In this document: piece after piece, positions 1-64,000 of the stretch | Layout of the letters: each line of letters starts with the position of its first letter | Numbering within the stretch: position 1 is the first letter of the stretch | NCBI GenBank assembly: GCA_965116875.1 | Contig: OZ220733.1 | Location: 3,744,001-3,808,000 of the forward strand | Reading direction: 5' to 3' | Origin: Candidatus Latescibacterota bacterium | GTDB lineage: Bacteria > Latescibacterota > UBA2968 > GCA-2709665 | Length of the DNA stretch: 64,000 nucleotides | The notes under the pieces: model-generated | The model's database searches: none | Told to the model about the DNA's origin: nothing | Seen by the model: only the letters and a program-made list of their open reading frames with translations | Translations under genes and position numbers: made by a program

Positions 1-1494
1 ACCTTTCTCTTCGGCGATCCCGCCGAACCCGATCAGCTCCGGGCGTGGATACGCAATATTGCCGCCGGAGGCGCCGACGCCTATGTTCCGGAAGTGTATT
101 TCGACGGCCTCATCGCCTACTACCGCAGCCGCAGATGCCCGAACTGGGGTGTGCCCGCGTTCGGCCGATTCGACGCGATGATGGACCGCGGCGTGATGCC
201 CCTGGACATTTTCGTCGATGAAGCCTGCAATCAGGGCATCGAGCTGCTCGCTGGCTTCCGGATGAACGATCGCCACGGCGTCAACAAGCCTTTTTTCGAG
301 GCGCATCCCCAGTGGATCCTGAAGGACCTGGGTCACGGCGTTGACTACTCGCTGTCCGAAGTACGGGACTGGGTCTTCTCAATCATCGAGGAGGTCCCCT
401 GTCGATTCGACGTGGACGGAATCGAACTCAACTTTGTCCGCCATGGGTACTGTTTTCCGCCCTCCGAAGCCCGCAACCGGCATCCGGTGATGTCCGACTT
501 CATTCGGCGCCTGCGGGCGATGCTCGACGGGAACGGCGAAAGGAGGGGCCGACGTCTCCTTATGGGTGTCAGGGTGCCTACGACGCTGGATGAATGCCGG
601 CATTTCGGGTTCGACCTTCCCACGTGGGTCGGGGAAGGGCTTGTCGACTACGTTGCGCCCACCGACTACCACTACACCGATTTCAACATGAAGGTCGAGG
701 AATTCGCCCGAATCGTCCGCGGCACCGACAACTGTTTCCTTTATCCCGCCATCCAGGCCGACGTGCCGGGAAACTGTGCGATCATGTCGCTGGACAACTA
801 TCGCGCCGCCGTCCGAAACTTCTACGAATCCGGCGCCGACGGGGTTTCCACGCACAACTACGATGTCTATATGTGGGGCCAACTCCGCAGCAGGAGCTAT
901 CCCGGTCCGGCGGACATGTACCCCCGGGCCCTGGAATACTTTAACATTCTGAAGGACCCGGAGGCGGTAGCCAGGGGAGACAGGCACTATCTCTTCCTCC
1001 CGCTCTGGGCGCACGAACTTCACCCGAAGGGCTACCGCAGCATCATCATCCCGCATCGTCGTGCAACTGTGAGGGCGTGTGGTCCGAGCGCGGAATTTCC
1101 ATTTCGGATCTGCGAGCGCCTGCCGGCAGGAGCGGATATGCCGCTGAACGAGCGAGGGGTATACGCGGGCATTTTCAACCGCGCCGGCAAACCCCCGGGC
1201 GCCTGGCTGATTTTCAGAGCCATCGGTATGAGACCCGAGAATGAAATCGCGGTAACGCTTAACGATCGGGAGATCCCGACCGGCGCGATCAGGTCGATCT
1301 GGCATCCGCAAGGTCGACCGGCGTGGGAGGGTCGTCCGCTGGCGCCATACACGGAACTCCACGTACGTCTGACGTCTCCGCCCGGAACCTTCGGCGACAA
1401 TATCCTGGGTATCCGGCTGGTTGCGAAAAACAGCGCCGAATCCAGCGAGATCACGGTAGACGAAGTGGAGGTCGTCGTCAACGTCGTGGACTGA
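1..1494 (+). CDS. GH10-like (GHL10/DUF187-type) TIM-barrel protein, 5'-truncated by window edge
   Basis: Frame 1 is open from base 1 to TGA at 1492-1494; motifs GFRMNDRH, DYSLSEVR, DVDGIELNFVR, GADGVS. Confidence 0.65.
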   Translation, partial: TFLFGDPAEPDQLRAWIRNIAAGGADAYVPEVYFDGLIAYYRSRRCPNWGVPAFGRFDAMMDRGVMPLDIFVDEACNQGIELLAGFRMNDRHGVNKPFFEAHPQWILKDLGHGVDYSLSEVRDWVFSIIEEVPCRFDVDGIELNFVRHGYCFPPSEARNRHPVMSDFIRRLRAMLDGNGERRGRRLLMGVRVPTTLDECRHFGFDLPTWVGEGLVDYVAPTDYHYTDFNMKVEEFARIVRGTDNCFLYPAIQADVPGNCAIMSLDNYRAAVRNFYESGADGVSTHNYDVYMWGQLRSRSYPGPADMYPRALEYFNILKDPEAVARGDRHYLFLPLWAHELHPKGYRSIIIPHRRATVRACGPSAEFPFRICERLPAGADMPLNERGVYAGIFNRAGKPPGAWLIFRAIGMRPENEIAVTLNDREIPTGAIRSIWHPQGRPAWEGRPLAPYTELHVRLTSPPGTFGDNILGIRLVAKNSAESSEITVDEVEVVVNVVD

Positions 1495-1543
1495 GTGCCC
1501 ACATACAAAGCTGGGATCGCAAGCGAACAAGAGGAACCCGATC

Positions 1544-2731
1544 ATGCCCGTTCCGGATATCTACACGGAAACGCGAATCTCCATGCTCACGCCCGAACTC
1601 AGGCAGAGGGTGAGGGACAACCTTGTAACGTCGCAGTTCAGGAAGGCGGGCTGCACACGGCCCGACGGAAAGGATTGGCCGGCCTGGTTCGACCAGGTAC
1701 CGGTCCGGCGAGTTCGCGTGGCGACGGGTTCGCGGGCGTTCGGGACCTACAATCATCAGGCCGGCATCTGCAGTTGGCGTGGTGAATATTGGTACGTCTT
1801 CTCCAACGGACGCGTGGACGAAGAAGCGCCGGGCCAGCAGACGCTGATTTCCAGGAGCGTGGACCTCGCCAACTGGTCGCCCCCCGCCTGCGTGGCGCCC
1901 GGCGACGCGTCTGGAAGGATGTGGCGGAATACAGGCGGAATAATGGGCTACGACGAGCGTCTCATCGTATTCGTGCAGACGAAAACCGGCGGCGGGGCGG
2001 CCCGCAGGCCCGGGATGAGCGCCGGAGACGAACGCAGGATAACCTGCCACGTCGGTCTCTTCGTTTCCGGTGACGGCGAAAGCTGGACGGAGCGTGACGT
2101 CGCCGAGGACTGCTTCTGGTACGAAGCGCCGCGGCTGACGCGGGAGGGGAGGCTTCTGTGCGCAGGGTCACGGCGAGGACACCCGATCGTGTTTCTCTGG
2201 CCTGGAGAGAATCCTCTGGATCCTCCGGAGATCGTGGAGATCCCTTTCGACGGTTCGCGTGGGATGGATTCGGGACGGTTTCCGTACGGTGAGGCATCGT
2301 GGTACGAAACGGAAGCGGGCGCAATTTTCATGTTTCACCGGAACGAGACGGACGAGATGAGGCTGCGCGTGGCGGTCAGCGAGGACGGAGGCGGAAGCTG
2401 GACGCCGCCCATGCTCTCGAATATTCCGGACTCGAAGTCTCGCGTCAGCGCGGGACGCCTCGCCGACGGGCGTTATTTCCTCATTAACAACGCGATTGCC
2501 GACCTGTTGAACCGGGTGCCGCTGATGATTTCCATTTCGACGGACGGCATGAAGTTCGAGCGACAGTACTTTCTGATCAACGAACCCGCTGCCATTGCGT
2601 TTCCCGGCGCGCTCAAAGCGCACGGCCACCAGTATCCCAGCGCGCTGGTCGAGCAGAACCGGTTGATCGTCGCCTATTCCGTCAACAAGGAGCACATGGA
2701 ATTCCTCACGGTGGATCCGAGCGACCTGTAG
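1544..2731 (+). CDS. Exo-alpha-sialidase / BNR (Asp-box) beta-propeller protein
   Basis: Asp-boxes SxDGESW, SEDGGGSW, STDGMKF; YNHQ near the N-terminus; HQYP near the C-terminus. Confidence 0.75.
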   Translation: MPVPDIYTETRISMLTPELRQRVRDNLVTSQFRKAGCTRPDGKDWPAWFDQVPVRRVRVATGSRAFGTYNHQAGICSWRGEYWYVFSNGRVDEEAPGQQTLISRSVDLANWSPPACVAPGDASGRMWRNTGGIMGYDERLIVFVQTKTGGGAARRPGMSAGDERRITCHVGLFVSGDGESWTERDVAEDCFWYEAPRLTREGRLLCAGSRRGHPIVFLWPGENPLDPPEIVEIPFDGSRGMDSGRFPYGEASWYETEAGAIFMFHRNETDEMRLRVAVSEDGGGSWTPPMLSNIPDSKSRVSAGRLADGRYFLINNAIADLLNRVPLMISISTDGMKFERQYFLINEPAAIAFPGALKAHGHQYPSALVEQNRLIVAYSVNKEHMEFLTVDPSDL

Positions 2732-2745
2732 ATCCGCGGTAACGC

Positions 2746-3387
2746 TCAATCGTCCAGGCGAAACCGGATGGGCATCGACATCTTCACCGCGACCGCGCGG
2801 TCGTTCTGCACGGCCGGCTCGAATACGAACTGCGAAACCGCCTCGATCGCCGCCCCCCTGAATATCTCCGGTCCTCGCACGGCACGGACCTGTCTGACGC
2901 TTCCTTCTGCGCTTACCGTGAACGATACGAAAACGACCCCCTCCAGCCCGGCCTTCCGCGCCAATTCAGGGTAGACCGGCATCGTGAAACGGGCAAGCGC
3001 GGGTTTCTTCTCAACACTCCAGAAGTCCAGGACTTCCTCCTCAACGGGCGCGGTCTTGCGGCGAACGGGAGACGGCAGATCCACGGGTACGCGGTTCAGG
3101 TCCAGTTCCGTCGACTCGATGGTCAGGTCTTCGGGAACGTCGTCGCTGTCCGTTTCGATCGGCACTTTGGGCCGTTCGGGCTCAGGACGGTTCGGTTGCC
3201 GGGTATCGGGAATCTGCTCGACAATGATCACCTCGGTTTGGAGTACCCGCGCCGGTGTGTCCATCTCGAAAGAGGGAAACATCACCGCGAGTACGAGGAG
3301 AAAAACGGCGGAGATACAGACACTCCGCGCCATGACCTTCGGATATGCCAGCTTTAGATCAGCTTCGGGATGCTTGTAACGCAACAT
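2746..3387 (-). CDS. TonB family energy transducer
   Basis: N-terminal TM helix, Pro-rich linker, TonB_C motif YPELARKAGLEGVVFVSFTV...IRFRL; ATG at 3387 with AAGGAGG RBS. Confidence 0.85.
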   Translation of the reverse strand: MLRYKHPEADLKLAYPKVMARSVCISAVFLLVLAVMFPSFEMDTPARVLQTEVIIVEQIPDTRQPNRPEPERPKVPIETDSDDVPEDLTIESTELDLNRVPVDLPSPVRRKTAPVEEEVLDFWSVEKKPALARFTMPVYPELARKAGLEGVVFVSFTVSAEGSVRQVRAVRGPEIFRGAAIEAVSQFVFEPAVQNDRAVAVKMSMPIRFRLDD

Positions 3388-3558
3388 CGTCGGCCTCCTT
3401 TCAGGATGCAGTCGGACCCTGACAGCTTGATTCTCCACCAGTCGTTTATGCCGCAGTTTGCGGCAAAGCGCATCGGCCGGAAATCAGGCGCCTGTAAAAT
3501 TAATTGATTAATATTTCCAGTCAAAAAAACGGCCGGATATCCCCGGTCCGTGCGGATG

Positions 3559-5736
3559 TCAGTCAGCGATGCCGGGACCGGCCGCGGCGAGCCGGTCGTC
3601 GTGGAACGGCCCTGTTTCGAACGTCCGGGCGAAAACGTCCAACTGGCGAAGGAAGGTTTCCTTTCTCCGGTTCGGGCCGTATACCCCAACGTCCAGAAAA
3701 TAAAGCCGGTCCCTCCGTTCGTCGACCAGCACGTAGCTTCTGAAGGGCCCGCCCTTCCACGATAAATCGTTCTGCCAAAGTCCTTCCAGATACACGGCCA
3801 GCCTGCTCCCCAACGCCCGCTGACTTACCTTCATGCCCGTCGGGTCGACGACGTCCTTCTCAAAGAAACGGGCGGCAATCTCATTTCGCTTCATGATGCA
3901 CCATGCCTCTGTCAGCCGGTCCGGCCTGACGCCTTCCTCGTGGTACACAAACATCCACTGTGTCACGCGGGCGTGGGTTCGCGTGAACACGACGAATCCG
4001 CTATCGGCGTGGGTATCGATCAAATTGAATCCGAACGGTATTCGCAAACGCCATCCGAAGCGGTCCGCCAGTTCCGACGCGAGCGCCTCTCTTTCTCCAA
4101 AACGAAAGAGACGCTCGGAAACCTGTTCATCGCGCATCCCGTCAATTGCGCCGTAGATCCGATCGGCTTCTGTCATCATATTGTCCCTCAGCGTGTTGCG
4201 GTCCTCACCCGTAACCAGAACCACGACCTGATCTTCGGCCCAGACGTCCCGCCGGATGACGAAAGCGTCCGCTCCGTTCCGCATCGCGTCCCGGTGTCCC
4301 TGAGGCACGAGGGAGCGTACCAGCTCCGCCGCGTCGTGGGCGCCGTCCATCGGCGCGGCGATCACGATATTCCTGCGGCGCAACGCCCGAAAGTCTCCCG
4401 CGCGAACAAACGCGACATGGTACAGGCGCTCCTTCCTCGGCGTCAGGATTTCCCTCTCCATGACTTCCAGGAAAGGTTTTCGAAACGTCCGGGCGTCCAG
4501 GGAATCCGCAATGACCGTGACCAGATCATCCCGTCCGGAACCGGGAGGCAGTCTGTCCAGGCTCAGATGCGCGAGCAGCCGGTCCCTGAATCCCGCCAGC
4601 TTCATGTATGCTTCGGAACGGCCCGGAATCTCAACCGCGGGGCCCATGCGTCCGCATTGCATCAGCACCGCCAGAATCAGGCCCGAAGCCAGCAGCAGAC
4701 CCGAGCGGGAGAGGCGGTGTTCGGCGCCGCGCCTGCCGTTCAGCAACCGTGAGACCCGACGGATAACCTGCTTCCGGTCTCCTGCAGCGCCGATGCCCAC
4801 TGTCGAACCGGCCGGCGCCGCCATCATCTCCGTCAGGCGCGTGAGGCAGGCCGCGTACCCTCTGGCGCCACCGGTAATGCCGACCACCATATCGTCGCAC
4901 GCGATCTCGCGCTCCAGGTCCATCTGTCGAGCAATCCACCAGACGGCGGGATGGAAGAACAGAATGCAGCCGGCAATCGCCTGAAACAGCCGAGACCAGT
5001 CGTCCAGCCGGTGCAGGTGCGCCAGTTCGTGCAGGACCACCTGATCGAATTCTGTCTCCGTCAGCCGTTCCAGCATGGATTCGGGGACCAGAATCACGGG
5101 TCTGAAAAGACCCGTCGCCGCGGGAGATTCCACCTGCGTCGAACTGCACAGGCGCACCCAGCGCCGGGTCTCGCAGGAGCGGATCAGACGTCGCAATCTG
5201 TCCTGATATCGGGCGGGAAGGGGTCTTGCGCTCCGTTTGAGGCGGCGGAGGAGCCGAAAACCCAGAAAGAGCCTGGCTGAAAGCGCCGACGAGACCAGCA
5301 TCCAGACCGCGAAGACGGCCGCCGGCCAACTCCCCGGCTGTTCCGGCGCGGACGTGGGCCGCGAGCTGTCCCTGTACTCCGGCGGATCGGCGCCCGGGGA
5401 GAATTCAGAGGCCCCCGCGTCCCCCGGCGTCCGAGAATCGAGTCTCTCGCGATCGTCCGTTTCCACAGCTTCGAGCCACATCCGCGCGGCGGCCGCACGA
5501 TCAGGCGGACTCCAGATCCCGGACCAGGGCAGCGCGAATACCACCATCAGCGCGGCAGTCCAGATCACGTACCTGGTCCGGGCGTTCAGCCACCGGGCCA
5601 GGTTCAGCAGACACACGACGGCAAGTGCGACGACCATGCCCTTCCAGATGCCATCAAGCGCGGAGGACATCGCCACACGGGAAACCGCATCGAAAATCTC
5701 ATAGGCCGCCAACATAAACAGTTCCCTATTGATCAT
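3559..5736 (-). CDS. BlaR1/M56 family metallopeptidase fused to a C-terminal DUF4837-like domain
   Basis: HELAH zinc motif, FFHPAVWW, EIACDD; C-terminal half has DVWAEDQ, GLWQND..GGPFRSY, YGPNRRK. Start uncertain (5736 or 5715). Confidence 0.8.
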   Translation of the reverse strand: MINRELFMLAAYEIFDAVSRVAMSSALDGIWKGMVVALAVVCLLNLARWLNARTRYVIWTAALMVVFALPWSGIWSPPDRAAAARMWLEAVETDDRERLDSRTPGDAGASEFSPGADPPEYRDSSRPTSAPEQPGSWPAAVFAVWMLVSSALSARLFLGFRLLRRLKRSARPLPARYQDRLRRLIRSCETRRWVRLCSSTQVESPAATGLFRPVILVPESMLERLTETEFDQVVLHELAHLHRLDDWSRLFQAIAGCILFFHPAVWWIARQMDLEREIACDDMVVGITGGARGYAACLTRLTEMMAAPAGSTVGIGAAGDRKQVIRRVSRLLNGRRGAEHRLSRSGLLLASGLILAVLMQCGRMGPAVEIPGRSEAYMKLAGFRDRLLAHLSLDRLPPGSGRDDLVTVIADSLDARTFRKPFLEVMEREILTPRKERLYHVAFVRAGDFRALRRRNIVIAAPMDGAHDAAELVRSLVPQGHRDAMRNGADAFVIRRDVWAEDQVVVLVTGEDRNTLRDNMMTEADRIYGAIDGMRDEQVSERLFRFGEREALASELADRFGWRLRIPFGFNLIDTHADSGFVVFTRTHARVTQWMFVYHEEGVRPDRLTEAWCIMKRNEIAARFFEKDVVDPTGMKVSQRALGSRLAVYLEGLWQNDLSWKGGPFRSYVLVDERRDRLYFLDVGVYGPNRRKETFLRQLDVFARTFETGPFHDDRLAAAGPGIAD

Positions 5737-5899
5737 GCGTCGCAGGAACAGAGGAGAGAGCGGAGAGAAGTGAGAAAAGAGAGAGGCGAAATTGGGGGGT
5801 CTCTCACTCCTCACTCCTCTCTACTCTCTCCTGGCTATGGCCAGTGGATGGGCGATGAAGCCGAGAAAAGCATCTTGCGTAGAAGTCTTACTGTAAGGT

Positions 5900-6277
5900 C
5901 TAACTGCCTTCATCCACCATCTGTTTCAGGCGTCTGAGAACGTCCCCGTCGACCGGTTCGTTCTCGAGAATGTTCAGCACCAGCGCTTCGGGCGAATTAT
6001 TGAAAAAACGGCTCATCATGTAGCGGACCACGCTTCTTCTGGCGTCCTCGCGTCCCACAATGGGCTGGTAGACGTAAGCCCGGCCCTCTTTCTCGTGGGA
6101 CACGTAGCCTTTCCGTTCGAGAATTCTCAGCGTAGTCAACACCGTGCTGTAGGCCAGCGGTTCGTTCCCGGGTAAGGCGGCGACAACGTCGCTCACGGTG
6201 GCGGTCTCCTTTTTCCAGAGCACGTCCATCAGCCTGAGTTCCGCTTCCGTAAGGGTGGGTGACTTCGGCCTTGCCAT
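5900..6277 (-). CDS. BlaI/MecI/CopY family repressor
   Basis: LTEAELRLMDVLW...LAYSTVLTTLRILERKG; sits directly upstream of the M56 gene. Confidence 0.92.
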   Translation of the reverse strand: MARPKSPTLTEAELRLMDVLWKKETATVSDVVAALPGNEPLAYSTVLTTLRILERKGYVSHEKEGRAYVYQPIVGREDARRSVVRYMMSRFFNNSPEALVLNILENEPVDGDVLRRLKQMVDEGS

Positions 6278-6302
6278 GTACTGAACTCCTTTACAGTTGA
6301 AT

Positions 6303-6444
6303 CACGAAGTTTCGTGCCGCCGGCGGAAGGTGATTTCGATGCACACGCAACAGAAACGGCAAAGTCGCGGTTCCCATGCGTGCGCAGGTGGTCCGCACGA
6401 TTAATTCCTTAATAAAAATGTATGTAAGTTTCGTGTATTGTCAA
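6303..6444 (-). promoter_or_regulatory. sigma70 promoter and probable BlaI operators
   Basis: Minus-strand TTGACA (6439-6444)-16-TACATT; palindrome CACGAA-GT-TTCGTG at 6303-6316; related TGTAAGTTTCGTG at 6423-6435 in the spacer. Confidence 0.55.
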
Positions 6445-6567
6445 TTAAAAAATTAATATTTTCTCGATGTACGGTTCGGTACACGTGCCGGATCGAAACG
6501 AATATCCCGGTCCGGGGGAGGCAGGATCGTAGCGGGTCACAATGTTCATTGGAATACAAGATTCTTC

Positions 6568-6626
6568 TTGACATGCGCCTTGAGGTTCGATAAATTTAAA
6601 CGTTCGTTTAAAACATACGTTTGTTT
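6568..6626 (+). promoter_or_regulatory. sigma70 promoter with TetR/PsrA-type operators
   Basis: TTGACA(6568)-17-TAAATT(6591); palindrome TTTAAACG-TT-CGTTTAAA at 6595-6612 and AAACA-N6-TGTTT at 6611-6626. Confidence 0.7.
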
Positions 6627-6654
6627 GAAACCGATGACTCGTTGTGTGATTTTC

Positions 6655-7299
6655 ATGAGCCAGTCCGATACGCACGACCGCCTGCTCGACGCTGCCGAGC
6701 AACTGTTCTCCGAACATGGAATCGCTGCCACGTCCCTGCGCGCCATAACCTCCGGGGCGTCCGCGAATCTGGCCTCGGTCCACTACCACTTCGGCTCGAA
6801 AGAAGCGCTTGTCGAAGCGGTTTTCGCCCGGAGGCTGGCGCCTTTGAATCGGGAGAGGTGCCGCCTTCTCGATGCGGAAGAAATGGCCGCGGCAGGGGCG
6901 CCCTCCGTCGAAGCTATCGTTACGGCCTTCGTCGCGCCCGCGATGCGCCTGGCGTACGACCCCGCGGGCGGCGGCGAAAATTTCATGCTGCTCATCGGAA
7001 GGCTCTATTCCGAGCCTGGAGACCTCGGGTACAATATTACGGAACAGTTCACCGAGGTCTTTCAACGATTTACCTCCGCGCTTGCCCGCGGTCTGCCCCA
7101 TCTGTCGCGGACCGATCTGCTCTGGAGGTTTTTCTTCATGGTCGGCAGCATCAGCATGCCGCTGATGGGGAGGCACATCATCCCGCGGCGGACCGGCGGC
7201 CTCTGCGATCCTTCCGACATTGAAAACAATATCAAACGCCTGGTCGCGTTCCTCGCGGCAGGCCTCCGAGCCGCCGCCCCAAACGGAGACATAACTTGA
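6655..7299 (+). CDS. TetR family regulator, PsrA-like
   Basis: MSQSDTHDRLLDAAEQLFSEHG..TSLRAIT...NLASVHYHFGSKEAL; stop overlaps the start of the next gene. Confidence 0.9.
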   Translation: MSQSDTHDRLLDAAEQLFSEHGIAATSLRAITSGASANLASVHYHFGSKEALVEAVFARRLAPLNRERCRLLDAEEMAAAGAPSVEAIVTAFVAPAMRLAYDPAGGGENFMLLIGRLYSEPGDLGYNITEQFTEVFQRFTSALARGLPHLSRTDLLWRFFFMVGSISMPLMGRHIIPRRTGGLCDPSDIENNIKRLVAFLAAGLRAAAPNGDIT

Positions 7300-8738
7300 G
7301 ACCGGTTCTCCCCATACTCGCACTGCTTCTTGCGGCCTGCGCCGCGGCGCCGCAGGTGAAACCTCCGGACGTCGACGTAACCGTTCCGGCGGACTGGTCG
7401 GCGGGCCAGGCAGGCGCCGTTCCCGCGGACACGCTCTGGTGGCGTTCTTTCAAAGACGAAAGCCTTACGGGCCTGGTCGTTGAAGCGCTGGCGCGCAATC
7501 ACAACCTTCAGGCCTCCGCCGCAAGGGTGCGCGCCGCCGCGGCGCGCGCCCGAATCGCCGGCGCGCCTCTGTATCCCGATGCCGGAGTCCGTGTCGGAGC
7601 GTCCCGGCGCAAACAGAATTTCATAGGCCTGCCCATCCCGGGTTCCGGAAATGGCGTTCTGACGTCGACGTCGAGCAGCTTCGGACTCTCCCTGGACGTA
7701 TCCTGGGAACTCGATCTCTGGAACCGTCTGGGCGCCGGCGCGTCCGCGGCTCTGGCCGATGCCCAGGCCGCGCGCGCGGATCACCGGGGCGCGCGGCTCT
7801 CGCTGGCGGGACAAACCGCCAAGACCTGGTTCGCCGCCGTGGAAGCCAGAAGGCAGGTTGAACTTTCGGAAGCCACGGTAGGGAACCTCAGAACGTCAAG
7901 CGAAATCGTACGGGAACGATACAGGCGGGGGTTGAGACCCGCACTGGATCTGCGGCGCGCGCTCTCAGACCAGGCGGGCGCCGAGGCCGTCCTCCAGCAG
8001 CGCCTGCTCATTCTGGACGCAACCCGGCGCCAGCTCGAAGTCCTTCTGGGCCGGTATCCCGCCGCCGCGCTCACCCCCGGCATGGACCTGCCAGTACTTC
8101 CGGAAGCGATTCCTGCCGGCCTTCCCGCGGACCTGGTGTCCCGCAGGCCGGACCTGATGGCGGCGGAACGAAGGTTGGCGGCGTCCAACGCCCGGTATAC
8201 GCAGGCCAGGCGGGCGCTGTATCCCCGCATCAGCCTCACTGGATCCGCCGGCACCAGCACCAGAGACCTGAAGGACCTTCTCGACGGCGACTTCAGCGTG
8301 TGGAACCTGGCCGGCAACATCCTGCAACCCCTGTTCCAGGGAGGACGGATTCGCGGCGGCATCCAGTTGGCCGCTTCACAGTCCGAACAGGCCGTCTCCG
8401 CATACGTTCAAAGCGTCCTTTCGGCCTTTGCCGAAGTCGAGACCGCGCTGGCGGCGGAAACGCTTCTGGCCAGACGACAGGCGGCGCTTGAAACCGCAAC
8501 CGAACAGGCGCTCGCGGCGCGGCGCCTCGCGGAAGACCGGTACGCCGGCGGGCTAGTGGACCTGAACACGATGCTGGACGCCCAGCGCGGGGCCTACGCG
8601 TCCGAAAGCCAGCTCATCGCCGTACGCCGGCAGCGCCTGGAGAACCGGGTCAACCTGCACCTCGCCCTGGGCGGGGGCTTCCCGGGCCCCCGAAGGGCGG
8701 CTGCGACAATGTCTGCAACGCAAAAGGAAGGACTGTAG
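7296..8738 (+). CDS. RND efflux outer-membrane factor lipoprotein (NodT/OprM family)
   Basis: Lipobox LLAAC, SWELDLW, LVSRRPDL, LHLALGGG. Confidence 0.92.
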   Translation: MRPVLPILALLLAACAAAPQVKPPDVDVTVPADWSAGQAGAVPADTLWWRSFKDESLTGLVVEALARNHNLQASAARVRAAAARARIAGAPLYPDAGVRVGASRRKQNFIGLPIPGSGNGVLTSTSSSFGLSLDVSWELDLWNRLGAGASAALADAQAARADHRGARLSLAGQTAKTWFAAVEARRQVELSEATVGNLRTSSEIVRERYRRGLRPALDLRRALSDQAGAEAVLQQRLLILDATRRQLEVLLGRYPAAALTPGMDLPVLPEAIPAGLPADLVSRRPDLMAAERRLAASNARYTQARRALYPRISLTGSAGTSTRDLKDLLDGDFSVWNLAGNILQPLFQGGRIRGGIQLAASQSEQAVSAYVQSVLSAFAEVETALAAETLLARRQAALETATEQALAARRLAEDRYAGGLVDLNTMLDAQRGAYASESQLIAVRRQRLENRVNLHLALGGGFPGPRRAAATMSATQKEGL

Positions 8739-8741
8739 ATC

Positions 8742-10001
8742 ATGAGCATCAGACCGTTGAAGAGCAGGAATCCGGACAGAACGCGCCGGACCGGCTGGAT
8801 CCGGCGGCATCCAAAGGCGTTGCTCCCCGTCGCGGTGATTGCATTCGGGGCGCTTTGCGCGTACGTCCTCATCAGCACAAGGTCCGAAGTCGTGGTGGCG
8901 CCGCCGCAAGTACCGGCTCCGCTGGTGCGGGCGATGCCGGTCGAAATCAGAAATGTCCGGCTGACGGTTAACGCCCAGGGCACGGTTGCGCCGCGTACGA
9001 AAACCAGCCTTGTTTCACAGGTAGCCGGACAGATCATCTCGGTCTCTCCGGCCTTCGCGAACGGCGGTTTCTTCAAGGCCGGCGACGTATTGCTCGCCAT
9101 CGATCCGCGCGACTACGAACTCGCGGTCGACCGGGCAAGGGCGGTGGTCGCGCAGGCGAGGGTGCGGCTGGCGCGTGAGGAGGAAGAAGCCGAACTCGCC
9201 CGTCAGGAATGGCAGCGACTGGGCAATGGCGAGGCCACGGACCTGGCGCTCAGAAAACCCCAGCTGGAAGACGCCCGGGCCGCCCTGCAGGCTGCGCGGG
9301 CATCCCGGGAACAGGCCCGGCTCGCGCTCGACCGGACCCGCATCCGCGCGCCGTACGAAGGGCGCGTGCTGTCCAAGATCGTGGACCTGGGACAGTACGT
9401 AAATCCCGGTGCGCCCGTCGCCCGCATCTACGCCGTGGACTACGCCGAGATCCGCCTGCCCGTGCCGCACGAGCAACTCGCCTATCTGGACCTGGTCTAC
9501 AACGCCCGCAGCGAACTCGCTCCGGCCTCCCGCCCGAAAGCGCTGGTCCATGCGGTCTTCGCCGGGGCCCCGCACACGTGGGAGGGCGAAATCGTGCGTA
9601 TCGAAGGGGAGATCGACGCCCGTACGCGGATGGTCAATCTGGTCGCTCGCGTTGACGCGCCATACGACAAGGGCGACGACCCGGCCCGCGCCCCGCTCTT
9701 CGCCGGGCTGTTTGTGGAGGTTGAAATCCTCGGTCGGGTCGCAAAGGACATCGCGGTCGTACCCCGATCGGCCTTGAGGGGCGCCGACCAGGTCCTGGTT
9801 GTCGACCAGGACAACCGGCTGCGTTTTCGTGGCGTCGATCTGTTGAGGCTCGAGGCAGAGAACGCTCTCATCCGATCCGGCCTCAATGGAGGCGAGCGGG
9901 TCTGCATATCCACCCTGGACGCCGTCGTGGATGGCATGCAGGTACGCATTCTCACCCCGGGGGACGAGGCCGCGTCACGTTCTGACGGAGGTGCCGGATG
10001 A
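8742..10001 (+). CDS. RND efflux periplasmic adaptor (MFP)
   Basis: TM anchor; QVAGQI...GDVLLAIDPRDY; coiled coil; IRAPYEG; VVPRSAL. Confidence 0.9.
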   Translation: MSIRPLKSRNPDRTRRTGWIRRHPKALLPVAVIAFGALCAYVLISTRSEVVVAPPQVPAPLVRAMPVEIRNVRLTVNAQGTVAPRTKTSLVSQVAGQIISVSPAFANGGFFKAGDVLLAIDPRDYELAVDRARAVVAQARVRLAREEEEAELARQEWQRLGNGEATDLALRKPQLEDARAALQAARASREQARLALDRTRIRAPYEGRVLSKIVDLGQYVNPGAPVARIYAVDYAEIRLPVPHEQLAYLDLVYNARSELAPASRPKALVHAVFAGAPHTWEGEIVRIEGEIDARTRMVNLVARVDAPYDKGDDPARAPLFAGLFVEVEILGRVAKDIAVVPRSALRGADQVLVVDQDNRLRFRGVDLLRLEAENALIRSGLNGGERVCISTLDAVVDGMQVRILTPGDEAASRSDGGAG

Positions 10002-13000
10002 ATCGCGCAATCGCCTGGTTCGCCGAAAACAGCGTCGCCGCCAATCTGCTCATGGTCGTTATCCTGGCCGGCGGTCTCATCACCATCGGCGCCATCGAAC
10101 TGGAGATTTTTCCGGAGTTCTCCGCAGACGTCGTCTCGGTTTCCGTCGTCTATCGCGGGGCGGCGCCCGAGGAGGTGGAAGAGGGCGTGTGCGTACGCAT
10201 CGAAGAGGCCGTTCAGAGTATCGAAGGCATCAAGCGCATCCGCTCGACGGCATCCGAAAACCGGGGCAGCGTGAATATCGAGCTCGTGCCCGGTACCGAC
10301 GCGCGCAGGGTTCTGGAAGACGTCAAGTCAGCCGTCGACGCAATTGACACGTTTCCCGACGAGACGGAACAGCCGGTCGTCCAGGAAGTGGTCCTGCGTC
10401 GCCAGGTGATTAACGTGGCCGTGTCGGGCGAAGCCGACGAGACCACCCTGAAATATCTGGGCGAACAGGTACGGGACGAGATTACCGCAATTCCGGGAAT
10501 TACCCAGGCGGAATTGAGCGGCGCGCGCCCATACGAGGTTTCCATCGAAGTCTCGGAAGCCGCGCTCCGGCGATTCAACCTCACGTTCGACGAAGTCGTT
10601 AGGGCGGTTCGCCGTTCCTCGCTCGACCTGCCCGGCGGCGCCATCAAGACGGAAGGAGGCGAGATCCTGCTCCGGACAAAAGGGCAGGCGTACCGGGGCA
10701 CGGCCTTTGAGAATATCGTTTTGCGTACCCGGCCGGACGGCGCCGCGCTCACCGTCGGGGACGTGGCCACGGTCGTGGACGGATTCGCCGACGCGGATAT
10801 TTCGGGTCGATTCGACCAGGAACCGGGTGTGATGGTGCAGGTCTTCCGTGTGGGCGAACAGGACGCGCTCGACATCTCCCGTAAAGTCAAGGAGTACATC
10901 CAGTCGGCGGAGTCCCGTATGCCCGAGGGCATTTCGCTTACCGTCTACTCGGATTTCTCAAGGATTCTCGAGGGCCGGCTCAACCTGATGCTGAAGAACG
11001 GCCGTGGGGGTTTCATCCTCGTCCTCGTGATCCTGGCGCTGTTCCTGAGGCTGCGCCTGGCGTTCTGGATTGCACTTGGGATCCCCATCTCCTTCCTGGG
11101 CGCCATCGCGATGATGCCCACCGTCGGCGCCTCCATCAACCTGATCTCACTGTTTGCGTTCATCGTGGTACTCGGCATCGTCGTCGACGACGCTATCGTC
11201 GTCGGCGAAAATATCTACCGGCGGTTCCAGCGGGGCGAGCGGGGCCTGCGCGGCGCCATCGCGGGCGCCCAGGAAGTTGCCGTACCCGTCACCTTTGCGA
11301 TTTTGACGTCCATCGCCGCGTTTTCGCCCCTGCTGATGGTCCCCGGCACCTCTGGCAAGATCATGAGGTTGATCCCGGAGATCGTCATTCTGACGCTGAT
11401 TTTTTCGCTGATTGAATCGCTGTTCATCCTTCCCGCCCATCTGGCGCACGCCAAACTGCGCGCCAGAAAGAAGACGACCAGCCGCATCGGCGGGCTGCTG
11501 CGACGGTTTCGAGACGGGTTTTCATCCCGCCTGGAATGGATTATTAACGAGTTCTACCGTCCGTTTCTGGAAAAATGCCTGGCGTGGCGGTACCTGAGCG
11601 CATCGGTGGGGGTGGCCGCGCTGACCCTTACGGCGGGACTCATTCTCGGAGGCTGGATCGGCTTCGTGTTTCTTCCCCAGGTCCCGGCCGACAACGTGGC
11701 GGCGATCCTGACCATGCCTCAGGGCACGCCGGCCGAGGCAACCGCCCGGGTCGTACGCCATCTGGAATCGACCGCGATCCGGTTACAGCGGGAACTGGAA
11801 TCGGAGACAGACGAAAAAATCTTCACGCATATGCTCGCGCTGGTGGGGGACCAGCCCCTTCGGGCGGCCCAGCGTGAGAACCGCGGACGAAACGCTTCGT
11901 ACTCCGGGGCCCACCTCGGCGAGGTCAACATCGAGCTCACGCCGGCCGAGGAACGGAGCATCAGCAGCATTGAAATCGCCAGACGCTGGCGAGAACTCGC
12001 CGGACCCATTCCCGATGCAACGGAACTGAACTTCGCCTCTTCGCTCTTTTCCGTGGGAGAACCGATCAACATCCAGCTTACCGGTCCGGATTACGGCGAA
12101 CTCCGGTCCGCCGCAGAAAAACTCAAGGCCAGGCTTGCCGAGTACCCGGGTGTCCTGGACATCGCAGACTCGTTTCGGCCCGGCAAGAAGGAAGTGAAAC
12201 TTGCCCTTACCGAGGAAGCGCGCCTGCTGGGCCTGACCATGTCCGACCTGGCGCGACAGGTCAGACAGGCGTTCTACGGCGAGGAAGCGCAGCGGATCCA
12301 GCGGGGAAGGGACGACGTTCGGGTGATGGTCCGCTATCCCGAAAGCGAGCGTCGGTCGATGAACAACCTCGAGACCATGCGATTACGCACCCCGGAGGGC
12401 GTGGAAGTGCCCTTTTCCGTTGCCGCTCGGACGGAACCGGGGCGGGGATTCGCCGCCATCCGGCGCACCGACCGGCAGCGCATCGTGAGCGTCACCGCGG
12501 ACGTGGATGAGGGCAGGGCCAATGCCAACGAGGTCCTGGCGGACGTCACCGCCAACGTGCTGCCGGCAATCGGTTCCGACCACCCGCGCGTCCGGTTCAG
12601 CCTCGAAGGCGAACAGAGAGAGCAGCAGGAAACCATGGAAGGCCTGTCGAGGAGCTTCGGCATGGCCCTCTTCGTGATCTTCGGCCTGCTCGCGATTCCC
12701 TTCCGTTCCTATCTTCAGCCACTCATTATCATGGCCGTGATCCCCTTCGGATTCGTCGGCGCCGTGCTCGGGCATATCATCATGGGCCTCAACCTCACCA
12801 TTCTGTCGGTCTTCGGGCTGGTCGCGCTATCCGGCGTGGTCATCAACGACAGCCTGGTGATGGTGGACTTCATCAACCGCCGGCGCAAGGAGGGCAAGGG
12901 CCTGCAGGAGGCCATCCGGGAGTCCGGAATGGCGCGGTTCCGGCCCATCCTTCTGACGTCCCTTACCACGTTCGCGGGCCTCACCCCGCTGCTGTTCGAA

Positions 13001-13198
13001 AAAAGCCTGCAGGCGCAGCTGCTCATCCCCATGGCGACCTCTCTGGGATTCGGTGTCATCTTCGGTACGGCCGTCATCCTGATTCTCGTTCCCGTCACCT
13101 ATGCCATCCTGGAAGACATCAGGCACGGTGTCGCCTCGCTGTTCCGCCGGCAGCCGGCCGACCGGCGGGACGTCGCGCCTGAAACAGGCGACGATTGA
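9998..13198 (+). CDS. RND efflux permease (AcrB/AcrD/AcrF family)
   Basis: 1066 aa; GIVVDDAIVVGEN, GVVINDS, RFRPILLTSLTT. Confidence 0.95.
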   Translation: MNRAIAWFAENSVAANLLMVVILAGGLITIGAIELEIFPEFSADVVSVSVVYRGAAPEEVEEGVCVRIEEAVQSIEGIKRIRSTASENRGSVNIELVPGTDARRVLEDVKSAVDAIDTFPDETEQPVVQEVVLRRQVINVAVSGEADETTLKYLGEQVRDEITAIPGITQAELSGARPYEVSIEVSEAALRRFNLTFDEVVRAVRRSSLDLPGGAIKTEGGEILLRTKGQAYRGTAFENIVLRTRPDGAALTVGDVATVVDGFADADISGRFDQEPGVMVQVFRVGEQDALDISRKVKEYIQSAESRMPEGISLTVYSDFSRILEGRLNLMLKNGRGGFILVLVILALFLRLRLAFWIALGIPISFLGAIAMMPTVGASINLISLFAFIVVLGIVVDDAIVVGENIYRRFQRGERGLRGAIAGAQEVAVPVTFAILTSIAAFSPLLMVPGTSGKIMRLIPEIVILTLIFSLIESLFILPAHLAHAKLRARKKTTSRIGGLLRRFRDGFSSRLEWIINEFYRPFLEKCLAWRYLSASVGVAALTLTAGLILGGWIGFVFLPQVPADNVAAILTMPQGTPAEATARVVRHLESTAIRLQRELESETDEKIFTHMLALVGDQPLRAAQRENRGRNASYSGAHLGEVNIELTPAEERSISSIEIARRWRELAGPIPDATELNFASSLFSVGEPINIQLTGPDYGELRSAAEKLKARLAEYPGVLDIADSFRPGKKEVKLALTEEARLLGLTMSDLARQVRQAFYGEEAQRIQRGRDDVRVMVRYPESERRSMNNLETMRLRTPEGVEVPFSVAARTEPGRGFAAIRRTDRQRIVSVTADVDEGRANANEVLADVTANVLPAIGSDHPRVRFSLEGEQREQQETMEGLSRSFGMALFVIFGLLAIPFRSYLQPLIIMAVIPFGFVGAVLGHIIMGLNLTILSVFGLVALSGVVINDSLVMVDFINRRRKEGKGLQEAIRESGMARFRPILLTSLTTFAGLTPLLFEKSLQAQLLIPMATSLGFGVIFGTAVILILVPVTYAILEDIRHGVASLFRRQPADRRDVAPETGDD

Positions 13199-13254
13199 AT
13201 CGCTACTCTCCTGAAATGCCGGCACCGCATTGAGCCAGCGGTTTCTGAGCCGTT

Positions 13255-13333
13255 GTCCTGCTTGTGCTGAGCCTGTCGAAGCGAGCCTGCCGAAGGATTG
13301 TCGAAGGGTCGAAGGGCTGTCGAACGGTCGAAC
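13255..13333. repeat. Degenerate CTGAGC(C/T)TGTCGAAGG-type intergenic repeat
   Basis: GTGCTGAGCCTGTCGAAGC...CGAAGGATTGTCGAAGGGTC; similar copy at 18525-18567. Confidence 0.55.
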
Positions 13334-13502
13334 ACAGATCTCGGCGACGGCTGATGCGGTGGGGGGATTCTGCGCCCTTCCGTATGCAACCATCAGCATG
13401 AATTGACATGCAGGCATTCTGCGTTGGAGTCCTGCTGTATAGTCTGAACCGGCAATTCTACGGCGAATTCCCAGCATCAAGGCGCTGATAATTTTGCGGT
13501 CA

Positions 13503-13532
13503 ACTGCAAAATTGTCTTGACATTTTTGCAGT
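13503..13532 (+). promoter_or_regulatory. 30-bp palindrome overlapping a TTGACA -35 box upstream of the AAA ATPase gene
   Basis: ACTGCAAAATTGTC-TT-GACATTTTTGCAGT (1 mismatch). Confidence 0.55.
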
Positions 13533-13550
13533 ATGGTGCAAATTTGTCAT

Positions 13551-14735
13551 ATGGCTGAGACGAGATCCAGATACCTCGAGACCGCTGTGGCCGGCGATCT
13601 GAACAACAGGATGGTCTTCGTCGCGGGGCCTCGCCAGGTGGGGAAGACAACGCTCGCTACGCTGCTGGCGAGGCGCTATTCAAACAGCGTTTACCTGAAC
13701 TGGGACAATCGAACCCATAGAGAACGGATTCTGCGGCAGGAATGGGATCCCGACAGTCAGATTCTCATCTTCGACGAACTTCACAAATACGATCGCTGGA
13801 AAGGACTGATCAAGGGCATCTGGGACACGAGACGGAACAACGAACGGATCATCGTAACCGGGAGTTCGAGGCTGGACACGTACCGTCGAGGCGGTGACTC
13901 ACTCCTTGGACGATACCACCTGTACCGGCTCCACCCGTTTACCGCTTCCGAACTTGAAGGCGGTCGGAAGGAAAACGATCCAGCTGAACCCGTTGAATTG
14001 ACATTCGGAAACGCCCGTCCGGACAACGTCCGTCATTTGATGGCATACGGAGGTTTCCCCGAGCCGTGCCTCTCGGGACGGTCGCGCACACACCGCCGCT
14101 GGCTTCAGGAACGTTTCGAACGTGTTTTCAGAGAAGACATTCGGGACACGACCGTCGTCAGGTCGCTCTCACAGATCGAACTTCTGGGTGCGATGATGCC
14201 GAAACGCGTCGGGTCGCCGCTCTCGTTAAATGCAATTTCCGAAGACCTGGAAGTCAGCCCGCACACGGTTCGGACCTGGGTGGACCTGCTGTGCCGGAAC
14301 TACTACGTCTTCCCCGTCGCTCCATATCACCGTCGTATCGAACGGGCCGTGAAAAAAGCGGCCAAATACTATCTGTGGGACTGGTCCGAGGTTGCCGACG
14401 AAGGCGCCAGATTCGAGAATCTCGTGGCCTCCCACCTCCTGAAATTCTGCCATTTCCTTCGAGACGCGGAAGGGATCAATGCGGAACTGCGTTTGTTGCG
14501 AGACCGTGAAAAACGTGAAGTGGACTTTGTGATTCTGTGGAATGACAAACCGTGGTTCCTGGTTGAGTGCAAGCTGACCGCACCCCGAAACCACGGGCAC
14601 CTCGTTCGTTTTGCCGATCTCCTGGACGTCAGACAGAAATACGTCGTTGCACTTTCCGAAACAGCAGACTATTTGGACCGCAATACGGGCGTCCGTGTCC
14701 TGCCGGCGTCCAGGTTTCTGACGGCATTCCCGTAG
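13551..14735 (+). CDS. AAA_14/DUF4143 ATPase (COG1373) with C-terminal PD-(D/E)xK-like domain
   Basis: Walker A GPRQVGKTT, IFDELHK, VTGSS, YGGFPE, FENLV, REVDFV..VECK. Confidence 0.9.
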   Translation: MAETRSRYLETAVAGDLNNRMVFVAGPRQVGKTTLATLLARRYSNSVYLNWDNRTHRERILRQEWDPDSQILIFDELHKYDRWKGLIKGIWDTRRNNERIIVTGSSRLDTYRRGGDSLLGRYHLYRLHPFTASELEGGRKENDPAEPVELTFGNARPDNVRHLMAYGGFPEPCLSGRSRTHRRWLQERFERVFREDIRDTTVVRSLSQIELLGAMMPKRVGSPLSLNAISEDLEVSPHTVRTWVDLLCRNYYVFPVAPYHRRIERAVKKAAKYYLWDWSEVADEGARFENLVASHLLKFCHFLRDAEGINAELRLLRDREKREVDFVILWNDKPWFLVECKLTAPRNHGHLVRFADLLDVRQKYVVALSETADYLDRNTGVRVLPASRFLTAFP

Positions 14736-14773
14736 GCAAATCGGTATTCCCGGCTGATTCGCGAGGCGTCCGG

Positions 14774-15562
14774 CTACAGAAGCGACCGGACGTATCCCCC
14801 GTCCACCTGCAGCGACGTGCCGGTGATATAGCTCGAACGGTTTGATGCCAGGAACACAACGGTATCCGACAGTTCCTCCACGGTCCCCAGCCGGCCCAGC
14901 GGTATTTCGTCCGCCAGCGGCCGCATCTCTTCCTGGACCGAAGTCCCGTTCGCCCTTGCGGCCTCCTCGAATTCCTCCCGTAGCAGTTCCGTATCGATAA
15001 ATCCCGTACATACGTTGTTCACCATTATCCGATCGCGCGCATACTCATTGGCAAGGGTCTTCGCAGCGGCCGCAACCGCGGTCCGAAGCACGTTCGAAAC
15101 CGTGTTCCCTGCCGGTTGTTTGACCGCGAACGCGCAAAGATTGATGATCCTGCCGCCGCCCCTCGCCTGCATCAACGGAACAACGCGCCCGCACATCCGG
15201 AGTACGTAGTTCAGGATCAGGTCCGTATATTCCCGCCACATGGCTTCCGTTACTTCCGCGAATGGCATCGCGGCCGGGCCTCCGGAGTTGTTCACGAGGA
15301 TATCGATACCCCCATACGCCTCCACGGTTTCGCTCGTCAGTCGATCGACGGTCTCCTCGGTGGAGAGATCGCCCGCGACCGTGAGCACGTCCGTTCCCGT
15401 AACGGCGCGAATCTCCACGGCGGCCGCTTCCAGCCGACCCGCGTTCCTCGCGCAGACGGCGACGCGCGCGCCCTCACGGGCCAGCGCCATCGCGCACCCC
15501 TTCCCCAGGCCGCGGCTTGCGCCCCCGACGATCGCTACCTTGTCCTTCAGGCCCATATCCAT
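14774..15562 (-). CDS. SDR family oxidoreductase (3-oxoacyl-ACP reductase-like)
   Basis: GASRGLG, DILVNNSGGP, IPLGRLG, YITGTSLQVDGG; catalytic YxxxK replaced by SNVLR (atypical SDR subgroup). Confidence 0.9.
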   Translation of the reverse strand: MDMGLKDKVAIVGGASRGLGKGCAMALAREGARVAVCARNAGRLEAAAVEIRAVTGTDVLTVAGDLSTEETVDRLTSETVEAYGGIDILVNNSGGPAAMPFAEVTEAMWREYTDLILNYVLRMCGRVVPLMQARGGGRIINLCAFAVKQPAGNTVSNVLRTAVAAAAKTLANEYARDRIMVNNVCTGFIDTELLREEFEEAARANGTSVQEEMRPLADEIPLGRLGTVEELSDTVVFLASNRSSYITGTSLQVDGGYVRSLL

Positions 15563-15765
15563 CGGAAAACCTCCCTTTCGATATTCCTGAATTCGACCGT
15601 GTGTTTGTCCGGGCGTCCGCTCCGGGCGCCGGACTTCCTCATTTTGATTGACATTCGTTTTCGCCGCGCGCATGATACCGTTGCAGCCCACCTGCGGATT
15701 CCGGCCGAAGGCCAGCAATTCACTGGAACAAGGTCCGTTCCCGATAATGAACGAGAGGCAGAGGC

Positions 15766-17637
15766 ATGAGAACCACACGGAAACTCGCGGATCACTTCCG
15801 CCATCACGGCCCCGCCACCCGGAGCAGCCACGCGAGAGGCACTGTTGCGGCTGCCGCCGAAGACGGCCGGAACGTCGTCCTGGTCTGGCTGTTCGACCAT
15901 CGCGGCGGGTACGCACTGCTGGTTATCGACGCTGCCACCGGCGAGAGCCGGGAATTTCCGGTACCTTTTCCGCCCGGCGGCGATTGCCCCTACGCGTCGC
16001 TCCTTTCCAGCCGAAACCGCTTCTACACGCACTTCAACGGCTGGTTCGTGGAGTTCGACGTGAACGCAATGGACTACACGTTCTGCCACCAGACGGCGCC
16101 GCGCATGGCGATGGGACTGACCGAAGACGACACGGGCGTGATCTGGTCCTCAACCTATCCCCAGAGCGGGCTCGCCTCGTACGATCCGAAGAACGGTGAA
16201 TTCAGGGACTACGGACACCTGTACAGGCAGAACTGGCGCCAGTATCCAACAACCCTCGCCATAGACGACGCCGGCTGGGTCTACTTCGGCATCGGGACGA
16301 CCCTGTGCCAGGTCATCGCATTCGACCGGAAGACCGAAACGGCAACGCCCATCCTCGCGGAGAACGAGCGGTCGCGGGGAAGCGCATCTGTCTACAGGGA
16401 CCTCAATGGCAAGGTCTACGCCCTGCCGCCAACCGGAACCCCATGGCCCGGCGACAACCCGGATGCGGAGACATGGTACGAACTCTATCTGGGCGAACGC
16501 AAGACCGTACCCCGGCGGGAACGGCGCGAAAAGCGATATATCGCGGGAGATGCCGGACACGTCCATCCGCATTTTCCGGACGGGAGCGAACTTCTGAAAT
16601 GCTGCCTCGTGGACCGCGTGTTGTCCGTTCAGGATCCCGATGGCAACCGCTCGCCCGACGTGTCGTTCGATTACACCAGCGAAGGCGCGCACATCATGGG
16701 CGTCGCCGCGGCGCCGGACGGTACCATCTGCGGCGGCACGTTCTTCCCGAGGCGAACGTTCAGCTATCGTCCGGAAACCGACGCGTGGATCGAGCGGGAG
16801 AGTTTCGGCCAGTGGAATACCGTGGGCCGCCAGGGCGACCGGTTCTTCGTTGGCGGGTACGGCAGCGGCGCGCTCCTGGAGTGGGACCCGTTCCAACCGT
16901 GGGTGACAACCGAAAAGGAGAACCCGGCATCGAACCCCTTTTTCCACCGGACCTGTACGCCCACGATGCATCGCCCGCACAAGCTGCTCGCTCATCCCGA
17001 CGGCAAGACGCTGGTGGTTGCCGGGACCCCCGGCTATGGCTATACGGGCGGCGGGCTGCTTTTCTGGAATTGCGAGAAGCGCACCGGGTTCCTGCTGGAA
17101 CACACCGACTTGTTGCCGGACCACGCCACGGCGAGCCTCGCGGCGCTTCCAGGGAGAAAGCTCCTGGGCGGCACCACAACCAGCCCCGGGACCGGGGGCG
17201 AGCAGAAGGCGACGGAAGCGGAACTCTACATTCTGAATATGGAAACAATGGAGCTGGAGTGGCGCCAGGTCCTCTTCCCCGGGGCGCAGGAATACACGGA
17301 CCTGTGCGTCGGACGGGACGGTCTTGTATACGGCTTTGTCGACCGGGCCCGTCTTTTCGTGTTCTGCCCGGAAACGCGCGAAGTCGTCCACCAGGAAGAA
17401 ACAGAGCGGAGGTTTGGACTGACGGCCCACCAGCAGGGGCCGCGTGTCTTCGTGACCGCTCCCGACGATACCGTTTACGTTCTTTTCGAGAAAGGCATCG
17501 GCCGTATCGAAAGCGGTACGACCGCCATCGAAATGTGCGCTCCATCCCCGGTGCGTATCAGCAATGGCGGAGACTGGCTCGACGGGCGCATCTATTTCAC
17601 CAGCGACTCCCACCTCTACAGCTGGGAAATCCCGTAG
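15766..17637 (+). CDS. Beta-propeller repeat protein of unknown function
   Basis: 623 aa, recurring propeller blades (DGTICGGT, GWVYFG, DGLVYG, GRIYF); host-like codon usage. Confidence 0.65.
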   Translation: MRTTRKLADHFRHHGPATRSSHARGTVAAAAEDGRNVVLVWLFDHRGGYALLVIDAATGESREFPVPFPPGGDCPYASLLSSRNRFYTHFNGWFVEFDVNAMDYTFCHQTAPRMAMGLTEDDTGVIWSSTYPQSGLASYDPKNGEFRDYGHLYRQNWRQYPTTLAIDDAGWVYFGIGTTLCQVIAFDRKTETATPILAENERSRGSASVYRDLNGKVYALPPTGTPWPGDNPDAETWYELYLGERKTVPRRERREKRYIAGDAGHVHPHFPDGSELLKCCLVDRVLSVQDPDGNRSPDVSFDYTSEGAHIMGVAAAPDGTICGGTFFPRRTFSYRPETDAWIERESFGQWNTVGRQGDRFFVGGYGSGALLEWDPFQPWVTTEKENPASNPFFHRTCTPTMHRPHKLLAHPDGKTLVVAGTPGYGYTGGGLLFWNCEKRTGFLLEHTDLLPDHATASLAALPGRKLLGGTTTSPGTGGEQKATEAELYILNMETMELEWRQVLFPGAQEYTDLCVGRDGLVYGFVDRARLFVFCPETREVVHQEETERRFGLTAHQQGPRVFVTAPDDTVYVLFEKGIGRIESGTTAIEMCAPSPVRISNGGDWLDGRIYFTSDSHLYSWEIP

Positions 17638-17714
17638 CCGTCGGCAGACTGCTCACGGGCCAGCGGCAGAGCGTACGTTCGCACGTCCAATCCGGGTGCG
17701 GACTCCCGAATTGC

Positions 17715-18449
17715 CTACGGATTCGAGCCAAACGCCTGTCTCTTCCAGTTCTCGTAAAACGCCCTGGCGTAGCCTCTGAAGATGTCAAGGCGTTCGGTCA
17801 CCGCCCGCTCGAAATCGTGCATGGTGTCTTCGCCGAGTGTTTCCATCAGCGCCTCGTGATAGGCGGGGACGGCGTCCCATTCCGCGATGGTCTCCGCTGT
17901 GATCTCGATGTGAAACTGGGCGGTGATCGCGTGGTCCTCCAAACTCAACGCCTGGACGGCGCACAACGCGGAGGACGCGAGGACCTCCAATTCACCGGGA
18001 ACGGTCTTCACCGTCGAGCTGTGCCACTGCAGGCAGGGCAGCGTCTCGGGGAAACCCGTGAAGAATCCGCTGGCCATGCCCGGGGCCGTCAGGTGTACGT
18101 CCATTACCCCCACCTCCGGGCTCTCGTTCGGGCCGACGTGTCCGCCCAGCGCCGAGGCCAGCAACTGATGTCCCAGGCAGATGCCCACGAAGGGCATTTT
18201 CCTTTCAAGAACCGCGTACCGGATGGCGGCCTTCTCCTCCACCAGCCAGGGGTACGCATCCTCCTCCCACACGTCCATCGGGCCGCCCATCGCCCACAGC
18301 GCGTCATAGGCGTCCAGATCCGGGATGGGTTCTCCCGCATCCAGTTCAACGGCGTCCCAGCGAATCCCGTCCTCAGCGAAGAACTCCCTGAAGAGTCCGG
18401 GATGTTCCACGTCCAGGTGCTGAAAGACCAGCAGTCGATCCAGGCCCAT
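17715..18449 (-). CDS. Class I glutamine amidotransferase-like protein
   Basis: MGGPMDV, GICLGHQLL, QWH, QFHIE triad. Confidence 0.9.
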   Translation of the reverse strand: MGLDRLLVFQHLDVEHPGLFREFFAEDGIRWDAVELDAGEPIPDLDAYDALWAMGGPMDVWEEDAYPWLVEEKAAIRYAVLERKMPFVGICLGHQLLASALGGHVGPNESPEVGVMDVHLTAPGMASGFFTGFPETLPCLQWHSSTVKTVPGELEVLASSALCAVQALSLEDHAITAQFHIEITAETIAEWDAVPAYHEALMETLGEDTMHDFERAVTERLDIFRGYARAFYENWKRQAFGSNP

Positions 18450-18524
18450 TATTGTCTCTCGGGATTTCCTTCTGGATTCCGGGTTGCGGATTCGATATCT
18501 TGAGCCCGCACCGTGTGTCGGTCC

Positions 18525-18567
18525 ATGAGCTTTGTCCTGAGCTTGACGAAGGATTGTCGTAGGGTCG
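18525..18567. repeat. Second degenerate CCTGAGCTTGTCGAAGG-type repeat
   Basis: TTGTCCTGAGCTTGACGAAGGATTGTCGTAGGGTC. Confidence 0.5.
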
Positions 18568-18620
18568 GTTCAGATCAGGGCGCGGATCCGTGTGTACGAC
18601 GTCTCGTGGAGGCAGATGCA

Positions 18621-19334
18621 ATGAATCTGTTGCGAAAATGCGGCGCGGAATTTGTCGGCGCCTTTGCCATCGTCCTGGGGGGATGCGGCGCCGTTGCCGT
18701 GAACCAGATCAGCGGCGGCGCCGTCTCCCACGTGGGCGTCGCCAGTTCGTTCGGCCTTATCGTGATGACAATGGTCTACGCCACCGGCCACATCTCGGGC
18801 GCGCACTTCAATCCCGCGGTGACGGTCGCCTTCTCCTTCACGCGTCACTTTCCCAGACGGGAGATTCTTCCGTACATTGCCGCCCAATGTCTGGGCGCGG
18901 TCCTGGCCAGCAGCATCCACCTCGTTACCCTTTCTCCCATCCTGAACGCCAGGCTTCCCGGTCAGGAGCTGGACCTTGGGGTTACGCAGCCGCTGGACGG
19001 GGCGTGGACCACGGCCTTTGTCTGGGAGTTCCTGCTCGCGTTTCTGCTGATGGTCGTGATTATGGCGGTTGCCACGGACTACCGCGCCACGGGTCAGGCC
19101 GCCGGCCTTGCCATTGGAGGCACGATCGGGTTCGAGGCCATGTTCGCCGGCCCCATATGCGGCGCGTCCATGAATCCCGCACGCAGCCTGGGTCCGGCCC
19201 TGGTCTCCGGCAACTGGCTGCATTTTTCGGCATACGCCGCCGGACCGGTCCTGGGCGCGCTTGCGGGCGCCCTGTTTTACGAATTCATCCGGTGCCACCG
19301 CGGTGACGGTACGGAAGCCAGGGGTTGTTGCTGA
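18621..19334 (+). CDS. MIP family channel (aquaporin, NIP/AqpS-like)
   Basis: ISGAHFNPAVT and GASMNPARS; C-terminal GCC. Confidence 0.92.
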   Translation: MNLLRKCGAEFVGAFAIVLGGCGAVAVNQISGGAVSHVGVASSFGLIVMTMVYATGHISGAHFNPAVTVAFSFTRHFPRREILPYIAAQCLGAVLASSIHLVTLSPILNARLPGQELDLGVTQPLDGAWTTAFVWEFLLAFLLMVVIMAVATDYRATGQAAGLAIGGTIGFEAMFAGPICGASMNPARSLGPALVSGNWLHFSAYAAGPVLGALAGALFYEFIRCHRGDGTEARGCC

Positions 19335-19396
19335 GGATCGAATCTCCGAAAACCCACGGCCATCGCGGGACTTCCGGAACGGTAAGGCGAGCCGGT

Positions 19397-20233
19397 TCAT
19401 ATCACCAGCGCAACCGCCAGAATGGCCAGCGCCACCCCTGCCGCCGAGAGCCGATTGAGACGTTCCTTCCAGAAGAAATGGGCGGACAGGTTGTCCAGCA
19501 GGATCACACTGCAGCCCGTGGCCGGAAAGAACAGAGTGCCCGGCAATCGACTCAGGGTAAGCATGATAACGGAAAGCGCCAGGGCGTTGTAGGCGCCGAG
19601 GCCGATCCCCGTCGCGAGTTCGGACCGTCCGGGGCGACGCATCCTTCCCGCAATGAAGATGTAGCCGATCGTACCGGCGGTGGCGCCCATCACCGTCAGG
19701 ATCTGGACGAATTCCCCGTCGAGTCCGGCATAGTGAACCGAACGCAGGCAGGAGTGACTCATTCCCTGCGCGAGGAAAACCGCAAACAACAGGCCAAAGG
19801 TCTTTCCGCCCGCCGCGCGGACGTTTCCCCCCGCGCCCGACGTCATCAGCAGCAGCGCGGGGAAGGCGAGGATGATCCCACTGAATTGCGAGGGTACTAC
19901 CGGCTCCTGCCAGAGCCAGATTCCCAAAGCAACGGGTACCGCGATTGAAATGCGAAACGCCGTCAGCACGGCACCGACGGATGCGACTTCCAGAACGCGC
20001 ATCATCAAAGACATCGAACCGATGAATACGGCGCCCGTGACCACGCCGGTCTGCAGCGCCGCGGCCGAAAACGTGAACCGGCCCGTGGCCAGGAGGTAGG
20101 CGGCCAGGACCGCGCAGAGTACCAGGTAATTCGTCGATACGACAACGGGCGCGTAATAACCCCGGCGCTGGGAGAATTTGCAGATCTGGACAAATCCGAA
20201 ATCGAGCAGGATCGCGAATATCAGCCAGGACAA
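19397..20233 (-). CDS. DMT/EamA family transporter
   Basis: About 10 hydrophobic helices with internal duplication; LWQEP and FWKERL ends. Confidence 0.75.
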   Translation of the reverse strand: MSWLIFAILLDFGFVQICKFSQRRGYYAPVVVSTNYLVLCAVLAAYLLATGRFTFSAAALQTGVVTGAVFIGSMSLMMRVLEVASVGAVLTAFRISIAVPVALGIWLWQEPVVPSQFSGIILAFPALLLMTSGAGGNVRAAGGKTFGLLFAVFLAQGMSHSCLRSVHYAGLDGEFVQILTVMGATAGTIGYIFIAGRMRRPGRSELATGIGLGAYNALALSVIMLTLSRLPGTLFFPATGCSVILLDNLSAHFFWKERLNRLSAAGVALAILAVALVI

Positions 20234-20259
20234 TTCAGGCGCCTTTTCCGTCTATAAGA

Positions 20260-21033
20260 CTACTCGCCCCATGCCTTCCGGATCCACGGCACGGCCGCCT
20301 TCAAGGGCTCAAGAAACAGTTCGATCTGGTAGTGAGTCACTTCGCGAACGATAATCATCTCGATTGGCACGTCGTTTTCCTTCAGCGTCCGCACGGTCGT
20401 TTCCACGGGTTCGAACGCAACCACCTCGTCCGCGATGCTGTGGATCACAAGCAGAGGAACCTGCCAGTCCACTTCGGTGGCATCCTCCTCCGGGCTCGCC
20501 GATATGGGAATTGCCGCCCGGAACAGGTCCGGGTGCCTCGCCGCAAGATACCAGGCGCCCCTTCCGCCCATGCTGAAACCCGTTACAAGCGTTTTGGTTT
20601 CGTCAATCGCGTAATTTGCCTTGATCGCCCGGATCAGATCGAGTACATGCTTCTCGCTGTCCTCGCTGTCCCAGCTCTGCCCGACGACTTCGGGCGCCAC
20701 GATAATCGCCTCAAGATCCTCCAGCGCGGGCGATATCAGAACTTCCAGCAGCCGGCTTCCGTAATAAGGCACCACGATACCGCCGTAGTGCAGCGACAGG
20801 ACCAGTGGCGTAGCTTGTCCGGCGTTGTAGCCCGACGGGATGAGAAGGGTGTACCGCTGTCCTCCCGGCGACAACTCCCTGTTATAGATACCCGGTGACT
20901 GGGGCAGGACGTCCTCCTCGGGCCCGGCCGGATCGTCAGAACCGCAGGCTGCCGCCAGAACCGCAAGCATTCCTGCCAGAAACCAGTGAACCGCTGGTGA
21001 TTTTTTCCTTAACCCCCGGCGTAAGTTTATCAT
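20260..21033 (-). CDS. Secreted alpha/beta hydrolase (esterase/peptidase-like lipoprotein)
   Basis: Lipobox LAAAC, PLVLSLHYGG, nucleophile TGFSMGG, IHSIADEVV, His near C-terminus. Confidence 0.8.
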   Translation of the reverse strand: MINLRRGLRKKSPAVHWFLAGMLAVLAAACGSDDPAGPEEDVLPQSPGIYNRELSPGGQRYTLLIPSGYNAGQATPLVLSLHYGGIVVPYYGSRLLEVLISPALEDLEAIIVAPEVVGQSWDSEDSEKHVLDLIRAIKANYAIDETKTLVTGFSMGGRGAWYLAARHPDLFRAAIPISASPEEDATEVDWQVPLLVIHSIADEVVAFEPVETTVRTLKENDVPIEMIIVREVTHYQIELFLEPLKAAVPWIRKAWGE

Positions 21034-21123
21034 ATCTTCCTCGTAGTTGTCCGCGGGAACGAAAAGGCTCTCTTCAATATACGGGAACGGCGACTCACAA
21101 CAAAGCACGTTAAGGGAACATCC

Positions 21124-22743
21124 ATGACCGGGGCCGACATTCTGATCCGGAGCCTCAAGGCCCAGAACGTCCGCTGTATCGTGGGCATGCCGGGCAACCA
21201 GAACATCGATATCTACGATGCCCTGCTGCGTACCGGTGGCATCGACCATTACCTCATACGCAACGAGCAGGGCGCGACGCTTGTCGCCAACGGGTTTGCC
21301 CGCGCATCGGGAGAAGTGGGGGTTGCGCTTACGGTCCCCGGCCCGGGCGCCACCAACGCATCCACCGGCATCGTCGACGCCCACACGGACTGCGTTCCCG
21401 TGCTGCTGATCACCGGCGGCACCGAAGTGGCCTATAACGGGCGAGACCGGAGCAAATGCTTCCACGGGCTCGACCAGGCCGCGTTCTTTGCGCCGATCAC
21501 CCGGTTCTTCGCCCGCCCGGAACGCGTCGAGGACATCCCCGAAGCCGTCAGGGGCGCGTTCGCCGCATTGCGTGCGCCCAGGCCGGGGCCGGCCGTAATC
21601 GAACTGCCCATGGACGTTGCCGCCGCGACCGGCGAAGCCGACGTTTCCGCGTACGTGGAAGGAAACCGGCCCGCGCCCGACCCGGCCGACCTGCGCCGCG
21701 TCGCGGAAGCGATCGCCCGCATGGAGCGGCCGGCCATCCTCACCGGCGGCAATACGGCCGATGCGGACGCGACGTCCGAACTCAGGGCATTGTCGGAATC
21801 ACTCGGGGCGCCCGTGCTTTTCAGCCGGCTCGGCAAGGGGGTTTTTCCCGACTCCCATCCGTTTTCCGGGGGCCACTGCCGCGGTCGGCTGGCAGGGAAC
21901 GTCCTTCGCGAGGCGGACGGGCTGATTGCAGTCGGTTGCCGGTTCACGCAGATCGACACCTCCGGATGGACCATGGAAATGCCGCCGCTGCGGGTACAGC
22001 TGGATCCGGACCCGGCCGAACTCGGGCGCGAAGTCGGCATTGACGCGGGCGCCGCCGGGGACCTGAAACAGTCGCTGCCCGCGCTGCTGGAAGCGCTGGA
22101 TGAAACGGAAAGAACGGGTGAAGTCTGGATGGATACTCTGTTTCGAACCCGGGATGAAATCGCGCGGTCCCGCCGGCCACTGCCGATCATGTCTGCCATG
22201 AGAGAGCGTCTCGACGCGGACGCCATCGTATCGGTGGACGTGACTTCCATCGGGTACCGGTCCTTCGACGAGTTCCCCGTGGATTACCCGCGCTGCTTCA
22301 TGTACCCATGCCATTCAGTCACACTCGGATTCGCGGCGCCGGCCGCGATTGGCGCGAAACTCGCACAGCCGCACCGGCAGGTGGCCGCCTTCTGCGGCGA
22401 CGGCGGGTTTCAGATGACCGCTTTCGAGCTGGCTACCGCGGCCGAACACGGGATCGAGATCATTTGCGTGGTCATCAACGACGGCAGCCTCAGCGCGATC
22501 CGGGGCGCCCAGGCCAAGGCATTCAACGGGCGAACCATCGACACGGACATGCAGACGCCGCGCATCGCGGACCTTGCCCGCTCCATGGGCGCCAGGGGCG
22601 TTCGCGTGGATGATCCGGACCGTTTCCCAGTCGTCTTCGCCGACGTCATCGGCCTCGAGGGACCGACTGTAATCGAAGTCGTGATGCAGAAACAGCGGGA
22701 TGCGCTCATCCGACAGGTGCCCTGGTTGCATCCCGACAAATGA
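21124..22743 (+). CDS. Thiamine pyrophosphate-binding enzyme (acetolactate synthase-like)
   Basis: IRNEQGA, GPGATN, GDGGFQM...VINDG TPP motif. Confidence 0.9.
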   Translation: MTGADILIRSLKAQNVRCIVGMPGNQNIDIYDALLRTGGIDHYLIRNEQGATLVANGFARASGEVGVALTVPGPGATNASTGIVDAHTDCVPVLLITGGTEVAYNGRDRSKCFHGLDQAAFFAPITRFFARPERVEDIPEAVRGAFAALRAPRPGPAVIELPMDVAAATGEADVSAYVEGNRPAPDPADLRRVAEAIARMERPAILTGGNTADADATSELRALSESLGAPVLFSRLGKGVFPDSHPFSGGHCRGRLAGNVLREADGLIAVGCRFTQIDTSGWTMEMPPLRVQLDPDPAELGREVGIDAGAAGDLKQSLPALLEALDETERTGEVWMDTLFRTRDEIARSRRPLPIMSAMRERLDADAIVSVDVTSIGYRSFDEFPVDYPRCFMYPCHSVTLGFAAPAAIGAKLAQPHRQVAAFCGDGGFQMTAFELATAAEHGIEIICVVINDGSLSAIRGAQAKAFNGRTIDTDMQTPRIADLARSMGARGVRVDDPDRFPVVFADVIGLEGPTVIEVVMQKQRDALIRQVPWLHPDK

Positions 22744-22765
22744 ATTCGAGAGAAAGCGAGGCGAG

Positions 22766-23899
22766 ATGAAAATAACAGAGGTGAAGACCATTCCCGTCTT
22801 CTACGGTTCCAGGAACTATCTCTTCGTCAAGATCGAAACCGATGACGGCATCTACGGAGTCGGCGAATTCGGCATCACGTGGAAAGAGCAGGCCGGCGTC
22901 GGCGCCATACGCCACATGGCCTCGGATCTCGTCGGTCAGGATCCGCTCAACATAGAATACATCTGGCAGGTCCTCTTCAGGGGCGATTTCTTCCCCGGCG
23001 GGCGCATTCACATGGCCGCGATCAGTGCGATCGATATCGCCCTGTGGGACATCAAGGGCAAGGCCCTGGGCCAGCCGGTCTACATGCTGCTCGGCGGCCG
23101 GCTTCGGGACCGCGTGGTCTGTTACACAGGCATCGGCGGCGGGACGCCCGAAGAGACGGCCCGATCGGCGAAAAACCGGGTCTCCGAAGGGTGGAAATAC
23201 CTCCGCATGTCCGTGCTCGATCGGGACGGCATCCTGGAGCCCTCCACGGCCGTTCGAGATTCCGTCGCGCATTTCGCCGCGGCCCGTGAAGCCGTCGGTC
23301 CGGAAGTCGAGATCTGCATCGACGTTCACACCCGGCTGGACCCGCCCGACACCATCCGGCTGGGCCGCAAACTGGAACCGTTCGATCCGTTTTTCATCGA
23401 AGACCCGCTCAGATGTGAGAACCCGCAGACGTATCGACTGGTCCGCAACCACGTCAACTGCCCGCTTGCGGTTGGCGAACACTATGCCACCAAGTGGGAA
23501 TTCCGCCAGCTCATCGAAGAAGAACTGGCTGACTACGCGCGGATCGACCTCTGTATTGTCGGCGGTCTCACGGAGGCGCGCAAAGTGGCCAATTGGGCCG
23601 AGACCCACTACATCAAGATCGTGCCGCACAATCCGCTCGGGCCCGTTTCGGCCGCAGCCTGTCTCCACCTGGACGTTGCCACGGACAATTTCGCCGTGCA
23701 GGAGGGCGGTCTGGTGGGGCGCACCGTCATGGAAGACCTGTTTCCCGTTCAGGTGCCTTACGAGGCGGGTTACCTCATTGCGCCGGACCGGCCCGGACTG
23801 GGGGTCGAATTCGACGAGGCCGCGGCGGGGAAGTATCCGTTCCGGTGGGGACACGGCCCCCGCCTGCAACGGGAAGACGGATCGTTCACCAACTGGTAG
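22766..23899 (+). CDS. Mandelate racemase/muconate lactonizing enzyme family (galactonate/mannonate dehydratase-like)
   Basis: AISAIDIALWDIKGK, IDVH, FIEDP, AVGE, PHNPLGP, PGLGVEFD. Confidence 0.9.
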   Translation: MKITEVKTIPVFYGSRNYLFVKIETDDGIYGVGEFGITWKEQAGVGAIRHMASDLVGQDPLNIEYIWQVLFRGDFFPGGRIHMAAISAIDIALWDIKGKALGQPVYMLLGGRLRDRVVCYTGIGGGTPEETARSAKNRVSEGWKYLRMSVLDRDGILEPSTAVRDSVAHFAAAREAVGPEVEICIDVHTRLDPPDTIRLGRKLEPFDPFFIEDPLRCENPQTYRLVRNHVNCPLAVGEHYATKWEFRQLIEEELADYARIDLCIVGGLTEARKVANWAETHYIKIVPHNPLGPVSAAACLHLDVATDNFAVQEGGLVGRTVMEDLFPVQVPYEAGYLIAPDRPGLGVEFDEAAAGKYPFRWGHGPRLQREDGSFTNW

Positions 23900-23935
23900 G
23901 CATTCCGGGAGGCGCATACGGGGGACGCGGCAACG

Positions 23936-23974
23936 AAAAAGGGTTACGCCAACAAGGCGTAACCCTTTGTTTTT
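23936..23974. terminator. Bidirectional intrinsic terminator
   Basis: AAAGGGTTACGCC-AACAA-GGCGTAACCCTTT with A/T tracts on both sides, between convergent genes. Confidence 0.8.
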
Positions 23975-24061
23975 TGGTGCCGAAGCCGAGACTCGAACTC
24001 GGACGGGCATGCGCCCACTGCGCCCTCAACACAGCGTGTCTACCATTTCCACCACTTCGGC
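23975..24061 (-). tRNA. tRNA-Leu (GAG)
   Basis: GCCGAAG acceptor stem, anticodon arm CTGTG-TTGAGGG-CGCAG, long variable arm, TTCGA T-loop, encoded CCA; lies downstream of secG. Confidence 0.95.
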
Positions 24062-24157
24062 ATCAACGAACCGACCGTCTGCCGCGCCGATCACGGGCGA
24101 AACGGCCGAGATATGCACTCGATCGAACGTTGACGTTCCGGGTGTCGGAAGGAGTTG

Positions 24158-24553
24158 TTACCGTACCGTATCGGCCGGCGACGTTGCCGGCGCGGTACGT
24201 TCGGTTGCGGCGCCCTGTCCTGCCTGGTCCAGCGGCTGAGGCAGCCCGGCCGGCGTACTCTGAAGCGGAACGGGCTGTTCCCTGAGGGCCCGCTCGGCCG
24301 CGGTTTCGGGAGCCGAACTGTCGCCCCTGGACGCGTACCAGAGTCCTATACAGGTCAGAAAAAACACAACCGCCAGAACGGTGGTTACCTTGCTCAGGAA
24401 CGTTGCGGCGCCCGCGCCGCCAAACATGGCGCTTCCGCCGCCTCCGCCGCCGAACGCAGTGGAAAGTCCGCCCCCCTTGCTGGCCTGCAACAGGATGGTG
24501 ACGATCAGAACCAGGCAAACCAGAATATGTACGATCAGAAGAAGCGTTTCCAT
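24158..24553 (-). CDS. secG: Preprotein translocase subunit SecG
   Basis: ILLQASKGGGL...FGG...LSKVT; tpiA-secG-tRNA-Leu synteny. Confidence 0.93.
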   Translation of the reverse strand: METLLLIVHILVCLVLIVTILLQASKGGGLSTAFGGGGGGSAMFGGAGAATFLSKVTTVLAVVFFLTCIGLWYASRGDSSAPETAAERALREQPVPLQSTPAGLPQPLDQAGQGAATERTAPATSPADTVR

Positions 24554-24566
24554 ATGTAATCCAGGA

Positions 24567-25328
24567 CTAAATCACGGCCTTCACGATGGCCGCGAATGAA
24601 TCGGGCTCGAGCGAAGCCCCGCCGATCAATCCGCCGTCAATATTGGGCATGTCGAACAGTTCGGCGGCATTATCGGCCTTAACGGATCCCCCGTATTGGA
24701 TTCGCACTGCCCGCGCGACGTTGTCGTTGTAGAGTTCCCGCAAGACGCGGCGGATGGACGTATGAACGGTCTCGGCCTCTGAGGGCGTGGCCGTCAGGCC
24801 CGTGCCGATGGCCCACACGGGTTCATACGCGACCACGCAGCCCGCCGCAGCCGTTGGCTGCACATTGGCAAACGCCGCCGTAACCTGCCGCCGCACCACC
24901 CGTTCGGTTGCCCCCGATCGACGCTCCTCGATCGTCTCACCCACACAGACGATGGGCTTGAGCTCGGCGCTCAGTGCAGCCCTAAGCCGCTGATTTACAG
25001 TTGTATCCGTTTCACCGAACCAGGTGCGTCGTTCAGAGTGTCCTAATATAACGTACTCACATCCGCATGTCAACAGCATCCCCGCGGAAACCTCCCCCGT
25101 AAACGCCCCGTCAGCCGCCCAGTGCAGATTCTGCGCACCCAACTTCACCGGACTGTCCCCCAACACGTTACGGACCCGGTCCAGAACCGTGAAAGCGGGA
25201 CACACCACAATCTCAACCTTTGCCGTGTCGTCCAGTGAATTCACGATCCCCCTCGCAAGCTGCTCCGCCTCGCCGGACGCCATGTGCATCTTCCAGTTGC
25301 CTGCCACGATGGGCACGCGCATTGCCAC
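24567..25328 (-). CDS. tpiA: Triosephosphate isomerase
   Basis: AGNWKM, GHSERR, AYEPVWAIGTG, YGGSV, IGGASL. Confidence 0.97.
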   Translation of the reverse strand: MAMRVPIVAGNWKMHMASGEAEQLARGIVNSLDDTAKVEIVVCPAFTVLDRVRNVLGDSPVKLGAQNLHWAADGAFTGEVSAGMLLTCGCEYVILGHSERRTWFGETDTTVNQRLRAALSAELKPIVCVGETIEERRSGATERVVRRQVTAAFANVQPTAAAGCVVAYEPVWAIGTGLTATPSEAETVHTSIRRVLRELYNDNVARAVRIQYGGSVKADNAAELFDMPNIDGGLIGGASLEPDSFAAIVKAVI

Positions 25329-25361
25329 CTCCCCCCGTGTTTTCGAATCAGCCCGCGTGAT

Positions 25362-26555
25362 TTACGTTTGACGATCGGCCAACGCGGCCACGCCCGGCAG
25401 CTGTTTTCCTTCCAGGAATTCCAGGAAGGCGCCTCCGCCGGTGGATACATGTCCGAGCCTGTCCGCGAGACCGCAGGTCGTCAGGGCCGCGACCGTTTCT
25501 CCGCCGCCGGCCAGTGTATTGGCGCCCTTTGACGAAGCCGTTGCCACCGCGTGCGCCACCGCCGTGGTTCCCCCGGCAAATGCAGGGACTTCCGATACCC
25601 CCATCGGCCCGTTCCATACCACGGATCCCGCGTTGAGGATCTCTTTCGTAAAGACGGAACGGGTCCCGGGCCCGATATCGAACCCTTCCAGTTCCGGCGG
25701 AATCTCTTCACGCGGCACAACCTGTGACGCGGCGCCGTCGCGGGTCTCGTCGGCAACCACGCAGTCCGTGGGCAGCAGCAACCGGACCTCTGCGTCGGCG
25801 GCGCGCTGCAGCAGGACTTCCGCCATCCCCACCCGGTCCGCCTCGAGCAGGGACCGCCCGATCTCCAGTCCCATCGCCTTGAAGAACGTGTACGACATGC
25901 CTCCCCCGATCAGGAGCGTATCGACGAGGGTCAGCAGATGCTGGATGACGTCGATCTTGCCCGAGATCTTGGCGCCGCCCAGTACGGCGACAAACGGCCT
26001 GGCGGGGTCGGCCAACGCGCTTTCAAGAGAATCCAGTTCCCGTAGCATCAGAAACCCGGCCGCACAGTCCACGAAGTGGTGGGTGACGCCTTCCGTGGAT
26101 GCATGGGCCCGGTGGGCCGTTCCGAATGCGTCGTTCACGTAGGCCGAACCCAGTTCACAGAGCCGGCGGGCGAATTCCGGATCGTTTGCCTCCTCCTCTA
26201 CGTGAAACCTTAAATTCTCCAGCATCACCACTCCATCGGCGCGTTTTGCGATCGCCTCCACTTCAGGGCCCACGCAATCCGGCGCCATGGTCACCTCCCG
26301 ACCCATCAACTCGCCGAGGCGAACGGCCGCGGGCTTCAGCGACAGTTCGGGAACGACCTGACCCTTCGGCCTGCCAAGGTGCGACATCAGGATCGGTATC
26401 CCGCCACGCTCCAATATATGCCGGAGCGTAGGCACGGCGGACCGAATCCGCGTATCGTCGCCAACCTCGCCATTCTGGAGCGGCACGTTGAAATCCACCC
26501 GCACCAGCACACGGCGTCCGGCAAGATCCAGATCCCGAACGGAAAGCTTCGCCAT
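25362..26555 (-). CDS. pgk: Phosphoglycerate kinase
   Basis: VRVDFNVP, SHLGRP, LENLRF, NDAFGTAHRAHAS, STGGGA. Confidence 0.97.
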   Translation of the reverse strand: MAKLSVRDLDLAGRRVLVRVDFNVPLQNGEVGDDTRIRSAVPTLRHILERGGIPILMSHLGRPKGQVVPELSLKPAAVRLGELMGREVTMAPDCVGPEVEAIAKRADGVVMLENLRFHVEEEANDPEFARRLCELGSAYVNDAFGTAHRAHASTEGVTHHFVDCAAGFLMLRELDSLESALADPARPFVAVLGGAKISGKIDVIQHLLTLVDTLLIGGGMSYTFFKAMGLEIGRSLLEADRVGMAEVLLQRAADAEVRLLLPTDCVVADETRDGAASQVVPREEIPPELEGFDIGPGTRSVFTKEILNAGSVVWNGPMGVSEVPAFAGGTTAVAHAVATASSKGANTLAGGGETVAALTTCGLADRLGHVSTGGGAFLEFLEGKQLPGVAALADRQT

Positions 26556-26712
26556 GTTTCCTTCCCTGCCAGTTATAAGAGAGGGAGCCGTCCCGCGTGG
26601 TACGGCTCCCGCATGCCAGCTTTCGTACGTTTGTCCGAAAGCGGTCTTCCTGATTCGTACCTGGTCAACTCCGGGGCGCGCCGCTCACCGTTCGGCCGGG
26701 TCCCAACGGAGT

Positions 26713-27723
26713 CTACGTGTGTGCAAAGCGTGTACCCAACACCTCCACGAGGTCCACGCACCGGCAGGAATACCCCCATTCGTTATCGTACCATCCGCAC
26801 ACCTTGACCATATTCCCGCACATGACCGTTGTCATTTCCGAATCGAACACGCAGGAATGGGGATTGCCGATGATGTCCGCCGAGACGAGGGGTTCGTCCG
26901 AATACTCCAGAATGCCATTCAGCCGGCCCTCGGAAGCCGACCTGAACGCTTCGTTGACGGACTCCGGGGTGGTCGGCCTTCGCAGCGTCGCCACAAAATC
27001 CGTATAGGAGCCGTCGGGGGTTGGGACACGCACGGCCATCCCGTCCAGGTTGCCGTTCAGTTCGGGGATCACCTGGCCCACGGCGCTGGCGGCCCCGGTT
27101 GTCGTGGGGATCATGGACAGGGCCGCTGACCTCGCCCTGCGCAAGTCCGGGTGCGGCGCGTCGATCATGCGCTGGTCGCCGGTATAGGCGTGAATGGTCG
27201 TCATCAGCCCTTTCTCAACGCCGAATGCCTCGTGCAGGACGCTTACCATCGGGGCCAGGCAGTTCGTGGTGCAGGATGCATTGGAAATCACACTGTCCTG
27301 TTCGGTCAACGTTTCGTGGTTGATGCCCATCACCACCGTCGGCACGTCGCCCCTGGCCGGGGCCGAGATAATCACCCGGCCGGCGCCTGCCTTGAGGTGC
27401 TTTCCGGCGCTGTCCCTGTCCGTGAAGAACCCCGTTGACTCGATGACCACGTCCACGCCCAGTGTTCGCCAGGGCAACATGACCGGGTCGCGCTCGGCCA
27501 GAACGATGACCTCGCTGCCGTCCACGTCGAGCGATTTTTCCCTGATTTCGATATTTCCGGGGTACCTCCCGTGCGTCGAGTCGTATTTCAGCAAATGACC
27601 CAGCGTACCCGCGTCGGTCAGATCGTTTACCGCTACGACGTCGATGCCGGGTCTGCGCATCGCCGCGCGGAAGACGAGCCGGCCGATGCGTCCGAATCCG
27701 TTAATGGCCACCTTGATCGCCAT
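26713..27723 (-). CDS. gap: Type I glyceraldehyde-3-phosphate dehydrogenase
   Basis: INGFGRIGR, SNASCTTNCLAP, WYDNEWGYS. Confidence 0.97.
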   Translation of the reverse strand: MAIKVAINGFGRIGRLVFRAAMRRPGIDVVAVNDLTDAGTLGHLLKYDSTHGRYPGNIEIREKSLDVDGSEVIVLAERDPVMLPWRTLGVDVVIESTGFFTDRDSAGKHLKAGAGRVIISAPARGDVPTVVMGINHETLTEQDSVISNASCTTNCLAPMVSVLHEAFGVEKGLMTTIHAYTGDQRMIDAPHPDLRRARSAALSMIPTTTGAASAVGQVIPELNGNLDGMAVRVPTPDGSYTDFVATLRRPTTPESVNEAFRSASEGRLNGILEYSDEPLVSADIIGNPHSCVFDSEMTTVMCGNMVKVCGWYDNEWGYSCRCVDLVEVLGTRFAHT

Positions 27724-27960
27724 CTGGTCTACCTCCAGGTCAAAGACAAACCGGTCGGCCGATCGCCGCCGGGGAATGCGGGCTAAGAAGTGGATTCACG
27801 GAACAGTCGACGTGTCCGCGCGCACCCTGCAAAGGCACAGATGTGCGTAAGTCACCAACATCGAGTACTGTTGGCACTGGTGTTCCGTCCCGGAAATAAG
27901 TTGCCTGAATCGCCGGTCGAATGGCGAGGAATTTTTGGGACAGAACACAGGAATTCGACG

Positions 27961-28998
27961 CTATCCGAAAAAGACCCTGGCGATATCGTACAGGTTCATA
28001 TCCACCGTACGCAGCTTGGATACCGCGTCTTTCAGCGGCACAGATACGATATCTGTGCCCCGCAGCGCCACCATATTGCCGAAGTCGCCAGCGTGGACGA
28101 GGTCGATCGCGGCAATACCGAAGCGAGTGCCCAGGACCCGGTCGAACGCGGTCGGGTTGCCTCCGCGCTGGATATGTCCCAGCACCGTCACCCGGGTTTC
28201 GAAACCCGTTCGTCTTTCGATTTCTTCCCCGAGTACGATGCCGATCCCGCCAAGTCGCACGTGACCGAAGGCATCGCGTTCCTCGGACTGGAGTACCAGA
28301 GATTCGTCGGACAGCCTGGCGCCCTCGGCCACCACCACGATACTGAAGGTCTTGCCCCGGTCGTGGCGTTTCTGGATGGAAGTACAAACCATTTCCAGGT
28401 CGACCGCCTGCTCGGGAATCAGGACCATGTCGGCGCCGCCGGCAATGCCTGCCTCCACGGCGATCCATCCCGCATGACGGCCCATCACTTCCACCACCAT
28501 CACCCGGTTGTGTGACTCGGCGGTGGTATGCAGCCTGTCGATGGCGTCGGTGACCGTATTGATCGCCGTATCGAATCCGAAGGTCTGGTCCGTGCCGTCC
28601 AGGTCATTGTCGATGGTTTTTGGTACGCCGATTACGTTCACGCCGTCTTCGTACAGCCTGCTGGCCACACCGACGGTGTCGTCTCCGCCAATGGCAATCA
28701 GCGCATCGAGCTCCATCCTGCCCATGTTCTGCTTTACAATGTCGCCGCCGTTCGGCTCGTTATACGGATTGGTCCTGGACGTACCCAGGATCGTTCCTCC
28801 TCTGGGCAGAATTCCGGAGACCGCGTTCAGGTCCAGCTGCATCGAAACCCGCTCCAGCATGCCCCTCCAACCCAGCATCACACCCACGATTTCATATCCG
28901 TAGGCGTCTATCCCCTTCCGCGTAACCGCGCGGATTACCGCATTCAGCCCGGGGCAATCGCCGCCGCCCGTTAAAATCCCAACACGCCTGCATGCCAT
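27961..28998 (-). CDS. pfkA: 6-phosphofructokinase, group III, PPi-type signature
   Basis: TGGGDCPGLNA, GGTILGTSR, IGGDDT, PKTIDND, MGRHAGW. Confidence 0.93.
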   Translation of the reverse strand: MACRRVGILTGGGDCPGLNAVIRAVTRKGIDAYGYEIVGVMLGWRGMLERVSMQLDLNAVSGILPRGGTILGTSRTNPYNEPNGGDIVKQNMGRMELDALIAIGGDDTVGVASRLYEDGVNVIGVPKTIDNDLDGTDQTFGFDTAINTVTDAIDRLHTTAESHNRVMVVEVMGRHAGWIAVEAGIAGGADMVLIPEQAVDLEMVCTSIQKRHDRGKTFSIVVVAEGARLSDESLVLQSEERDAFGHVRLGGIGIVLGEEIERRTGFETRVTVLGHIQRGGNPTAFDRVLGTRFGIAAIDLVHAGDFGNMVALRGTDIVSVPLKDAVSKLRTVDMNLYDIARVFFG

Positions 28999-29102
28999 TG
29001 GAGAGCTCCGTACAACGTCCGGTTGAACCCTATAACCTGTCACGCGGAAAGGCTCCGTTTGCACGGTATCCTGTTCGCGATTCTGCTCGTTCGGAACCAG
29101 TA

Positions 29103-29131
29103 AATTTAAGGCATGCCCTGCCTGATGTCAA
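29103..29131 (-). promoter_or_regulatory. sigma70 promoter of the glycolytic operon
   Basis: Minus strand TTGACA-17-TAAATT, about 100 nt upstream of pfk. Confidence 0.65.
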
Positions 29132-29168
29132 GTTGTTTTTTTTGGTCAAAGTGTTTGGAATCAATGCG

Positions 29169-29960
29169 TTAGATAAAAAGATCAGAGCCCGGGACGACCG
29201 TCTGGGCATCGGGTTCTTCTGCGTCGAAATAGGGACACGCGACGGCCGCGACCGTGACTTCGGACGCGCCCGCTTCCAGCAGGGCCCAGGCGCAGGCATT
29301 GGCCGTGGCGCCGGTGGTGACTACGTCGTCCACAAGCAGGACCGGGCGGTTGCTGACCAGGTCCTTTCGGCGCACGACAAAGGCCCCCTCCACGTTGGCG
29401 CCGCGCTCCGATGAGTCCAGATTCGTCTGCGTTTCGGTGGCGCGTACCCGCCTCAACGCGCGGTCCTGGACGGAGAGTTCCAGTACCCGCGCCATGGCCC
29501 GCGCGATCAAACCGCTCTGGTTGTAGCCGCGTTCCCGCAACCTGCTGCCGTGAAGGGGCACCGGCACCACCACCGGCCGGGGTTCCGCCGGGGATTCCCC
29601 TGCAAGCATCCGACCCAGCGCCCGGCCGAGGGTGTGGCCGGCAGCGGTATGACCCTGGTATTTCATCATGTGGACCATGCGCTGCACCGAACGGCTGAAC
29701 GGAGTGAGTGCAGACATCCGGGAGAAAACGTAATCCTTGTCGGCACAATTCGTACAGGGGCGGGAAAGCCCTGGACATCCGCAACGGCCGCACCGCGGAC
29801 CTTTGATAATGCCCAGGGTCTCCCAGCACCCGGGGCAGAGCCCCTCTGATTCGTCCAGCGGTGTTCTGCACAGCAGACAGTGCGGCGGGTATACGAAGGC
29901 CTGAACGGATTCGCATGCGGATCGAAGGAGATGTACGAAAGCATCCCGTTTCCCCTCCAT
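29169..29960 (-). CDS. comF: ComF family protein (zinc ribbons + PRTase)
   Basis: CxxC pairs, VPVPLH..RLRERGYNQS, LVDDVVTTGAT; start uncertain. Confidence 0.9.
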   Translation of the reverse strand: MEGKRDAFVHLLRSACESVQAFVYPPHCLLCRTPLDESEGLCPGCWETLGIIKGPRCGRCGCPGLSRPCTNCADKDYVFSRMSALTPFSRSVQRMVHMMKYQGHTAAGHTLGRALGRMLAGESPAEPRPVVVPVPLHGSRLRERGYNQSGLIARAMARVLELSVQDRALRRVRATETQTNLDSSERGANVEGAFVVRRKDLVSNRPVLLVDDVVTTGATANACAWALLEAGASEVTVAAVACPYFDAEEPDAQTVVPGSDLFI

Positions 29961-30132
29961 GCGATTGGAATCGCGAGAAATGGCTTGCAAAAGCAGCTTC
30001 ATGGCGATACATTCTCCCACCCAATGCGATCGGCCGCGTGTGCCTGCACTGCCGATCCTGGTCGAGTTGATTTCATCTCCCCGCATCTGTAAGACCGCGC
30101 CCCCGATAAGAACCTGTTCCCAGACGTCATCC

Positions 30133-32109
30133 ATGAAAAATACCCGCGCGATCATTTTCGATCTGGACGGAACGCTCTTCGACCTGGATCCGCTGGTTCA
30201 GGCCGCACGCGAACGGGTCGCGCGTCATCTGTACGCCCACGGGTTCTTTGCCTCCGAATCCTACGCTCTCAGCCGGATCAACGAACTGGAACTGCGGCAC
30301 GGTCCATATTACTCCTCATCTCCGTACTATTTTGCCTTCTACGACATCGCGAAGGCCCTCCTGCGCGACAAGCCCGATCGCCTCGTCGACCATCTCAACA
30401 GACAGCGCCCCAATCACCGAAGCCCGGAAGACGCCGATTCCGTCGAAGCCTTCGTTGCCGAGCTCGAATACGTCTACAACAGCGAGGCCGTTGAAGACGT
30501 CAGGCTCTTTCCGGGAGCCGTCCAGACCCTGCAGGAACTTCGCGATGCGGGATGCCTGCTCTTCCTGGTGACATTCGGAAGGACGCTTCGGCAGAAAAAC
30601 AAGATCGACCTTCTGAACATCGCTCCCTATTTCCACACGATCGTCAACGAAGGTCCTCCTTCTCACGACTACTGGTTCGCCGAACTCATCAAGGCTCACA
30701 AACTCTCGCCGGAGGAAGTCGTCTGTGTGGGCGACCGTGCCCAGGATGAGATCCGGGCGGGCAACCGTCTCGGATGCACGACGGTCTGGATGCGCCGCGG
30801 GAGATACGCCGAGGAAGAACCCGGCGAGGGCGACCGTCCAACCCATCAGATCCGCCTCCTTCCTCAGTTGTCCACCCTGATCCATCTGGCACGACTGGAC
30901 AAGGACCGGCGCCGGCTCAAAGTGGCCGCGCTGGGCGGCGGCACCGGTCTCCCTATCGTGCTGCGGGGGATCCAGACCTATACCGACAGCCCCGCGGCTG
31001 TGGTTGCGGTTACGGACACCGGGGCTTCCTCAGGTCGCATCCGCTGGAATCTGGGCGTGCAGCCGCCCGGGGACATCCGCAACGCGTTGACCGCGCTTGC
31101 CGATCGACGTCGGGTCTCCTCCGGGCTGATCCGGGTCTTTCAACACCGGTTTCCGGACAGCGAACGGGAAGCCGGGATCTTCCGAAACGACAATATCGGC
31201 AACTTCCTGATTGCCGCGCTGACCCAGCAACTCGGCGATTTTCAGATTGCCATCCAGACAGCCGGCGATATGCTGCGCATACGCGGTGAGGTCTTTCCCG
31301 CCACCAACCAGAACGTGGACATATGCGCCGAACTCGAAAACGGCGAACAGCGGTACACCGAGTGGATGGTACGCAAAACCGGCAAATCTCCGTTGAAGTA
31401 CGCCTACCTCGTCGCCAACAGCGACATCCTCACGGAGCTGCAACAACCGGACGGGGCGCTGTACCGCGAAGACGACTCGAAAACAGGCCAGGTCGAGGTC
31501 TACGCAAGAGCTGAAAGCGACTTCCGTCCGGCCAGGAACGAAGCCCGCGCGCCTCGCGGAGCCGTGCAGGCCATTGCGGACGCGGACATTGTGGTTCTCG
31601 GCCCCGGCAGCCTCTTCACGAGTGTAATTACGAACCTGCTCGTACCGGACATCAGGCGCACACTGTCCGCCCGAAACCACGGAAAGGTCTTCTACGTCTG
31701 CAATATCGTGACCCAGCCGGGCCAGACAGACGGATTCGGCGCTTCGGATCACCTGCAGGCAATCCTGCGGCACTTCCCTGAACGAGACAGCGGCTTCCTG
31801 GATCACATGATTGTCCAGGATCCGGACGCATTCCACAGGCCGGGCGGGCGAAAGTGGCGGCAGGTGCTGAATGCCTACCTTCGGGATGGCAAGGAACCCG
31901 TTTCGTGCGATCCGGAGGCGATCCGCCGTCTTGTGGCGTGCACGGTTACGGATCTTCTCGAGGACTACACGTCCGAAGTGAAGAGTCGCAGCGCGGGCGA
32001 TTTTATCAGCCACAATCCCGACCGGGTGGCCGACGCCGTCTGCCGGATCTATTGCGGGCTGGAAGTGCCTGACTACGGGGAGCCGGATAATGGCGCGGCG
32101 CAAGATTGA
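30133..32109 (+). CDS. HAD hydrolase fused to a YvcK/CofD-like (UPF0052) domain
   Basis: N-terminal FDLDGT...VGDRAQDEIRAG; C-terminal LGGGTG, DTGASSG, PPGDIRN, GPGSLFTS, NIVTQPGQT; single uninterrupted frame. Confidence 0.85.
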   Translation: MKNTRAIIFDLDGTLFDLDPLVQAARERVARHLYAHGFFASESYALSRINELELRHGPYYSSSPYYFAFYDIAKALLRDKPDRLVDHLNRQRPNHRSPEDADSVEAFVAELEYVYNSEAVEDVRLFPGAVQTLQELRDAGCLLFLVTFGRTLRQKNKIDLLNIAPYFHTIVNEGPPSHDYWFAELIKAHKLSPEEVVCVGDRAQDEIRAGNRLGCTTVWMRRGRYAEEEPGEGDRPTHQIRLLPQLSTLIHLARLDKDRRRLKVAALGGGTGLPIVLRGIQTYTDSPAAVVAVTDTGASSGRIRWNLGVQPPGDIRNALTALADRRRVSSGLIRVFQHRFPDSEREAGIFRNDNIGNFLIAALTQQLGDFQIAIQTAGDMLRIRGEVFPATNQNVDICAELENGEQRYTEWMVRKTGKSPLKYAYLVANSDILTELQQPDGALYREDDSKTGQVEVYARAESDFRPARNEARAPRGAVQAIADADIVVLGPGSLFTSVITNLLVPDIRRTLSARNHGKVFYVCNIVTQPGQTDGFGASDHLQAILRHFPERDSGFLDHMIVQDPDAFHRPGGRKWRQVLNAYLRDGKEPVSCDPEAIRRLVACTVTDLLEDYTSEVKSRSAGDFISHNPDRVADAVCRIYCGLEVPDYGEPDNGAAQD

Positions 32110-32782
32110 TGCCGTCATCTTCGACCTGGACGACACGCTGTTCGATTGCACGGGGCAGCTGACCGAACCGGCGCGCCGCAGGGCGGCTGAAACGCTTGGC
32201 GCGGCCATTCCCGATTCAGACGTGACGGCCCTGCAACGCCTTCAGGCGGAACTCGCCGACCGTTTGAGTTCCGCCGATACCATCCGGGAAATCGCCCATC
32301 GCCACAAATTGCCGGATGAAGAGGTGGAAAGCGCGCTTTCTGCGTACAATCGGGACCAGGTGGAAGACATTGCGCCCTTTCCGGATGCGCTTGCAACGCT
32401 GGACGAACTGTCGGCCAGGCATTATCGGCTGTGCCTCGTGACTACCGGCCGACCGGAAAGGCAGCGCCGGAAGGTAGACCTCCTGGGCCTTCGCGGCCAT
32501 TTCACCGAGGAATCAGGCACGCTCATCCTCCACGACGATCGGGAGGTCCCCGCAAAAGACGAGGCGCTTCATCGGGCGGCCCGGCGCCTCAGCCCTTCAC
32601 CCTGCCGGATCCTTTCGGTGGGGGACAAGCTGAACTCGGAAATCGCCGCGTCGAAGCGCCTGGGCATGCGCACGGCGCGCCTGTGTTTCGGCAGACAGAA
32701 AAACCAGCGTCCCCGAACCGCCGAGGAACGTCCTGATCACGTACTGAACCGCCTGTCCGACCTGCTGGACCTGCTGCCATGA
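32090..32782 (+). CDS. HAD family hydrolase
   Basis: FDLDDTL, VTTG, K, VGDKLNSEI; overlaps the previous gene by 20 nt. Confidence 0.85.
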   Translation: MARRKIDAVIFDLDDTLFDCTGQLTEPARRRAAETLGAAIPDSDVTALQRLQAELADRLSSADTIREIAHRHKLPDEEVESALSAYNRDQVEDIAPFPDALATLDELSARHYRLCLVTTGRPERQRRKVDLLGLRGHFTEESGTLILHDDREVPAKDEALHRAARRLSPSPCRILSVGDKLNSEIAASKRLGMRTARLCFGRQKNQRPRTAEERPDHVLNRLSDLLDLLP

Positions 32783-32795
32783 AAAGAACGCGGGG

Positions 32796-33581
32796 TTACG
32801 CGGATTCCGGTTCGAAATCCACGGCTATCCGGTCGCCCCGTTTCAACCCCAGGTTCCGCGCGGCATTCCCTCCGTTTATCGCAATCTCCAGCGTATTATC
32901 GCTTCCGAACAGGGCCAGTGACCTGCCCTCCGGAACGTCGGCGTACGTGCGGCAGATCCGGTCGAACACGAGCTCTCCTGCACGTACGCGAACACCTTCG
33001 TACTCCATGCGGCGTTTTTCGATATTGCTGATCGCATTCCCGAAACGGTCCACGTGGACGATCCAGCCGATAACGGCGTTGTCCCGTTCCTGAACCGACC
33101 AGAGATTGAGTCGGACGGGATCGGCGATCCGGGGCCCTAGTTCGGCCGACGGTACGCCGTTGCACAGATGGGCTGCGACCGGGCCGAAGATATCCCGGCC
33201 GTGAAAGGTGGGGCTCACCTCAGACCTGAAATGCGCCGCATTGCGAATCTCTACGGCGTTCCAGGTCGATTCCCGCTGGAGCACTGCGCTGAACAATCCG
33301 TTGTCCGGCCCGACAAACCGGTACTCCGGCGTTTCCACCAGGATTGCGCGGCGGGCGCTTCCCACGCCCGGGTCCACAACCGCGAGATGGACCGAACCCG
33401 CCGGAAAACAGCGGTATGCGCGGGACAGGATAAATGCGCCGGACGCCACGTCCTGCGGCGGGACCTGATGGGAGACGTCCACCAGCGAGACGTCCGGGGC
33501 GATCGAGAGGATCGCACCCTTCATCGCGGCCACGTACGCGTCGTGAAGCCCGAAGTCCGTTGTCAGTGTGATCAGGGCCAA
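32796..33581 (-). CDS. SAM hydroxide adenosyltransferase (DUF62 family)
   Basis: LTTDFG, VVDPGVGSARR, GPDNG, TFHGRDIF, VDRFGN; TTG start with GGAGG RBS. Confidence 0.9.
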   Translation of the reverse strand: MALITLTTDFGLHDAYVAAMKGAILSIAPDVSLVDVSHQVPPQDVASGAFILSRAYRCFPAGSVHLAVVDPGVGSARRAILVETPEYRFVGPDNGLFSAVLQRESTWNAVEIRNAAHFRSEVSPTFHGRDIFGPVAAHLCNGVPSAELGPRIADPVRLNLWSVQERDNAVIGWIVHVDRFGNAISNIEKRRMEYEGVRVRAGELVFDRICRTYADVPEGRSLALFGSDNTLEIAINGGNAARNLGLKRGDRIAVDFEPESA

Positions 33582-34119
33582 AACCCACCTCCACACCTGA
33601 ACCTCCGGCCCAATTCCTGGTGAGACGGAAAAAGGGAGAAGGGAGGGGAAAAAATAAATAGGCGGGGAGACGGGAGAGGGGAGACGGAAGAAGGAATCTT
33701 TGCCAATTCGTTTCTCCTCAATGCCTCCAGCATGAATTGAAACCAAACGAGGCGGGTCATCTCTAACCTCTACCGTCTACCGTCTTCCCGAATTTTATCT
33801 ACCGTCTACCCGCATTCGGGTTTTTTGCGGTCAATCTGACTGTTGTCTTTTTTCGAATTGCGGATGGGTACCGACGTCCACAATATAACGCATGTCACGC
33901 CGTCTCAGGAAACAGGTTTCAATCCCGTCCTGCCAGCCGACCTGGATCTTATTACGGGGGTCATATGATAGTTTACATCCACGTATACTGACGTACGGGG
34001 GATAGACGTCGATCATTCGCCACTTTTGGTAACAAACGCTATTCTCAGGTCACATGTGCACGCTACCTCGCCGTCTCATTGTGTCGATGATTTGACGCTC
34101 CCCGTTATCATACAGCGTC

Positions 34120-34809
34120 TCAGAACAGGTCCGCTTCCTTCATGCTCAGGAACCGCTCGGCCCCCAGGATGATGTGGTCCAGGACTTCGATTCCCATGAT
34201 TTCGCCGGCCTGCACCATCCGCCGGGTCAATTCAATGTCCTCCCGGCTGGGTGTCACGTCGCCGGAAGGGTGGTTGTGCGCGAGGATGACGCTGGCCGCA
34301 CTGGTGCCTACAGCCGGAAAAAACACCTCGCGAGGATGAACCAGCGACGCGTTCAGCGATCCCACCGATACCTCTTCCCTGCAGATGACCTGATTCCGGG
34401 CATTCAGAAAGACCGCCACGAAGTGTTCCTTTCGCCGGTCCTTGAATTCCGACAACAGGCCAACCACGTCGGCCGGTTTCGTGATGGAGGGTTCAATGCC
34501 CATCCCCTGGTTCAACGCCCGCCTTGACAGTTCGAACCCGGAGACAAGGCCCGCGGCCTTCGCGCGACCGATGCCCTTGATCGCCGTCAGTTCCGCGAGA
34601 CCCATCGCCAAGAGCGCCTGCGGCGAATGCTGTTTCAGAATCTCACCGGCAACCTCCAGCACATTCTTGCCTTCATACCCCGTCCGCAGCAGAACCGCCA
34701 GCAATTCGTCGTTTCTCAGCGCTTCGGCGCCGAGCCGTCCCAGTTTCTCGCGAGGAAGGTCCACGTCCGCTACGCCGTCGATTCCCCGGCCTCGTGTCAG
34801 TATTTCCAT
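34120..34809 (-). CDS. radC: RadC (UPF0758) JAB domain protein
   Basis: PREKL, ELLAVLLRTG, HhH GIGRAKA, VHPREVF, AHNHPSG, LDHII. Confidence 0.93.
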   Translation of the reverse strand: MEILTRGRGIDGVADVDLPREKLGRLGAEALRNDELLAVLLRTGYEGKNVLEVAGEILKQHSPQALLAMGLAELTAIKGIGRAKAAGLVSGFELSRRALNQGMGIEPSITKPADVVGLLSEFKDRRKEHFVAVFLNARNQVICREEVSVGSLNASLVHPREVFFPAVGTSAASVILAHNHPSGDVTPSREDIELTRRMVQAGEIMGIEVLDHIILGAERFLSMKEADLF

Positions 34810-35356
34810 ATTGTCGTATTCCCGGTTGAAGTGAACCGATGAAAAGCTGTCAGCGTTGGCACCGCCCATCCAGCACCACCGGTGTAAGACGTTAGACGGT
34901 AGACGGAAGATGACCACCCCGGGTATGCGGGACACCGATATGGCATCGAGAAATGTACTCGCGACTTACCGGATCTTGTCGGGCCGAATCTTGAATCGCC
35001 CGTCTGTCCGCGTGGAGACGACCACTTTCTGTAACTCGCGGCCCAATAGAGACACCGACCGTAACGCGAACTGTCCGTTCGCGTGCTGTGAAAGGTAAGC
35101 AAACGCCGTTCCTATAGAACAACAGATGGCAGTTACCAGATAAAACGCTGCGCCCCGCGGCATCGCCGATCCAATCTGCCGGCGCGTCCCATACAATCTG
35201 TTCAAAGCTGTCAATTCGAAGGGAAAGATCCGTCCTAACCAGCGTTGGACGCGAGAATCGGATGTTCTGAAAAATATCCGGAATACGCCGACCCATTTGG
35301 TTATATTTCAAACCACGCATTCCTGGACTGAAATCGAACGACCTGGGGGTCAGACA

Positions 35357-36460
35357 GTGGATACCGCACAGTCGGTGGGCCTGTTCGAAAAGAACTGGTT
35401 CCTGCGGCACGAAGAGAAACTGGTACTAACGGTCGTGGAGCAGCAGTTCATCGAGGCATCGATGGGGCCGGCGCCGAAGCGCTGGGACGGAGACCCCGAT
35501 ATCGAGCGGATGACTGAAATCCTCTCCGTCGAGTCAGGGGTGCTCGAGCGCATCGGCGCCCGGTTGTTACAGGTGCTGATCGGTATGAGGGGGTGCGGTT
35601 CTGCGGTTACGTTCCTCCTGGAACGAGGCGTGCCGCTCGAGATTGACGGTTCGTCCTACAATGTGCTGCACGAGGCGGCGTGGGGAGGGATGGTCGATAC
35701 GCTGCGGGCGGTCTTCGAATCGGGCGCGGCGGACGCGACGTGCGTATCGGTAAAGAAACCGCACGTGGGGTGGCCCGATAACCTCTCCCTCATGTACTGG
35801 GCGGCCTCCGGGGGGTATCCGGATTGCGCACGCCTCTTCATTCAGTACGGCGCCGGCGTTCACCACGAACTTCCGATCAAGGGAAACGGCGAGCGGGGAA
35901 CGACCTCGCTTCAGGAGGCCGCCGCGTCGAGTCCCGGTGGGAAGGATGGATCGTGGCAGGAAGGCGGGCTGGCGGTTGCGCGGATTCTCATCGAAGACGG
36001 GGCTCACTACGACGTGTACACCGCGTGCGCGCTCGACGACGCCGCGCGTCTGAAGGAACTCATCGACCGGAACGCCGAGGTCGTAAACGCTGCCGAGGAC
36101 TATGGCATGACGCCGCTGCATTGGGCCGTGCGTGCCGGGTCGAAGGCGTGTACGGAGATATTGCTGGCCTGCGGCGTCCACGTCGACGCGTTGAACAAGG
36201 CGCGACGCACGCCGATGCAGCTTGCAGCCGAAGGCGATAGGGCGGAGACGATACGGCTGCTCGCGAAGCACGGTGCCGATCTCAACACGCAGGATAGGAA
36301 AGGCCGCACCCCGCTCCATCGCGCGATGTACGAGGGTCGGGTCGCCGCAGCCGAGGCACTGCTCGAAGCCGGCGCCGATCCGACGGTTCTCAACAAGAAC
36401 GGGAAGACCGCGTTTGAGATTGCCAGGAAGGACGCGAAGAGATACAGAAAGCGGGCCTGA
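35357..36460 (+). CDS. Ankyrin repeat protein
   Basis: GMTPLHWA, RTPMQLAA, GRTPLHRA, GKTAFEIA; start uncertain (GTG at 35357). Confidence 0.85.
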   Translation: MDTAQSVGLFEKNWFLRHEEKLVLTVVEQQFIEASMGPAPKRWDGDPDIERMTEILSVESGVLERIGARLLQVLIGMRGCGSAVTFLLERGVPLEIDGSSYNVLHEAAWGGMVDTLRAVFESGAADATCVSVKKPHVGWPDNLSLMYWAASGGYPDCARLFIQYGAGVHHELPIKGNGERGTTSLQEAAASSPGGKDGSWQEGGLAVARILIEDGAHYDVYTACALDDAARLKELIDRNAEVVNAAEDYGMTPLHWAVRAGSKACTEILLACGVHVDALNKARRTPMQLAAEGDRAETIRLLAKHGADLNTQDRKGRTPLHRAMYEGRVAAAEALLEAGADPTVLNKNGKTAFEIARKDAKRYRKRA

Positions 36461-36678
36461 GTCTGACCAATCCAGAATAGGGGACTCCCCTGAGTTGCCA
36501 TCGAAAGCGGGACCCGACAGATGAATTGAGGATATCAAGACTTCAATCTGATGTTGCCGATTGGGATTTTATTCGAAGAATGCTAAATAGGTCGGATTCA
36601 AGATGGGGATCTTTGGAGCCTCTGAATAGGTTCGCCTTTTGCAGTGGTTTATTCAGAATTCGAACCCGGGCACGCCCA

Positions 36679-38112
36679 ATGAGAAATCAGAAACTGAAGC
36701 GACCGTACAAATTCACCCTTAACTTTCTCCTTCTTCAAGGGTGCGTTTTTGTATTTGTCGTTCTTGTCACGTGTGCTCTGGCCATCGGTCAATTCTTGGA
36801 AGTCATCGCACAGCACCCTTGGTTCAGCGTGGTTGTCATTTCCGTGTGGGTGGCCGCGGTATCAGCAGGGTTATTCGTACTTATATTCAATCTGTGCCCT
36901 GTAAAGAAAATACTGGCGTCCGAGTCGAATGCTTACCGAACGGTCCTGGAAGAATTCACTCGTTCCCTCTCCTTAATTACGGATTTCGATGGCTTGCTTG
37001 ACAACCAGATCCGCAAGATTGGGATTCTAACCGATTCCGAACGTCTGTGCATTCTCGTTGCGAGTGAAAGTGGTGAAGATTATACACTCAGGACGAGCCG
37101 CGGATACTTGAAGGCCGACGTAGATGGCATAGCGCTACAGCACCGTGGAGACCTCGTGAGGTGGCTACATACAAACGAGACGCATTTGATTCCTTCGGAG
37201 AATCGTGGGCTCATCGCAAATTTACCTCCTGCGGAACGTGAACTCCTGAACCGGCTAAACGTCACGGGAATCCTCCCATTGGTCACTTTGAACCGGCTAG
37301 TGGGAGTCGTCTTCATCTCTAAGGATAACACCTTGACGCCCGATCAGATCGAAACGGTGCGCTGGTTCACCCCTCAAGTTGCACTTGCCATTGCAAATGC
37401 TATTCTTTACGAACAACAGCGGCTCAGGATGAGTAGCCTGTACCGAACCGAACGCCTCGCGATCACCGGTCAGCTTGCGGCTGGCGCCGCCCACGAAATT
37501 CGCAATCCGCTAGCATCCATACGTAGTACGATACAGTATTTGAGGGGTCGCCTATCTAGTGATTCCGAATCCGCGGATATGATGGGTATGCTAGTTAATG
37601 AGGCGGACCGGATCGAAACCATTGTAAAGGGGATGTTGTCGTTCGCCAGACCGGAGGAACCCAAACTGGAAGTCACCAATCTGACCGAGGTCGCGACACA
37701 GGTCGTCAGCCTCCTCGAACCAACGGCCCACAAGGCTAAGGTGAAAATGGAGACCCACTTCCCACATCAAACCGCCGAGATCTTGGCGGATAAGAATCAA
37801 TTGGGCCAGGTGTTTCTAAACATCCTCCTAAACGCTGTACAAGCCATGCCCGAGGGTGGCTTGCTGTCCATCCGTGTGGCTGCACGGGGTTCCGCAGGTA
37901 TCGATGGATGGCAAGTGGAAGTTGTCGATACTGGCAGCGGTATTCCCGACGAGCAACTTGAGAGTATTTTCGACCCCTTTTACACTACAAAAAAGAAAGG
38001 CACCGGTCTCGGGCTTTCGATCTCACATTCAATCATACGTAGCCACGGTGGAAGAATAGACGTCGAAAGCGCGGTCGGCAAAGGCACCCGTGTAATAGTC
38101 AGATTCTCTTAA
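36679..38112 (+). CDS. Sensor histidine kinase (2 TM + GAF + HisKA/HATPase)
   Basis: AAHEIRNPL H-box, QVFLNILLNAVQA N-box, DTGSGI, FDPFYTTK, GTGLGL. Confidence 0.92.
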   Translation: MRNQKLKRPYKFTLNFLLLQGCVFVFVVLVTCALAIGQFLEVIAQHPWFSVVVISVWVAAVSAGLFVLIFNLCPVKKILASESNAYRTVLEEFTRSLSLITDFDGLLDNQIRKIGILTDSERLCILVASESGEDYTLRTSRGYLKADVDGIALQHRGDLVRWLHTNETHLIPSENRGLIANLPPAERELLNRLNVTGILPLVTLNRLVGVVFISKDNTLTPDQIETVRWFTPQVALAIANAILYEQQRLRMSSLYRTERLAITGQLAAGAAHEIRNPLASIRSTIQYLRGRLSSDSESADMMGMLVNEADRIETIVKGMLSFARPEEPKLEVTNLTEVATQVVSLLEPTAHKAKVKMETHFPHQTAEILADKNQLGQVFLNILLNAVQAMPEGGLLSIRVAARGSAGIDGWQVEVVDTGSGIPDEQLESIFDPFYTTKKKGTGLGLSISHSIIRSHGGRIDVESAVGKGTRVIVRFS

Positions 38113-38503
38113 GACTTAACCGTGATACTACAAGACCGGATTGCCTGGTTGGTCGGGTTAGATCGCTACGTTACCGGGAAGAATTGCCATACCGTCGAAC
38201 CACGGAACGTGACCAGTCTCCATGCTTCGCTCATTTCCGTTGATTTCAAAAATCGTGGATCTGCGAGATTTATTCGAGGTTGAACTTCCGGGCAAATTGC
38301 AGCGAACATCCACGAGTCTTGTCAGACCAAGATTAGCCGGTACGAGTATTGCGTAGATAAAATGAGTGTGGCGAACCACGAGAACGTGTGGATCATTCAA
38401 TTTTGCCGGCACCGAGCCAGCTGGATATGCCAGAATTCGCTACAATTCGCTTTGTGTTTCTGCGTGCCAAGAGTGAGAAAAACTGTACAGACGGGGGCGA
38501 ATT

Positions 38504-39880
38504 ATGCAACGAGTGTTAGTCGTGGACGACGAAGCCACAATGCGCAGCATACTATTCCGCATACTCACAGAACGAGGTTACGAAGTAGTCGCAGCTCACT
38601 CCGGCGAAAAGGGCCTTGAATTCGCTCAAGAATTCTTGCCCGATGTCGTTGTCATGGACCAGAATCTGCCGGGGATATCCGGCCAGAACGCTACACAGAA
38701 GATAATCGAAATTGTACCAGGCGTAAAAGTCATAATGGTCACGGCGTTTGGTGAAATTGAAAAGGCAGTAGACGCCATGCGGCGAGGTGCTTATGACTAT
38801 CTTACCAAACCCTTCGATAACGATGAGTTTCTGCTTCGAGTCCAGCGTGCCTGCGAGGCCCGGCGTTTGGCCCTTGAAGTGCTGACCCTTCGCGAAGCTC
38901 TCGGTGAACGCCATTCGTTTGATCGAATACTTGGAAATAGTGAATCGTTGCGCGCTGCATTACATCTGGCCAGACGAGCGGCTCAAACCGAAATCTCGGT
39001 TTTAATTGAAGGTGAAAGTGGTTCCGGGAAAGAGCCGTTAGCCCGCGCAATTCACCATGCGAGCTCGCGTTGTAATGGTCCATTTCTACCCGTCAACTGT
39101 GCTGCTGTTCCCACGGACATCGCCGAAAGCCAGTTCTTTGGTCACGAAAAGGGTGCCTTTACTGATGCCAAAAACACCCACATCGGATTGTTTGAACAGG
39201 CCAACAACGGTACCCTCTTCCTTGACGAAGTGGCAGAAATGCCGCTGCGACTCCAGGCCAAACTACTGCGAGCTCTGGAGGATGGCCAAATCACCCGTTT
39301 AGGTGCCAGGTCGGCGGTTCGGATAAACTCGCGTGTAATCGCGGCCACCAATCGAGTCGTCGACGATGCTATCAGGGACGGGCTTCTGCGGCAGGACCTA
39401 TACCACCGCCTTGCCGTCGTAATCATCCACGTTCCACCTCTACGAGAACGCAAAGAGGACATCTCGCTGCTAGCCCGTCATTTTTTGGGCAATTTCAATG
39501 ATGAATCGACAACGAGCCCTTTCGAATTTTCTGACGACGCGCTGGCTGCCCTGGAAGCTTACACCTGGCCTGGCAATATCCGGGAACTTCGCAACGTCGT
39601 CCAGGGTGCCGCCATAATGGCCGAAGGAGATATAATCCGTTGTTGTGACCTACCGCGCAAAGTACGGACCGCTACAGACGGGGGCCCGACGGCCACAGAA
39701 TTAAACCCATCGATCTCAGTTGATGAACCCACCCTGGCCGCCGCCACGGCAACGCTGGAACGCAAACTCATCGCCCAAGCATTGGCCACGAACAATGGCA
39801 ACAGAACCCGATCGGCAAAACGCCTCGGCATAAACCGCAAGACTCTCCTTTCAAAGATTGTGCAATACGGCCTCGAATAG
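38504..39880 (+). CDS. sigma54-dependent response regulator (NtrC/AtoC family)
   Basis: REC domain (VVDDE, MD, KPF), GESGSGKE, GAFTDA, LFLDEV, WPGNIREL, Fis-type HTH. Confidence 0.95.
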   Translation: MQRVLVVDDEATMRSILFRILTERGYEVVAAHSGEKGLEFAQEFLPDVVVMDQNLPGISGQNATQKIIEIVPGVKVIMVTAFGEIEKAVDAMRRGAYDYLTKPFDNDEFLLRVQRACEARRLALEVLTLREALGERHSFDRILGNSESLRAALHLARRAAQTEISVLIEGESGSGKEPLARAIHHASSRCNGPFLPVNCAAVPTDIAESQFFGHEKGAFTDAKNTHIGLFEQANNGTLFLDEVAEMPLRLQAKLLRALEDGQITRLGARSAVRINSRVIAATNRVVDDAIRDGLLRQDLYHRLAVVIIHVPPLRERKEDISLLARHFLGNFNDESTTSPFEFSDDALAALEAYTWPGNIRELRNVVQGAAIMAEGDIIRCCDLPRKVRTATDGGPTATELNPSISVDEPTLAAATATLERKLIAQALATNNGNRTRSAKRLGINRKTLLSKIVQYGLE

Positions 39881-39986
39881 GCACGACTGCGGCGCCGCTC
39901 CCCGCCTCTGAGTATTTACACCTCACTTACTGGCATTACGCGTCTGGCTTTCTCCATTCATCAACTCGCGAAATCTCCAATTTCAG

Positions 39987-40012
39987 CGTTGAGAAATCCC
40001 TTTTTCTCAACG
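39987..40012. promoter_or_regulatory. 10-bp perfect inverted repeat (terminator or activator site)
   Basis: CGTTGAGAAA-TCCCTT-TTTCTCAACG, about 35 nt upstream of the -24 box. Confidence 0.4.
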
Positions 40013-40046
40013 AATTGTTCGAACATAAATTCTGATGCAATTCGTG

Positions 40047-40062
40047 TGGCATGGTACTTGCT
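40047..40062 (+). promoter_or_regulatory. sigma54 -24/-12 promoter
   Basis: TGGCATGGTACTTGCT matches TGGCAC-N5-TTGCW with exact GG-N10-GC spacing, just downstream of the activator gene. Confidence 0.8.
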
Positions 40063-40452
40063 TCACGCATGTATTCGCTTTCTTAGAATGCCTAGGAAAG
40101 ATACCTTTCGAAAACTATAGAAGTTCCCCGGGTGCCTATAACAGGGCCGTAGGGCGCTCGGAAGATCAGCCGGATGTTAAGCGTGAGTCGCGTGTATGTC
40201 GATCTACGTTGGTGTTCTCTGAGTGCAGTGGACGGGATGAAAATTGCATGATTATGAGAACGATCAGATTGCTGCTTGAGACGACACAAAAGGTCCCTGG
40301 CCTTCGCTATGGCTGCGTTTAGCTTGTGGTACTAAGGCTCCGGATCGACCGGGGGTCTCAAAGAGTCTGAGAGTTCCGGGTATATTTGATAGCCTCCTTG
40401 ATGTGATCCGCGCAAAGCTCACAGAAACGAAGGCTCCGAATTCGGAGGATGA

Positions 40453-41877
40453 ATGATGGTTTTTCATCTTATTCGTAAAGAATTCTTGGAACAGATGCTT
40501 AGTTTTCGATTCATCGTTCTCTCCGCGATGGGGGCATTGGCTATTTGGGTATGCCTCTACAGTGGTTATAACCATTATCGAGAAAGGGTAGATGACTACC
40601 GAATGGCTCAAGCAGCGACTAAGGAACGTATCGAAGAAATCGATGATGCTGAGAATTGGTCCGAATTTGTGTATGTTGGCCACTTGGAACACAAACCACC
40701 TGTACCGACTAGTATCTTTGTGCGTGGACTAGAACCTTTTCTAGGACGATCCATTACCAACGCAACAACAATTCGGAGGCTGAACCGAAGTCCAGCAGAA
40801 ATAACCCCGTTGTTTGGTGTTTTCTCGCCTTTGGATCTTGGACTCATTGTACAAATTGTCCTGAGCTTATTTGCATTATTGTTTACATATGATGCTGTGT
40901 GCGGAGAGAAAGAAGCAGGCTCCTTACGTCTGGTTGCTTCATTTCCGATATCCAAACATCACATATTACTATCGAAATACTTCGGCGCATTGTTTCCACT
41001 GCTTATAGCTTTTGGAATGCCTCTTCTGTTGGGCGTTGCTGTTTTGCTTCTAATGCCTGATGTTCGGTTCACAGAACTTGAGTTGAGTCGTATTGGCCTC
41101 ATATTTATCGCTTGTGGGATCTATGTGTCAGTGTTCACTTGTGTCGGTCTTCTATCCTCCTGTTTGACCCAGAAGGCATCAACATCTTTTGTGCTCTTGC
41201 TAGGATTCTGGGTAACTACCGTGGTAGTGATGCCACGTATCAGTTTAATCATAGCTGATAGCTTTCGAACTGCCCCTTCAGTCTACGAATTGGAAGCAGA
41301 AAAAGAAGCCGTATCAAAGTCAAATGGAGAAAGATGGCGTGAGGTTAGAGCTAGGTGGATAAAGGAGAATCCACAGTGGATGGAAACGCCAGAAGGTAGA
41401 GAAGCTCAACGCCTCTTTTGGAGAAAAACGAGGCAGAAGGTATGGTGGGAACCCAATTTGTCACAGCATGCCCGACTGGATGAGAGTTTTCGTAATCGTT
41501 ATGACGCTCGCCTGAACCTTGCTGTTATCATTGCACGCCTTTCTCCGCCTTTTGCATTCAATAATGCAACCGTAGAACTGGCGGGGACTGGTTTGAGCCG
41601 ACAACGTCGATTCTTGACAACATTCCACCGCTACTATCGACAGTGGTATCAGTGGTTTATTGATTCGGTAGACGATGCCCAGTTGAGACGTATCAATTCG
41701 GTAAAATATGGCGAATATAGATGGGATATATCGGATCTTCCCCGGCTTGTATACAAGGAAATTTGGCCTCAAGAAGATGTACAAACGGCTCTAATTGATA
41801 TCGGTGTCATGTTCCTATGGGGACTAATATTCTTTCTAGGCGCTTATGTGGCGCTGTTAAATTATGACTTTAGATAA
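40453..41877 (+). CDS. ABC-2 type permease (NosY/COG1277-like), type A copy 1
   Basis: IRKEF..., TYDAVCGEKEAGSLRL, large extracytoplasmic loops, C-terminal YDFR. Confidence 0.85.
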   Translation: MMVFHLIRKEFLEQMLSFRFIVLSAMGALAIWVCLYSGYNHYRERVDDYRMAQAATKERIEEIDDAENWSEFVYVGHLEHKPPVPTSIFVRGLEPFLGRSITNATTIRRLNRSPAEITPLFGVFSPLDLGLIVQIVLSLFALLFTYDAVCGEKEAGSLRLVASFPISKHHILLSKYFGALFPLLIAFGMPLLLGVAVLLLMPDVRFTELELSRIGLIFIACGIYVSVFTCVGLLSSCLTQKASTSFVLLLGFWVTTVVVMPRISLIIADSFRTAPSVYELEAEKEAVSKSNGERWREVRARWIKENPQWMETPEGREAQRLFWRKTRQKVWWEPNLSQHARLDESFRNRYDARLNLAVIIARLSPPFAFNNATVELAGTGLSRQRRFLTTFHRYYRQWYQWFIDSVDDAQLRRINSVKYGEYRWDISDLPRLVYKEIWPQEDVQTALIDIGVMFLWGLIFFLGAYVALLNYDFR

Positions 41878-42056
41878 GAGACGGCCGCCTACACCCCTAG
41901 ACTCTAAACAAGCGGGTTTTTTGAGATTATTATGTACAAAAATACCGGAAAGACTTAACTTGGTTGGAGTTAGCAGTACCAGACGAGAAATCGCTTCCGG
42001 TGAAAAGAGTATCGATAAAGGAAAGCCGCAGGAACAGAGTCAGCCTTGATTCGTCA

Positions 42057-42345
42057 ATGCGCCGTGAAAAGGTGCGGATCATCAGTGGGTGAGACACTCA
42101 CCCGACAAGTGTCGCTGCAGTCGGAAGCAATCGGAGCGGGACGTAGGCAACGGCATCTCCGAAGCCTCCGGTGTAGAGGGTCGCAAGGTGACTCGGCGAG
42201 TATGCAGGCCGTAACGTGAGTGAACGCTGAGCAGGCCTCGAAAAAGGTAATGCGGGAGCCGACCCGTCTGACGATCCGGGAAAGCCGCCGTCGTTGCGGA
42301 AGAGCGCAACGCGTACACCCAACAATCGCGCCGGGTAATGGCGAC
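42057..42345 (+). mobile_element. Group II intron 5' (domain I) remnant without RT ORF
   Basis: Starts ATGCGCCGTG (cf. GUGYG); hairpin GGGTGAG-ACA-CTCACCC at 42087-42103; GCAGGCCGTAACGTGAGTGAACGCTGAGCAGGCCTCG; antisense pseudo-ORF FEACSAFTHVTAC recalled as typical of intron 5' ends; GC-richer than its flanks. Confidence 0.7.
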
Positions 42346-42411
42346 GTCAAGTATACAAGTTGATGTCGGTTTTCCAGGAGTGCATCTTCTGGCATTGATT
42401 AAGGTTAGCTT

Positions 42412-43812
42412 ATGTTTGGTCGGCTTGTAAAAAAGGAACTATCGCACTATCTCTTCGACTTCCGGTTTATTGTAGTGTTCGCACTTTGTACTCTACTTTC
42501 TGTCTTGAGTGCTTATGTAGGTACCCAGAATTACATTCGGCAGCTTCAACAATACAATGTAGTATCTGAAAAAAGCCGACGGACCATCCAAATTTCGCTT
42601 GAGAAAAACAGGCTCCAAGACTTAGAGTGGACAGGATATCGCTGGAATAAGAGACCCGAATCGCTCAGTCCAGTTGTCTATGGTCTATCTGGGACATTGG
42701 GGCAGGAAGTACGCATCCAATATCGTAGACATCTACAGTTTGAAGCTAGCCTCTTTGCGACCGATCCCATTCATGCGCTTTTGGGTATACTCGATTTGGC
42801 ATTCATTGTGAAAATCGTCCTTAGTCTTTGCATGCTCCTATTAACTTATGATGCAATTTGTGGAGAAAAGGAAACAGGTACTCTAAGGCTCTATGCTTCG
42901 TTTCCGGTGTCTCGATCTAAACTGGCTTTAGCCAAACTTATCGGTTCATCGATTGCTGTTCTAACGCCATTTGTCTTCTCTTTTTTATCAGCCTCTCTTG
43001 TTCTAATCTTGTCCTCGAGACTTAATCTACAAGGACAAGACTGGATTCGAATAGCGATTCTAGCGGTGCTGTCATCGCTCTATTTGGCTGTCTTCGCCGG
43101 ATTTGGGATTTGGGCATCCGCACTGACCCACAAGCGGATAACTTCATTTTTTGGGCTCCTAGGATTGTGGACGGTCTGGATCTTTATTATACCAAATATG
43201 GCAGTAGATATTGCGAATCACTTGATCCCGGTCGAAAGTGTATATGAATTGGAAAGAAAATATAGCGCACTAAGAGAAGAGATTAGAGAGAGTAGGCAAC
43301 GGGAGGTTGATGACTACAGGCGTCTCGCCCCAACAAGAAACCTCGATGCGTTATCGCCGGAAGAACAGCAAAAAGCCCAAATCGGTCTCAGAAGAATTGA
43401 TACCAAGTGGGATATGCTGTTTTACAGAAGGTTGAACAATATTAGATTGGAATGGCAAAATCAAATGAGCAGGCAGCAACAATTGACATTTATGCTCTCG
43501 GCGATTTCCCCCTTCAGCGCTGTCAGTATTGCATCAATGGATGTGGCTCGTACAAGCTTTGTCCAACAGGAAAAACTTGAGGATGCGCTCAATACTTATC
43601 TTATCTATATGGCTCAGTTTATACAAAAAAAGAAATCTCAAGCAGCGAACCAGAGGATCCTAACTGATTTCTCCCTATTCACCTATCAGGATGATGACAG
43701 ATTAGGGGAATGTCTGTACCGGAATACGTTCCACATTGTGAACCTATGGCTTCTATTGATCCTCGGATTTACTGGGGCATATGTCACGATTTTGCGATAT
43801 GACGTAAGATGA
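42412..43812 (+). CDS. ABC-2 type permease, type B copy 1
   Basis: MFGRLVKKEL..DFRF, YGLSGTLGQE, YDAICGEKETGTLRL, C-terminal YDVR. Confidence 0.85.
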   Translation: MFGRLVKKELSHYLFDFRFIVVFALCTLLSVLSAYVGTQNYIRQLQQYNVVSEKSRRTIQISLEKNRLQDLEWTGYRWNKRPESLSPVVYGLSGTLGQEVRIQYRRHLQFEASLFATDPIHALLGILDLAFIVKIVLSLCMLLLTYDAICGEKETGTLRLYASFPVSRSKLALAKLIGSSIAVLTPFVFSFLSASLVLILSSRLNLQGQDWIRIAILAVLSSLYLAVFAGFGIWASALTHKRITSFFGLLGLWTVWIFIIPNMAVDIANHLIPVESVYELERKYSALREEIRESRQREVDDYRRLAPTRNLDALSPEEQQKAQIGLRRIDTKWDMLFYRRLNNIRLEWQNQMSRQQQLTFMLSAISPFSAVSIASMDVARTSFVQQEKLEDALNTYLIYMAQFIQKKKSQAANQRILTDFSLFTYQDDDRLGECLYRNTFHIVNLWLLLILGFTGAYVTILRYDVR

Positions 43813-43963
43813 CCATTCTCTAAAGAGGCTTATCACGTTCGGTTCTATTGAGCTTCACATAAGTCAGTTTATAAGTCGAACCCGATTCCTCGATACGTAC
43901 TTTTGGACGGCTCGGAACATACGGAAGGCCATATCCCCGAGTAACAACCAATTGGAGTGATAT

Positions 43964-45400
43964 ATGCTCGGTTGCGTTATACGGAAAGAGATTCTGGACC
44001 ACATATTGAGCCTTCGGTATCTGATACTTTCAGTGATCGCGGCGCTGGTGGTTTTGCTTAGCCTCTATAGCGGCTACACGTACTATCAATCTAGCCTGGA
44101 GAACTACCGCTTGGCAGAAACGGCGACCGATAATCGCATCCGACAATTGCTGGATTGTGATGATTGGCTGGAGTTAGACGCTATGGGATTTAAGATTCAC
44201 AAGCCGCCAACTCCTATGAGTATCTTTGTTCGTGGATTGGAACCGGCACTCGGGCGAACGGTACTAATTTCCGGTGGCGGAAAACAACTGCCTGCCCGTA
44301 GCCCCGAGTCGGTTGAGCCTTCCCTCGCGGTGTTTCCTCTCCTGGACTTAGGGTTGATTGTCCAGATTGTCCTGAGCCTTTTTATTTTGTTGTTGACCTA
44401 CGATTTGGTGTGTGGAGAAAAGGAAAATGGCACACTGCGATTGATCGCCGCCTTTCCAATTTCGAAAGCGAAACTACTTCTGGGCAAGTTTTTGGGGATC
44501 TATATTCCCACGCTCGTCTCCATTTTTCTACCCTTGCTACTTGGCTTGGCTGCTGTCCTGATGGCCCCCGAAGCAGAGTTCACAGAATTGGAACTAATCC
44601 ATCTGGTGCTCATATTATTGACTATTGGTACCTACCTCTTCACCTTCACAAGCGCCGGAATCTTTGCTTCATGTCTCGCCGGGCGCTCAGCTACGGCATT
44701 TGTCGTCCTTCTCAGCTTCTGGGTCGTCACCGTTGTTGTGCTGCCTCGTTTGAGTCTCATCGTCGCCGACAGCGTCAGTCCAGCACCGTCCTTTTACAAT
44801 CTTATTACAGAAAAGGCAGCTGTTGCAATGGCCGACCTGGAGGCGCGTTACGAACGCCACCGGAACTGGCAGGATGACTATCAGCGGGTCAACGGCGTTG
44901 AGTGGCATAACACTCCCGAGGGTCGGGAGGCATACCAACTATTTTTCGCGCGGACCCGGCGTGAAGCCCGTACGCATACCTTCAAACAGTGGGAACGGCT
45001 GGACGAAGCCTTTCAGAACCGATACAACGCTCGGCTGGACCTGGCAATGTACTTGGCACGACTTTCACCAACATTTGCCTTCAACAACGCAGTAGTCCGG
45101 CTTGCTGGCGTTGGTTGGGAGCCCCAGCACAGGTTCAAGGTGGCAGGCGAGCGGTTTTGGAAGAAATACCGCGCGTGGTTCGCCCGGACGAAGACCCGCG
45201 ACCGACTTAGACTCGCTCATCCAGAAAAATACGGTGAATATCAATGGGACGTCTCGGACATGCCCCGGTTTTTCTTTCAAGAACGATGGCACAGTGAAGA
45301 CGTGCGGTTCGCTCTATTGGACGTTGGCATTTTAGCCATTTGGGGTATCCTGTTCTTCGCCGGTGCATTCTTCACCATCCTGCGTTATGATGTGAGGTAA
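43964..45400 (+). CDS. ABC-2 type permease, type A copy 2
   Basis: Shares HKPP..SIFVRGLEP, TPEGREA, RYNARL, KYGEYQWD with 40453; C-terminal YDVR. Confidence 0.85.
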   Translation: MLGCVIRKEILDHILSLRYLILSVIAALVVLLSLYSGYTYYQSSLENYRLAETATDNRIRQLLDCDDWLELDAMGFKIHKPPTPMSIFVRGLEPALGRTVLISGGGKQLPARSPESVEPSLAVFPLLDLGLIVQIVLSLFILLLTYDLVCGEKENGTLRLIAAFPISKAKLLLGKFLGIYIPTLVSIFLPLLLGLAAVLMAPEAEFTELELIHLVLILLTIGTYLFTFTSAGIFASCLAGRSATAFVVLLSFWVVTVVVLPRLSLIVADSVSPAPSFYNLITEKAAVAMADLEARYERHRNWQDDYQRVNGVEWHNTPEGREAYQLFFARTRREARTHTFKQWERLDEAFQNRYNARLDLAMYLARLSPTFAFNNAVVRLAGVGWEPQHRFKVAGERFWKKYRAWFARTKTRDRLRLAHPEKYGEYQWDVSDMPRFFFQERWHSEDVRFALLDVGILAIWGILFFAGAFFTILRYDVR

Positions 45401-45513
45401 GATGTTGGAATGGTAACTGGACCATTCCGCCCATCTTAAGTATTCCAATAACATGGGATTCCGTAGGAGGTCCAGACGCTGTTGAATGACTGTCAAGTTT
45501 TGGGGAGTCTCCT

Positions 45514-46926
45514 ATGTTCGGTCACCTTGTCCAGAAGGAACTTCGTCACTACATGCTCGATTTCCGTTTCGTTGCAATATTCGTCCTTTGCGCGTTGCTG
45601 TCGAGCCTTAGTGTCTATGTGGGTGGCGAGAAACATCGTCAGCAACTTCGGGAATATATGACAGTCTCTCAAAGTAACCAGGACAGGCTTAGGACCACTC
45701 TGGAGAAAGGATACATTTCCAATTTATGGTGGTTTGGTTACAATTGGAACCGAAGACCCGAAATGCTCAGCCCGCTGGTATATGGCCTCTCCGGAAAACT
45801 AGGGCAGGAAGTCAACCTTCACGCCCAAAGGCCCGTCGAGTTTGAGGGTAGTTCTTTTGAGACTGATCCAGTTCATGCTCTCTTTGGTGTTCTCGACTTG
45901 GACTTTATTGTAAAGATTGTCCTTAGTTTGTGTGTTCTGTTACTAACCTACGATTCAATCTGCGGCGAGAAAGAAGCAGGAACATTGAGACTTTACGCCT
46001 CATTCTCCGTATCTCGGTCCAAGCTAGCTATTGCCAAGCTCGTTGGATCAACTCTGGCGATCGTCGTTCCCCTCTTATTTGCCTTCTTGCTGGCCTCGGC
46101 TGTGTTAGCCCTTTCTCCAAGTGTTAGCTTACAAGTCCAGGATTGGATGAGAATAGTCGCCTTGACGGGCGTTTTCGTCCTCTATTTGATGGTATTCATT
46201 GCGTTCGGGCTTTGGATGTCTGCTTCGACCCATCGTCGAATGACGGCCTTTTTGAGCCTTTTGTGTTTGTGGACCGTCTGGATCTTTGTAGTTCCGGATA
46301 TAGCGGTACGCTTTGCCCGTTACCTGTCTCCGGTAGAAAGCATCTACAACATGGAAAAACGGATTGACACAATTCGCTGGGAAATGCGGGAACGTAAAGT
46401 GGAAGAGATACGGGCTTATCAGGAACGCGTACGTGTCGAAAACAGGGATGCTAATACACTTGCGCAGCAGGCAGAGGCTGAAAGTGTTCACCGTGCAGCG
46501 TTCAAGTCGATTCGAAAAAAGTGGAACCTGCAATACTATCGAAGTATGTCGGACCTGCAAGCAGTCAGGCTCCGCCAGATGCAAAAGCAGCGGGATCTTC
46601 TCGCTGTACTTTCGTCCCTCTCTCCACTAGGCGCGATCAGTTTTACTTCCATGGACATTGCCCGCACTGGACCTATTCAGCAAGCGCGGATCTTAGAGGT
46701 GATGAGCCCACACCTGGTCTATCTCGATTCATTTATTCAAGAAAATTGGATACTACCTTCTGAAATGCGTGATCTGACTGACTTTTCCCAATTCACCTAT
46801 CGGGACACAGACACACTTGGGGATTGCATCTCACGGAATGCATTCCATATTCTGAACTTGGTGCTCCTTGTACTGGTGGGTTTTGCGGGCGCGTATATGG
46901 CTCTGGTTAGATACGATGTTAGATAA
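45514..46926 (+). CDS. ABC-2 type permease, type B copy 2
   Basis: Shares WNRRPE.LSP.VYGLSG.LGQE, TDP.HAL, LTDFS.FTY with 42412; C-terminal YDVR. Confidence 0.85.
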   Translation: MFGHLVQKELRHYMLDFRFVAIFVLCALLSSLSVYVGGEKHRQQLREYMTVSQSNQDRLRTTLEKGYISNLWWFGYNWNRRPEMLSPLVYGLSGKLGQEVNLHAQRPVEFEGSSFETDPVHALFGVLDLDFIVKIVLSLCVLLLTYDSICGEKEAGTLRLYASFSVSRSKLAIAKLVGSTLAIVVPLLFAFLLASAVLALSPSVSLQVQDWMRIVALTGVFVLYLMVFIAFGLWMSASTHRRMTAFLSLLCLWTVWIFVVPDIAVRFARYLSPVESIYNMEKRIDTIRWEMRERKVEEIRAYQERVRVENRDANTLAQQAEAESVHRAAFKSIRKKWNLQYYRSMSDLQAVRLRQMQKQRDLLAVLSSLSPLGAISFTSMDIARTGPIQQARILEVMSPHLVYLDSFIQENWILPSEMRDLTDFSQFTYRDTDTLGDCISRNAFHILNLVLLVLVGFAGAYMALVRYDVR

Positions 46927-47119
46927 GTGGTTCGAACAGAAACATCGGTAGTTGTTCCCCTGTGCATCAATATAGAGTGAGACAACTCCTCCTCCGAGGC
47001 CAATGTCATATATTGGGCAGAGTGGAGAGGACGGGATGAGGCCAAGAACCGATGTATTAGATTATAGCGGAGAGCAGTCTCCGGTTCTGCAGGTCCCGTG
47101 CGGGATCTCAGGGAAGGCG

Positions 47120-48670
47120 ATGGCTTATCCGAAGGTGCCGGAGGTCTCGGAATGCCGTCGGATCACCTTGCCGTTGCTCGTCTCGATGCTTTCGATCCTA
47201 TTCATTCACCTTCCCGGTTACGGTCAGTATTTTACTGAACGTAACGACGAGACGTATCTGATCCTCGCCCTGAAAAAGCAAAAAGCCCGTTTCGACGCAG
47301 CAAGGGTCGAATACGCAGCGGCATTGGAACTTAAACAAAGAAGCCTGATCGCGCTGAACGAATTTGAACGAATCAAGACAAACTACATAAATGAAGAGAT
47401 CAGCTACCAGCAGGCGATGCTACGCGTGATCTTCGATCAGCCCCATATCCTCATCGAAAAAGCGATCAAATATCAGGCCGAAGACGGCAAAAAGCGCGTG
47501 CGGCTCACCCTTAAAAACACGACGGGCGGCGTGGCCGACTATGAAAAACTGGTGCAGACCGATGACAGCGTATTCGATCCCTCGCTTCAGCCTGACAAGA
47601 TCAATAACGTGTTTATTTCTCTGCACGAAAGCGCGGAAGCCGGCGGCGTCGGCCCAATCATCAGTCAGCCTTACGAAGACAAGATTGAAACCCTTGGGTT
47701 TGGGGATTCAGCGCACGTCGATTTCCTCTTGCTCAAAGACGTCGAGGAAGTGATCGTGAGCATGACGTATGCGGGCGCCACGGACCGAAAACATATCTAC
47801 CTGCAAAAGGATACAAGCGCCAACCGCGTGCTTGTCTCCTCGCCGAACTTCTCCCAGGAGTCCTATCTGGGCGAAAGTGCCACCTACTCGCTGCAACTTG
47901 AGCGCTTCTCCAACGAAAACGACGTATTCCGTCTGGCTGTGGTCAACCTGCCCCGTCAAATCACGTACAACTTCCTCGACCCCACCTCAGTACCGATCCA
48001 ACGACTATCTCAAGTCAACTTCACGCAGGGTGTCACCAGCAAACAACTTGCACTTACAGCCTACCTTCCAGAACGGTCGGACGTACAGGTGGGAATCGAC
48101 AAGACCATCACGTTCTATGCGTTGGTCTTGCCCCAGGAAGTCTGGCAAGACGTGCAGCCCTTGGACAATAAGACCTTCAGCGAAAAGGAAGTTGACGGTC
48201 TCGACGCAGGTAAGGTAAAACTGGAACTCATTCCGCGCGGCGTCGGCCGGATCGAAGTTCGGGCACTGAATCTATACCATGAGATCGAAACGGATGGGGA
48301 TGTCACCATGGAAATCACTGTCCTCAATGATGGCAGCAGGCGGCTGGACAACATTCGCATCCGTACCAATATGCCGCCCAAGTGGCAGTCAGATATCCAC
48401 CCAGATGTTATCTCCGAGTTGATGCCGGCCGAAGAACTCACCGTCAAACTGCAATTCCTGCCGCCCGAAAACGTCGAAGTCGGCGACTATGAGATTCAGA
48501 TCCAGACACAGGCGCTGGCGGACAACCGTCCAGTGCAAACGCAGGACAAAACCGTGCGCATTCACGTCAACGCCCTTACCAACCTCTGGTTGAGCGCGTT
48601 CATCGTTCTTTGCGTAATCGGCGTGCTCGTCGGCATTATATGGTATTCAATCAAACTTACCAGACGTTAG
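47120..48670 (+). CDS. NEW3/COG1470-like exported protein with Ig-like domains and C-terminal TM anchor
   Basis: Signal-like segment; N-terminal helical hairpin; NEW3-like TVLNDGSRRLDNIRI..PPKW..P..ISELMPAEE...PPENVEVGDY; TM helix followed by KLTRR; start uncertain. Confidence 0.7.
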   Translation: MAYPKVPEVSECRRITLPLLVSMLSILFIHLPGYGQYFTERNDETYLILALKKQKARFDAARVEYAAALELKQRSLIALNEFERIKTNYINEEISYQQAMLRVIFDQPHILIEKAIKYQAEDGKKRVRLTLKNTTGGVADYEKLVQTDDSVFDPSLQPDKINNVFISLHESAEAGGVGPIISQPYEDKIETLGFGDSAHVDFLLLKDVEEVIVSMTYAGATDRKHIYLQKDTSANRVLVSSPNFSQESYLGESATYSLQLERFSNENDVFRLAVVNLPRQITYNFLDPTSVPIQRLSQVNFTQGVTSKQLALTAYLPERSDVQVGIDKTITFYALVLPQEVWQDVQPLDNKTFSEKEVDGLDAGKVKLELIPRGVGRIEVRALNLYHEIETDGDVTMEITVLNDGSRRLDNIRIRTNMPPKWQSDIHPDVISELMPAEELTVKLQFLPPENVEVGDYEIQIQTQALADNRPVQTQDKTVRIHVNALTNLWLSAFIVLCVIGVLVGIIWYSIKLTRR

Positions 48671-48791
48671 CGCTAGTCCCCTTGCCTTCTGTCTCGCCGA
48701 ACGGGCGGCAATTCTGCTGATTGGCGGGTTTTATTGCCCTTCCCACTTCGGGGGAGCGGACGGGCGTGTCCAAGATAAAATGGAGGTTTCA

Positions 48792-49550
48792 ATGATCGAA
48801 GCCATCGATCTGACGAAGCGGTACGAAGACGGGATACTCGCATTGGACCACCTTAACCTAAAGGTCGCACCGGGGGAGATATTCTGCTTGCTCGGCGCCA
48901 ACGGCGCGGGCAAATCCACCGCGATTAACCTGATGTTGAACTTTATAGAGCCGACCGAAGGCACGGCCAAAATCAACGACATCGATGTCACCCGCGAACC
49001 GCTGGAAGCCAAGAAGTATGTGGCCTACCTGTCGGAAAACGTCAGTTTGTATAGCAACTTTACTGCCCGGCAGAACCTGGAGTTCTTCGCCGGCTTGGCC
49101 GGGAAACAGACTGACCTTGAAGGCTACTATAAGATCCTGCGGAGAGTGGGTTTGCCGGAAAACTCATTCGAGAAACGGATTAAAGAATTCTCAAAGGGGA
49201 TGCGCCAAAAGGTAGGTATAGCCATTGTCATCATTCGGGACGCGCGCGCAGTCATAATGGACGAGCCTACCTCTGGTCTTGATCCGCAAGCCGGCGCCGA
49301 ATTCTTGCATCTACTGGAAGAACTGAGAGGCGAAGGCAGGGCAGTTTTCATGTCGACCCACGACATCTTTCGGGCTCGCACACTTGCGGACAGGGTAGGC
49401 ATCATGAAATCGGGGCGCTTGATAAGCGAACGCACCCGCGGTGAACTGGAATACGAAGACCTGGAGGAACTCTATCTCGATTACATGTACGGCACAAACA
49501 AGGGAAGGGACCAGATTGAAAAGCCGCTCGTCAGAGAGCAGCCGCAATGA
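48792..49550 (+). CDS. ABC transporter ATP-binding protein (COG1131)
   Basis: GANGAGKST, FSKGMRQK, MDEPTSGLDP, STHD. Confidence 0.93.
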   Translation: MIEAIDLTKRYEDGILALDHLNLKVAPGEIFCLLGANGAGKSTAINLMLNFIEPTEGTAKINDIDVTREPLEAKKYVAYLSENVSLYSNFTARQNLEFFAGLAGKQTDLEGYYKILRRVGLPENSFEKRIKEFSKGMRQKVGIAIVIIRDARAVIMDEPTSGLDPQAGAEFLHLLEELRGEGRAVFMSTHDIFRARTLADRVGIMKSGRLISERTRGELEYEDLEELYLDYMYGTNKGRDQIEKPLVREQPQ

Positions 49551-49752
49551 CAACAGGTCTACTGAACTGCACTTGACCAATCGCATCGCAATTCTATCCC
49601 CTCCAACCAAGGATAGATTCAAGACACCCCACTAAACCCGGGTAACTCCAATATGGACCACTTTGTTCCATTGGAAAGAGTCAATTCCCCGAGTCGGTTA
49701 GAGAGTTCCCATCATGTGCCAATATTATTGTCTGATTTCCATCGAATACTTC

Positions 49753-49781
49753 TTGACAATTTCCATTAAAGTAGATAGTTT
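49753..49781 (+). promoter_or_regulatory. sigma70 promoter
   Basis: TTGACA-17-TAGTTT. Confidence 0.55.
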
Positions 49782-49900
49782 AGGCATTCTAATGCGGATA
49801 GATTATTCTCTAAATTGACCGCCTTCTGCTCTTCGTGACCGAGCCGACATGAAGTCAGTCGGTTAAGAACTCGAAACGCAAGTCGTTGAGGAATTCACCC

Positions 49901-50008
49901 ATGTGTTCGATTTCTGTTAATTTGACGATAGCAAACTTGGTACTTTATCGTGTACCCATTGCCGCTAAGCACGGCGAAACTCGAAAGGCGCGATGCGGTT
50001 TGGTATAA
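49901..50008 (+). CDS. Possible 35-aa leader or small peptide MCSISVNLTIANLVLYRVPIAAKHGETRKARCGLV
   Basis: GAGGA RBS 8 nt upstream; lies between promoter and terminator; no recognisable homology. Confidence 0.25.
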   Translation: MCSISVNLTIANLVLYRVPIAAKHGETRKARCGLV

Positions 50009-50031
50009 ATTCAGAAACAGTACGAATTCCC

Positions 50032-50068
50032 GCCGCCATCGATGCCGATTCGATGGCGGCTTTTATTT
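50032..50068 (+). terminator. Intrinsic terminator upstream of the second ABC operon
   Basis: GCCGCCATCGA-TGCCGAT-TCGATGGCGGC-TTTTATTT (11-bp perfect stem). Confidence 0.8.
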
Positions 50069-50217
50069 GTTGTCTGCCACGGGGATTGACGAAACGACAT
50101 TCACCTTGATTCGACACGCTACGTGCTAATCAGAGCGCAACGTAGAGGGAGACGAGCGACGGAACCACGCATCCGTCGCGGGGAAACTCCACAATAACGA
50201 AGTATCTGAGGTCTTGC

Positions 50218-51222
50218 ATGCCAATCATCGTTGTTGACAATCTGACAAAGGAATACCGGAGGATGAAGCGAACGGCTGGCCTGGCGGGTTCCATCCGAAG
50301 CCTGTTTTCGCGCGAGTATGAGACAATACTCGCTGTCAATGATGTCTCTTTCCACGTTGAAGTAGGCGAGGTTGTCGGCTATATCGGCGCAAACGGCGCG
50401 GGTAAGTCTACGACGATTAAAATGCTTGTGGGAATCCTTGTCCCGACGTCCGGCCTTGTCACGGTGCGCGGTCTGGTGCCGCACGAAAACAGAGTTGAGA
50501 ATGCAAAAAAAATGGGGGTTGTTTTTGGGCAGAGAACACAGTTATGGTGGGATATTCCCGTATCCGAGTCATTGAACCTGATGCGTCACATGTTTAAAAT
50601 CCCCGAAAAGCGTTTCAACGAAAACATCGCTCTCTTTGGGAATATCCTCGATCTGAGGGAATTTATCGACACGCCTGTCCGCCAACTCAGTCTCGGACAA
50701 CGAATGAGAGCGGATATCTGTGCGGCATTATTGCACGATCCCGACATTTTATATCTGGATGAGCCTACAATCGGATTGGACGTCGTTGCGAAGGAACGCA
50801 TCAGGGAGTTCATTAAGAGCGTGAATCGTGAAAGAGGCACAACCGTTATCCTGACCACGCATGACATGTCGGATATTGAAAAGCTCTGCTCAAGAGTCAT
50901 GGTGATCGATAAGGGCAGCGTTGTCTACGATGGCCAGTTACAGCAGCTCAAGGAGAAATATGGGACCGAAGAGACGCTGACGATTGAAACCGATGGCGGT
51001 TCAATAGATGATAAGGATCTACGCGAATTGGGCATCCAGGACGTCAACCGCCAGGGTAACAGGTACATATTCCGATATGACAAACGAAAGGTGACTTCCT
51101 CTTCTTTGATTCAATTTGTCCTGGATCACTGTCAAATACGTGATTTTGACGTCCAACAAGCTGAAATCGAGGAAGTGATTCGCCGGTTGTACTTGAGTAT
51201 GGCTGACCGCAGACACGGTTAA
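50218..51222 (+). CDS. ABC transporter ATP-binding protein (COG4586-like)
   Basis: GANGAGKST, VFGQRTQLWWDIP, LSLGQRMR, LDEPTIGLD, TTHDM. Confidence 0.93.
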   Translation: MPIIVVDNLTKEYRRMKRTAGLAGSIRSLFSREYETILAVNDVSFHVEVGEVVGYIGANGAGKSTTIKMLVGILVPTSGLVTVRGLVPHENRVENAKKMGVVFGQRTQLWWDIPVSESLNLMRHMFKIPEKRFNENIALFGNILDLREFIDTPVRQLSLGQRMRADICAALLHDPDILYLDEPTIGLDVVAKERIREFIKSVNRERGTTVILTTHDMSDIEKLCSRVMVIDKGSVVYDGQLQQLKEKYGTEETLTIETDGGSIDDKDLRELGIQDVNRQGNRYIFRYDKRKVTSSSLIQFVLDHCQIRDFDVQQAEIEEVIRRLYLSMADRRHG

Positions 51223-51310
51223 TCTGCCTGATTGAACAGGGAGCGTACACGAGTCCGCCCCGTCTTATGGATGGGTTCGCATTGACTCAGGCGTCAGAAT
51301 CGATTCCAAA

Positions 51311-52114
51311 ATGCGAGTATACTTCGAGTTTATAAAAAATGGAGCGCAGACCGAACTGGCATACAGAATGAGCGTTTTTCTTCGGATCGCCAGTCAACTG
51401 TTCATTCTTGTCGTGAGAGTCGCAATGTGGAACGCATTGCTGAAGGCAGCAGGTGGTGGGGTTGCCACGGACATGGGGTACGTGAATCTTGAAGATATGA
51501 TGACTTACAATGTGATGAGTTCGGTAGCGACAATATTGATATCGACAACCGTCCTCAATGAAGTCGACGAGAAAATCAAGTCAGGCCAGGTCAGTATTGA
51601 CCTGATCAGACCCTTCAACTTTAAAGGATCCCTGTTTTGCTCGACAATCGGCACAAACTCCGTGAAGGCGTTGATAGAAGCGTTACCTCTCTTTATTGTT
51701 TCATTTCTGCTCTATGACATAAGCGTACCATCGTTGAAATATCTGCTCTTATCCCTGTTTTGTCTTGTCAACGCCCTGGTTTTGCTCTTCATGCTCAATT
51801 ATGTGCTCGGATTACTGGGATTCTGGTATCTCTCGGTGTGGCAGTTCAGGATGATTGTCGGGATGCTAATCATGATTCTGGGCGGGCAACAGATACCGCT
51901 CTGGTTTTTTCCTGACTATCTTGTCGATGTCTCTGCATACCTTCCCTTCAGGCTGGTTTACTTTGCTCCTTTATCGATATTTCTTGAAAAGATATCGTTG
52001 ATAGATTCGCTAAGTTTGATTCTTCAGCAATTTCTGTGGATCGGATTTCTTATCCTCATAGAAAAAACGGTCTGGTCCAGAGGAATTAGAAAGCTCGTTA
52101 TTCAGGGAGGCTAG
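51311..52114 (+). CDS. ABC-2 family permease (DUF990/COG4587-like), copy 1
   Basis: AYR, KIKSGQ..DLIRP, IPLWFFP, LPF, C-terminal IQGG. Confidence 0.85.
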   Translation: MRVYFEFIKNGAQTELAYRMSVFLRIASQLFILVVRVAMWNALLKAAGGGVATDMGYVNLEDMMTYNVMSSVATILISTTVLNEVDEKIKSGQVSIDLIRPFNFKGSLFCSTIGTNSVKALIEALPLFIVSFLLYDISVPSLKYLLLSLFCLVNALVLLFMLNYVLGLLGFWYLSVWQFRMIVGMLIMILGGQQIPLWFFPDYLVDVSAYLPFRLVYFAPLSIFLEKISLIDSLSLILQQFLWIGFLILIEKTVWSRGIRKLVIQGG

Positions 52115-52116
52115 AA

Positions 52117-52941
52117 GTGGGCAACCTTCCGTTGTATCGTGGGTTTATTACCGCCCATATGAAGGCCCAGATGGAGTATCGATTCGGGTTTTTCGTAGAA
52201 CATTTCGTCTTAATGTTGTACTATTGCATTTCATATTTGGGCCTCTGGATTGTCCTTGAGAAATTTCAGACGATCGCTGGCTGGACATTCTATGAAGTAT
52301 TGCTTCTTTTCAGCCTCAACCTCTTTGCGTACTCCCTGAGCAGTTTCTTCTTCGGGTTTGGATCCATGCGCAATATGGACAGCCTTGTCCAACAAGGAAC
52401 GTTTGATAGCGTGTTGATTTTTCCCCTGAATCCGTTGGTACACCTCGCATTGAAACACTTCTCAAATAACTATGTCGCTCATTCGGTCCTCTGCATCGTA
52501 ATCTTCGTCGTGTGTTTCGAAGAATTGGATATCAAACTTGGACTCCTGGATGTCCTGCTTTTTTGTGTAGTCTTGATAGGTGGCGCGTTGATTCAGGCTG
52601 CGGCGATGATATCGACAGGAACGATCAGCTTCTGGTTTGTCAGGTCGACGTCCGCGGTAGACGGGGCAATGCAACACACGGCGAAATTTGTGGACTATCC
52701 GATTATAATCTATCAACGGTGGGTTCAGGTCGTTTTGACTTTCGTACTTCCGTTTGCGTTTATCAGTTTCTACCCTGCAGAGACGTTTCTCGGTCGAAAC
52801 AACACCTCTGTTCTACATGGTATTTTGATTTTCGACCCGCTGTTTCAATTCGGAACGCCATTGGTCGGGGCAGTCCTGTTTTTTCTCGCGTACGTGTTCT
52901 GGAAGTGGGGAATCAACCACTATCAGAGTACCGGTACTTGA
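52117..52941 (+). CDS. ABC-2 family permease (DUF990/COG3694-like), copy 1
   Basis: MEYR, GWTFYE, GTFDSVL..P.NP, YP..IY, PFAF..FYP, C-terminal YQSTGT. Confidence 0.85.
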   Translation: MGNLPLYRGFITAHMKAQMEYRFGFFVEHFVLMLYYCISYLGLWIVLEKFQTIAGWTFYEVLLLFSLNLFAYSLSSFFFGFGSMRNMDSLVQQGTFDSVLIFPLNPLVHLALKHFSNNYVAHSVLCIVIFVVCFEELDIKLGLLDVLLFCVVLIGGALIQAAAMISTGTISFWFVRSTSAVDGAMQHTAKFVDYPIIIYQRWVQVVLTFVLPFAFISFYPAETFLGRNNTSVLHGILIFDPLFQFGTPLVGAVLFFLAYVFWKWGINHYQSTGT

Positions 52942-52967
52942 ACTTGTCGATCAGGTAGTCACATAAA

Positions 52968-54026
52968 ATGGCGAAAGTCCCTTCCATACTCAGGTTTGCA
53001 GTCCGTGCAATGGTGGTACTGTTCCTGGTGTCGACCGTTCTGTGGCTCGTGAAGATCGACCAGGTTGCAGTCGGCGAGGGGCTCGTTAGTGCTGAACGCG
53101 AATCCTGGATTGGTTCCCGCGTTGAAGCTCGCGTAGAGTCCGTCCTGATCAAAGAAGGCGAAATGGTAGCTCTCGGCGACACATTGGTTAAACTGGATGG
53201 TTCAATTGCCAGGCTTCAATTGGACGAAGCCAAACATTCGTACAGAACGGCTATTGCCGAACGGGAGGTCAGTCGCGCTGAGATTGAGATCCTGGAAACT
53301 CCCCTGTCCGGGAATATTATCGCCGTACTTCAATCTGAATTGCGATCTTCAAGAGAACAACTGGATCACGCCGAGGGTCAACTTCGCAGAGAACGCGAAC
53401 TGATGATGCGTGGCGGGCTTACGTCTGCAGAGGAGCTGGCGGATGCCGTCTTGGACTCCAAGTTAACGGCCCTTCGGGTTCAGAAAATCGCATCCAAAAT
53501 AGCTGCCGAACAGGAGGAACCGGTCGCTGCACGTATACGGAAGGCTCGTTTCGACCTGCAAGCCAATCAGGCTCTCGTCCGCAAAGCCGAGGTTGAAATC
53601 TTAAAGAAAAGCAGGAACTTAGCCGACCACGCTCTCGTTGCTCCTGATTCTGGACGGATTCATCTGGTATTGGTCAGGAGGGGCGATATGGTCGCTGTGG
53701 GAGACTCTCTTCTATTGCTTGTGCCGAATGGACGTAAGTATGCGAAATGTATGGTGCCGGCAAAATTCGGGCCCTGGTTGGAGGTGGGACAGAGAGTGAT
53801 GATTTCGCCTGTCTGGGAACGGTCGTACGAGCTATCCGGACAGGTCAATTCCGTACGTCGCCATGTCGAAAAAGACCACCTCTCGGTGCTGGTTGACGTG
53901 AGTTTTGACTCGCCCCCTCCGCTGACGCTGGGCGACAAAATCAGAGTTGAAATAACACTTAGACGGAGTGGTTTGTTAAAGCTTCTATTATTCCCTTTCG
54001 AGTGGGAACAGGCCACAACATGGTAA
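52968..54026 (+). CDS. HlyD family periplasmic adaptor, copy 1
   Basis: IDQVAVGEG, IKEGEMV..GDTLVKLD, long coiled coil, LVAPDSG. Confidence 0.8.
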   Translation: MAKVPSILRFAVRAMVVLFLVSTVLWLVKIDQVAVGEGLVSAERESWIGSRVEARVESVLIKEGEMVALGDTLVKLDGSIARLQLDEAKHSYRTAIAEREVSRAEIEILETPLSGNIIAVLQSELRSSREQLDHAEGQLRRERELMMRGGLTSAEELADAVLDSKLTALRVQKIASKIAAEQEEPVAARIRKARFDLQANQALVRKAEVEILKKSRNLADHALVAPDSGRIHLVLVRRGDMVAVGDSLLLLVPNGRKYAKCMVPAKFGPWLEVGQRVMISPVWERSYELSGQVNSVRRHVEKDHLSVLVDVSFDSPPPLTLGDKIRVEITLRRSGLLKLLLFPFEWEQATTW

Positions 54027-54124
54027 GAATGTGAGAACTCGTAACGCGTGCGCGTGTCGAGTTTTGCAACGCAAGAGATGTGCCTGGCCGGGTACACCTG
54101 AACCGTCTCACGGGCGGCCATGAA

Positions 54125-54925
54125 ATGAAAGTCTATATTGAATTCCTGAAGAACGCCTTCCAGTCCAACCTGGCCTACAAGATGAACGTCTTCTTGAGCC
54201 TGGTCAGTTCTATCGTCGTTCTTCTGGTACAGATCTATTTCTGGCGCGCGCTGTTTCAGGATATCGGTCAGACACAGACGAACATGGGGGTCATCAGCTT
54301 TCGGGACATGGTCTCGTACACGCTTGTCAGCACCGGAATTTCCATTGCGATCAGCACGACGACTGTCTTCAAGGTCAACGACAAGATCAGATCGGGAGAA
54401 ATCGCCATGGACCTCATCAAGCCGGTGAGTCTGAAAGGTATGTTGTTTTTCGATGCGCTTGGAAACAACGGCTTCAGGGTGGTTTTCCAGTTGACGCCGT
54501 TTCTGATTGTTGGCATCCTGATGTTCGGCATTCGCATACCCTCCGTGCCGTATCTTGTCCTGTTCGTGATATCGGCGATCAACGGCATGATGATTTATTT
54601 TTCGATCAGCTATTTGATCGGACTGATCGGATTCTGGTTCCTTGCCGTGACGTCACTGAGTATGCTGTTCAACGTTCTGATCAACGTCTTCTCGGGTGAG
54701 ATGGTACCGCTCTGGTTCTTCCCCGATTTTCTTTACGAACTTTCCGCTTTCCTCCCGTTCCGACTCATCTATTTCGCACCGCTGGCGATATTTCTGGAGA
54801 AAACAGTCCTGGCCGACGCGATCGGCTTTATCCTGCAGCAATTCCTCTGGATCGGAATTCTGGCGGGAATCGAAAAAATATTGTGGATGAGAGCAGTGAG
54901 AAAGCTGGTCATACAGGGCGGTTGA
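54125..54925 (+). CDS. ABC-2 family permease (DUF990/COG4587-like), copy 2
   Basis: Paralog of 51311 (YIEF.KN, PLWFFP, RKLVIQGG). Confidence 0.85.
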   Translation: MKVYIEFLKNAFQSNLAYKMNVFLSLVSSIVVLLVQIYFWRALFQDIGQTQTNMGVISFRDMVSYTLVSTGISIAISTTTVFKVNDKIRSGEIAMDLIKPVSLKGMLFFDALGNNGFRVVFQLTPFLIVGILMFGIRIPSVPYLVLFVISAINGMMIYFSISYLIGLIGFWFLAVTSLSMLFNVLINVFSGEMVPLWFFPDFLYELSAFLPFRLIYFAPLAIFLEKTVLADAIGFILQQFLWIGILAGIEKILWMRAVRKLVIQGG

Positions 54926-54926
54926 G

Positions 54927-55748
54927 ATGGGCAACTTAAGATTGTACGGACGATTCCTGGTCGTCTATCTGAAGACCCTGATCGAATACAGATTTAACTT
55001 TTTTACTTCACAGATCATCACGATCGTTGTGTATCTGATCAGCTTCCTGGGCGTTTGGATTGTTCTGAATAAGTTCAAAATCATACACGGATGGAATTTC
55101 TATGAGATCATGCTGCTGTACAATCTCAATCTCTTTTCGTACGGCGCAAGCAGTCTGTTTTTCCGTGGACCCATGCGCCGTCTGGAGTATATGGTTCAGG
55201 ACGGTTCATTCGACAGTATTCTGATCTATCCGATGAACCCTTTCGCGAACTTGATTTGTCGCGATTTCAGTCACAGTTTCATGGCCCATATGGTCCTGGG
55301 CGTCGTATTCTTTTATATCTGTTTTGAAAACCTGAGCATTGTGTGGACGTGGATGAACGTGGTCTGGTTCGGGCTGGTGCTGATTGGCGCCACGTTGATC
55401 CAGGCGGCGATCATGGTACTGACGGGAACGATGAGCTTCTGGTTTGTGAGGTCGGCGGCAGTTGTCGATACGGCGATTTACGGTTTGAGGAGGTTTGTCA
55501 ACTATCCTCTCGGCATGTACGACAAATGGGTGCAGGTACTCTTGACTTTCGTCATCCCCTACGGCTTTGTCGCCTATTTCCCTGCGGAGGATTTCCTGAA
55601 CAAATCGGACGCTCCATTGTTCCACGGGATCACTCTGTTCGATCCGTTATTCCAGTACGGGACGCCTCTGGTCGGCATCGTGAGCTTTTTCCTGGCATAC
55701 AGACTCTGGTGTGTCGGCATCAACAGATACGAGAGTACAGGATCGTAG
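54927..55748 (+). CDS. ABC-2 family permease (DUF990/COG3694-like), copy 2
   Basis: Paralog of 52117 (MGNL.LY, FDPLFQ.GTPLVG, YESTGS). Confidence 0.85.
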   Translation: MGNLRLYGRFLVVYLKTLIEYRFNFFTSQIITIVVYLISFLGVWIVLNKFKIIHGWNFYEIMLLYNLNLFSYGASSLFFRGPMRRLEYMVQDGSFDSILIYPMNPFANLICRDFSHSFMAHMVLGVVFFYICFENLSIVWTWMNVVWFGLVLIGATLIQAAIMVLTGTMSFWFVRSAAVVDTAIYGLRRFVNYPLGMYDKWVQVLLTFVIPYGFVAYFPAEDFLNKSDAPLFHGITLFDPLFQYGTPLVGIVSFFLAYRLWCVGINRYESTGS

Positions 55749-55769
55749 TCTCCTGCGGGTTTTGATACC

Positions 55770-56825
55770 ATGCTGCGTACTTCCAAATACATCCTGCGCT
55801 TCCTTGCGGTCATTCTGGCCGTCGTCGCAGTTCTGTGGTTTGTGGAAATCGACCAGGTGGCAAAGGGCACAGGAAGAATCGTACCCGAGAGAGAAATCTG
55901 GATAAGTGGGCTCGTCGAAGCGCAGATCGCAAGGGTCTACGTGGAAGAGGGTCAACTGGTGGCGGCGGGAGATTCGCTGATTGCGTTCAAGAGAGACATC
56001 GCCGAATCCCGGCTCACGGTTGCAAGACGAGCCTATGAGCGTTCCGTGGCCGAGCGGGAGGCCGCGAGGGCTGCGCTCCAGGCCGTGGAGGCGTCGCCTC
56101 CCGAACAGGAACTGAAAGGACTCAGCAGTGAATTGGAAACCATGAAGGAGAAAGCTCGTTTGGCGAACTGGCAGTTGAAGATGGCACAGAGATTATTCGA
56201 TCACGGCGGGCTTGTCAGTGCTGACGATCTGGAGAAAGCCAGGTCGGATTCGATCCTCGCCACGATGCATATCGAGAAATCGATGTCAGCGTTGGAGTTG
56301 TTGAAGTCAGGGGCGATAACTCCCCTTCGCAAGAAGGCGTTCTTTACGTTCAAGGCAAGGGATGCGGAAGTTGCCGAAGCGGAAGCGGCGTACACCATGT
56401 TTCGCCGGGAAATGGGACACTATACGCTGCGGGCGCCCGCGCCGGGACGGATCCTGATGGTCCTGCGCAAGGCGGGCGCGGTTCCCGCCGTGGGCGATAC
56501 GCTGATGTTGATCGGATCGGAGGATCCTGTGATGGCCGAGTGCCACGTTCCCGCAGAGTTCGCTCCGTGGATCAGGCGGGGACAGGATGTCGATCTCTGG
56601 CCGCAGTGGGAAAGTTCATATGAATTTTCGGGCCAGGTTCATTCCGTGCGACGCTATGTGCAGCGAAAGGGATATCCCTCGGTACGCGTACTTGTGAAAA
56701 TCGATTCGGCGCCACCTCTGATTCCCGGCAACCGACTCGTGGCCGAGGTAAAGCTGCGCCGCGCCAGTGTTCTTGAGTTGATTCTGTTTCCATTTGACTG
56801 GTCAATCGCCGGCGATTCAGAATAG
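55770..56825 (+). CDS. HlyD family periplasmic adaptor, copy 2
   Basis: Paralog of 52968 (IDQVA.G, VPA.F.PW, GQV.SVRR, LFPF.W). Confidence 0.8.
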   Translation: MLRTSKYILRFLAVILAVVAVLWFVEIDQVAKGTGRIVPEREIWISGLVEAQIARVYVEEGQLVAAGDSLIAFKRDIAESRLTVARRAYERSVAEREAARAALQAVEASPPEQELKGLSSELETMKEKARLANWQLKMAQRLFDHGGLVSADDLEKARSDSILATMHIEKSMSALELLKSGAITPLRKKAFFTFKARDAEVAEAEAAYTMFRREMGHYTLRAPAPGRILMVLRKAGAVPAVGDTLMLIGSEDPVMAECHVPAEFAPWIRRGQDVDLWPQWESSYEFSGQVHSVRRYVQRKGYPSVRVLVKIDSAPPLIPGNRLVAEVKLRRASVLELILFPFDWSIAGDSE

Positions 56826-56879
56826 GCGGTTCGACGTGATGTACCGTGCCTGGTAGGCGACCGCGACGCCCTTTCCAGG

Positions 56880-58118
56880 CTAGTCGCCGAAAACCCCGTC
56901 CGCCCCGGACAGGAGATTCTCGACCCGTTCGCCCGCCTTCATCACACCCCGAACCCGCCTCAGACATGCCACATTCTCGATGGGGTTTCCGTCCACGGCA
57001 ATCACGTCGGCCAGATAACCCGGCGCGAGGCGACCCAGCTGATCCGCAACTCCCAGCAGCTCCGCCGTATTCGTCGTCACCGCCCTGATCGCGTCGGTGG
57101 CTGAAACCCCGAGGTCCGCAAGCGCTCGGGCCTCCCGCCACAACGTCGCGTGGGTGCTGTCCGTCCCCAGGCATACCTTCACGCCGGCGCGAACGGCTTC
57201 GGGCAGGTGACGCGCCGTGCGTACCCTGGCGCGCTCGACCCGACGCCGCCACCAGTCCATTCGCCAGGTTTCGAAGGACTCGAATCCAACCTCCGGGTCG
57301 AAGAACAGTTGAAGGTTGGGATCGCTCAGGTACGCGCCGGACTTCACAAACAGGTCGACGTCTTCGGCCTCGAGCAGATTCGCGTGTTCGATGCTGTCGA
57401 TCCCGGCCTCCATCGCCCACCGCATCGCCGGGCCGCCGATGGCGTGCGCGGCAACGGGAATGCCCAGGTCGTGCGAGACGCCGATCGCCTCCTCGATTTC
57501 CGCCCGTGAATAAGCCGCGATATCCGTGAGGTCTCCGCGGAGGTAGTCCTCGAAGGTATCGCCGTCTCTCACGTTGGTAATGAACAGTTTGGTCCAATCC
57601 GCGCCGCACGAGGCGTTCTCGCGTATCCGGGCCCTCAGTTCCTTTGCGCCATCCGCCGGAAATGACAGAAATGGCGCTGTCCCATGGCCCGGACGCAGCG
57701 CCTTTACACATACCTTGAGTCGGGGACCCACCGCCTCCTTTCGTTCGATCGCCTCCTGGAACGGCTTTTCGACGTCCTCACGGTCTCCAAGCGTCCGCAT
57801 CGTGGTGACGCCCGTAGCCAGGTCGCTCCGGAGGTTCATCGCCCCCCGAAGGACGGCGGTCGCGGTATCCAGTTCGAAATGGTCGTTTAGCGGTACGCGG
57901 AACCTGTTGTTGGCCGTAATGTGGGTATGGGCGTCGATCAGGGCGGGCATCACCGTCCAGGAAGACCAGTCCAGCGTCTCCCAAGCTGGATCCACGTCCA
58001 GGGTCGCCGGCGCGCCCGCGCCGAGAATGCGCTCGCCATCGATGATTGCGATCCCGCCGGGCATGGGCGCCTCTCCGGGATCCGTGATGAGCAGCTTCGA
58101 TTTGATCAGGAGCGGCAT
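56880..58118 (-). CDS. Metal-dependent amidohydrolase (prolidase-like)
   Basis: PALIDAHTH, GVTTMR, VAAHA, SIEH, GTDS, GRLAPG..ADVIAVDGNP. Confidence 0.9.
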   Translation of the reverse strand: MPLLIKSKLLITDPGEAPMPGGIAIIDGERILGAGAPATLDVDPAWETLDWSSWTVMPALIDAHTHITANNRFRVPLNDHFELDTATAVLRGAMNLRSDLATGVTTMRTLGDREDVEKPFQEAIERKEAVGPRLKVCVKALRPGHGTAPFLSFPADGAKELRARIRENASCGADWTKLFITNVRDGDTFEDYLRGDLTDIAAYSRAEIEEAIGVSHDLGIPVAAHAIGGPAMRWAMEAGIDSIEHANLLEAEDVDLFVKSGAYLSDPNLQLFFDPEVGFESFETWRMDWWRRRVERARVRTARHLPEAVRAGVKVCLGTDSTHATLWREARALADLGVSATDAIRAVTTNTAELLGVADQLGRLAPGYLADVIAVDGNPIENVACLRRVRGVMKAGERVENLLSGADGVFGD

Positions 58119-58157
58119 GGGCGGGCCGTAACCTCTACCGGGAGTCGACGAACGGCG

Positions 58158-59096
58158 TCAGACGCGGACCAGTTTGCGGAAACTGCGCATTTCTCTGGGC
58201 GGATCCAGCTGCGAGCCGAACGCGCTCCAGGACACCTCTCCCACGTAGATGTCCCCTCGCGAGTCCACGGCCACACCGTGCGGCGCCGTGAACTGGCCGG
58301 GACCCTCGCCGGCCAGGGGGTCGCCCAGCCGGGCGAGGCGTTCGCCGTTCAGGTCGTGAATGCTCACGCACGAGCCTATGTCGGGATAGGTTGCGTTGAC
58401 CTCGAGTTGCGTGGGCAGTTGTCCGACGTAAACGAGGTCGCCGTCGATATGAAGACCGCAGGGACGGTGAAGATTGTTCCACTGTGTGAGATAATTGCCC
58501 TCGGGGTCGAACACCTGCACACGGTGGTTCTCCCGGTCGGCAATGTAGACCGAACCACGGCTGTCCGTACAGACGCTGTGCACCAGGTTGAACTGTCCCG
58601 GATCCGTTCCGTAATTTCCCCACGACGACAGATGTTCGCCCGTCGGTGAAAACCTGTGCACGCGCGCGTTGCCGTAACCGTCAGATACGTAAAGGTCTCC
58701 CGTCGCCGGATCGAAAGCCACCTTGGTGGGCTGGTTGAACGGCAACCCGCTCTGCGCCGGGGCGCCCTCGCCGGGGGTGCCGATGACCATCAGAACCTCG
58801 CCTTCCAGCGTGCACTTGCGGATACAGTGTCCCTGGTCATCCACGCAATACAGCATGCCGTCGGGCCCCAGCGTCAGGCCGTGGGGACGCACGAACAGGC
58901 CCTCGCCCCATGATTCCAGGAAGTGCCCGTCCCGGTCGAACACGATCACCGGATGTTCTCCCCGGTTGAACACGTAAACCCGGTCGTCGGAGTCTACGGC
59001 CACGTCCACCACCTCCTTGAACCGCCAGCCGCCGGGCAGACGCGCCCAATCGGTTCGTTCCTCATACTGGTATTCACCGCTGCCGAGAATCGTCAT
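58158..59096 (-). CDS. NHL-repeat peptidyl-alpha-hydroxyglycine alpha-amidating lyase-like protein
   Basis: RPHGL, FNQPT.VA, VSDGYGNARVH, ADRENHRVQVF, PHGVAVDS. Confidence 0.85.
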   Translation of the reverse strand: MTILGSGEYQYEERTDWARLPGGWRFKEVVDVAVDSDDRVYVFNRGEHPVIVFDRDGHFLESWGEGLFVRPHGLTLGPDGMLYCVDDQGHCIRKCTLEGEVLMVIGTPGEGAPAQSGLPFNQPTKVAFDPATGDLYVSDGYGNARVHRFSPTGEHLSSWGNYGTDPGQFNLVHSVCTDSRGSVYIADRENHRVQVFDPEGNYLTQWNNLHRPCGLHIDGDLVYVGQLPTQLEVNATYPDIGSCVSIHDLNGERLARLGDPLAGEGPGQFTAPHGVAVDSRGDIYVGEVSWSAFGSQLDPPREMRSFRKLVRV

Positions 59097-59302
59097 TGGG
59101 CAACCCTTTCGTCTCTGTCGATGTTTGGTCCGCACCGCGGGCTCTCGCCGGACGGCGTCGCGGAATCCGTGTTGTTTCCACGATTTGAGCCAACAATCGA
59201 ACGGTGTGCAGTATACGCCTCCGTACTCCGGACTGTCAACCGGAACCGGTGTCGCCGGTGGCGGGTCTGTTGTGGATTCGAATGGGTGCGCCATCCTCCT
59301 AC

Positions 59303-59382
59303 CAGCCCGTTGAAAAAGCCCATCCGGGCTGCCTGCCAGGACTTCACTGGCAGGCCTGCAGAGCGACTTTATCAACGGACTG
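59303..59382 (+). mobile_element. MITE, short (80 bp) copy
   Basis: Ends CAGCCCGTTGAAAAAG / CTTTATCAACGGACTG (16-bp imperfect TIR); internal hairpin CCTGCCAG-N7-CTGGCAGG. Confidence 0.7.
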
Positions 59383-59494
59383 CTACGGCGCATAAATCAC
59401 TTGATTGCGAAAAAGCGCGGCGCTATCTTCTGCCACGCGAAGTCTCGCCTGGCTCCGAAAGGCGCCATCCGACGAACAACAGGAAACCGACTTC

Positions 59495-59767
59495 ATGAAC
59501 ATCGCACCCGTACAGGTCGCCTACCGTGGTTTTCAGTGCAATCTCTCCGACGACCGCATCCTGAACTGCATCCAGCGTGCGCTGCACACGGGAAGGGTGA
59601 AGCGTCCACCGTTCACGCGCTGGCCGGGGGGAGAACCGATCTCCGTCCACATCGGCGAGTCCCACCTGACGAACTGGAGGCGGCAGTACCAGGAAGGCGC
59701 GAAAGTGAACATCCCTGAAAAACTGACAGAAGAGTTGAACGACATCCTCGGTATAGTCTCTTCGTGA
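59495..59767 (+). CDS. Hypothetical protein (90 aa)
   Basis: AGGA RBS-like sequence, GC3-rich codons, clean intergenic placement. Confidence 0.55.
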   Translation: MNIAPVQVAYRGFQCNLSDDRILNCIQRALHTGRVKRPPFTRWPGGEPISVHIGESHLTNWRRQYQEGAKVNIPEKLTEELNDILGIVSS

Positions 59768-59982
59768 GGGGAAACGCGAACGCAAAGTGAATAGTTTCCG
59801 GCGTTGTTTTTTATATGGTGGAGAGACGGAAGACGGGAGAGGGTAGAGATTACCTGCCTTGTGCGGATTCTTTCAGTGCCGGAGGCAAGAAGGGAAAACA
59901 TACCGGGCAATGGGTTTCTTCTACCGTCTTCCGTCTCACGGCTTCCCGATTTTCTGCCTCCGATTCGAAAAAGGAGACCGCA

Positions 59983-60792
59983 ATGGACGACGAAGAGAGA
60001 TACTTCTTCGACCTCAATGGCTATCTCGTGGTTGAGAACGCCCTCTCCTCCGAGGAAGTTGCCGCGTGCAACGAAGCCATCGACCGGAATGCGAACCGCA
60101 TCCGAGAACGTCAGGAAGAACAGTCGCTGTCGGGGAAATCCAGAACGCTCAGGGGTCAACAGGGCCGCGGCGATCTGGGCGGCATGCTCACGTGGCCCAC
60201 GCCCTGGTGCCAGCCCTTCCGGGACCTCCTGGCCCATCCGAATATCGTACCGTACCTGAACGAACTGCTGCGCGAGGGATTCCGCCTGGACCACGTGTAC
60301 GGCATCATCATGAGGAAGGGTACGGAAGGACACGTGCTGCACGGCGGCGGTACCACGGACGACCTGACCCATTTCTACCAGTTCCACAATGGAAGGATGC
60401 GCTGCGGACTTACCGTTGTCGCCTGGATGTTCACGGACTGCGGACCTGGAGACGGCGGTTTTGCTTGTATACCGGGTAGCCACAAGTCGAACTACCCCAC
60501 GCCGCGGGACGTGGCGCTGCTGGACAGAGACATCGGCGTGGTGCGGCAGGTGGAGGCGAAGGCCGGCTCAGCCGTTATCTTCACAGAAGCCCTCACGCAC
60601 GGCACGATGCCCTGGAAGGCCGACCACCAGCGGCGTTCCATTCTGTACAAGTACGCGCCGGGGCCCCTGACTTATTCGAGAGTCCACGTGCCGGAGGGTG
60701 TGGCGGAAGTACTGGATGAGTTCACGCCCCGGCAGCGGGCCGTGCTCGAACCGCCGTACCGCCCCGCGCGCCCGACCGTATCCACCGCCTGA
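59983..60792 (+). CDS. Phytanoyl-CoA dioxygenase (PhyH) family Fe/2OG protein
   Basis: YFFDLNGYLVVENALS, LHGG, IPGSHK, IFTEALTHGT..W....RR; AAGGAG RBS. Confidence 0.88.
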   Translation: MDDEERYFFDLNGYLVVENALSSEEVAACNEAIDRNANRIRERQEEQSLSGKSRTLRGQQGRGDLGGMLTWPTPWCQPFRDLLAHPNIVPYLNELLREGFRLDHVYGIIMRKGTEGHVLHGGGTTDDLTHFYQFHNGRMRCGLTVVAWMFTDCGPGDGGFACIPGSHKSNYPTPRDVALLDRDIGVVRQVEAKAGSAVIFTEALTHGTMPWKADHQRRSILYKYAPGPLTYSRVHVPEGVAEVLDEFTPRQRAVLEPPYRPARPTVSTA

Positions 60793-60924
60793 GCGCAGGC
60801 ATCCCATCCATGATCGACCACGGCGCGGGACCGCGATTCGAGTGAACCCGAAACGGGTACATGCAAACGGCCCCCGTCGTGTTTCGACGGGGGCCGCGAA
60901 CCGTTCCGAACTCGCTTCTGGCGT

Positions 60925-62073
60925 CTACAGATAGTTCACGCCGTACCACAGCGCCGGAATCGGGAACACCTCCGCAAGAATCTCGCCGGCACGACCTCCG
61001 GACTTCAACAGGGCCTCCTCCGCGCCTTCCAGCGTGCCGAAGATCAACTGAACCGCCGCCCCCTGATCGGGCGCCACGACCTGATCGCCACCGTAGGTGA
61101 AGGTCATCTCGTCTCCATCCTCCCTGAAGACCAGGCTCCGCGCCTCCGACTCTCCGATTACCTCGGCGAAATAGGGTCGCATCCGCTCCATGAACTGGAC
61201 GAAATTGATCAGGGTGACCGTTCCCGATGAATTGGCCGGCGCCCCGGTGATTCCCCTGGACTGAAGGCACTCGTGGAAAAGCCGGTCGCAGCCCATCACG
61301 TGGAGACCGATCGCCTGGAGGTCCAGCGTCCGGATCAGCTTGCCAAGGGCGCCGGTCAGACACCGCCGGTCTCCCGCCGCCTCCTGTACCGGTATCCGGT
61401 CGTCCCCCTCTCGCGGTTCCTGCACGATCATGTAACCCCGCATCATCCCCGCTTCGCAAACCTTGAACACCAGCGCGGGCCGATTCATCACGAACCCGTT
61501 GAACGCGTGGGAGTAGTCGGAAGGGGGCCGCATCCACCGCACGGGCTCCTCACGGTAAACTGAAGCCATCGCGGGCACGTCGTCCCGGGAGGCCGCCACC
61601 AGTTCCACGCCGTCGTCGTCGAAATCGCCGGCCCGTTCCGCGGATATGGAAAAATTCCAGTCGCGGCCAACGTACCGGCAGCCGAACCTGTGATACATCT
61701 TGCGATAGCCGGATACCAGCATGAAGTCCACCCCGTCCTCCCGGCACACGCGCATTGTGTCCTCGAACAGGGCCGTCGCGTACCCGTTGCCGCGGTGTTC
61801 TTCGTACGTGGCCACCCCGCCCAGGGACGACGTGCGCACCGTGCATCCGAAGATGGACACGTTCCGCCGGAGTGCGCCGATGTGAGACACGACGCGACCG
61901 TCCGCCACCACCACCCGCATTTCTCCGGCGTGCGCCGGGGTGTAGAAGTGCGGGTATTCATCCGCCAGACCGGGCCGGAATACGGTGTGGACCAGGTCGC
62001 ACAGGCTACCGAATTCATCGGGATGCAGGCTGCGCATACCATCGCGCCAGGAAGGTTCGGGTTCTCTGGACAT
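60925..62073 (-). CDS. GNAT acetyltransferase, Eis-like
   Basis: GGVATYEEHRGNGYA acetyl-CoA motif, MYHRFG; 382 aa multi-domain. Confidence 0.8.
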   Translation of the reverse strand: MSREPEPSWRDGMRSLHPDEFGSLCDLVHTVFRPGLADEYPHFYTPAHAGEMRVVVADGRVVSHIGALRRNVSIFGCTVRTSSLGGVATYEEHRGNGYATALFEDTMRVCREDGVDFMLVSGYRKMYHRFGCRYVGRDWNFSISAERAGDFDDDGVELVAASRDDVPAMASVYREEPVRWMRPPSDYSHAFNGFVMNRPALVFKVCEAGMMRGYMIVQEPREGDDRIPVQEAAGDRRCLTGALGKLIRTLDLQAIGLHVMGCDRLFHECLQSRGITGAPANSSGTVTLINFVQFMERMRPYFAEVIGESEARSLVFREDGDEMTFTYGGDQVVAPDQGAAVQLIFGTLEGAEEALLKSGGRAGEILAEVFPIPALWYGVNYL

Positions 62074-62207
62074 TCTGGCCTCCCTCTACCGCGGGACCGG
62101 CGGTCCCAAACGGTCAATTTTTCTGTCAATTTCGGTTCAATAAACGAACGCACCGGGCTCAAGGAGAAACAGACGCGAACTCCGCCCGTCTTCGACCCGG
62201 CGTTTAT

Positions 62208-62367
62208 CAGTCCGTTGATAAAGTCGCTCCGCAGGCGAGGTCGAGCCATTGTGGCCGAAGACAAGGCGCGCAACCGAGTCCCATCCTGCGATTCGGCGAG
62301 GGCGCGCAACGCAGTATTTCGACCGCAAGGGCCGGCCGCAGCCCGGATGGACTTTTTCAACGGGCTG
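62208..62367 (-). mobile_element. MITE, long (160 bp) copy, inverted relative to 59303
   Basis: Same about 30-bp ends (CAGCCCGTTGAAAAAGTCCATCCGGGCTGC / GCCTGCGGAGCGACTTTATCAACGGACTG on minus strand); abuts the cysK stop codon. Confidence 0.7.
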
Positions 62368-63315
62368 CTATGCTTCATCGTGATCCATAAACCCCGGTAC
62401 GCTGAAATATCGTTCCGCCGAATCGCAGATCACCGTGGCCACGCGCCGGCCTTCGCCCAACTCCTCCGCCACCCGGAGCGCGGCCCAGACGTTGGCGCCG
62501 GCCGAGATGCCGCTCAGGATGCCTTCCTCGGACGCGAGACGTCTGGCGGTTTCGAACGCGTCGGCCTCGGTGGCGCAGATCAAGCGGTCGTAGACTTCGC
62601 GGTTCAACACCTCGGGGACGAATCCCGCGCCGATGCCCTGGATGTCGTGAAGCCCAGGGGCGCCGCCGGACAGCACGTTCGAGCGTTGGGGCTCCACCGC
62701 CACCACGAGCAGACCCGGAAACTCCGCCTTCAGGATCTCGCCCACGCCGGTGATGGTGCCGCCGGTGCCCACGCCGGCCACGAATGCGTCCAGCCGCCCC
62801 TCAACCGCGTCCAGGATTTCACGCGCGGTTGTGCGCCGGTGCACCTCGGGATTGGCGGGATTGGCGAACTGCTGCGGCACGAACGTTTCGCCGGGGGCTT
62901 CCCGAACGATGCGCATCGCCTCGTCCACGGCGCCCTGCATGTCCTCGGCTCCCGGCGTCAGCACGACCTCGGCCCCGAAGCTCTGCAAGAGGTCCCGCCT
63001 CTCGCGGCTCATGGAATCCGGCATGGTCAGGACCAGGCGATATCCCTTCGCCGCGGCCACCAGCGCCAGGCCGATGCCCGTATTCCCGCTGGTGGGCTCC
63101 ACAATGGTCATGCCGGGCTTCAGGCTGCCGTCCCGCTCTGCCGCATCGATCATGGCGAATGCGATCCGGTCCTTCACCGAGGCCACGGGGTTGGAGGCCT
63201 CGATTTTAACGGCCACTTCCGCCATACCCGGTTCCACCATCCGGTTCAGCCGGACCATCGGCGTGTCGCCGATCAGTTCCAGGATATCGTCCGCCACCGC
63301 GTTGGCCAACGGCAT
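62368..63315 (-). CDS. cysK: Cysteine synthase A
   Basis: IGDTPMVRL, SVKDRIA (PLP Lys), EPTSGNTG, QQFANPAN, GTGGT, IQGIGAGF. Confidence 0.95.
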   Translation of the reverse strand: MPLANAVADDILELIGDTPMVRLNRMVEPGMAEVAVKIEASNPVASVKDRIAFAMIDAAERDGSLKPGMTIVEPTSGNTGIGLALVAAAKGYRLVLTMPDSMSRERRDLLQSFGAEVVLTPGAEDMQGAVDEAMRIVREAPGETFVPQQFANPANPEVHRRTTAREILDAVEGRLDAFVAGVGTGGTITGVGEILKAEFPGLLVVAVEPQRSNVLSGGAPGLHDIQGIGAGFVPEVLNREVYDRLICATEADAFETARRLASEEGILSGISAGANVWAALRVAEELGEGRRVATVICDSAERYFSVPGFMDHDEA

Positions 63316-63393
63316 GTCGGTCCTCTCAAATGCTTCAACCTGCTCCGGTCAGCCCACTTGACCCGGCAGTCTCAACCGGTGCAGTTCCATCGA

Positions 63394-63837
63394 TCAGGCA
63401 TCGAGGCCTGCCACGGCCTCGATCGCCATTTTCCCCAGCCGCTGGATGTCTTCGGCGATCGTCTCGTCCTCCAGGTCAGCGGGACCGCACCATCTGTATC
63501 CCTCGGCCTCGGAGGCCGCCACCTTGAGGCTGCCGCCCGTCACCCGCGCGAAATAGATCAGGTCTATATGCTGGTGATCGTCTGAAATCTGTTCCAGGAG
63601 AATGCACTCGGGGCGGCTCAGCACGTCCACCGTGCCCATGCGGTAGCGGGGGGACAGCAGGGCCACCTCCAGACCGCACTCTTCCCGGACCTCGCGGACG
63701 GCCGCGTCGCACGGCAGTTCGTCCTGATCGATATGCCCGCCCGGCGGAAGCCACAGCCTGAGCCGCTTGTGAAACAGCAACAACGTCCGGCCGTCCTGAA
63801 CGACGAACGTGGTTGCGGTGAAATCCCGAGTCGTCAT
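63394..63837 (-). CDS. NUDIX hydrolase
   Basis: PGGHIDQDELPCDAAVREVREECGL Nudix box; HQHIDLIY. Confidence 0.9.
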   Translation of the reverse strand: MTTRDFTATTFVVQDGRTLLLFHKRLRLWLPPGGHIDQDELPCDAAVREVREECGLEVALLSPRYRMGTVDVLSRPECILLEQISDDHQHIDLIYFARVTGGSLKVAASEAEGYRWCGPADLEDETIAEDIQRLGKMAIEAVAGLDA

Positions 63838-63886
63838 CCCTCTCAATATACTCTGCGGGCAGGTATGGAGCAAAGGCAAAACCGAC

Positions 63887-63965
63887 CAGGATTATGCAGG
63901 ATTAGAACAAGATTAAACAGGATTACGGCAACTACGGGGACGGGGAGACCGACCGAAATCCTGTT
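63887..63965. repeat. Short CAGGATTA tandem array with an inverted AATCCTGTT unit
   Basis: CAGGATTATG CAGGATTAGAA CAAGATTAAA CAGGATTAC, then AATCCTGTT at 63957. Confidence 0.55.
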
Positions 63966-64000
63966 CACGATATGAGTCATCGTGGGCGATGACCGCACCG

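Follow-up and report, generated by a model that had tools for sequence, protein, structure and literature searches.

The prevailing view is that a single adaptor family, with its hairpin inserted into a lipoyl domain, serves the tripartite machines of efflux and secretion. The MFPs with which we compare the present protein are MacA, AcrA, MexA, EmrA and HlyD, together with 4l8j of Bacteroides eggerthii. In PMC4446572 the MFP hairpin is described as spliced into the lipoyl domain, and in PMC3391258 an RxxxLxxxxxxS motif (RLS or RLT) at the hairpin tip binds the tip of TolC, mutation of its Arg impairing the MFPs.

The protein analysed here, P0001, is encoded in a low-GC island of the window (the whole 64,000-nucleotide stretch of DNA analysed), as part of a module with ABC-2 permeases and an ATPase. 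In combining these with a periplasmic hairpin-bearing protein the module resembles the YbhG-YbhFSR type, which however uses a canonical HlyD-family MFP where this one has a NEW3 protein. The second module of the island (50218-56825), an ABC-2 permease pair and ATPase with a canonical HlyD-family MFP, is presumably itself of the YbhG-YbhFSR (YbhGFSR) type. KpsE, the PCP-3 protein of the KpsMT ABC-2 capsule exporter, is a non-MFP helical adaptor that bridges towards an outer-membrane partner of the OPX kind instead of a TolC-like OMF, and we know of no Ig stalk in it. NosDFY similarly has a periplasmic protein devoted to its ABC-2 permease: NosD, a beta-helix copper-handling protein for which we know of no hairpin or OMF link. 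The COG1470/NEW3 membrane proteins (Myxococcota, Bacillota and Pseudomonadota clusters), compared by length, domain and cluster names, have the NPCBM_assoc domain in common with P0001 but at ~390-420 aa are ~100 aa shorter; their Atlas rows score 0.76-0.77, as leads only, and the automatic cluster names suggest a membrane or ABC association. Nothing was found in the literature on the NEW3/hairpin family, and Ig-like, immunoglobulin, ABC-2 and C-terminal transmembrane all go unmentioned in a 2026 adaptor review.

The P0001 gene lies between the permease genes and the ATPase gene of its module, downstream of two probable regulatory genes.

36526-38112, forward strand: histidine kinase, a probable regulator (Pfam).
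38504-39880, forward strand: sigma-54-dependent response regulator, a probable regulator (Pfam).
40047..40061, forward strand: sigma-54-like -24/-12 site TGGCATGGTACTTGC, in the gap that separates the first permease gene from the regulator gene.
40453-41877, 42412-43812, 43964-45400 and 45514-46926, forward strand: four ABC-2 permease genes, ~470 aa each (Pfam ABC2_membrane_2).
47120..48670, forward strand: gene for the NEW3/hairpin protein P0001, 516 aa (ORF list, translation, SD-like GGAAGG).
48780..49550, forward strand: ABC ATPase of the module (Pfam ABC_tran, E 5e-28; DrrA subfamily by NCBIfam).

Two of the four permeases contain DUF3526 (Pfam). Three of them show six hydrophobic segments and the first shows seven; ahead of the last TM lies a stretch of ~180 aa, rich in charged residues and probably periplasmic. 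Their nearest solved relative is NosY (E 2.2e-7). The permeases accompany the NEW3 gene in 73 of 80 related loci and the ATPase was called by ORF clustering in at least 52 of the 80, a lower bound because some copies are masked by antisense ORFs. The association with an ABC-2 complex that the earlier note had proposed is supported at the level of gene order, the NEW3 gene being a constant companion of the permease and ATPase set; in two sources (P0211 and P0271) a permease and the NEW3 protein are fused. The same kinase/regulator pair adjoins the module in 19 of the 80 loci, and having two-component regulators beside it hints that the module acts in efflux or detoxification and can be induced. 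The site TGGCATGGTACTTGC has one mismatch to the -24/-12 consensus pattern and its position is suggestive only; sigma-54-like matches show no enrichment across the window, where 8 stand against an expected 3.9.

The P0001 reading frame is open over 47003-48670, with an internal ATG at 47120 that has an SD-like GGAAGG 5 nt upstream and near which the homologue alignments begin. Searches gave 570 homologues at E <= 1e-3, and among the 120 listed most are ~490-510 aa in length. An AF2 model of the protein (mean pLDDT 85.8, pTM 0.59, from a 50-row alignment), hydropathy and Pfam agree on a signal segment, a hairpin, three beta-sandwich domains and a C-terminal TM anchor, which is the domain order that had been read from the DNA at the outset.

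47120..47224, forward strand: N-terminal signal segment (residues 1-35; hydrophobic segment 15-33 and family N-termini).
47246..47437, forward strand: antiparallel alpha-hairpin (residues 43-106, 64 residues; AF2, VIA and profile matches).
47318..47353, forward strand: hairpin tip, the equivalent of the MFP RLS motif (residues 67, 71 and 78, which are A, L and A; alignment of family alignment A3 with MacA).
47447..47809, forward strand: beta-sandwich domain D1 (residues 110-230; AF2 strands and VIA matches).
47828..48199, forward strand: beta-sandwich domain D2 and two short helices (residues 237-360; AF2 and Foldseek).
48209..48571, forward strand: beta-sandwich domain D3, which is NEW3/NPCBM_assoc (residues 364-484; PF10633 and AF2).
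48584..48652, forward strand: C-terminal transmembrane anchor (residues 489-511), followed by KLTRR (hydropathy and AF2).

The AF2 strands occupy residues 110-230, 237-338 and 364-484, giving the three beta-sandwich domains, and D3 is modelled with a pLDDT of ~95. Structural matches to D1 in VIA are Ig-like domains of glycosidases and SgrA (Z ~8); the relatives P0142, P0147 and P0154 carry this domain three times over. The sole Pfam match of P0001 is NPCBM_assoc/NEW3 (PF10633, residues 391-462, E 3.6e-11), with a score of 43.5 bits that exceeds the gathering cut-off of 24.4. HlyD_3 and HlyD_D23 were not matched in Pfam at E <= 0.01, and the beta domains resemble Ig-like sandwiches in the structure searches; a beta-barrel or membrane-proximal fold like that of MFPs may still be present, since a list of structural matches cannot prove that a fold is missing. 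A Foldseek search with the whole model returned only tandem Ig arrays (HYDIN, integrin, Cep192) and was uninformative on the hairpin. The hydropathy scan detects two hydrophobic segments, 15-33 and 489-507; the second (score 2.87) coincides with an AF2 helix over residues 489-515 and is conserved family-wide. The predicted mature protein has a single long hydrophobic helix, at its C-terminus (489-511), and apparently nothing corresponding to the N-terminal membrane or lipid anchor of MFPs.

Both P0001 and the MFPs have a coiled-coil hairpin of similar length and a multi-domain periplasmic body, elongated in MFPs and presumably so in P0001, with an inner-membrane tether, but in P0001 the anchor is C-terminal and the hairpin stands at the free N-terminus. 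The stalk also appears to differ, consisting of three Ig-like sandwiches with no lipoyl, beta-barrel or HlyD domain in Pfam, and, unlike the HlyDs of the window, the protein has no Biotin_lipoyl match. The hairpin begins ~8 residues past the likely cleavage site, and because no strand comes before it in the model, it is not a lipoyl-domain insert.

That the segment following the signal forms an alpha-hairpin had been proposed for residues 51-98, and two AF2 models now agree on it. In the full-length model it comprises helix 43-73, loop 74-78 (SLIAL) and helix 79-106, with a pLDDT of 87-94 over the block, and a second model of residues 36-240 reproduces it; arm-length variants in the family have +7 residues. 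When the hairpin was searched with VIA against 48,161 chains, MFP hairpins accounted for five of the six best matches (4l8j, MexA, EmrA, a MacA-MexA chimera and AcrA; Z 9.1-10.7), with an rmsd of 1.6-2.2 Å over 70-72 residues. The fold alone is nevertheless generic, because designed hairpins, ROP and F-BAR proteins appear in the same list at Z 8-9. Foldseek with the N-terminal model placed Kir channels and similar structures first and the MFP 4l8j at rank 21, and was uninformative on the hairpin.

An HMM of the hairpin was built from alignment A3 (65 family rows, 73 positions). Against 177,635 PDB sequences its best 13 matches were all MFPs (E 8.4e-5 to 0.067), followed in rank by the OMF CmeC, and the 31 matches at E <= 10 included 17 MFPs and one OMF. 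Against the organism's own genome, represented by 23,406 stop-to-stop ORFs of >=100 aa, the HMM found P0001 itself and eight other ORFs (E 4.8e-7 to 0.22), every one of which is HlyD-family by Pfam, from a genome total of 16 such genes (hypergeometric P 6e-27). The hairpin can thus be called MFP-type at the level of the family profile, the likeness being above chance in both searches. The earlier note had based this description on a resemblance to the hairpin tips of the two HlyD proteins in the window, and that comparison did not hold, since both are missed by the A3 HMM at E <= 10. An alignment of A3 with island HlyD1 by hhalign does superimpose the quoted tip, but with a probability of 2.7% and an E of 0.017, which is not significant; the RND MFP of the window was likewise unmatched by the HMM at E <= 10 and gave a non-significant hhalign probability of 1.1%. 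MFPs were absent from a phmmer search of the PDB with P0001 as a single sequence. In Pfam no MFP model was matched at E <= 10 by the hairpin alone or by eight homologues, a weak OEP match in homologue P0022 (E 0.08) being the sole related one. Of the 120 listed homologues, 8 carry a precomputed match to PF25893, which we take to be an MFP hairpin model; no mention of it was found in the literature searched.

In the alignment with MacA, A3 positions 28, 32 and 39 correspond to MacA R131, L135 and S142. The tip Leu and Ser/Thr of the NEW3 family are spaced as in the RLS motif of MFPs: L32 is present in 63 of the 65 A3 rows and S/T39 in 62, and the L-to-S spacing (L-x6-S) is constant in 216 of 217 hairpins. 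The Arg is more variable (R28 in 36/65), such that a full RLS or RLT is found in 32 rows of the 65 and NLS in 17. Many NEW3 members therefore differ from MFPs in having no Arg at this position, and the copy in the window has neither the Arg nor the Ser; its A67, L71 and A78 do not make an RLS motif and are the sole A-L-A combination among the 65 rows.

Outer-membrane factors are linked to part of the family. A TolC-like OMF gene lies directly upstream of the NEW3 gene in 21 of the 80 related loci (18 found by neighbour scan and three by tblastn), on the same strand and, with a single exception among the 18, separated from it by -55 to +105 nt. With the OMF gene on one side and the ABC genes on the other, the NEW3 gene occupies an MFP-like position in these loci. 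The OMF gene is upstream in 18/18 observable members of one 20-row clade (FastTree), and in this clade the tip is NLS in 13 of 16 rows and thus mostly without Arg. Three further loci from the phylum of the window all have the order OMF - NEW3 - NEW3, with tandem NEW3 copies. No MFP family was matched at E <= 1e-5 among 101 unlabelled ORFs of the 18 OMF-linked loci, or at E <= 1e-3 among 14 further neighbouring ORFs. In the family the NEW3 gene is encoded with a transporter and, in part of the loci, with an OMF; the window's own operon contains no OMF gene. Eight OMFs are encoded in its genome, in which the profile of the NEW3-linked OMFs reaches only 35 bits and no close relative of these OMFs was found. 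In a sister genome an OMF related to the NEW3-linked ones, with 35% identity to that of locus L021, belongs to a canonical HlyD / MacB-type / OMF operon.

On balance, we favour the view that P0001 is a periplasm-spanning accessory subunit of an ABC-2 exporter formed by the four adjoining permeases and the ATPase, and that the family hairpin most likely meets an OMF, replacing the MFP. After synthesis P0001 would lose its Sec signal peptide by cleavage, would be held in the inner membrane by its C-terminal helix, and would rise through its three beta-sandwich domains, as a putative extended stalk, to the free MFP-type coiled-coil hairpin. In the family this hairpin would dock on the periplasmic tip of a TolC-like OMF, and the NEW3 protein would take the place of the MFP in a tripartite ABC-2 / adaptor / OMF exporter. 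The copy in the window, whose tip is degenerate and whose operon lacks an OMF gene, would have to borrow one of the eight OMFs of the genome, or may have lost docking. P0001 may be a new type of ABC-transporter adaptor, because its hairpin is of the same kind as that of the classical efflux adaptors. The adaptor idea put forward in the earlier note is supported in part, by the architecture, the profile likeness, the ABC-2 operon and the upstream OMF gene of 21 loci; it is weakened by the A-L-A tip of the window's own copy, by the lack of an adjacent OMF gene and by the predominance of NLS in the OMF-linked clade.

A second explanation, possible though rather doubtful, is that the protein is an accessory ABC-2 subunit without any contact with the outer membrane. 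The hairpin would then serve for self-association or for binding to the periplasmic domain of a permease, as in a NosD/GldG-type subunit, and the link to any OMF would be made by something else, for instance the permease insert. The conservation of the operon ties the NEW3 gene to permeases and not to OMFs: no OMF gene was seen adjoining it in 59 of the 80 loci. It also counts against the favoured reading that the upstream slot holds a small periplasmic PDZ protein in 19 loci and a permease in 19 of the 66 observable ones. The degenerate tip and OMF-free neighbourhood of the window's copy fit the second explanation, as do the permease-NEW3 fusion, the ~180 aa stretch with which the permeases could themselves reach outward, and the fact that their nearest solved relative, NosY, has a partner in the periplasm, NosD. 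Such a subunit would, however, leave unexplained why the hairpin profile selects MFP hairpins alone, both in the genome and among its best PDB matches. The near-invariance of the L-x6-S spacing of the TolC contact and the absence of MFPs among the ORFs scanned in the OMF-linked operons would likewise lack an explanation.

The favoured reading also depends on the N-terminus. In the family the N-termini have a basic start, an h-region of ~10-15 residues and, commonly, small residues before a conserved Gln, a pattern that resembles Sec signal peptides. In P0001 the signal segment corresponds to an AF2 helix at residues 10-30 and has no lipobox by eye, and from its sequence it is probably a cleaved Sec signal peptide. 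It is improbable that this segment is instead an uncleaved anchor, with the protein held at both ends like a PCP (KpsE, Wzz) or GldG and the hairpin forming a membrane-proximal cage element around the transporter. KpsE (8tsh_E) does occur among the structural matches to the hairpin (VIA, Z 8.7), although for the generic fold only; the A3 profile misses KpsE and matches MFPs, not PCPs. The fusion P0211, where the N-terminal segment comes after the last permease TM and a short loop, would suit a membrane-spanning role, but no OPX family was found among the 115 neighbour ORFs scanned. Least probable is a cell-surface or periplasmic protein, glycan-binding or structural, that merely adjoins a transporter: NEW3 domains accompany glycosidases, NPCBM_assoc is the only Pfam match and structure searches liken the Ig-like domains to glycosidase accessory domains, but P0001 has no glycosidase domain in Pfam, its gene stands in a fixed order with those for the permeases and ATPase in many phyla, the gaps to OMF genes are short or negative, and a permease fusion exists.

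When each species is represented by one genome, the NEW3/hairpin family comprises 419 relatives, and within the phylum of the window it is present in 77 of the 168 genomes; a tblastn search of plasmids with P0001 residues 237-516 gave no match. The co-occurrence of the hairpin with diderm envelopes that had been anticipated is seen in the phyla named in the record titles of the relatives, all of which are diderm, and in two oddly labelled MAGs ('archaeon' and 'Eubacteriales') that encode Omp85/BamA. It is qualified by the existence of full-length relatives without the hairpin (P0184 and P0197).

We regard it as an even prospect that these proteins constitute an undescribed class of adaptor, with a TolC-docking MFP-type hairpin, an Ig stalk and a C-terminal helix, that replaces the MFP in ABC-2/OMF exporters of Latescibacterota, Gemmatimonadota, Bacteroidota, Ignavibacteriota and allied phyla; its stalk would be tunable (one to three copies of D1) and some lineages would encode two paralogous adaptors next to each other. 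If this is true, a second, unrelated scaffold would carry the same hairpin, making the hairpin a portable OMF-docking module. More kinds of transporter would then be able to use TolC-like channels, in this case NosY-like ABC-2 permeases whose periplasmic inserts are large. A role would be assigned to the widespread 'hypothetical NEW3 protein', and the family would serve as a natural experiment on how much of an MFP has to be present to engage an OMF.

The gene lies in an open frame at 47003-48670 on the forward strand, with an internal ATG at 47120 that has GGAAGG 5 bases upstream. Because alignments of homologues begin near this ATG, the product was taken as a protein of 516 aa (P0001), in which the segment quoted in the earlier note corresponds to residues 51-98. 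Its sole Pfam domain, NPCBM_assoc/NEW3 (residues 391-462, E 3.6e-11), identifies it as a NEW3-domain protein; an NCBIfam scan of P0001 gave no match. An AlphaFold2 model from a 50-row alignment (mean pLDDT 85.8, pTM 0.59) contains the following elements, in residues of P0001:

10-30, hydrophobic helix
34-42, low-confidence linker
43-73 and 79-106, helices of a hairpin joined by a 5-residue loop (SLIAL), pLDDT about 87-94
110-230, 237-338 and 364-484, three strand blocks
489-515, C-terminal helix

The hairpin was reproduced in a separate model of residues 36-240. A hydropathy scan found hydrophobic segments at 15-33 and 489-507 only, and the chain ends in KLTRR. The anatomy proposed in the earlier note, a signal segment followed by a hairpin, Ig-like domains and a C-terminal transmembrane (TM) anchor, is thus correct by both model and hydropathy.

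The same note had described the hairpin as being of the type found in periplasmic adaptors (MFPs), pointing to the tips of two HlyD proteins encoded nearby. That particular comparison was not sustained. The family hairpin alignment (A3) gave the same tip alignment with the first HlyD, but at an hhalign probability of 2.7%; the hairpin HMM did not match the HlyDs of the island, and P0001 as a single query found no MFP in the PDB. At the family level the MFP likeness is strongly borne out by an HMM search of the PDB, an own-genome control and the fold. The rows of A3 were the window's hairpin and 64 of the 72 distinct hairpins of related loci, eight near-duplicate or short rows having been dropped by hand. 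Searched against 177,635 distinct PDB sequences, the A3 HMM gave 31 matches at E <= 10, the best 13 of which are all periplasmic adaptors: 4l8j (8.4e-5) and Campylobacter jejuni AcrA (1e-3) at the top, together with MexJ, four MacA entries, ZneB, AcrA entries and an RND MFP fusion. The outer-membrane factor (OMF) CmeC follows, with four further adaptors, namely three EmrA entries and a MexC-like protein, lower in the list. The same HMM was run over the window's genome, taken as its 23,406 stop-to-stop ORFs (every one with a length of 100 aa or more, six frames). At E <= 10 it matched P0001 itself (2.9e-25) and eight further ORFs, with E from 4.8e-7 to 0.22. Each of the eight has HlyD_D23 or HlyD_3, a result with a random-draw chance of about 6e-27 in a genome with 16 HlyD_3 genes. 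In a structural search of 48,161 chains, five of the six top-ranked matches to the P0001 hairpin were adaptors (4l8j, Z 10.7; MexA, 10.2; EmrA, 9.9; a MacA-MexA chimera, 9.3; AcrA, 9.1), with rmsd 1.6-2.2 Å over 70-72 residues. Scores for designed hairpins and ROP-like proteins are only slightly lower (Z 8-9), so the likeness could not rest on fold alone.

According to a 2012 paper (PMC3391258), MacA, AcrA and MexA bind TolC through a face formed by the motif RxxxLxxxxxxS, and HlyD has RLT. By HMM alignment, positions 28, 32 and 39 of A3 correspond to R131, L135 and S142 of MacA. Leucine occupies its position in 63 of 65 rows, Ser or Thr in 62 and Arg in 36; a full RLS or RLT is present in 32/65 rows and NLS in 17/65, while P0001 is alone among the 65 in having an A-L-A tip. 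Geometry was surveyed in 217 hairpin-bearing proteins, near-identical ones retained. The L-to-S spacing is identical in 216 of them, and arms of 23 and 24 residues are found in 205 and 201, respectively. The only recurrent arm-length variants are of +7 residues (in 4 and 6 proteins), as expected for variation of a coiled-coil hairpin.

Neighbouring genes were counted by tblastn and ORF clustering over the best 80 of 419 relatives, taken at one genome per species. ABC-2 permeases of roughly 470 aa occur in 73/80 loci (187 genes), an ATPase in at least 52, and a histidine kinase with a sigma-54 regulator in 19; a second kinase recurs in 10 loci, with an OmpR-type regulator in 8. A TolC-like OEP protein (PF02321, E 6e-38) was found in 18/80 loci by ORF clustering. 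It is encoded immediately upstream on the same strand in all of these except L055, where a small ORF intervenes, and the OEP-to-NEW3 gaps range from -55 to +105 nt with one exception. Tblastn added L074, where the gene is masked by an antisense ORF, together with L018 and L029, in which the contig edge leaves just the C-terminal end of the OEP, giving 21/80. In the OMF gene of locus L040 (C1:4305879-4307237 of its genome, G003), one in-frame TAG lies inside the match and may mark a broken gene or a sequencing error. A FastTree phylogeny of 77 rows, which left out four ORFs under 430 aa, placed all OEP-linked rows on one side of a single branch. In this tree, a 20-row clade has the OEP in 18/18 members with upstream DNA visible. 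The window's clade (n=11), with a permease gene upstream, is sister to a long-hairpin clade that is OEP-linked in 3/4 cases. In 19 loci, a small secreted PDZ protein is encoded directly upstream of the NEW3 gene (for example L079:9140-9997 and L065:9000-9713); this arrangement is that of one clade, where the OmpR-type regulator and second kinase accompany it, and a full RLS/RLT tip is present in 14/17 rows.

Tandem NEW3/hairpin paralogues behind a single OMF gene were examined in three genomes of the window's phylum:

L111:9400-13726
L112:8487-12795
L113:8464-12772

The order OEP - NEW3 - NEW3, with an ATPase gene alongside, holds in 3/3; permease genes are present in 2/3, and both NEW3 copies carry the hairpin in 2/3. 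The arrangement recalls pumps with two different adaptors. No HlyD-type match (E <= 1e-5) was obtained among 101 unassigned ORFs of at least 110 aa from the 18 OEP loci other than L018, L029 and L074, nor among 14 further neighbours in other loci (E <= 1e-3); HlyD genes occur only in L006 and L007, which mirror the window's island, and at the edge of L033. The NEW3-linked OMFs are of the efflux type: the one in locus L021 shares 35% identity with an OMF of the window's sister genome that is encoded in one operon with three HlyD genes, a MacB-type permease and an ATPase.

A word-indexed search gave 570 homologues of P0001 at E <= 1e-3, and the hairpin was present in 120/120 of them among the matches listed. 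The family occurs in 77/168 genomes of the window's phylum by a phylum scan, many with two tandem copies. Host phyla were taken from record titles, many of which say 'bacterium' only; those named (Latescibacterota, Gemmatimonadota, KSB1, Ignavibacteriota, Bacteroidota, Chlorobiota, Zixibacteria, Glassbacteria, Aminicenantes, Rhodothermota and Deferribacterota) are all diderm. Two oddly labelled MAGs, 'archaeon' (L019) and 'Eubacteriales' (L069), have 6 and 5 matches to Omp85, which in control genomes matched diderms only. The co-occurrence with diderm envelopes, which the earlier note had listed as a check, holds for every phylum named. When residues 237-516 were searched against 1.84 billion representatives, 509 proteins were found at E <= 1e-3. 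The hairpin HMM matched 97 of the best 150, most others being fragments of <400 aa; the same 150 include five proteins with divergent hairpin-like segments and two full-length proteins, P0184 and P0197, in which the signal peptide runs straight into the first beta-sandwich domain (D1) without a hairpin. Shorter COG1470-type Atlas clusters, Bacillota included, are leads only.

Judged by eye, the N-termini of 76 family ORFs look like Sec signal peptides: they begin with basic residues, continue into a short hydrophobic core and commonly have small residues preceding a conserved Q. If the peptide is cleaved, the product would be a type I membrane protein with the hairpin at its free, distal end. 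An Ig-like domain measures roughly 40 Å and a hairpin about 45 Å; from these general sizes we estimate that three Ig-like domains plus the hairpin would span some 165 Å, which is of the order of the distance an adaptor must bridge to reach the OMF tip. Three relatives (P0142, P0147 and P0154) have three D1 repeats after the hairpin, which would lengthen the stalk. In P0211 and P0271, from two sources, an ABC-2 permease is fused to the NEW3 protein, which speaks for a physical association of the two; the junction in the fusion still resembles a signal peptide and so does not settle cleavage of the segment.

The P0001 gene is single-copy in its genome and lies in a low-GC island, at 0.45-0.52 against about 0.60-0.64. 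Other features noted in the window are:

2749-5814, reverse strand, BlaR1-type M56 peptidase with DUF4837, adjoining a TonB-C protein
6568-13195, forward strand, classical TetR - OMF - MFP - AcrB-type RND operon
35297-36460, forward strand, ankyrin-repeat protein at the island edge
36000-56000, low-GC island (GC 0.45-0.54 against about 0.60-0.64 for the genome) with both ABC-2 modules and regulators
40047-40061, forward strand, sigma-54-like site TGGCATGGTACTTGC between the sigma-54-dependent regulator gene and the first permease gene
50218-56825, second ABC-2 module: DrrA-like ATPase, then twice two ABC2_membrane_6 permeases and an HlyD-family MFP, without an OMF gene

The sigma-54-like pattern is not enriched within the window. 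Since the second module encodes HlyD MFPs, canonical and non-canonical hairpin proteins adjoin in one island. The island looks like a horizontal acquisition because of its low GC, its sharing with L006 and L007 at about 90-96% protein identity, and the presence of the family in only 3/14 other genomes of the genus. Additional ORFs relative to L006 and the window (4549-6075 and neighbours) are inserted in L007 after the second permease gene and before the third; the cluster recurs after the ATPase gene and is possibly a mobile element. No OMF gene is present in the window's operon, and the genome's best match to the NEW3-linked OMF profile scores 35 bits; the genome has eight OMF genes, that of the RND operon among them.

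The proposed role of the NEW3 protein is that of an MFP, but it is not itself a member of the MFP family as defined in PMC4446572: Pfam detects no lipoyl or HlyD-family domain in P0001, its hairpin is not spliced into a lipoyl domain, and it is anchored at the other end. Among non-MFP adaptors of ABC-2 exporters, KpsE offers the nearest precedent, although it matches P0001 through the generic hairpin fold only. A search of the available literature found nothing on the NEW3/hairpin family, and a term search of a 2026 adaptor review (PMC13328181) gave no mention of Ig-like, immunoglobulin, ABC-2, C-terminal transmembrane or Bacteroid.

The central proposal of the earlier note, a C-anchored Ig-stalk adaptor for the ABC-2 complex, is partly supported by comparative genomics. 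The conserved ABC-2 operon, the OMF linkage and the MFP-like hairpin speak for it. Against docking are the absence of the RLS arginine in the OMF-linked clade (NLS in 13/16 rows), the lack of a nearby OMF gene in most loci and the large insert that the permeases themselves carry before the last TM; for the window's copy, the A-L-A tip and an operon lacking an OMF also count against it. On balance we lean, on comparative sequence grounds, towards the NEW3 family being an adaptor whose MFP-derived hairpin would couple a NosY-like ABC-2 exporter to a TolC-like channel; we are much surer of the lesser claim that the NEW3 protein is a periplasmic subunit dedicated to the transporter.
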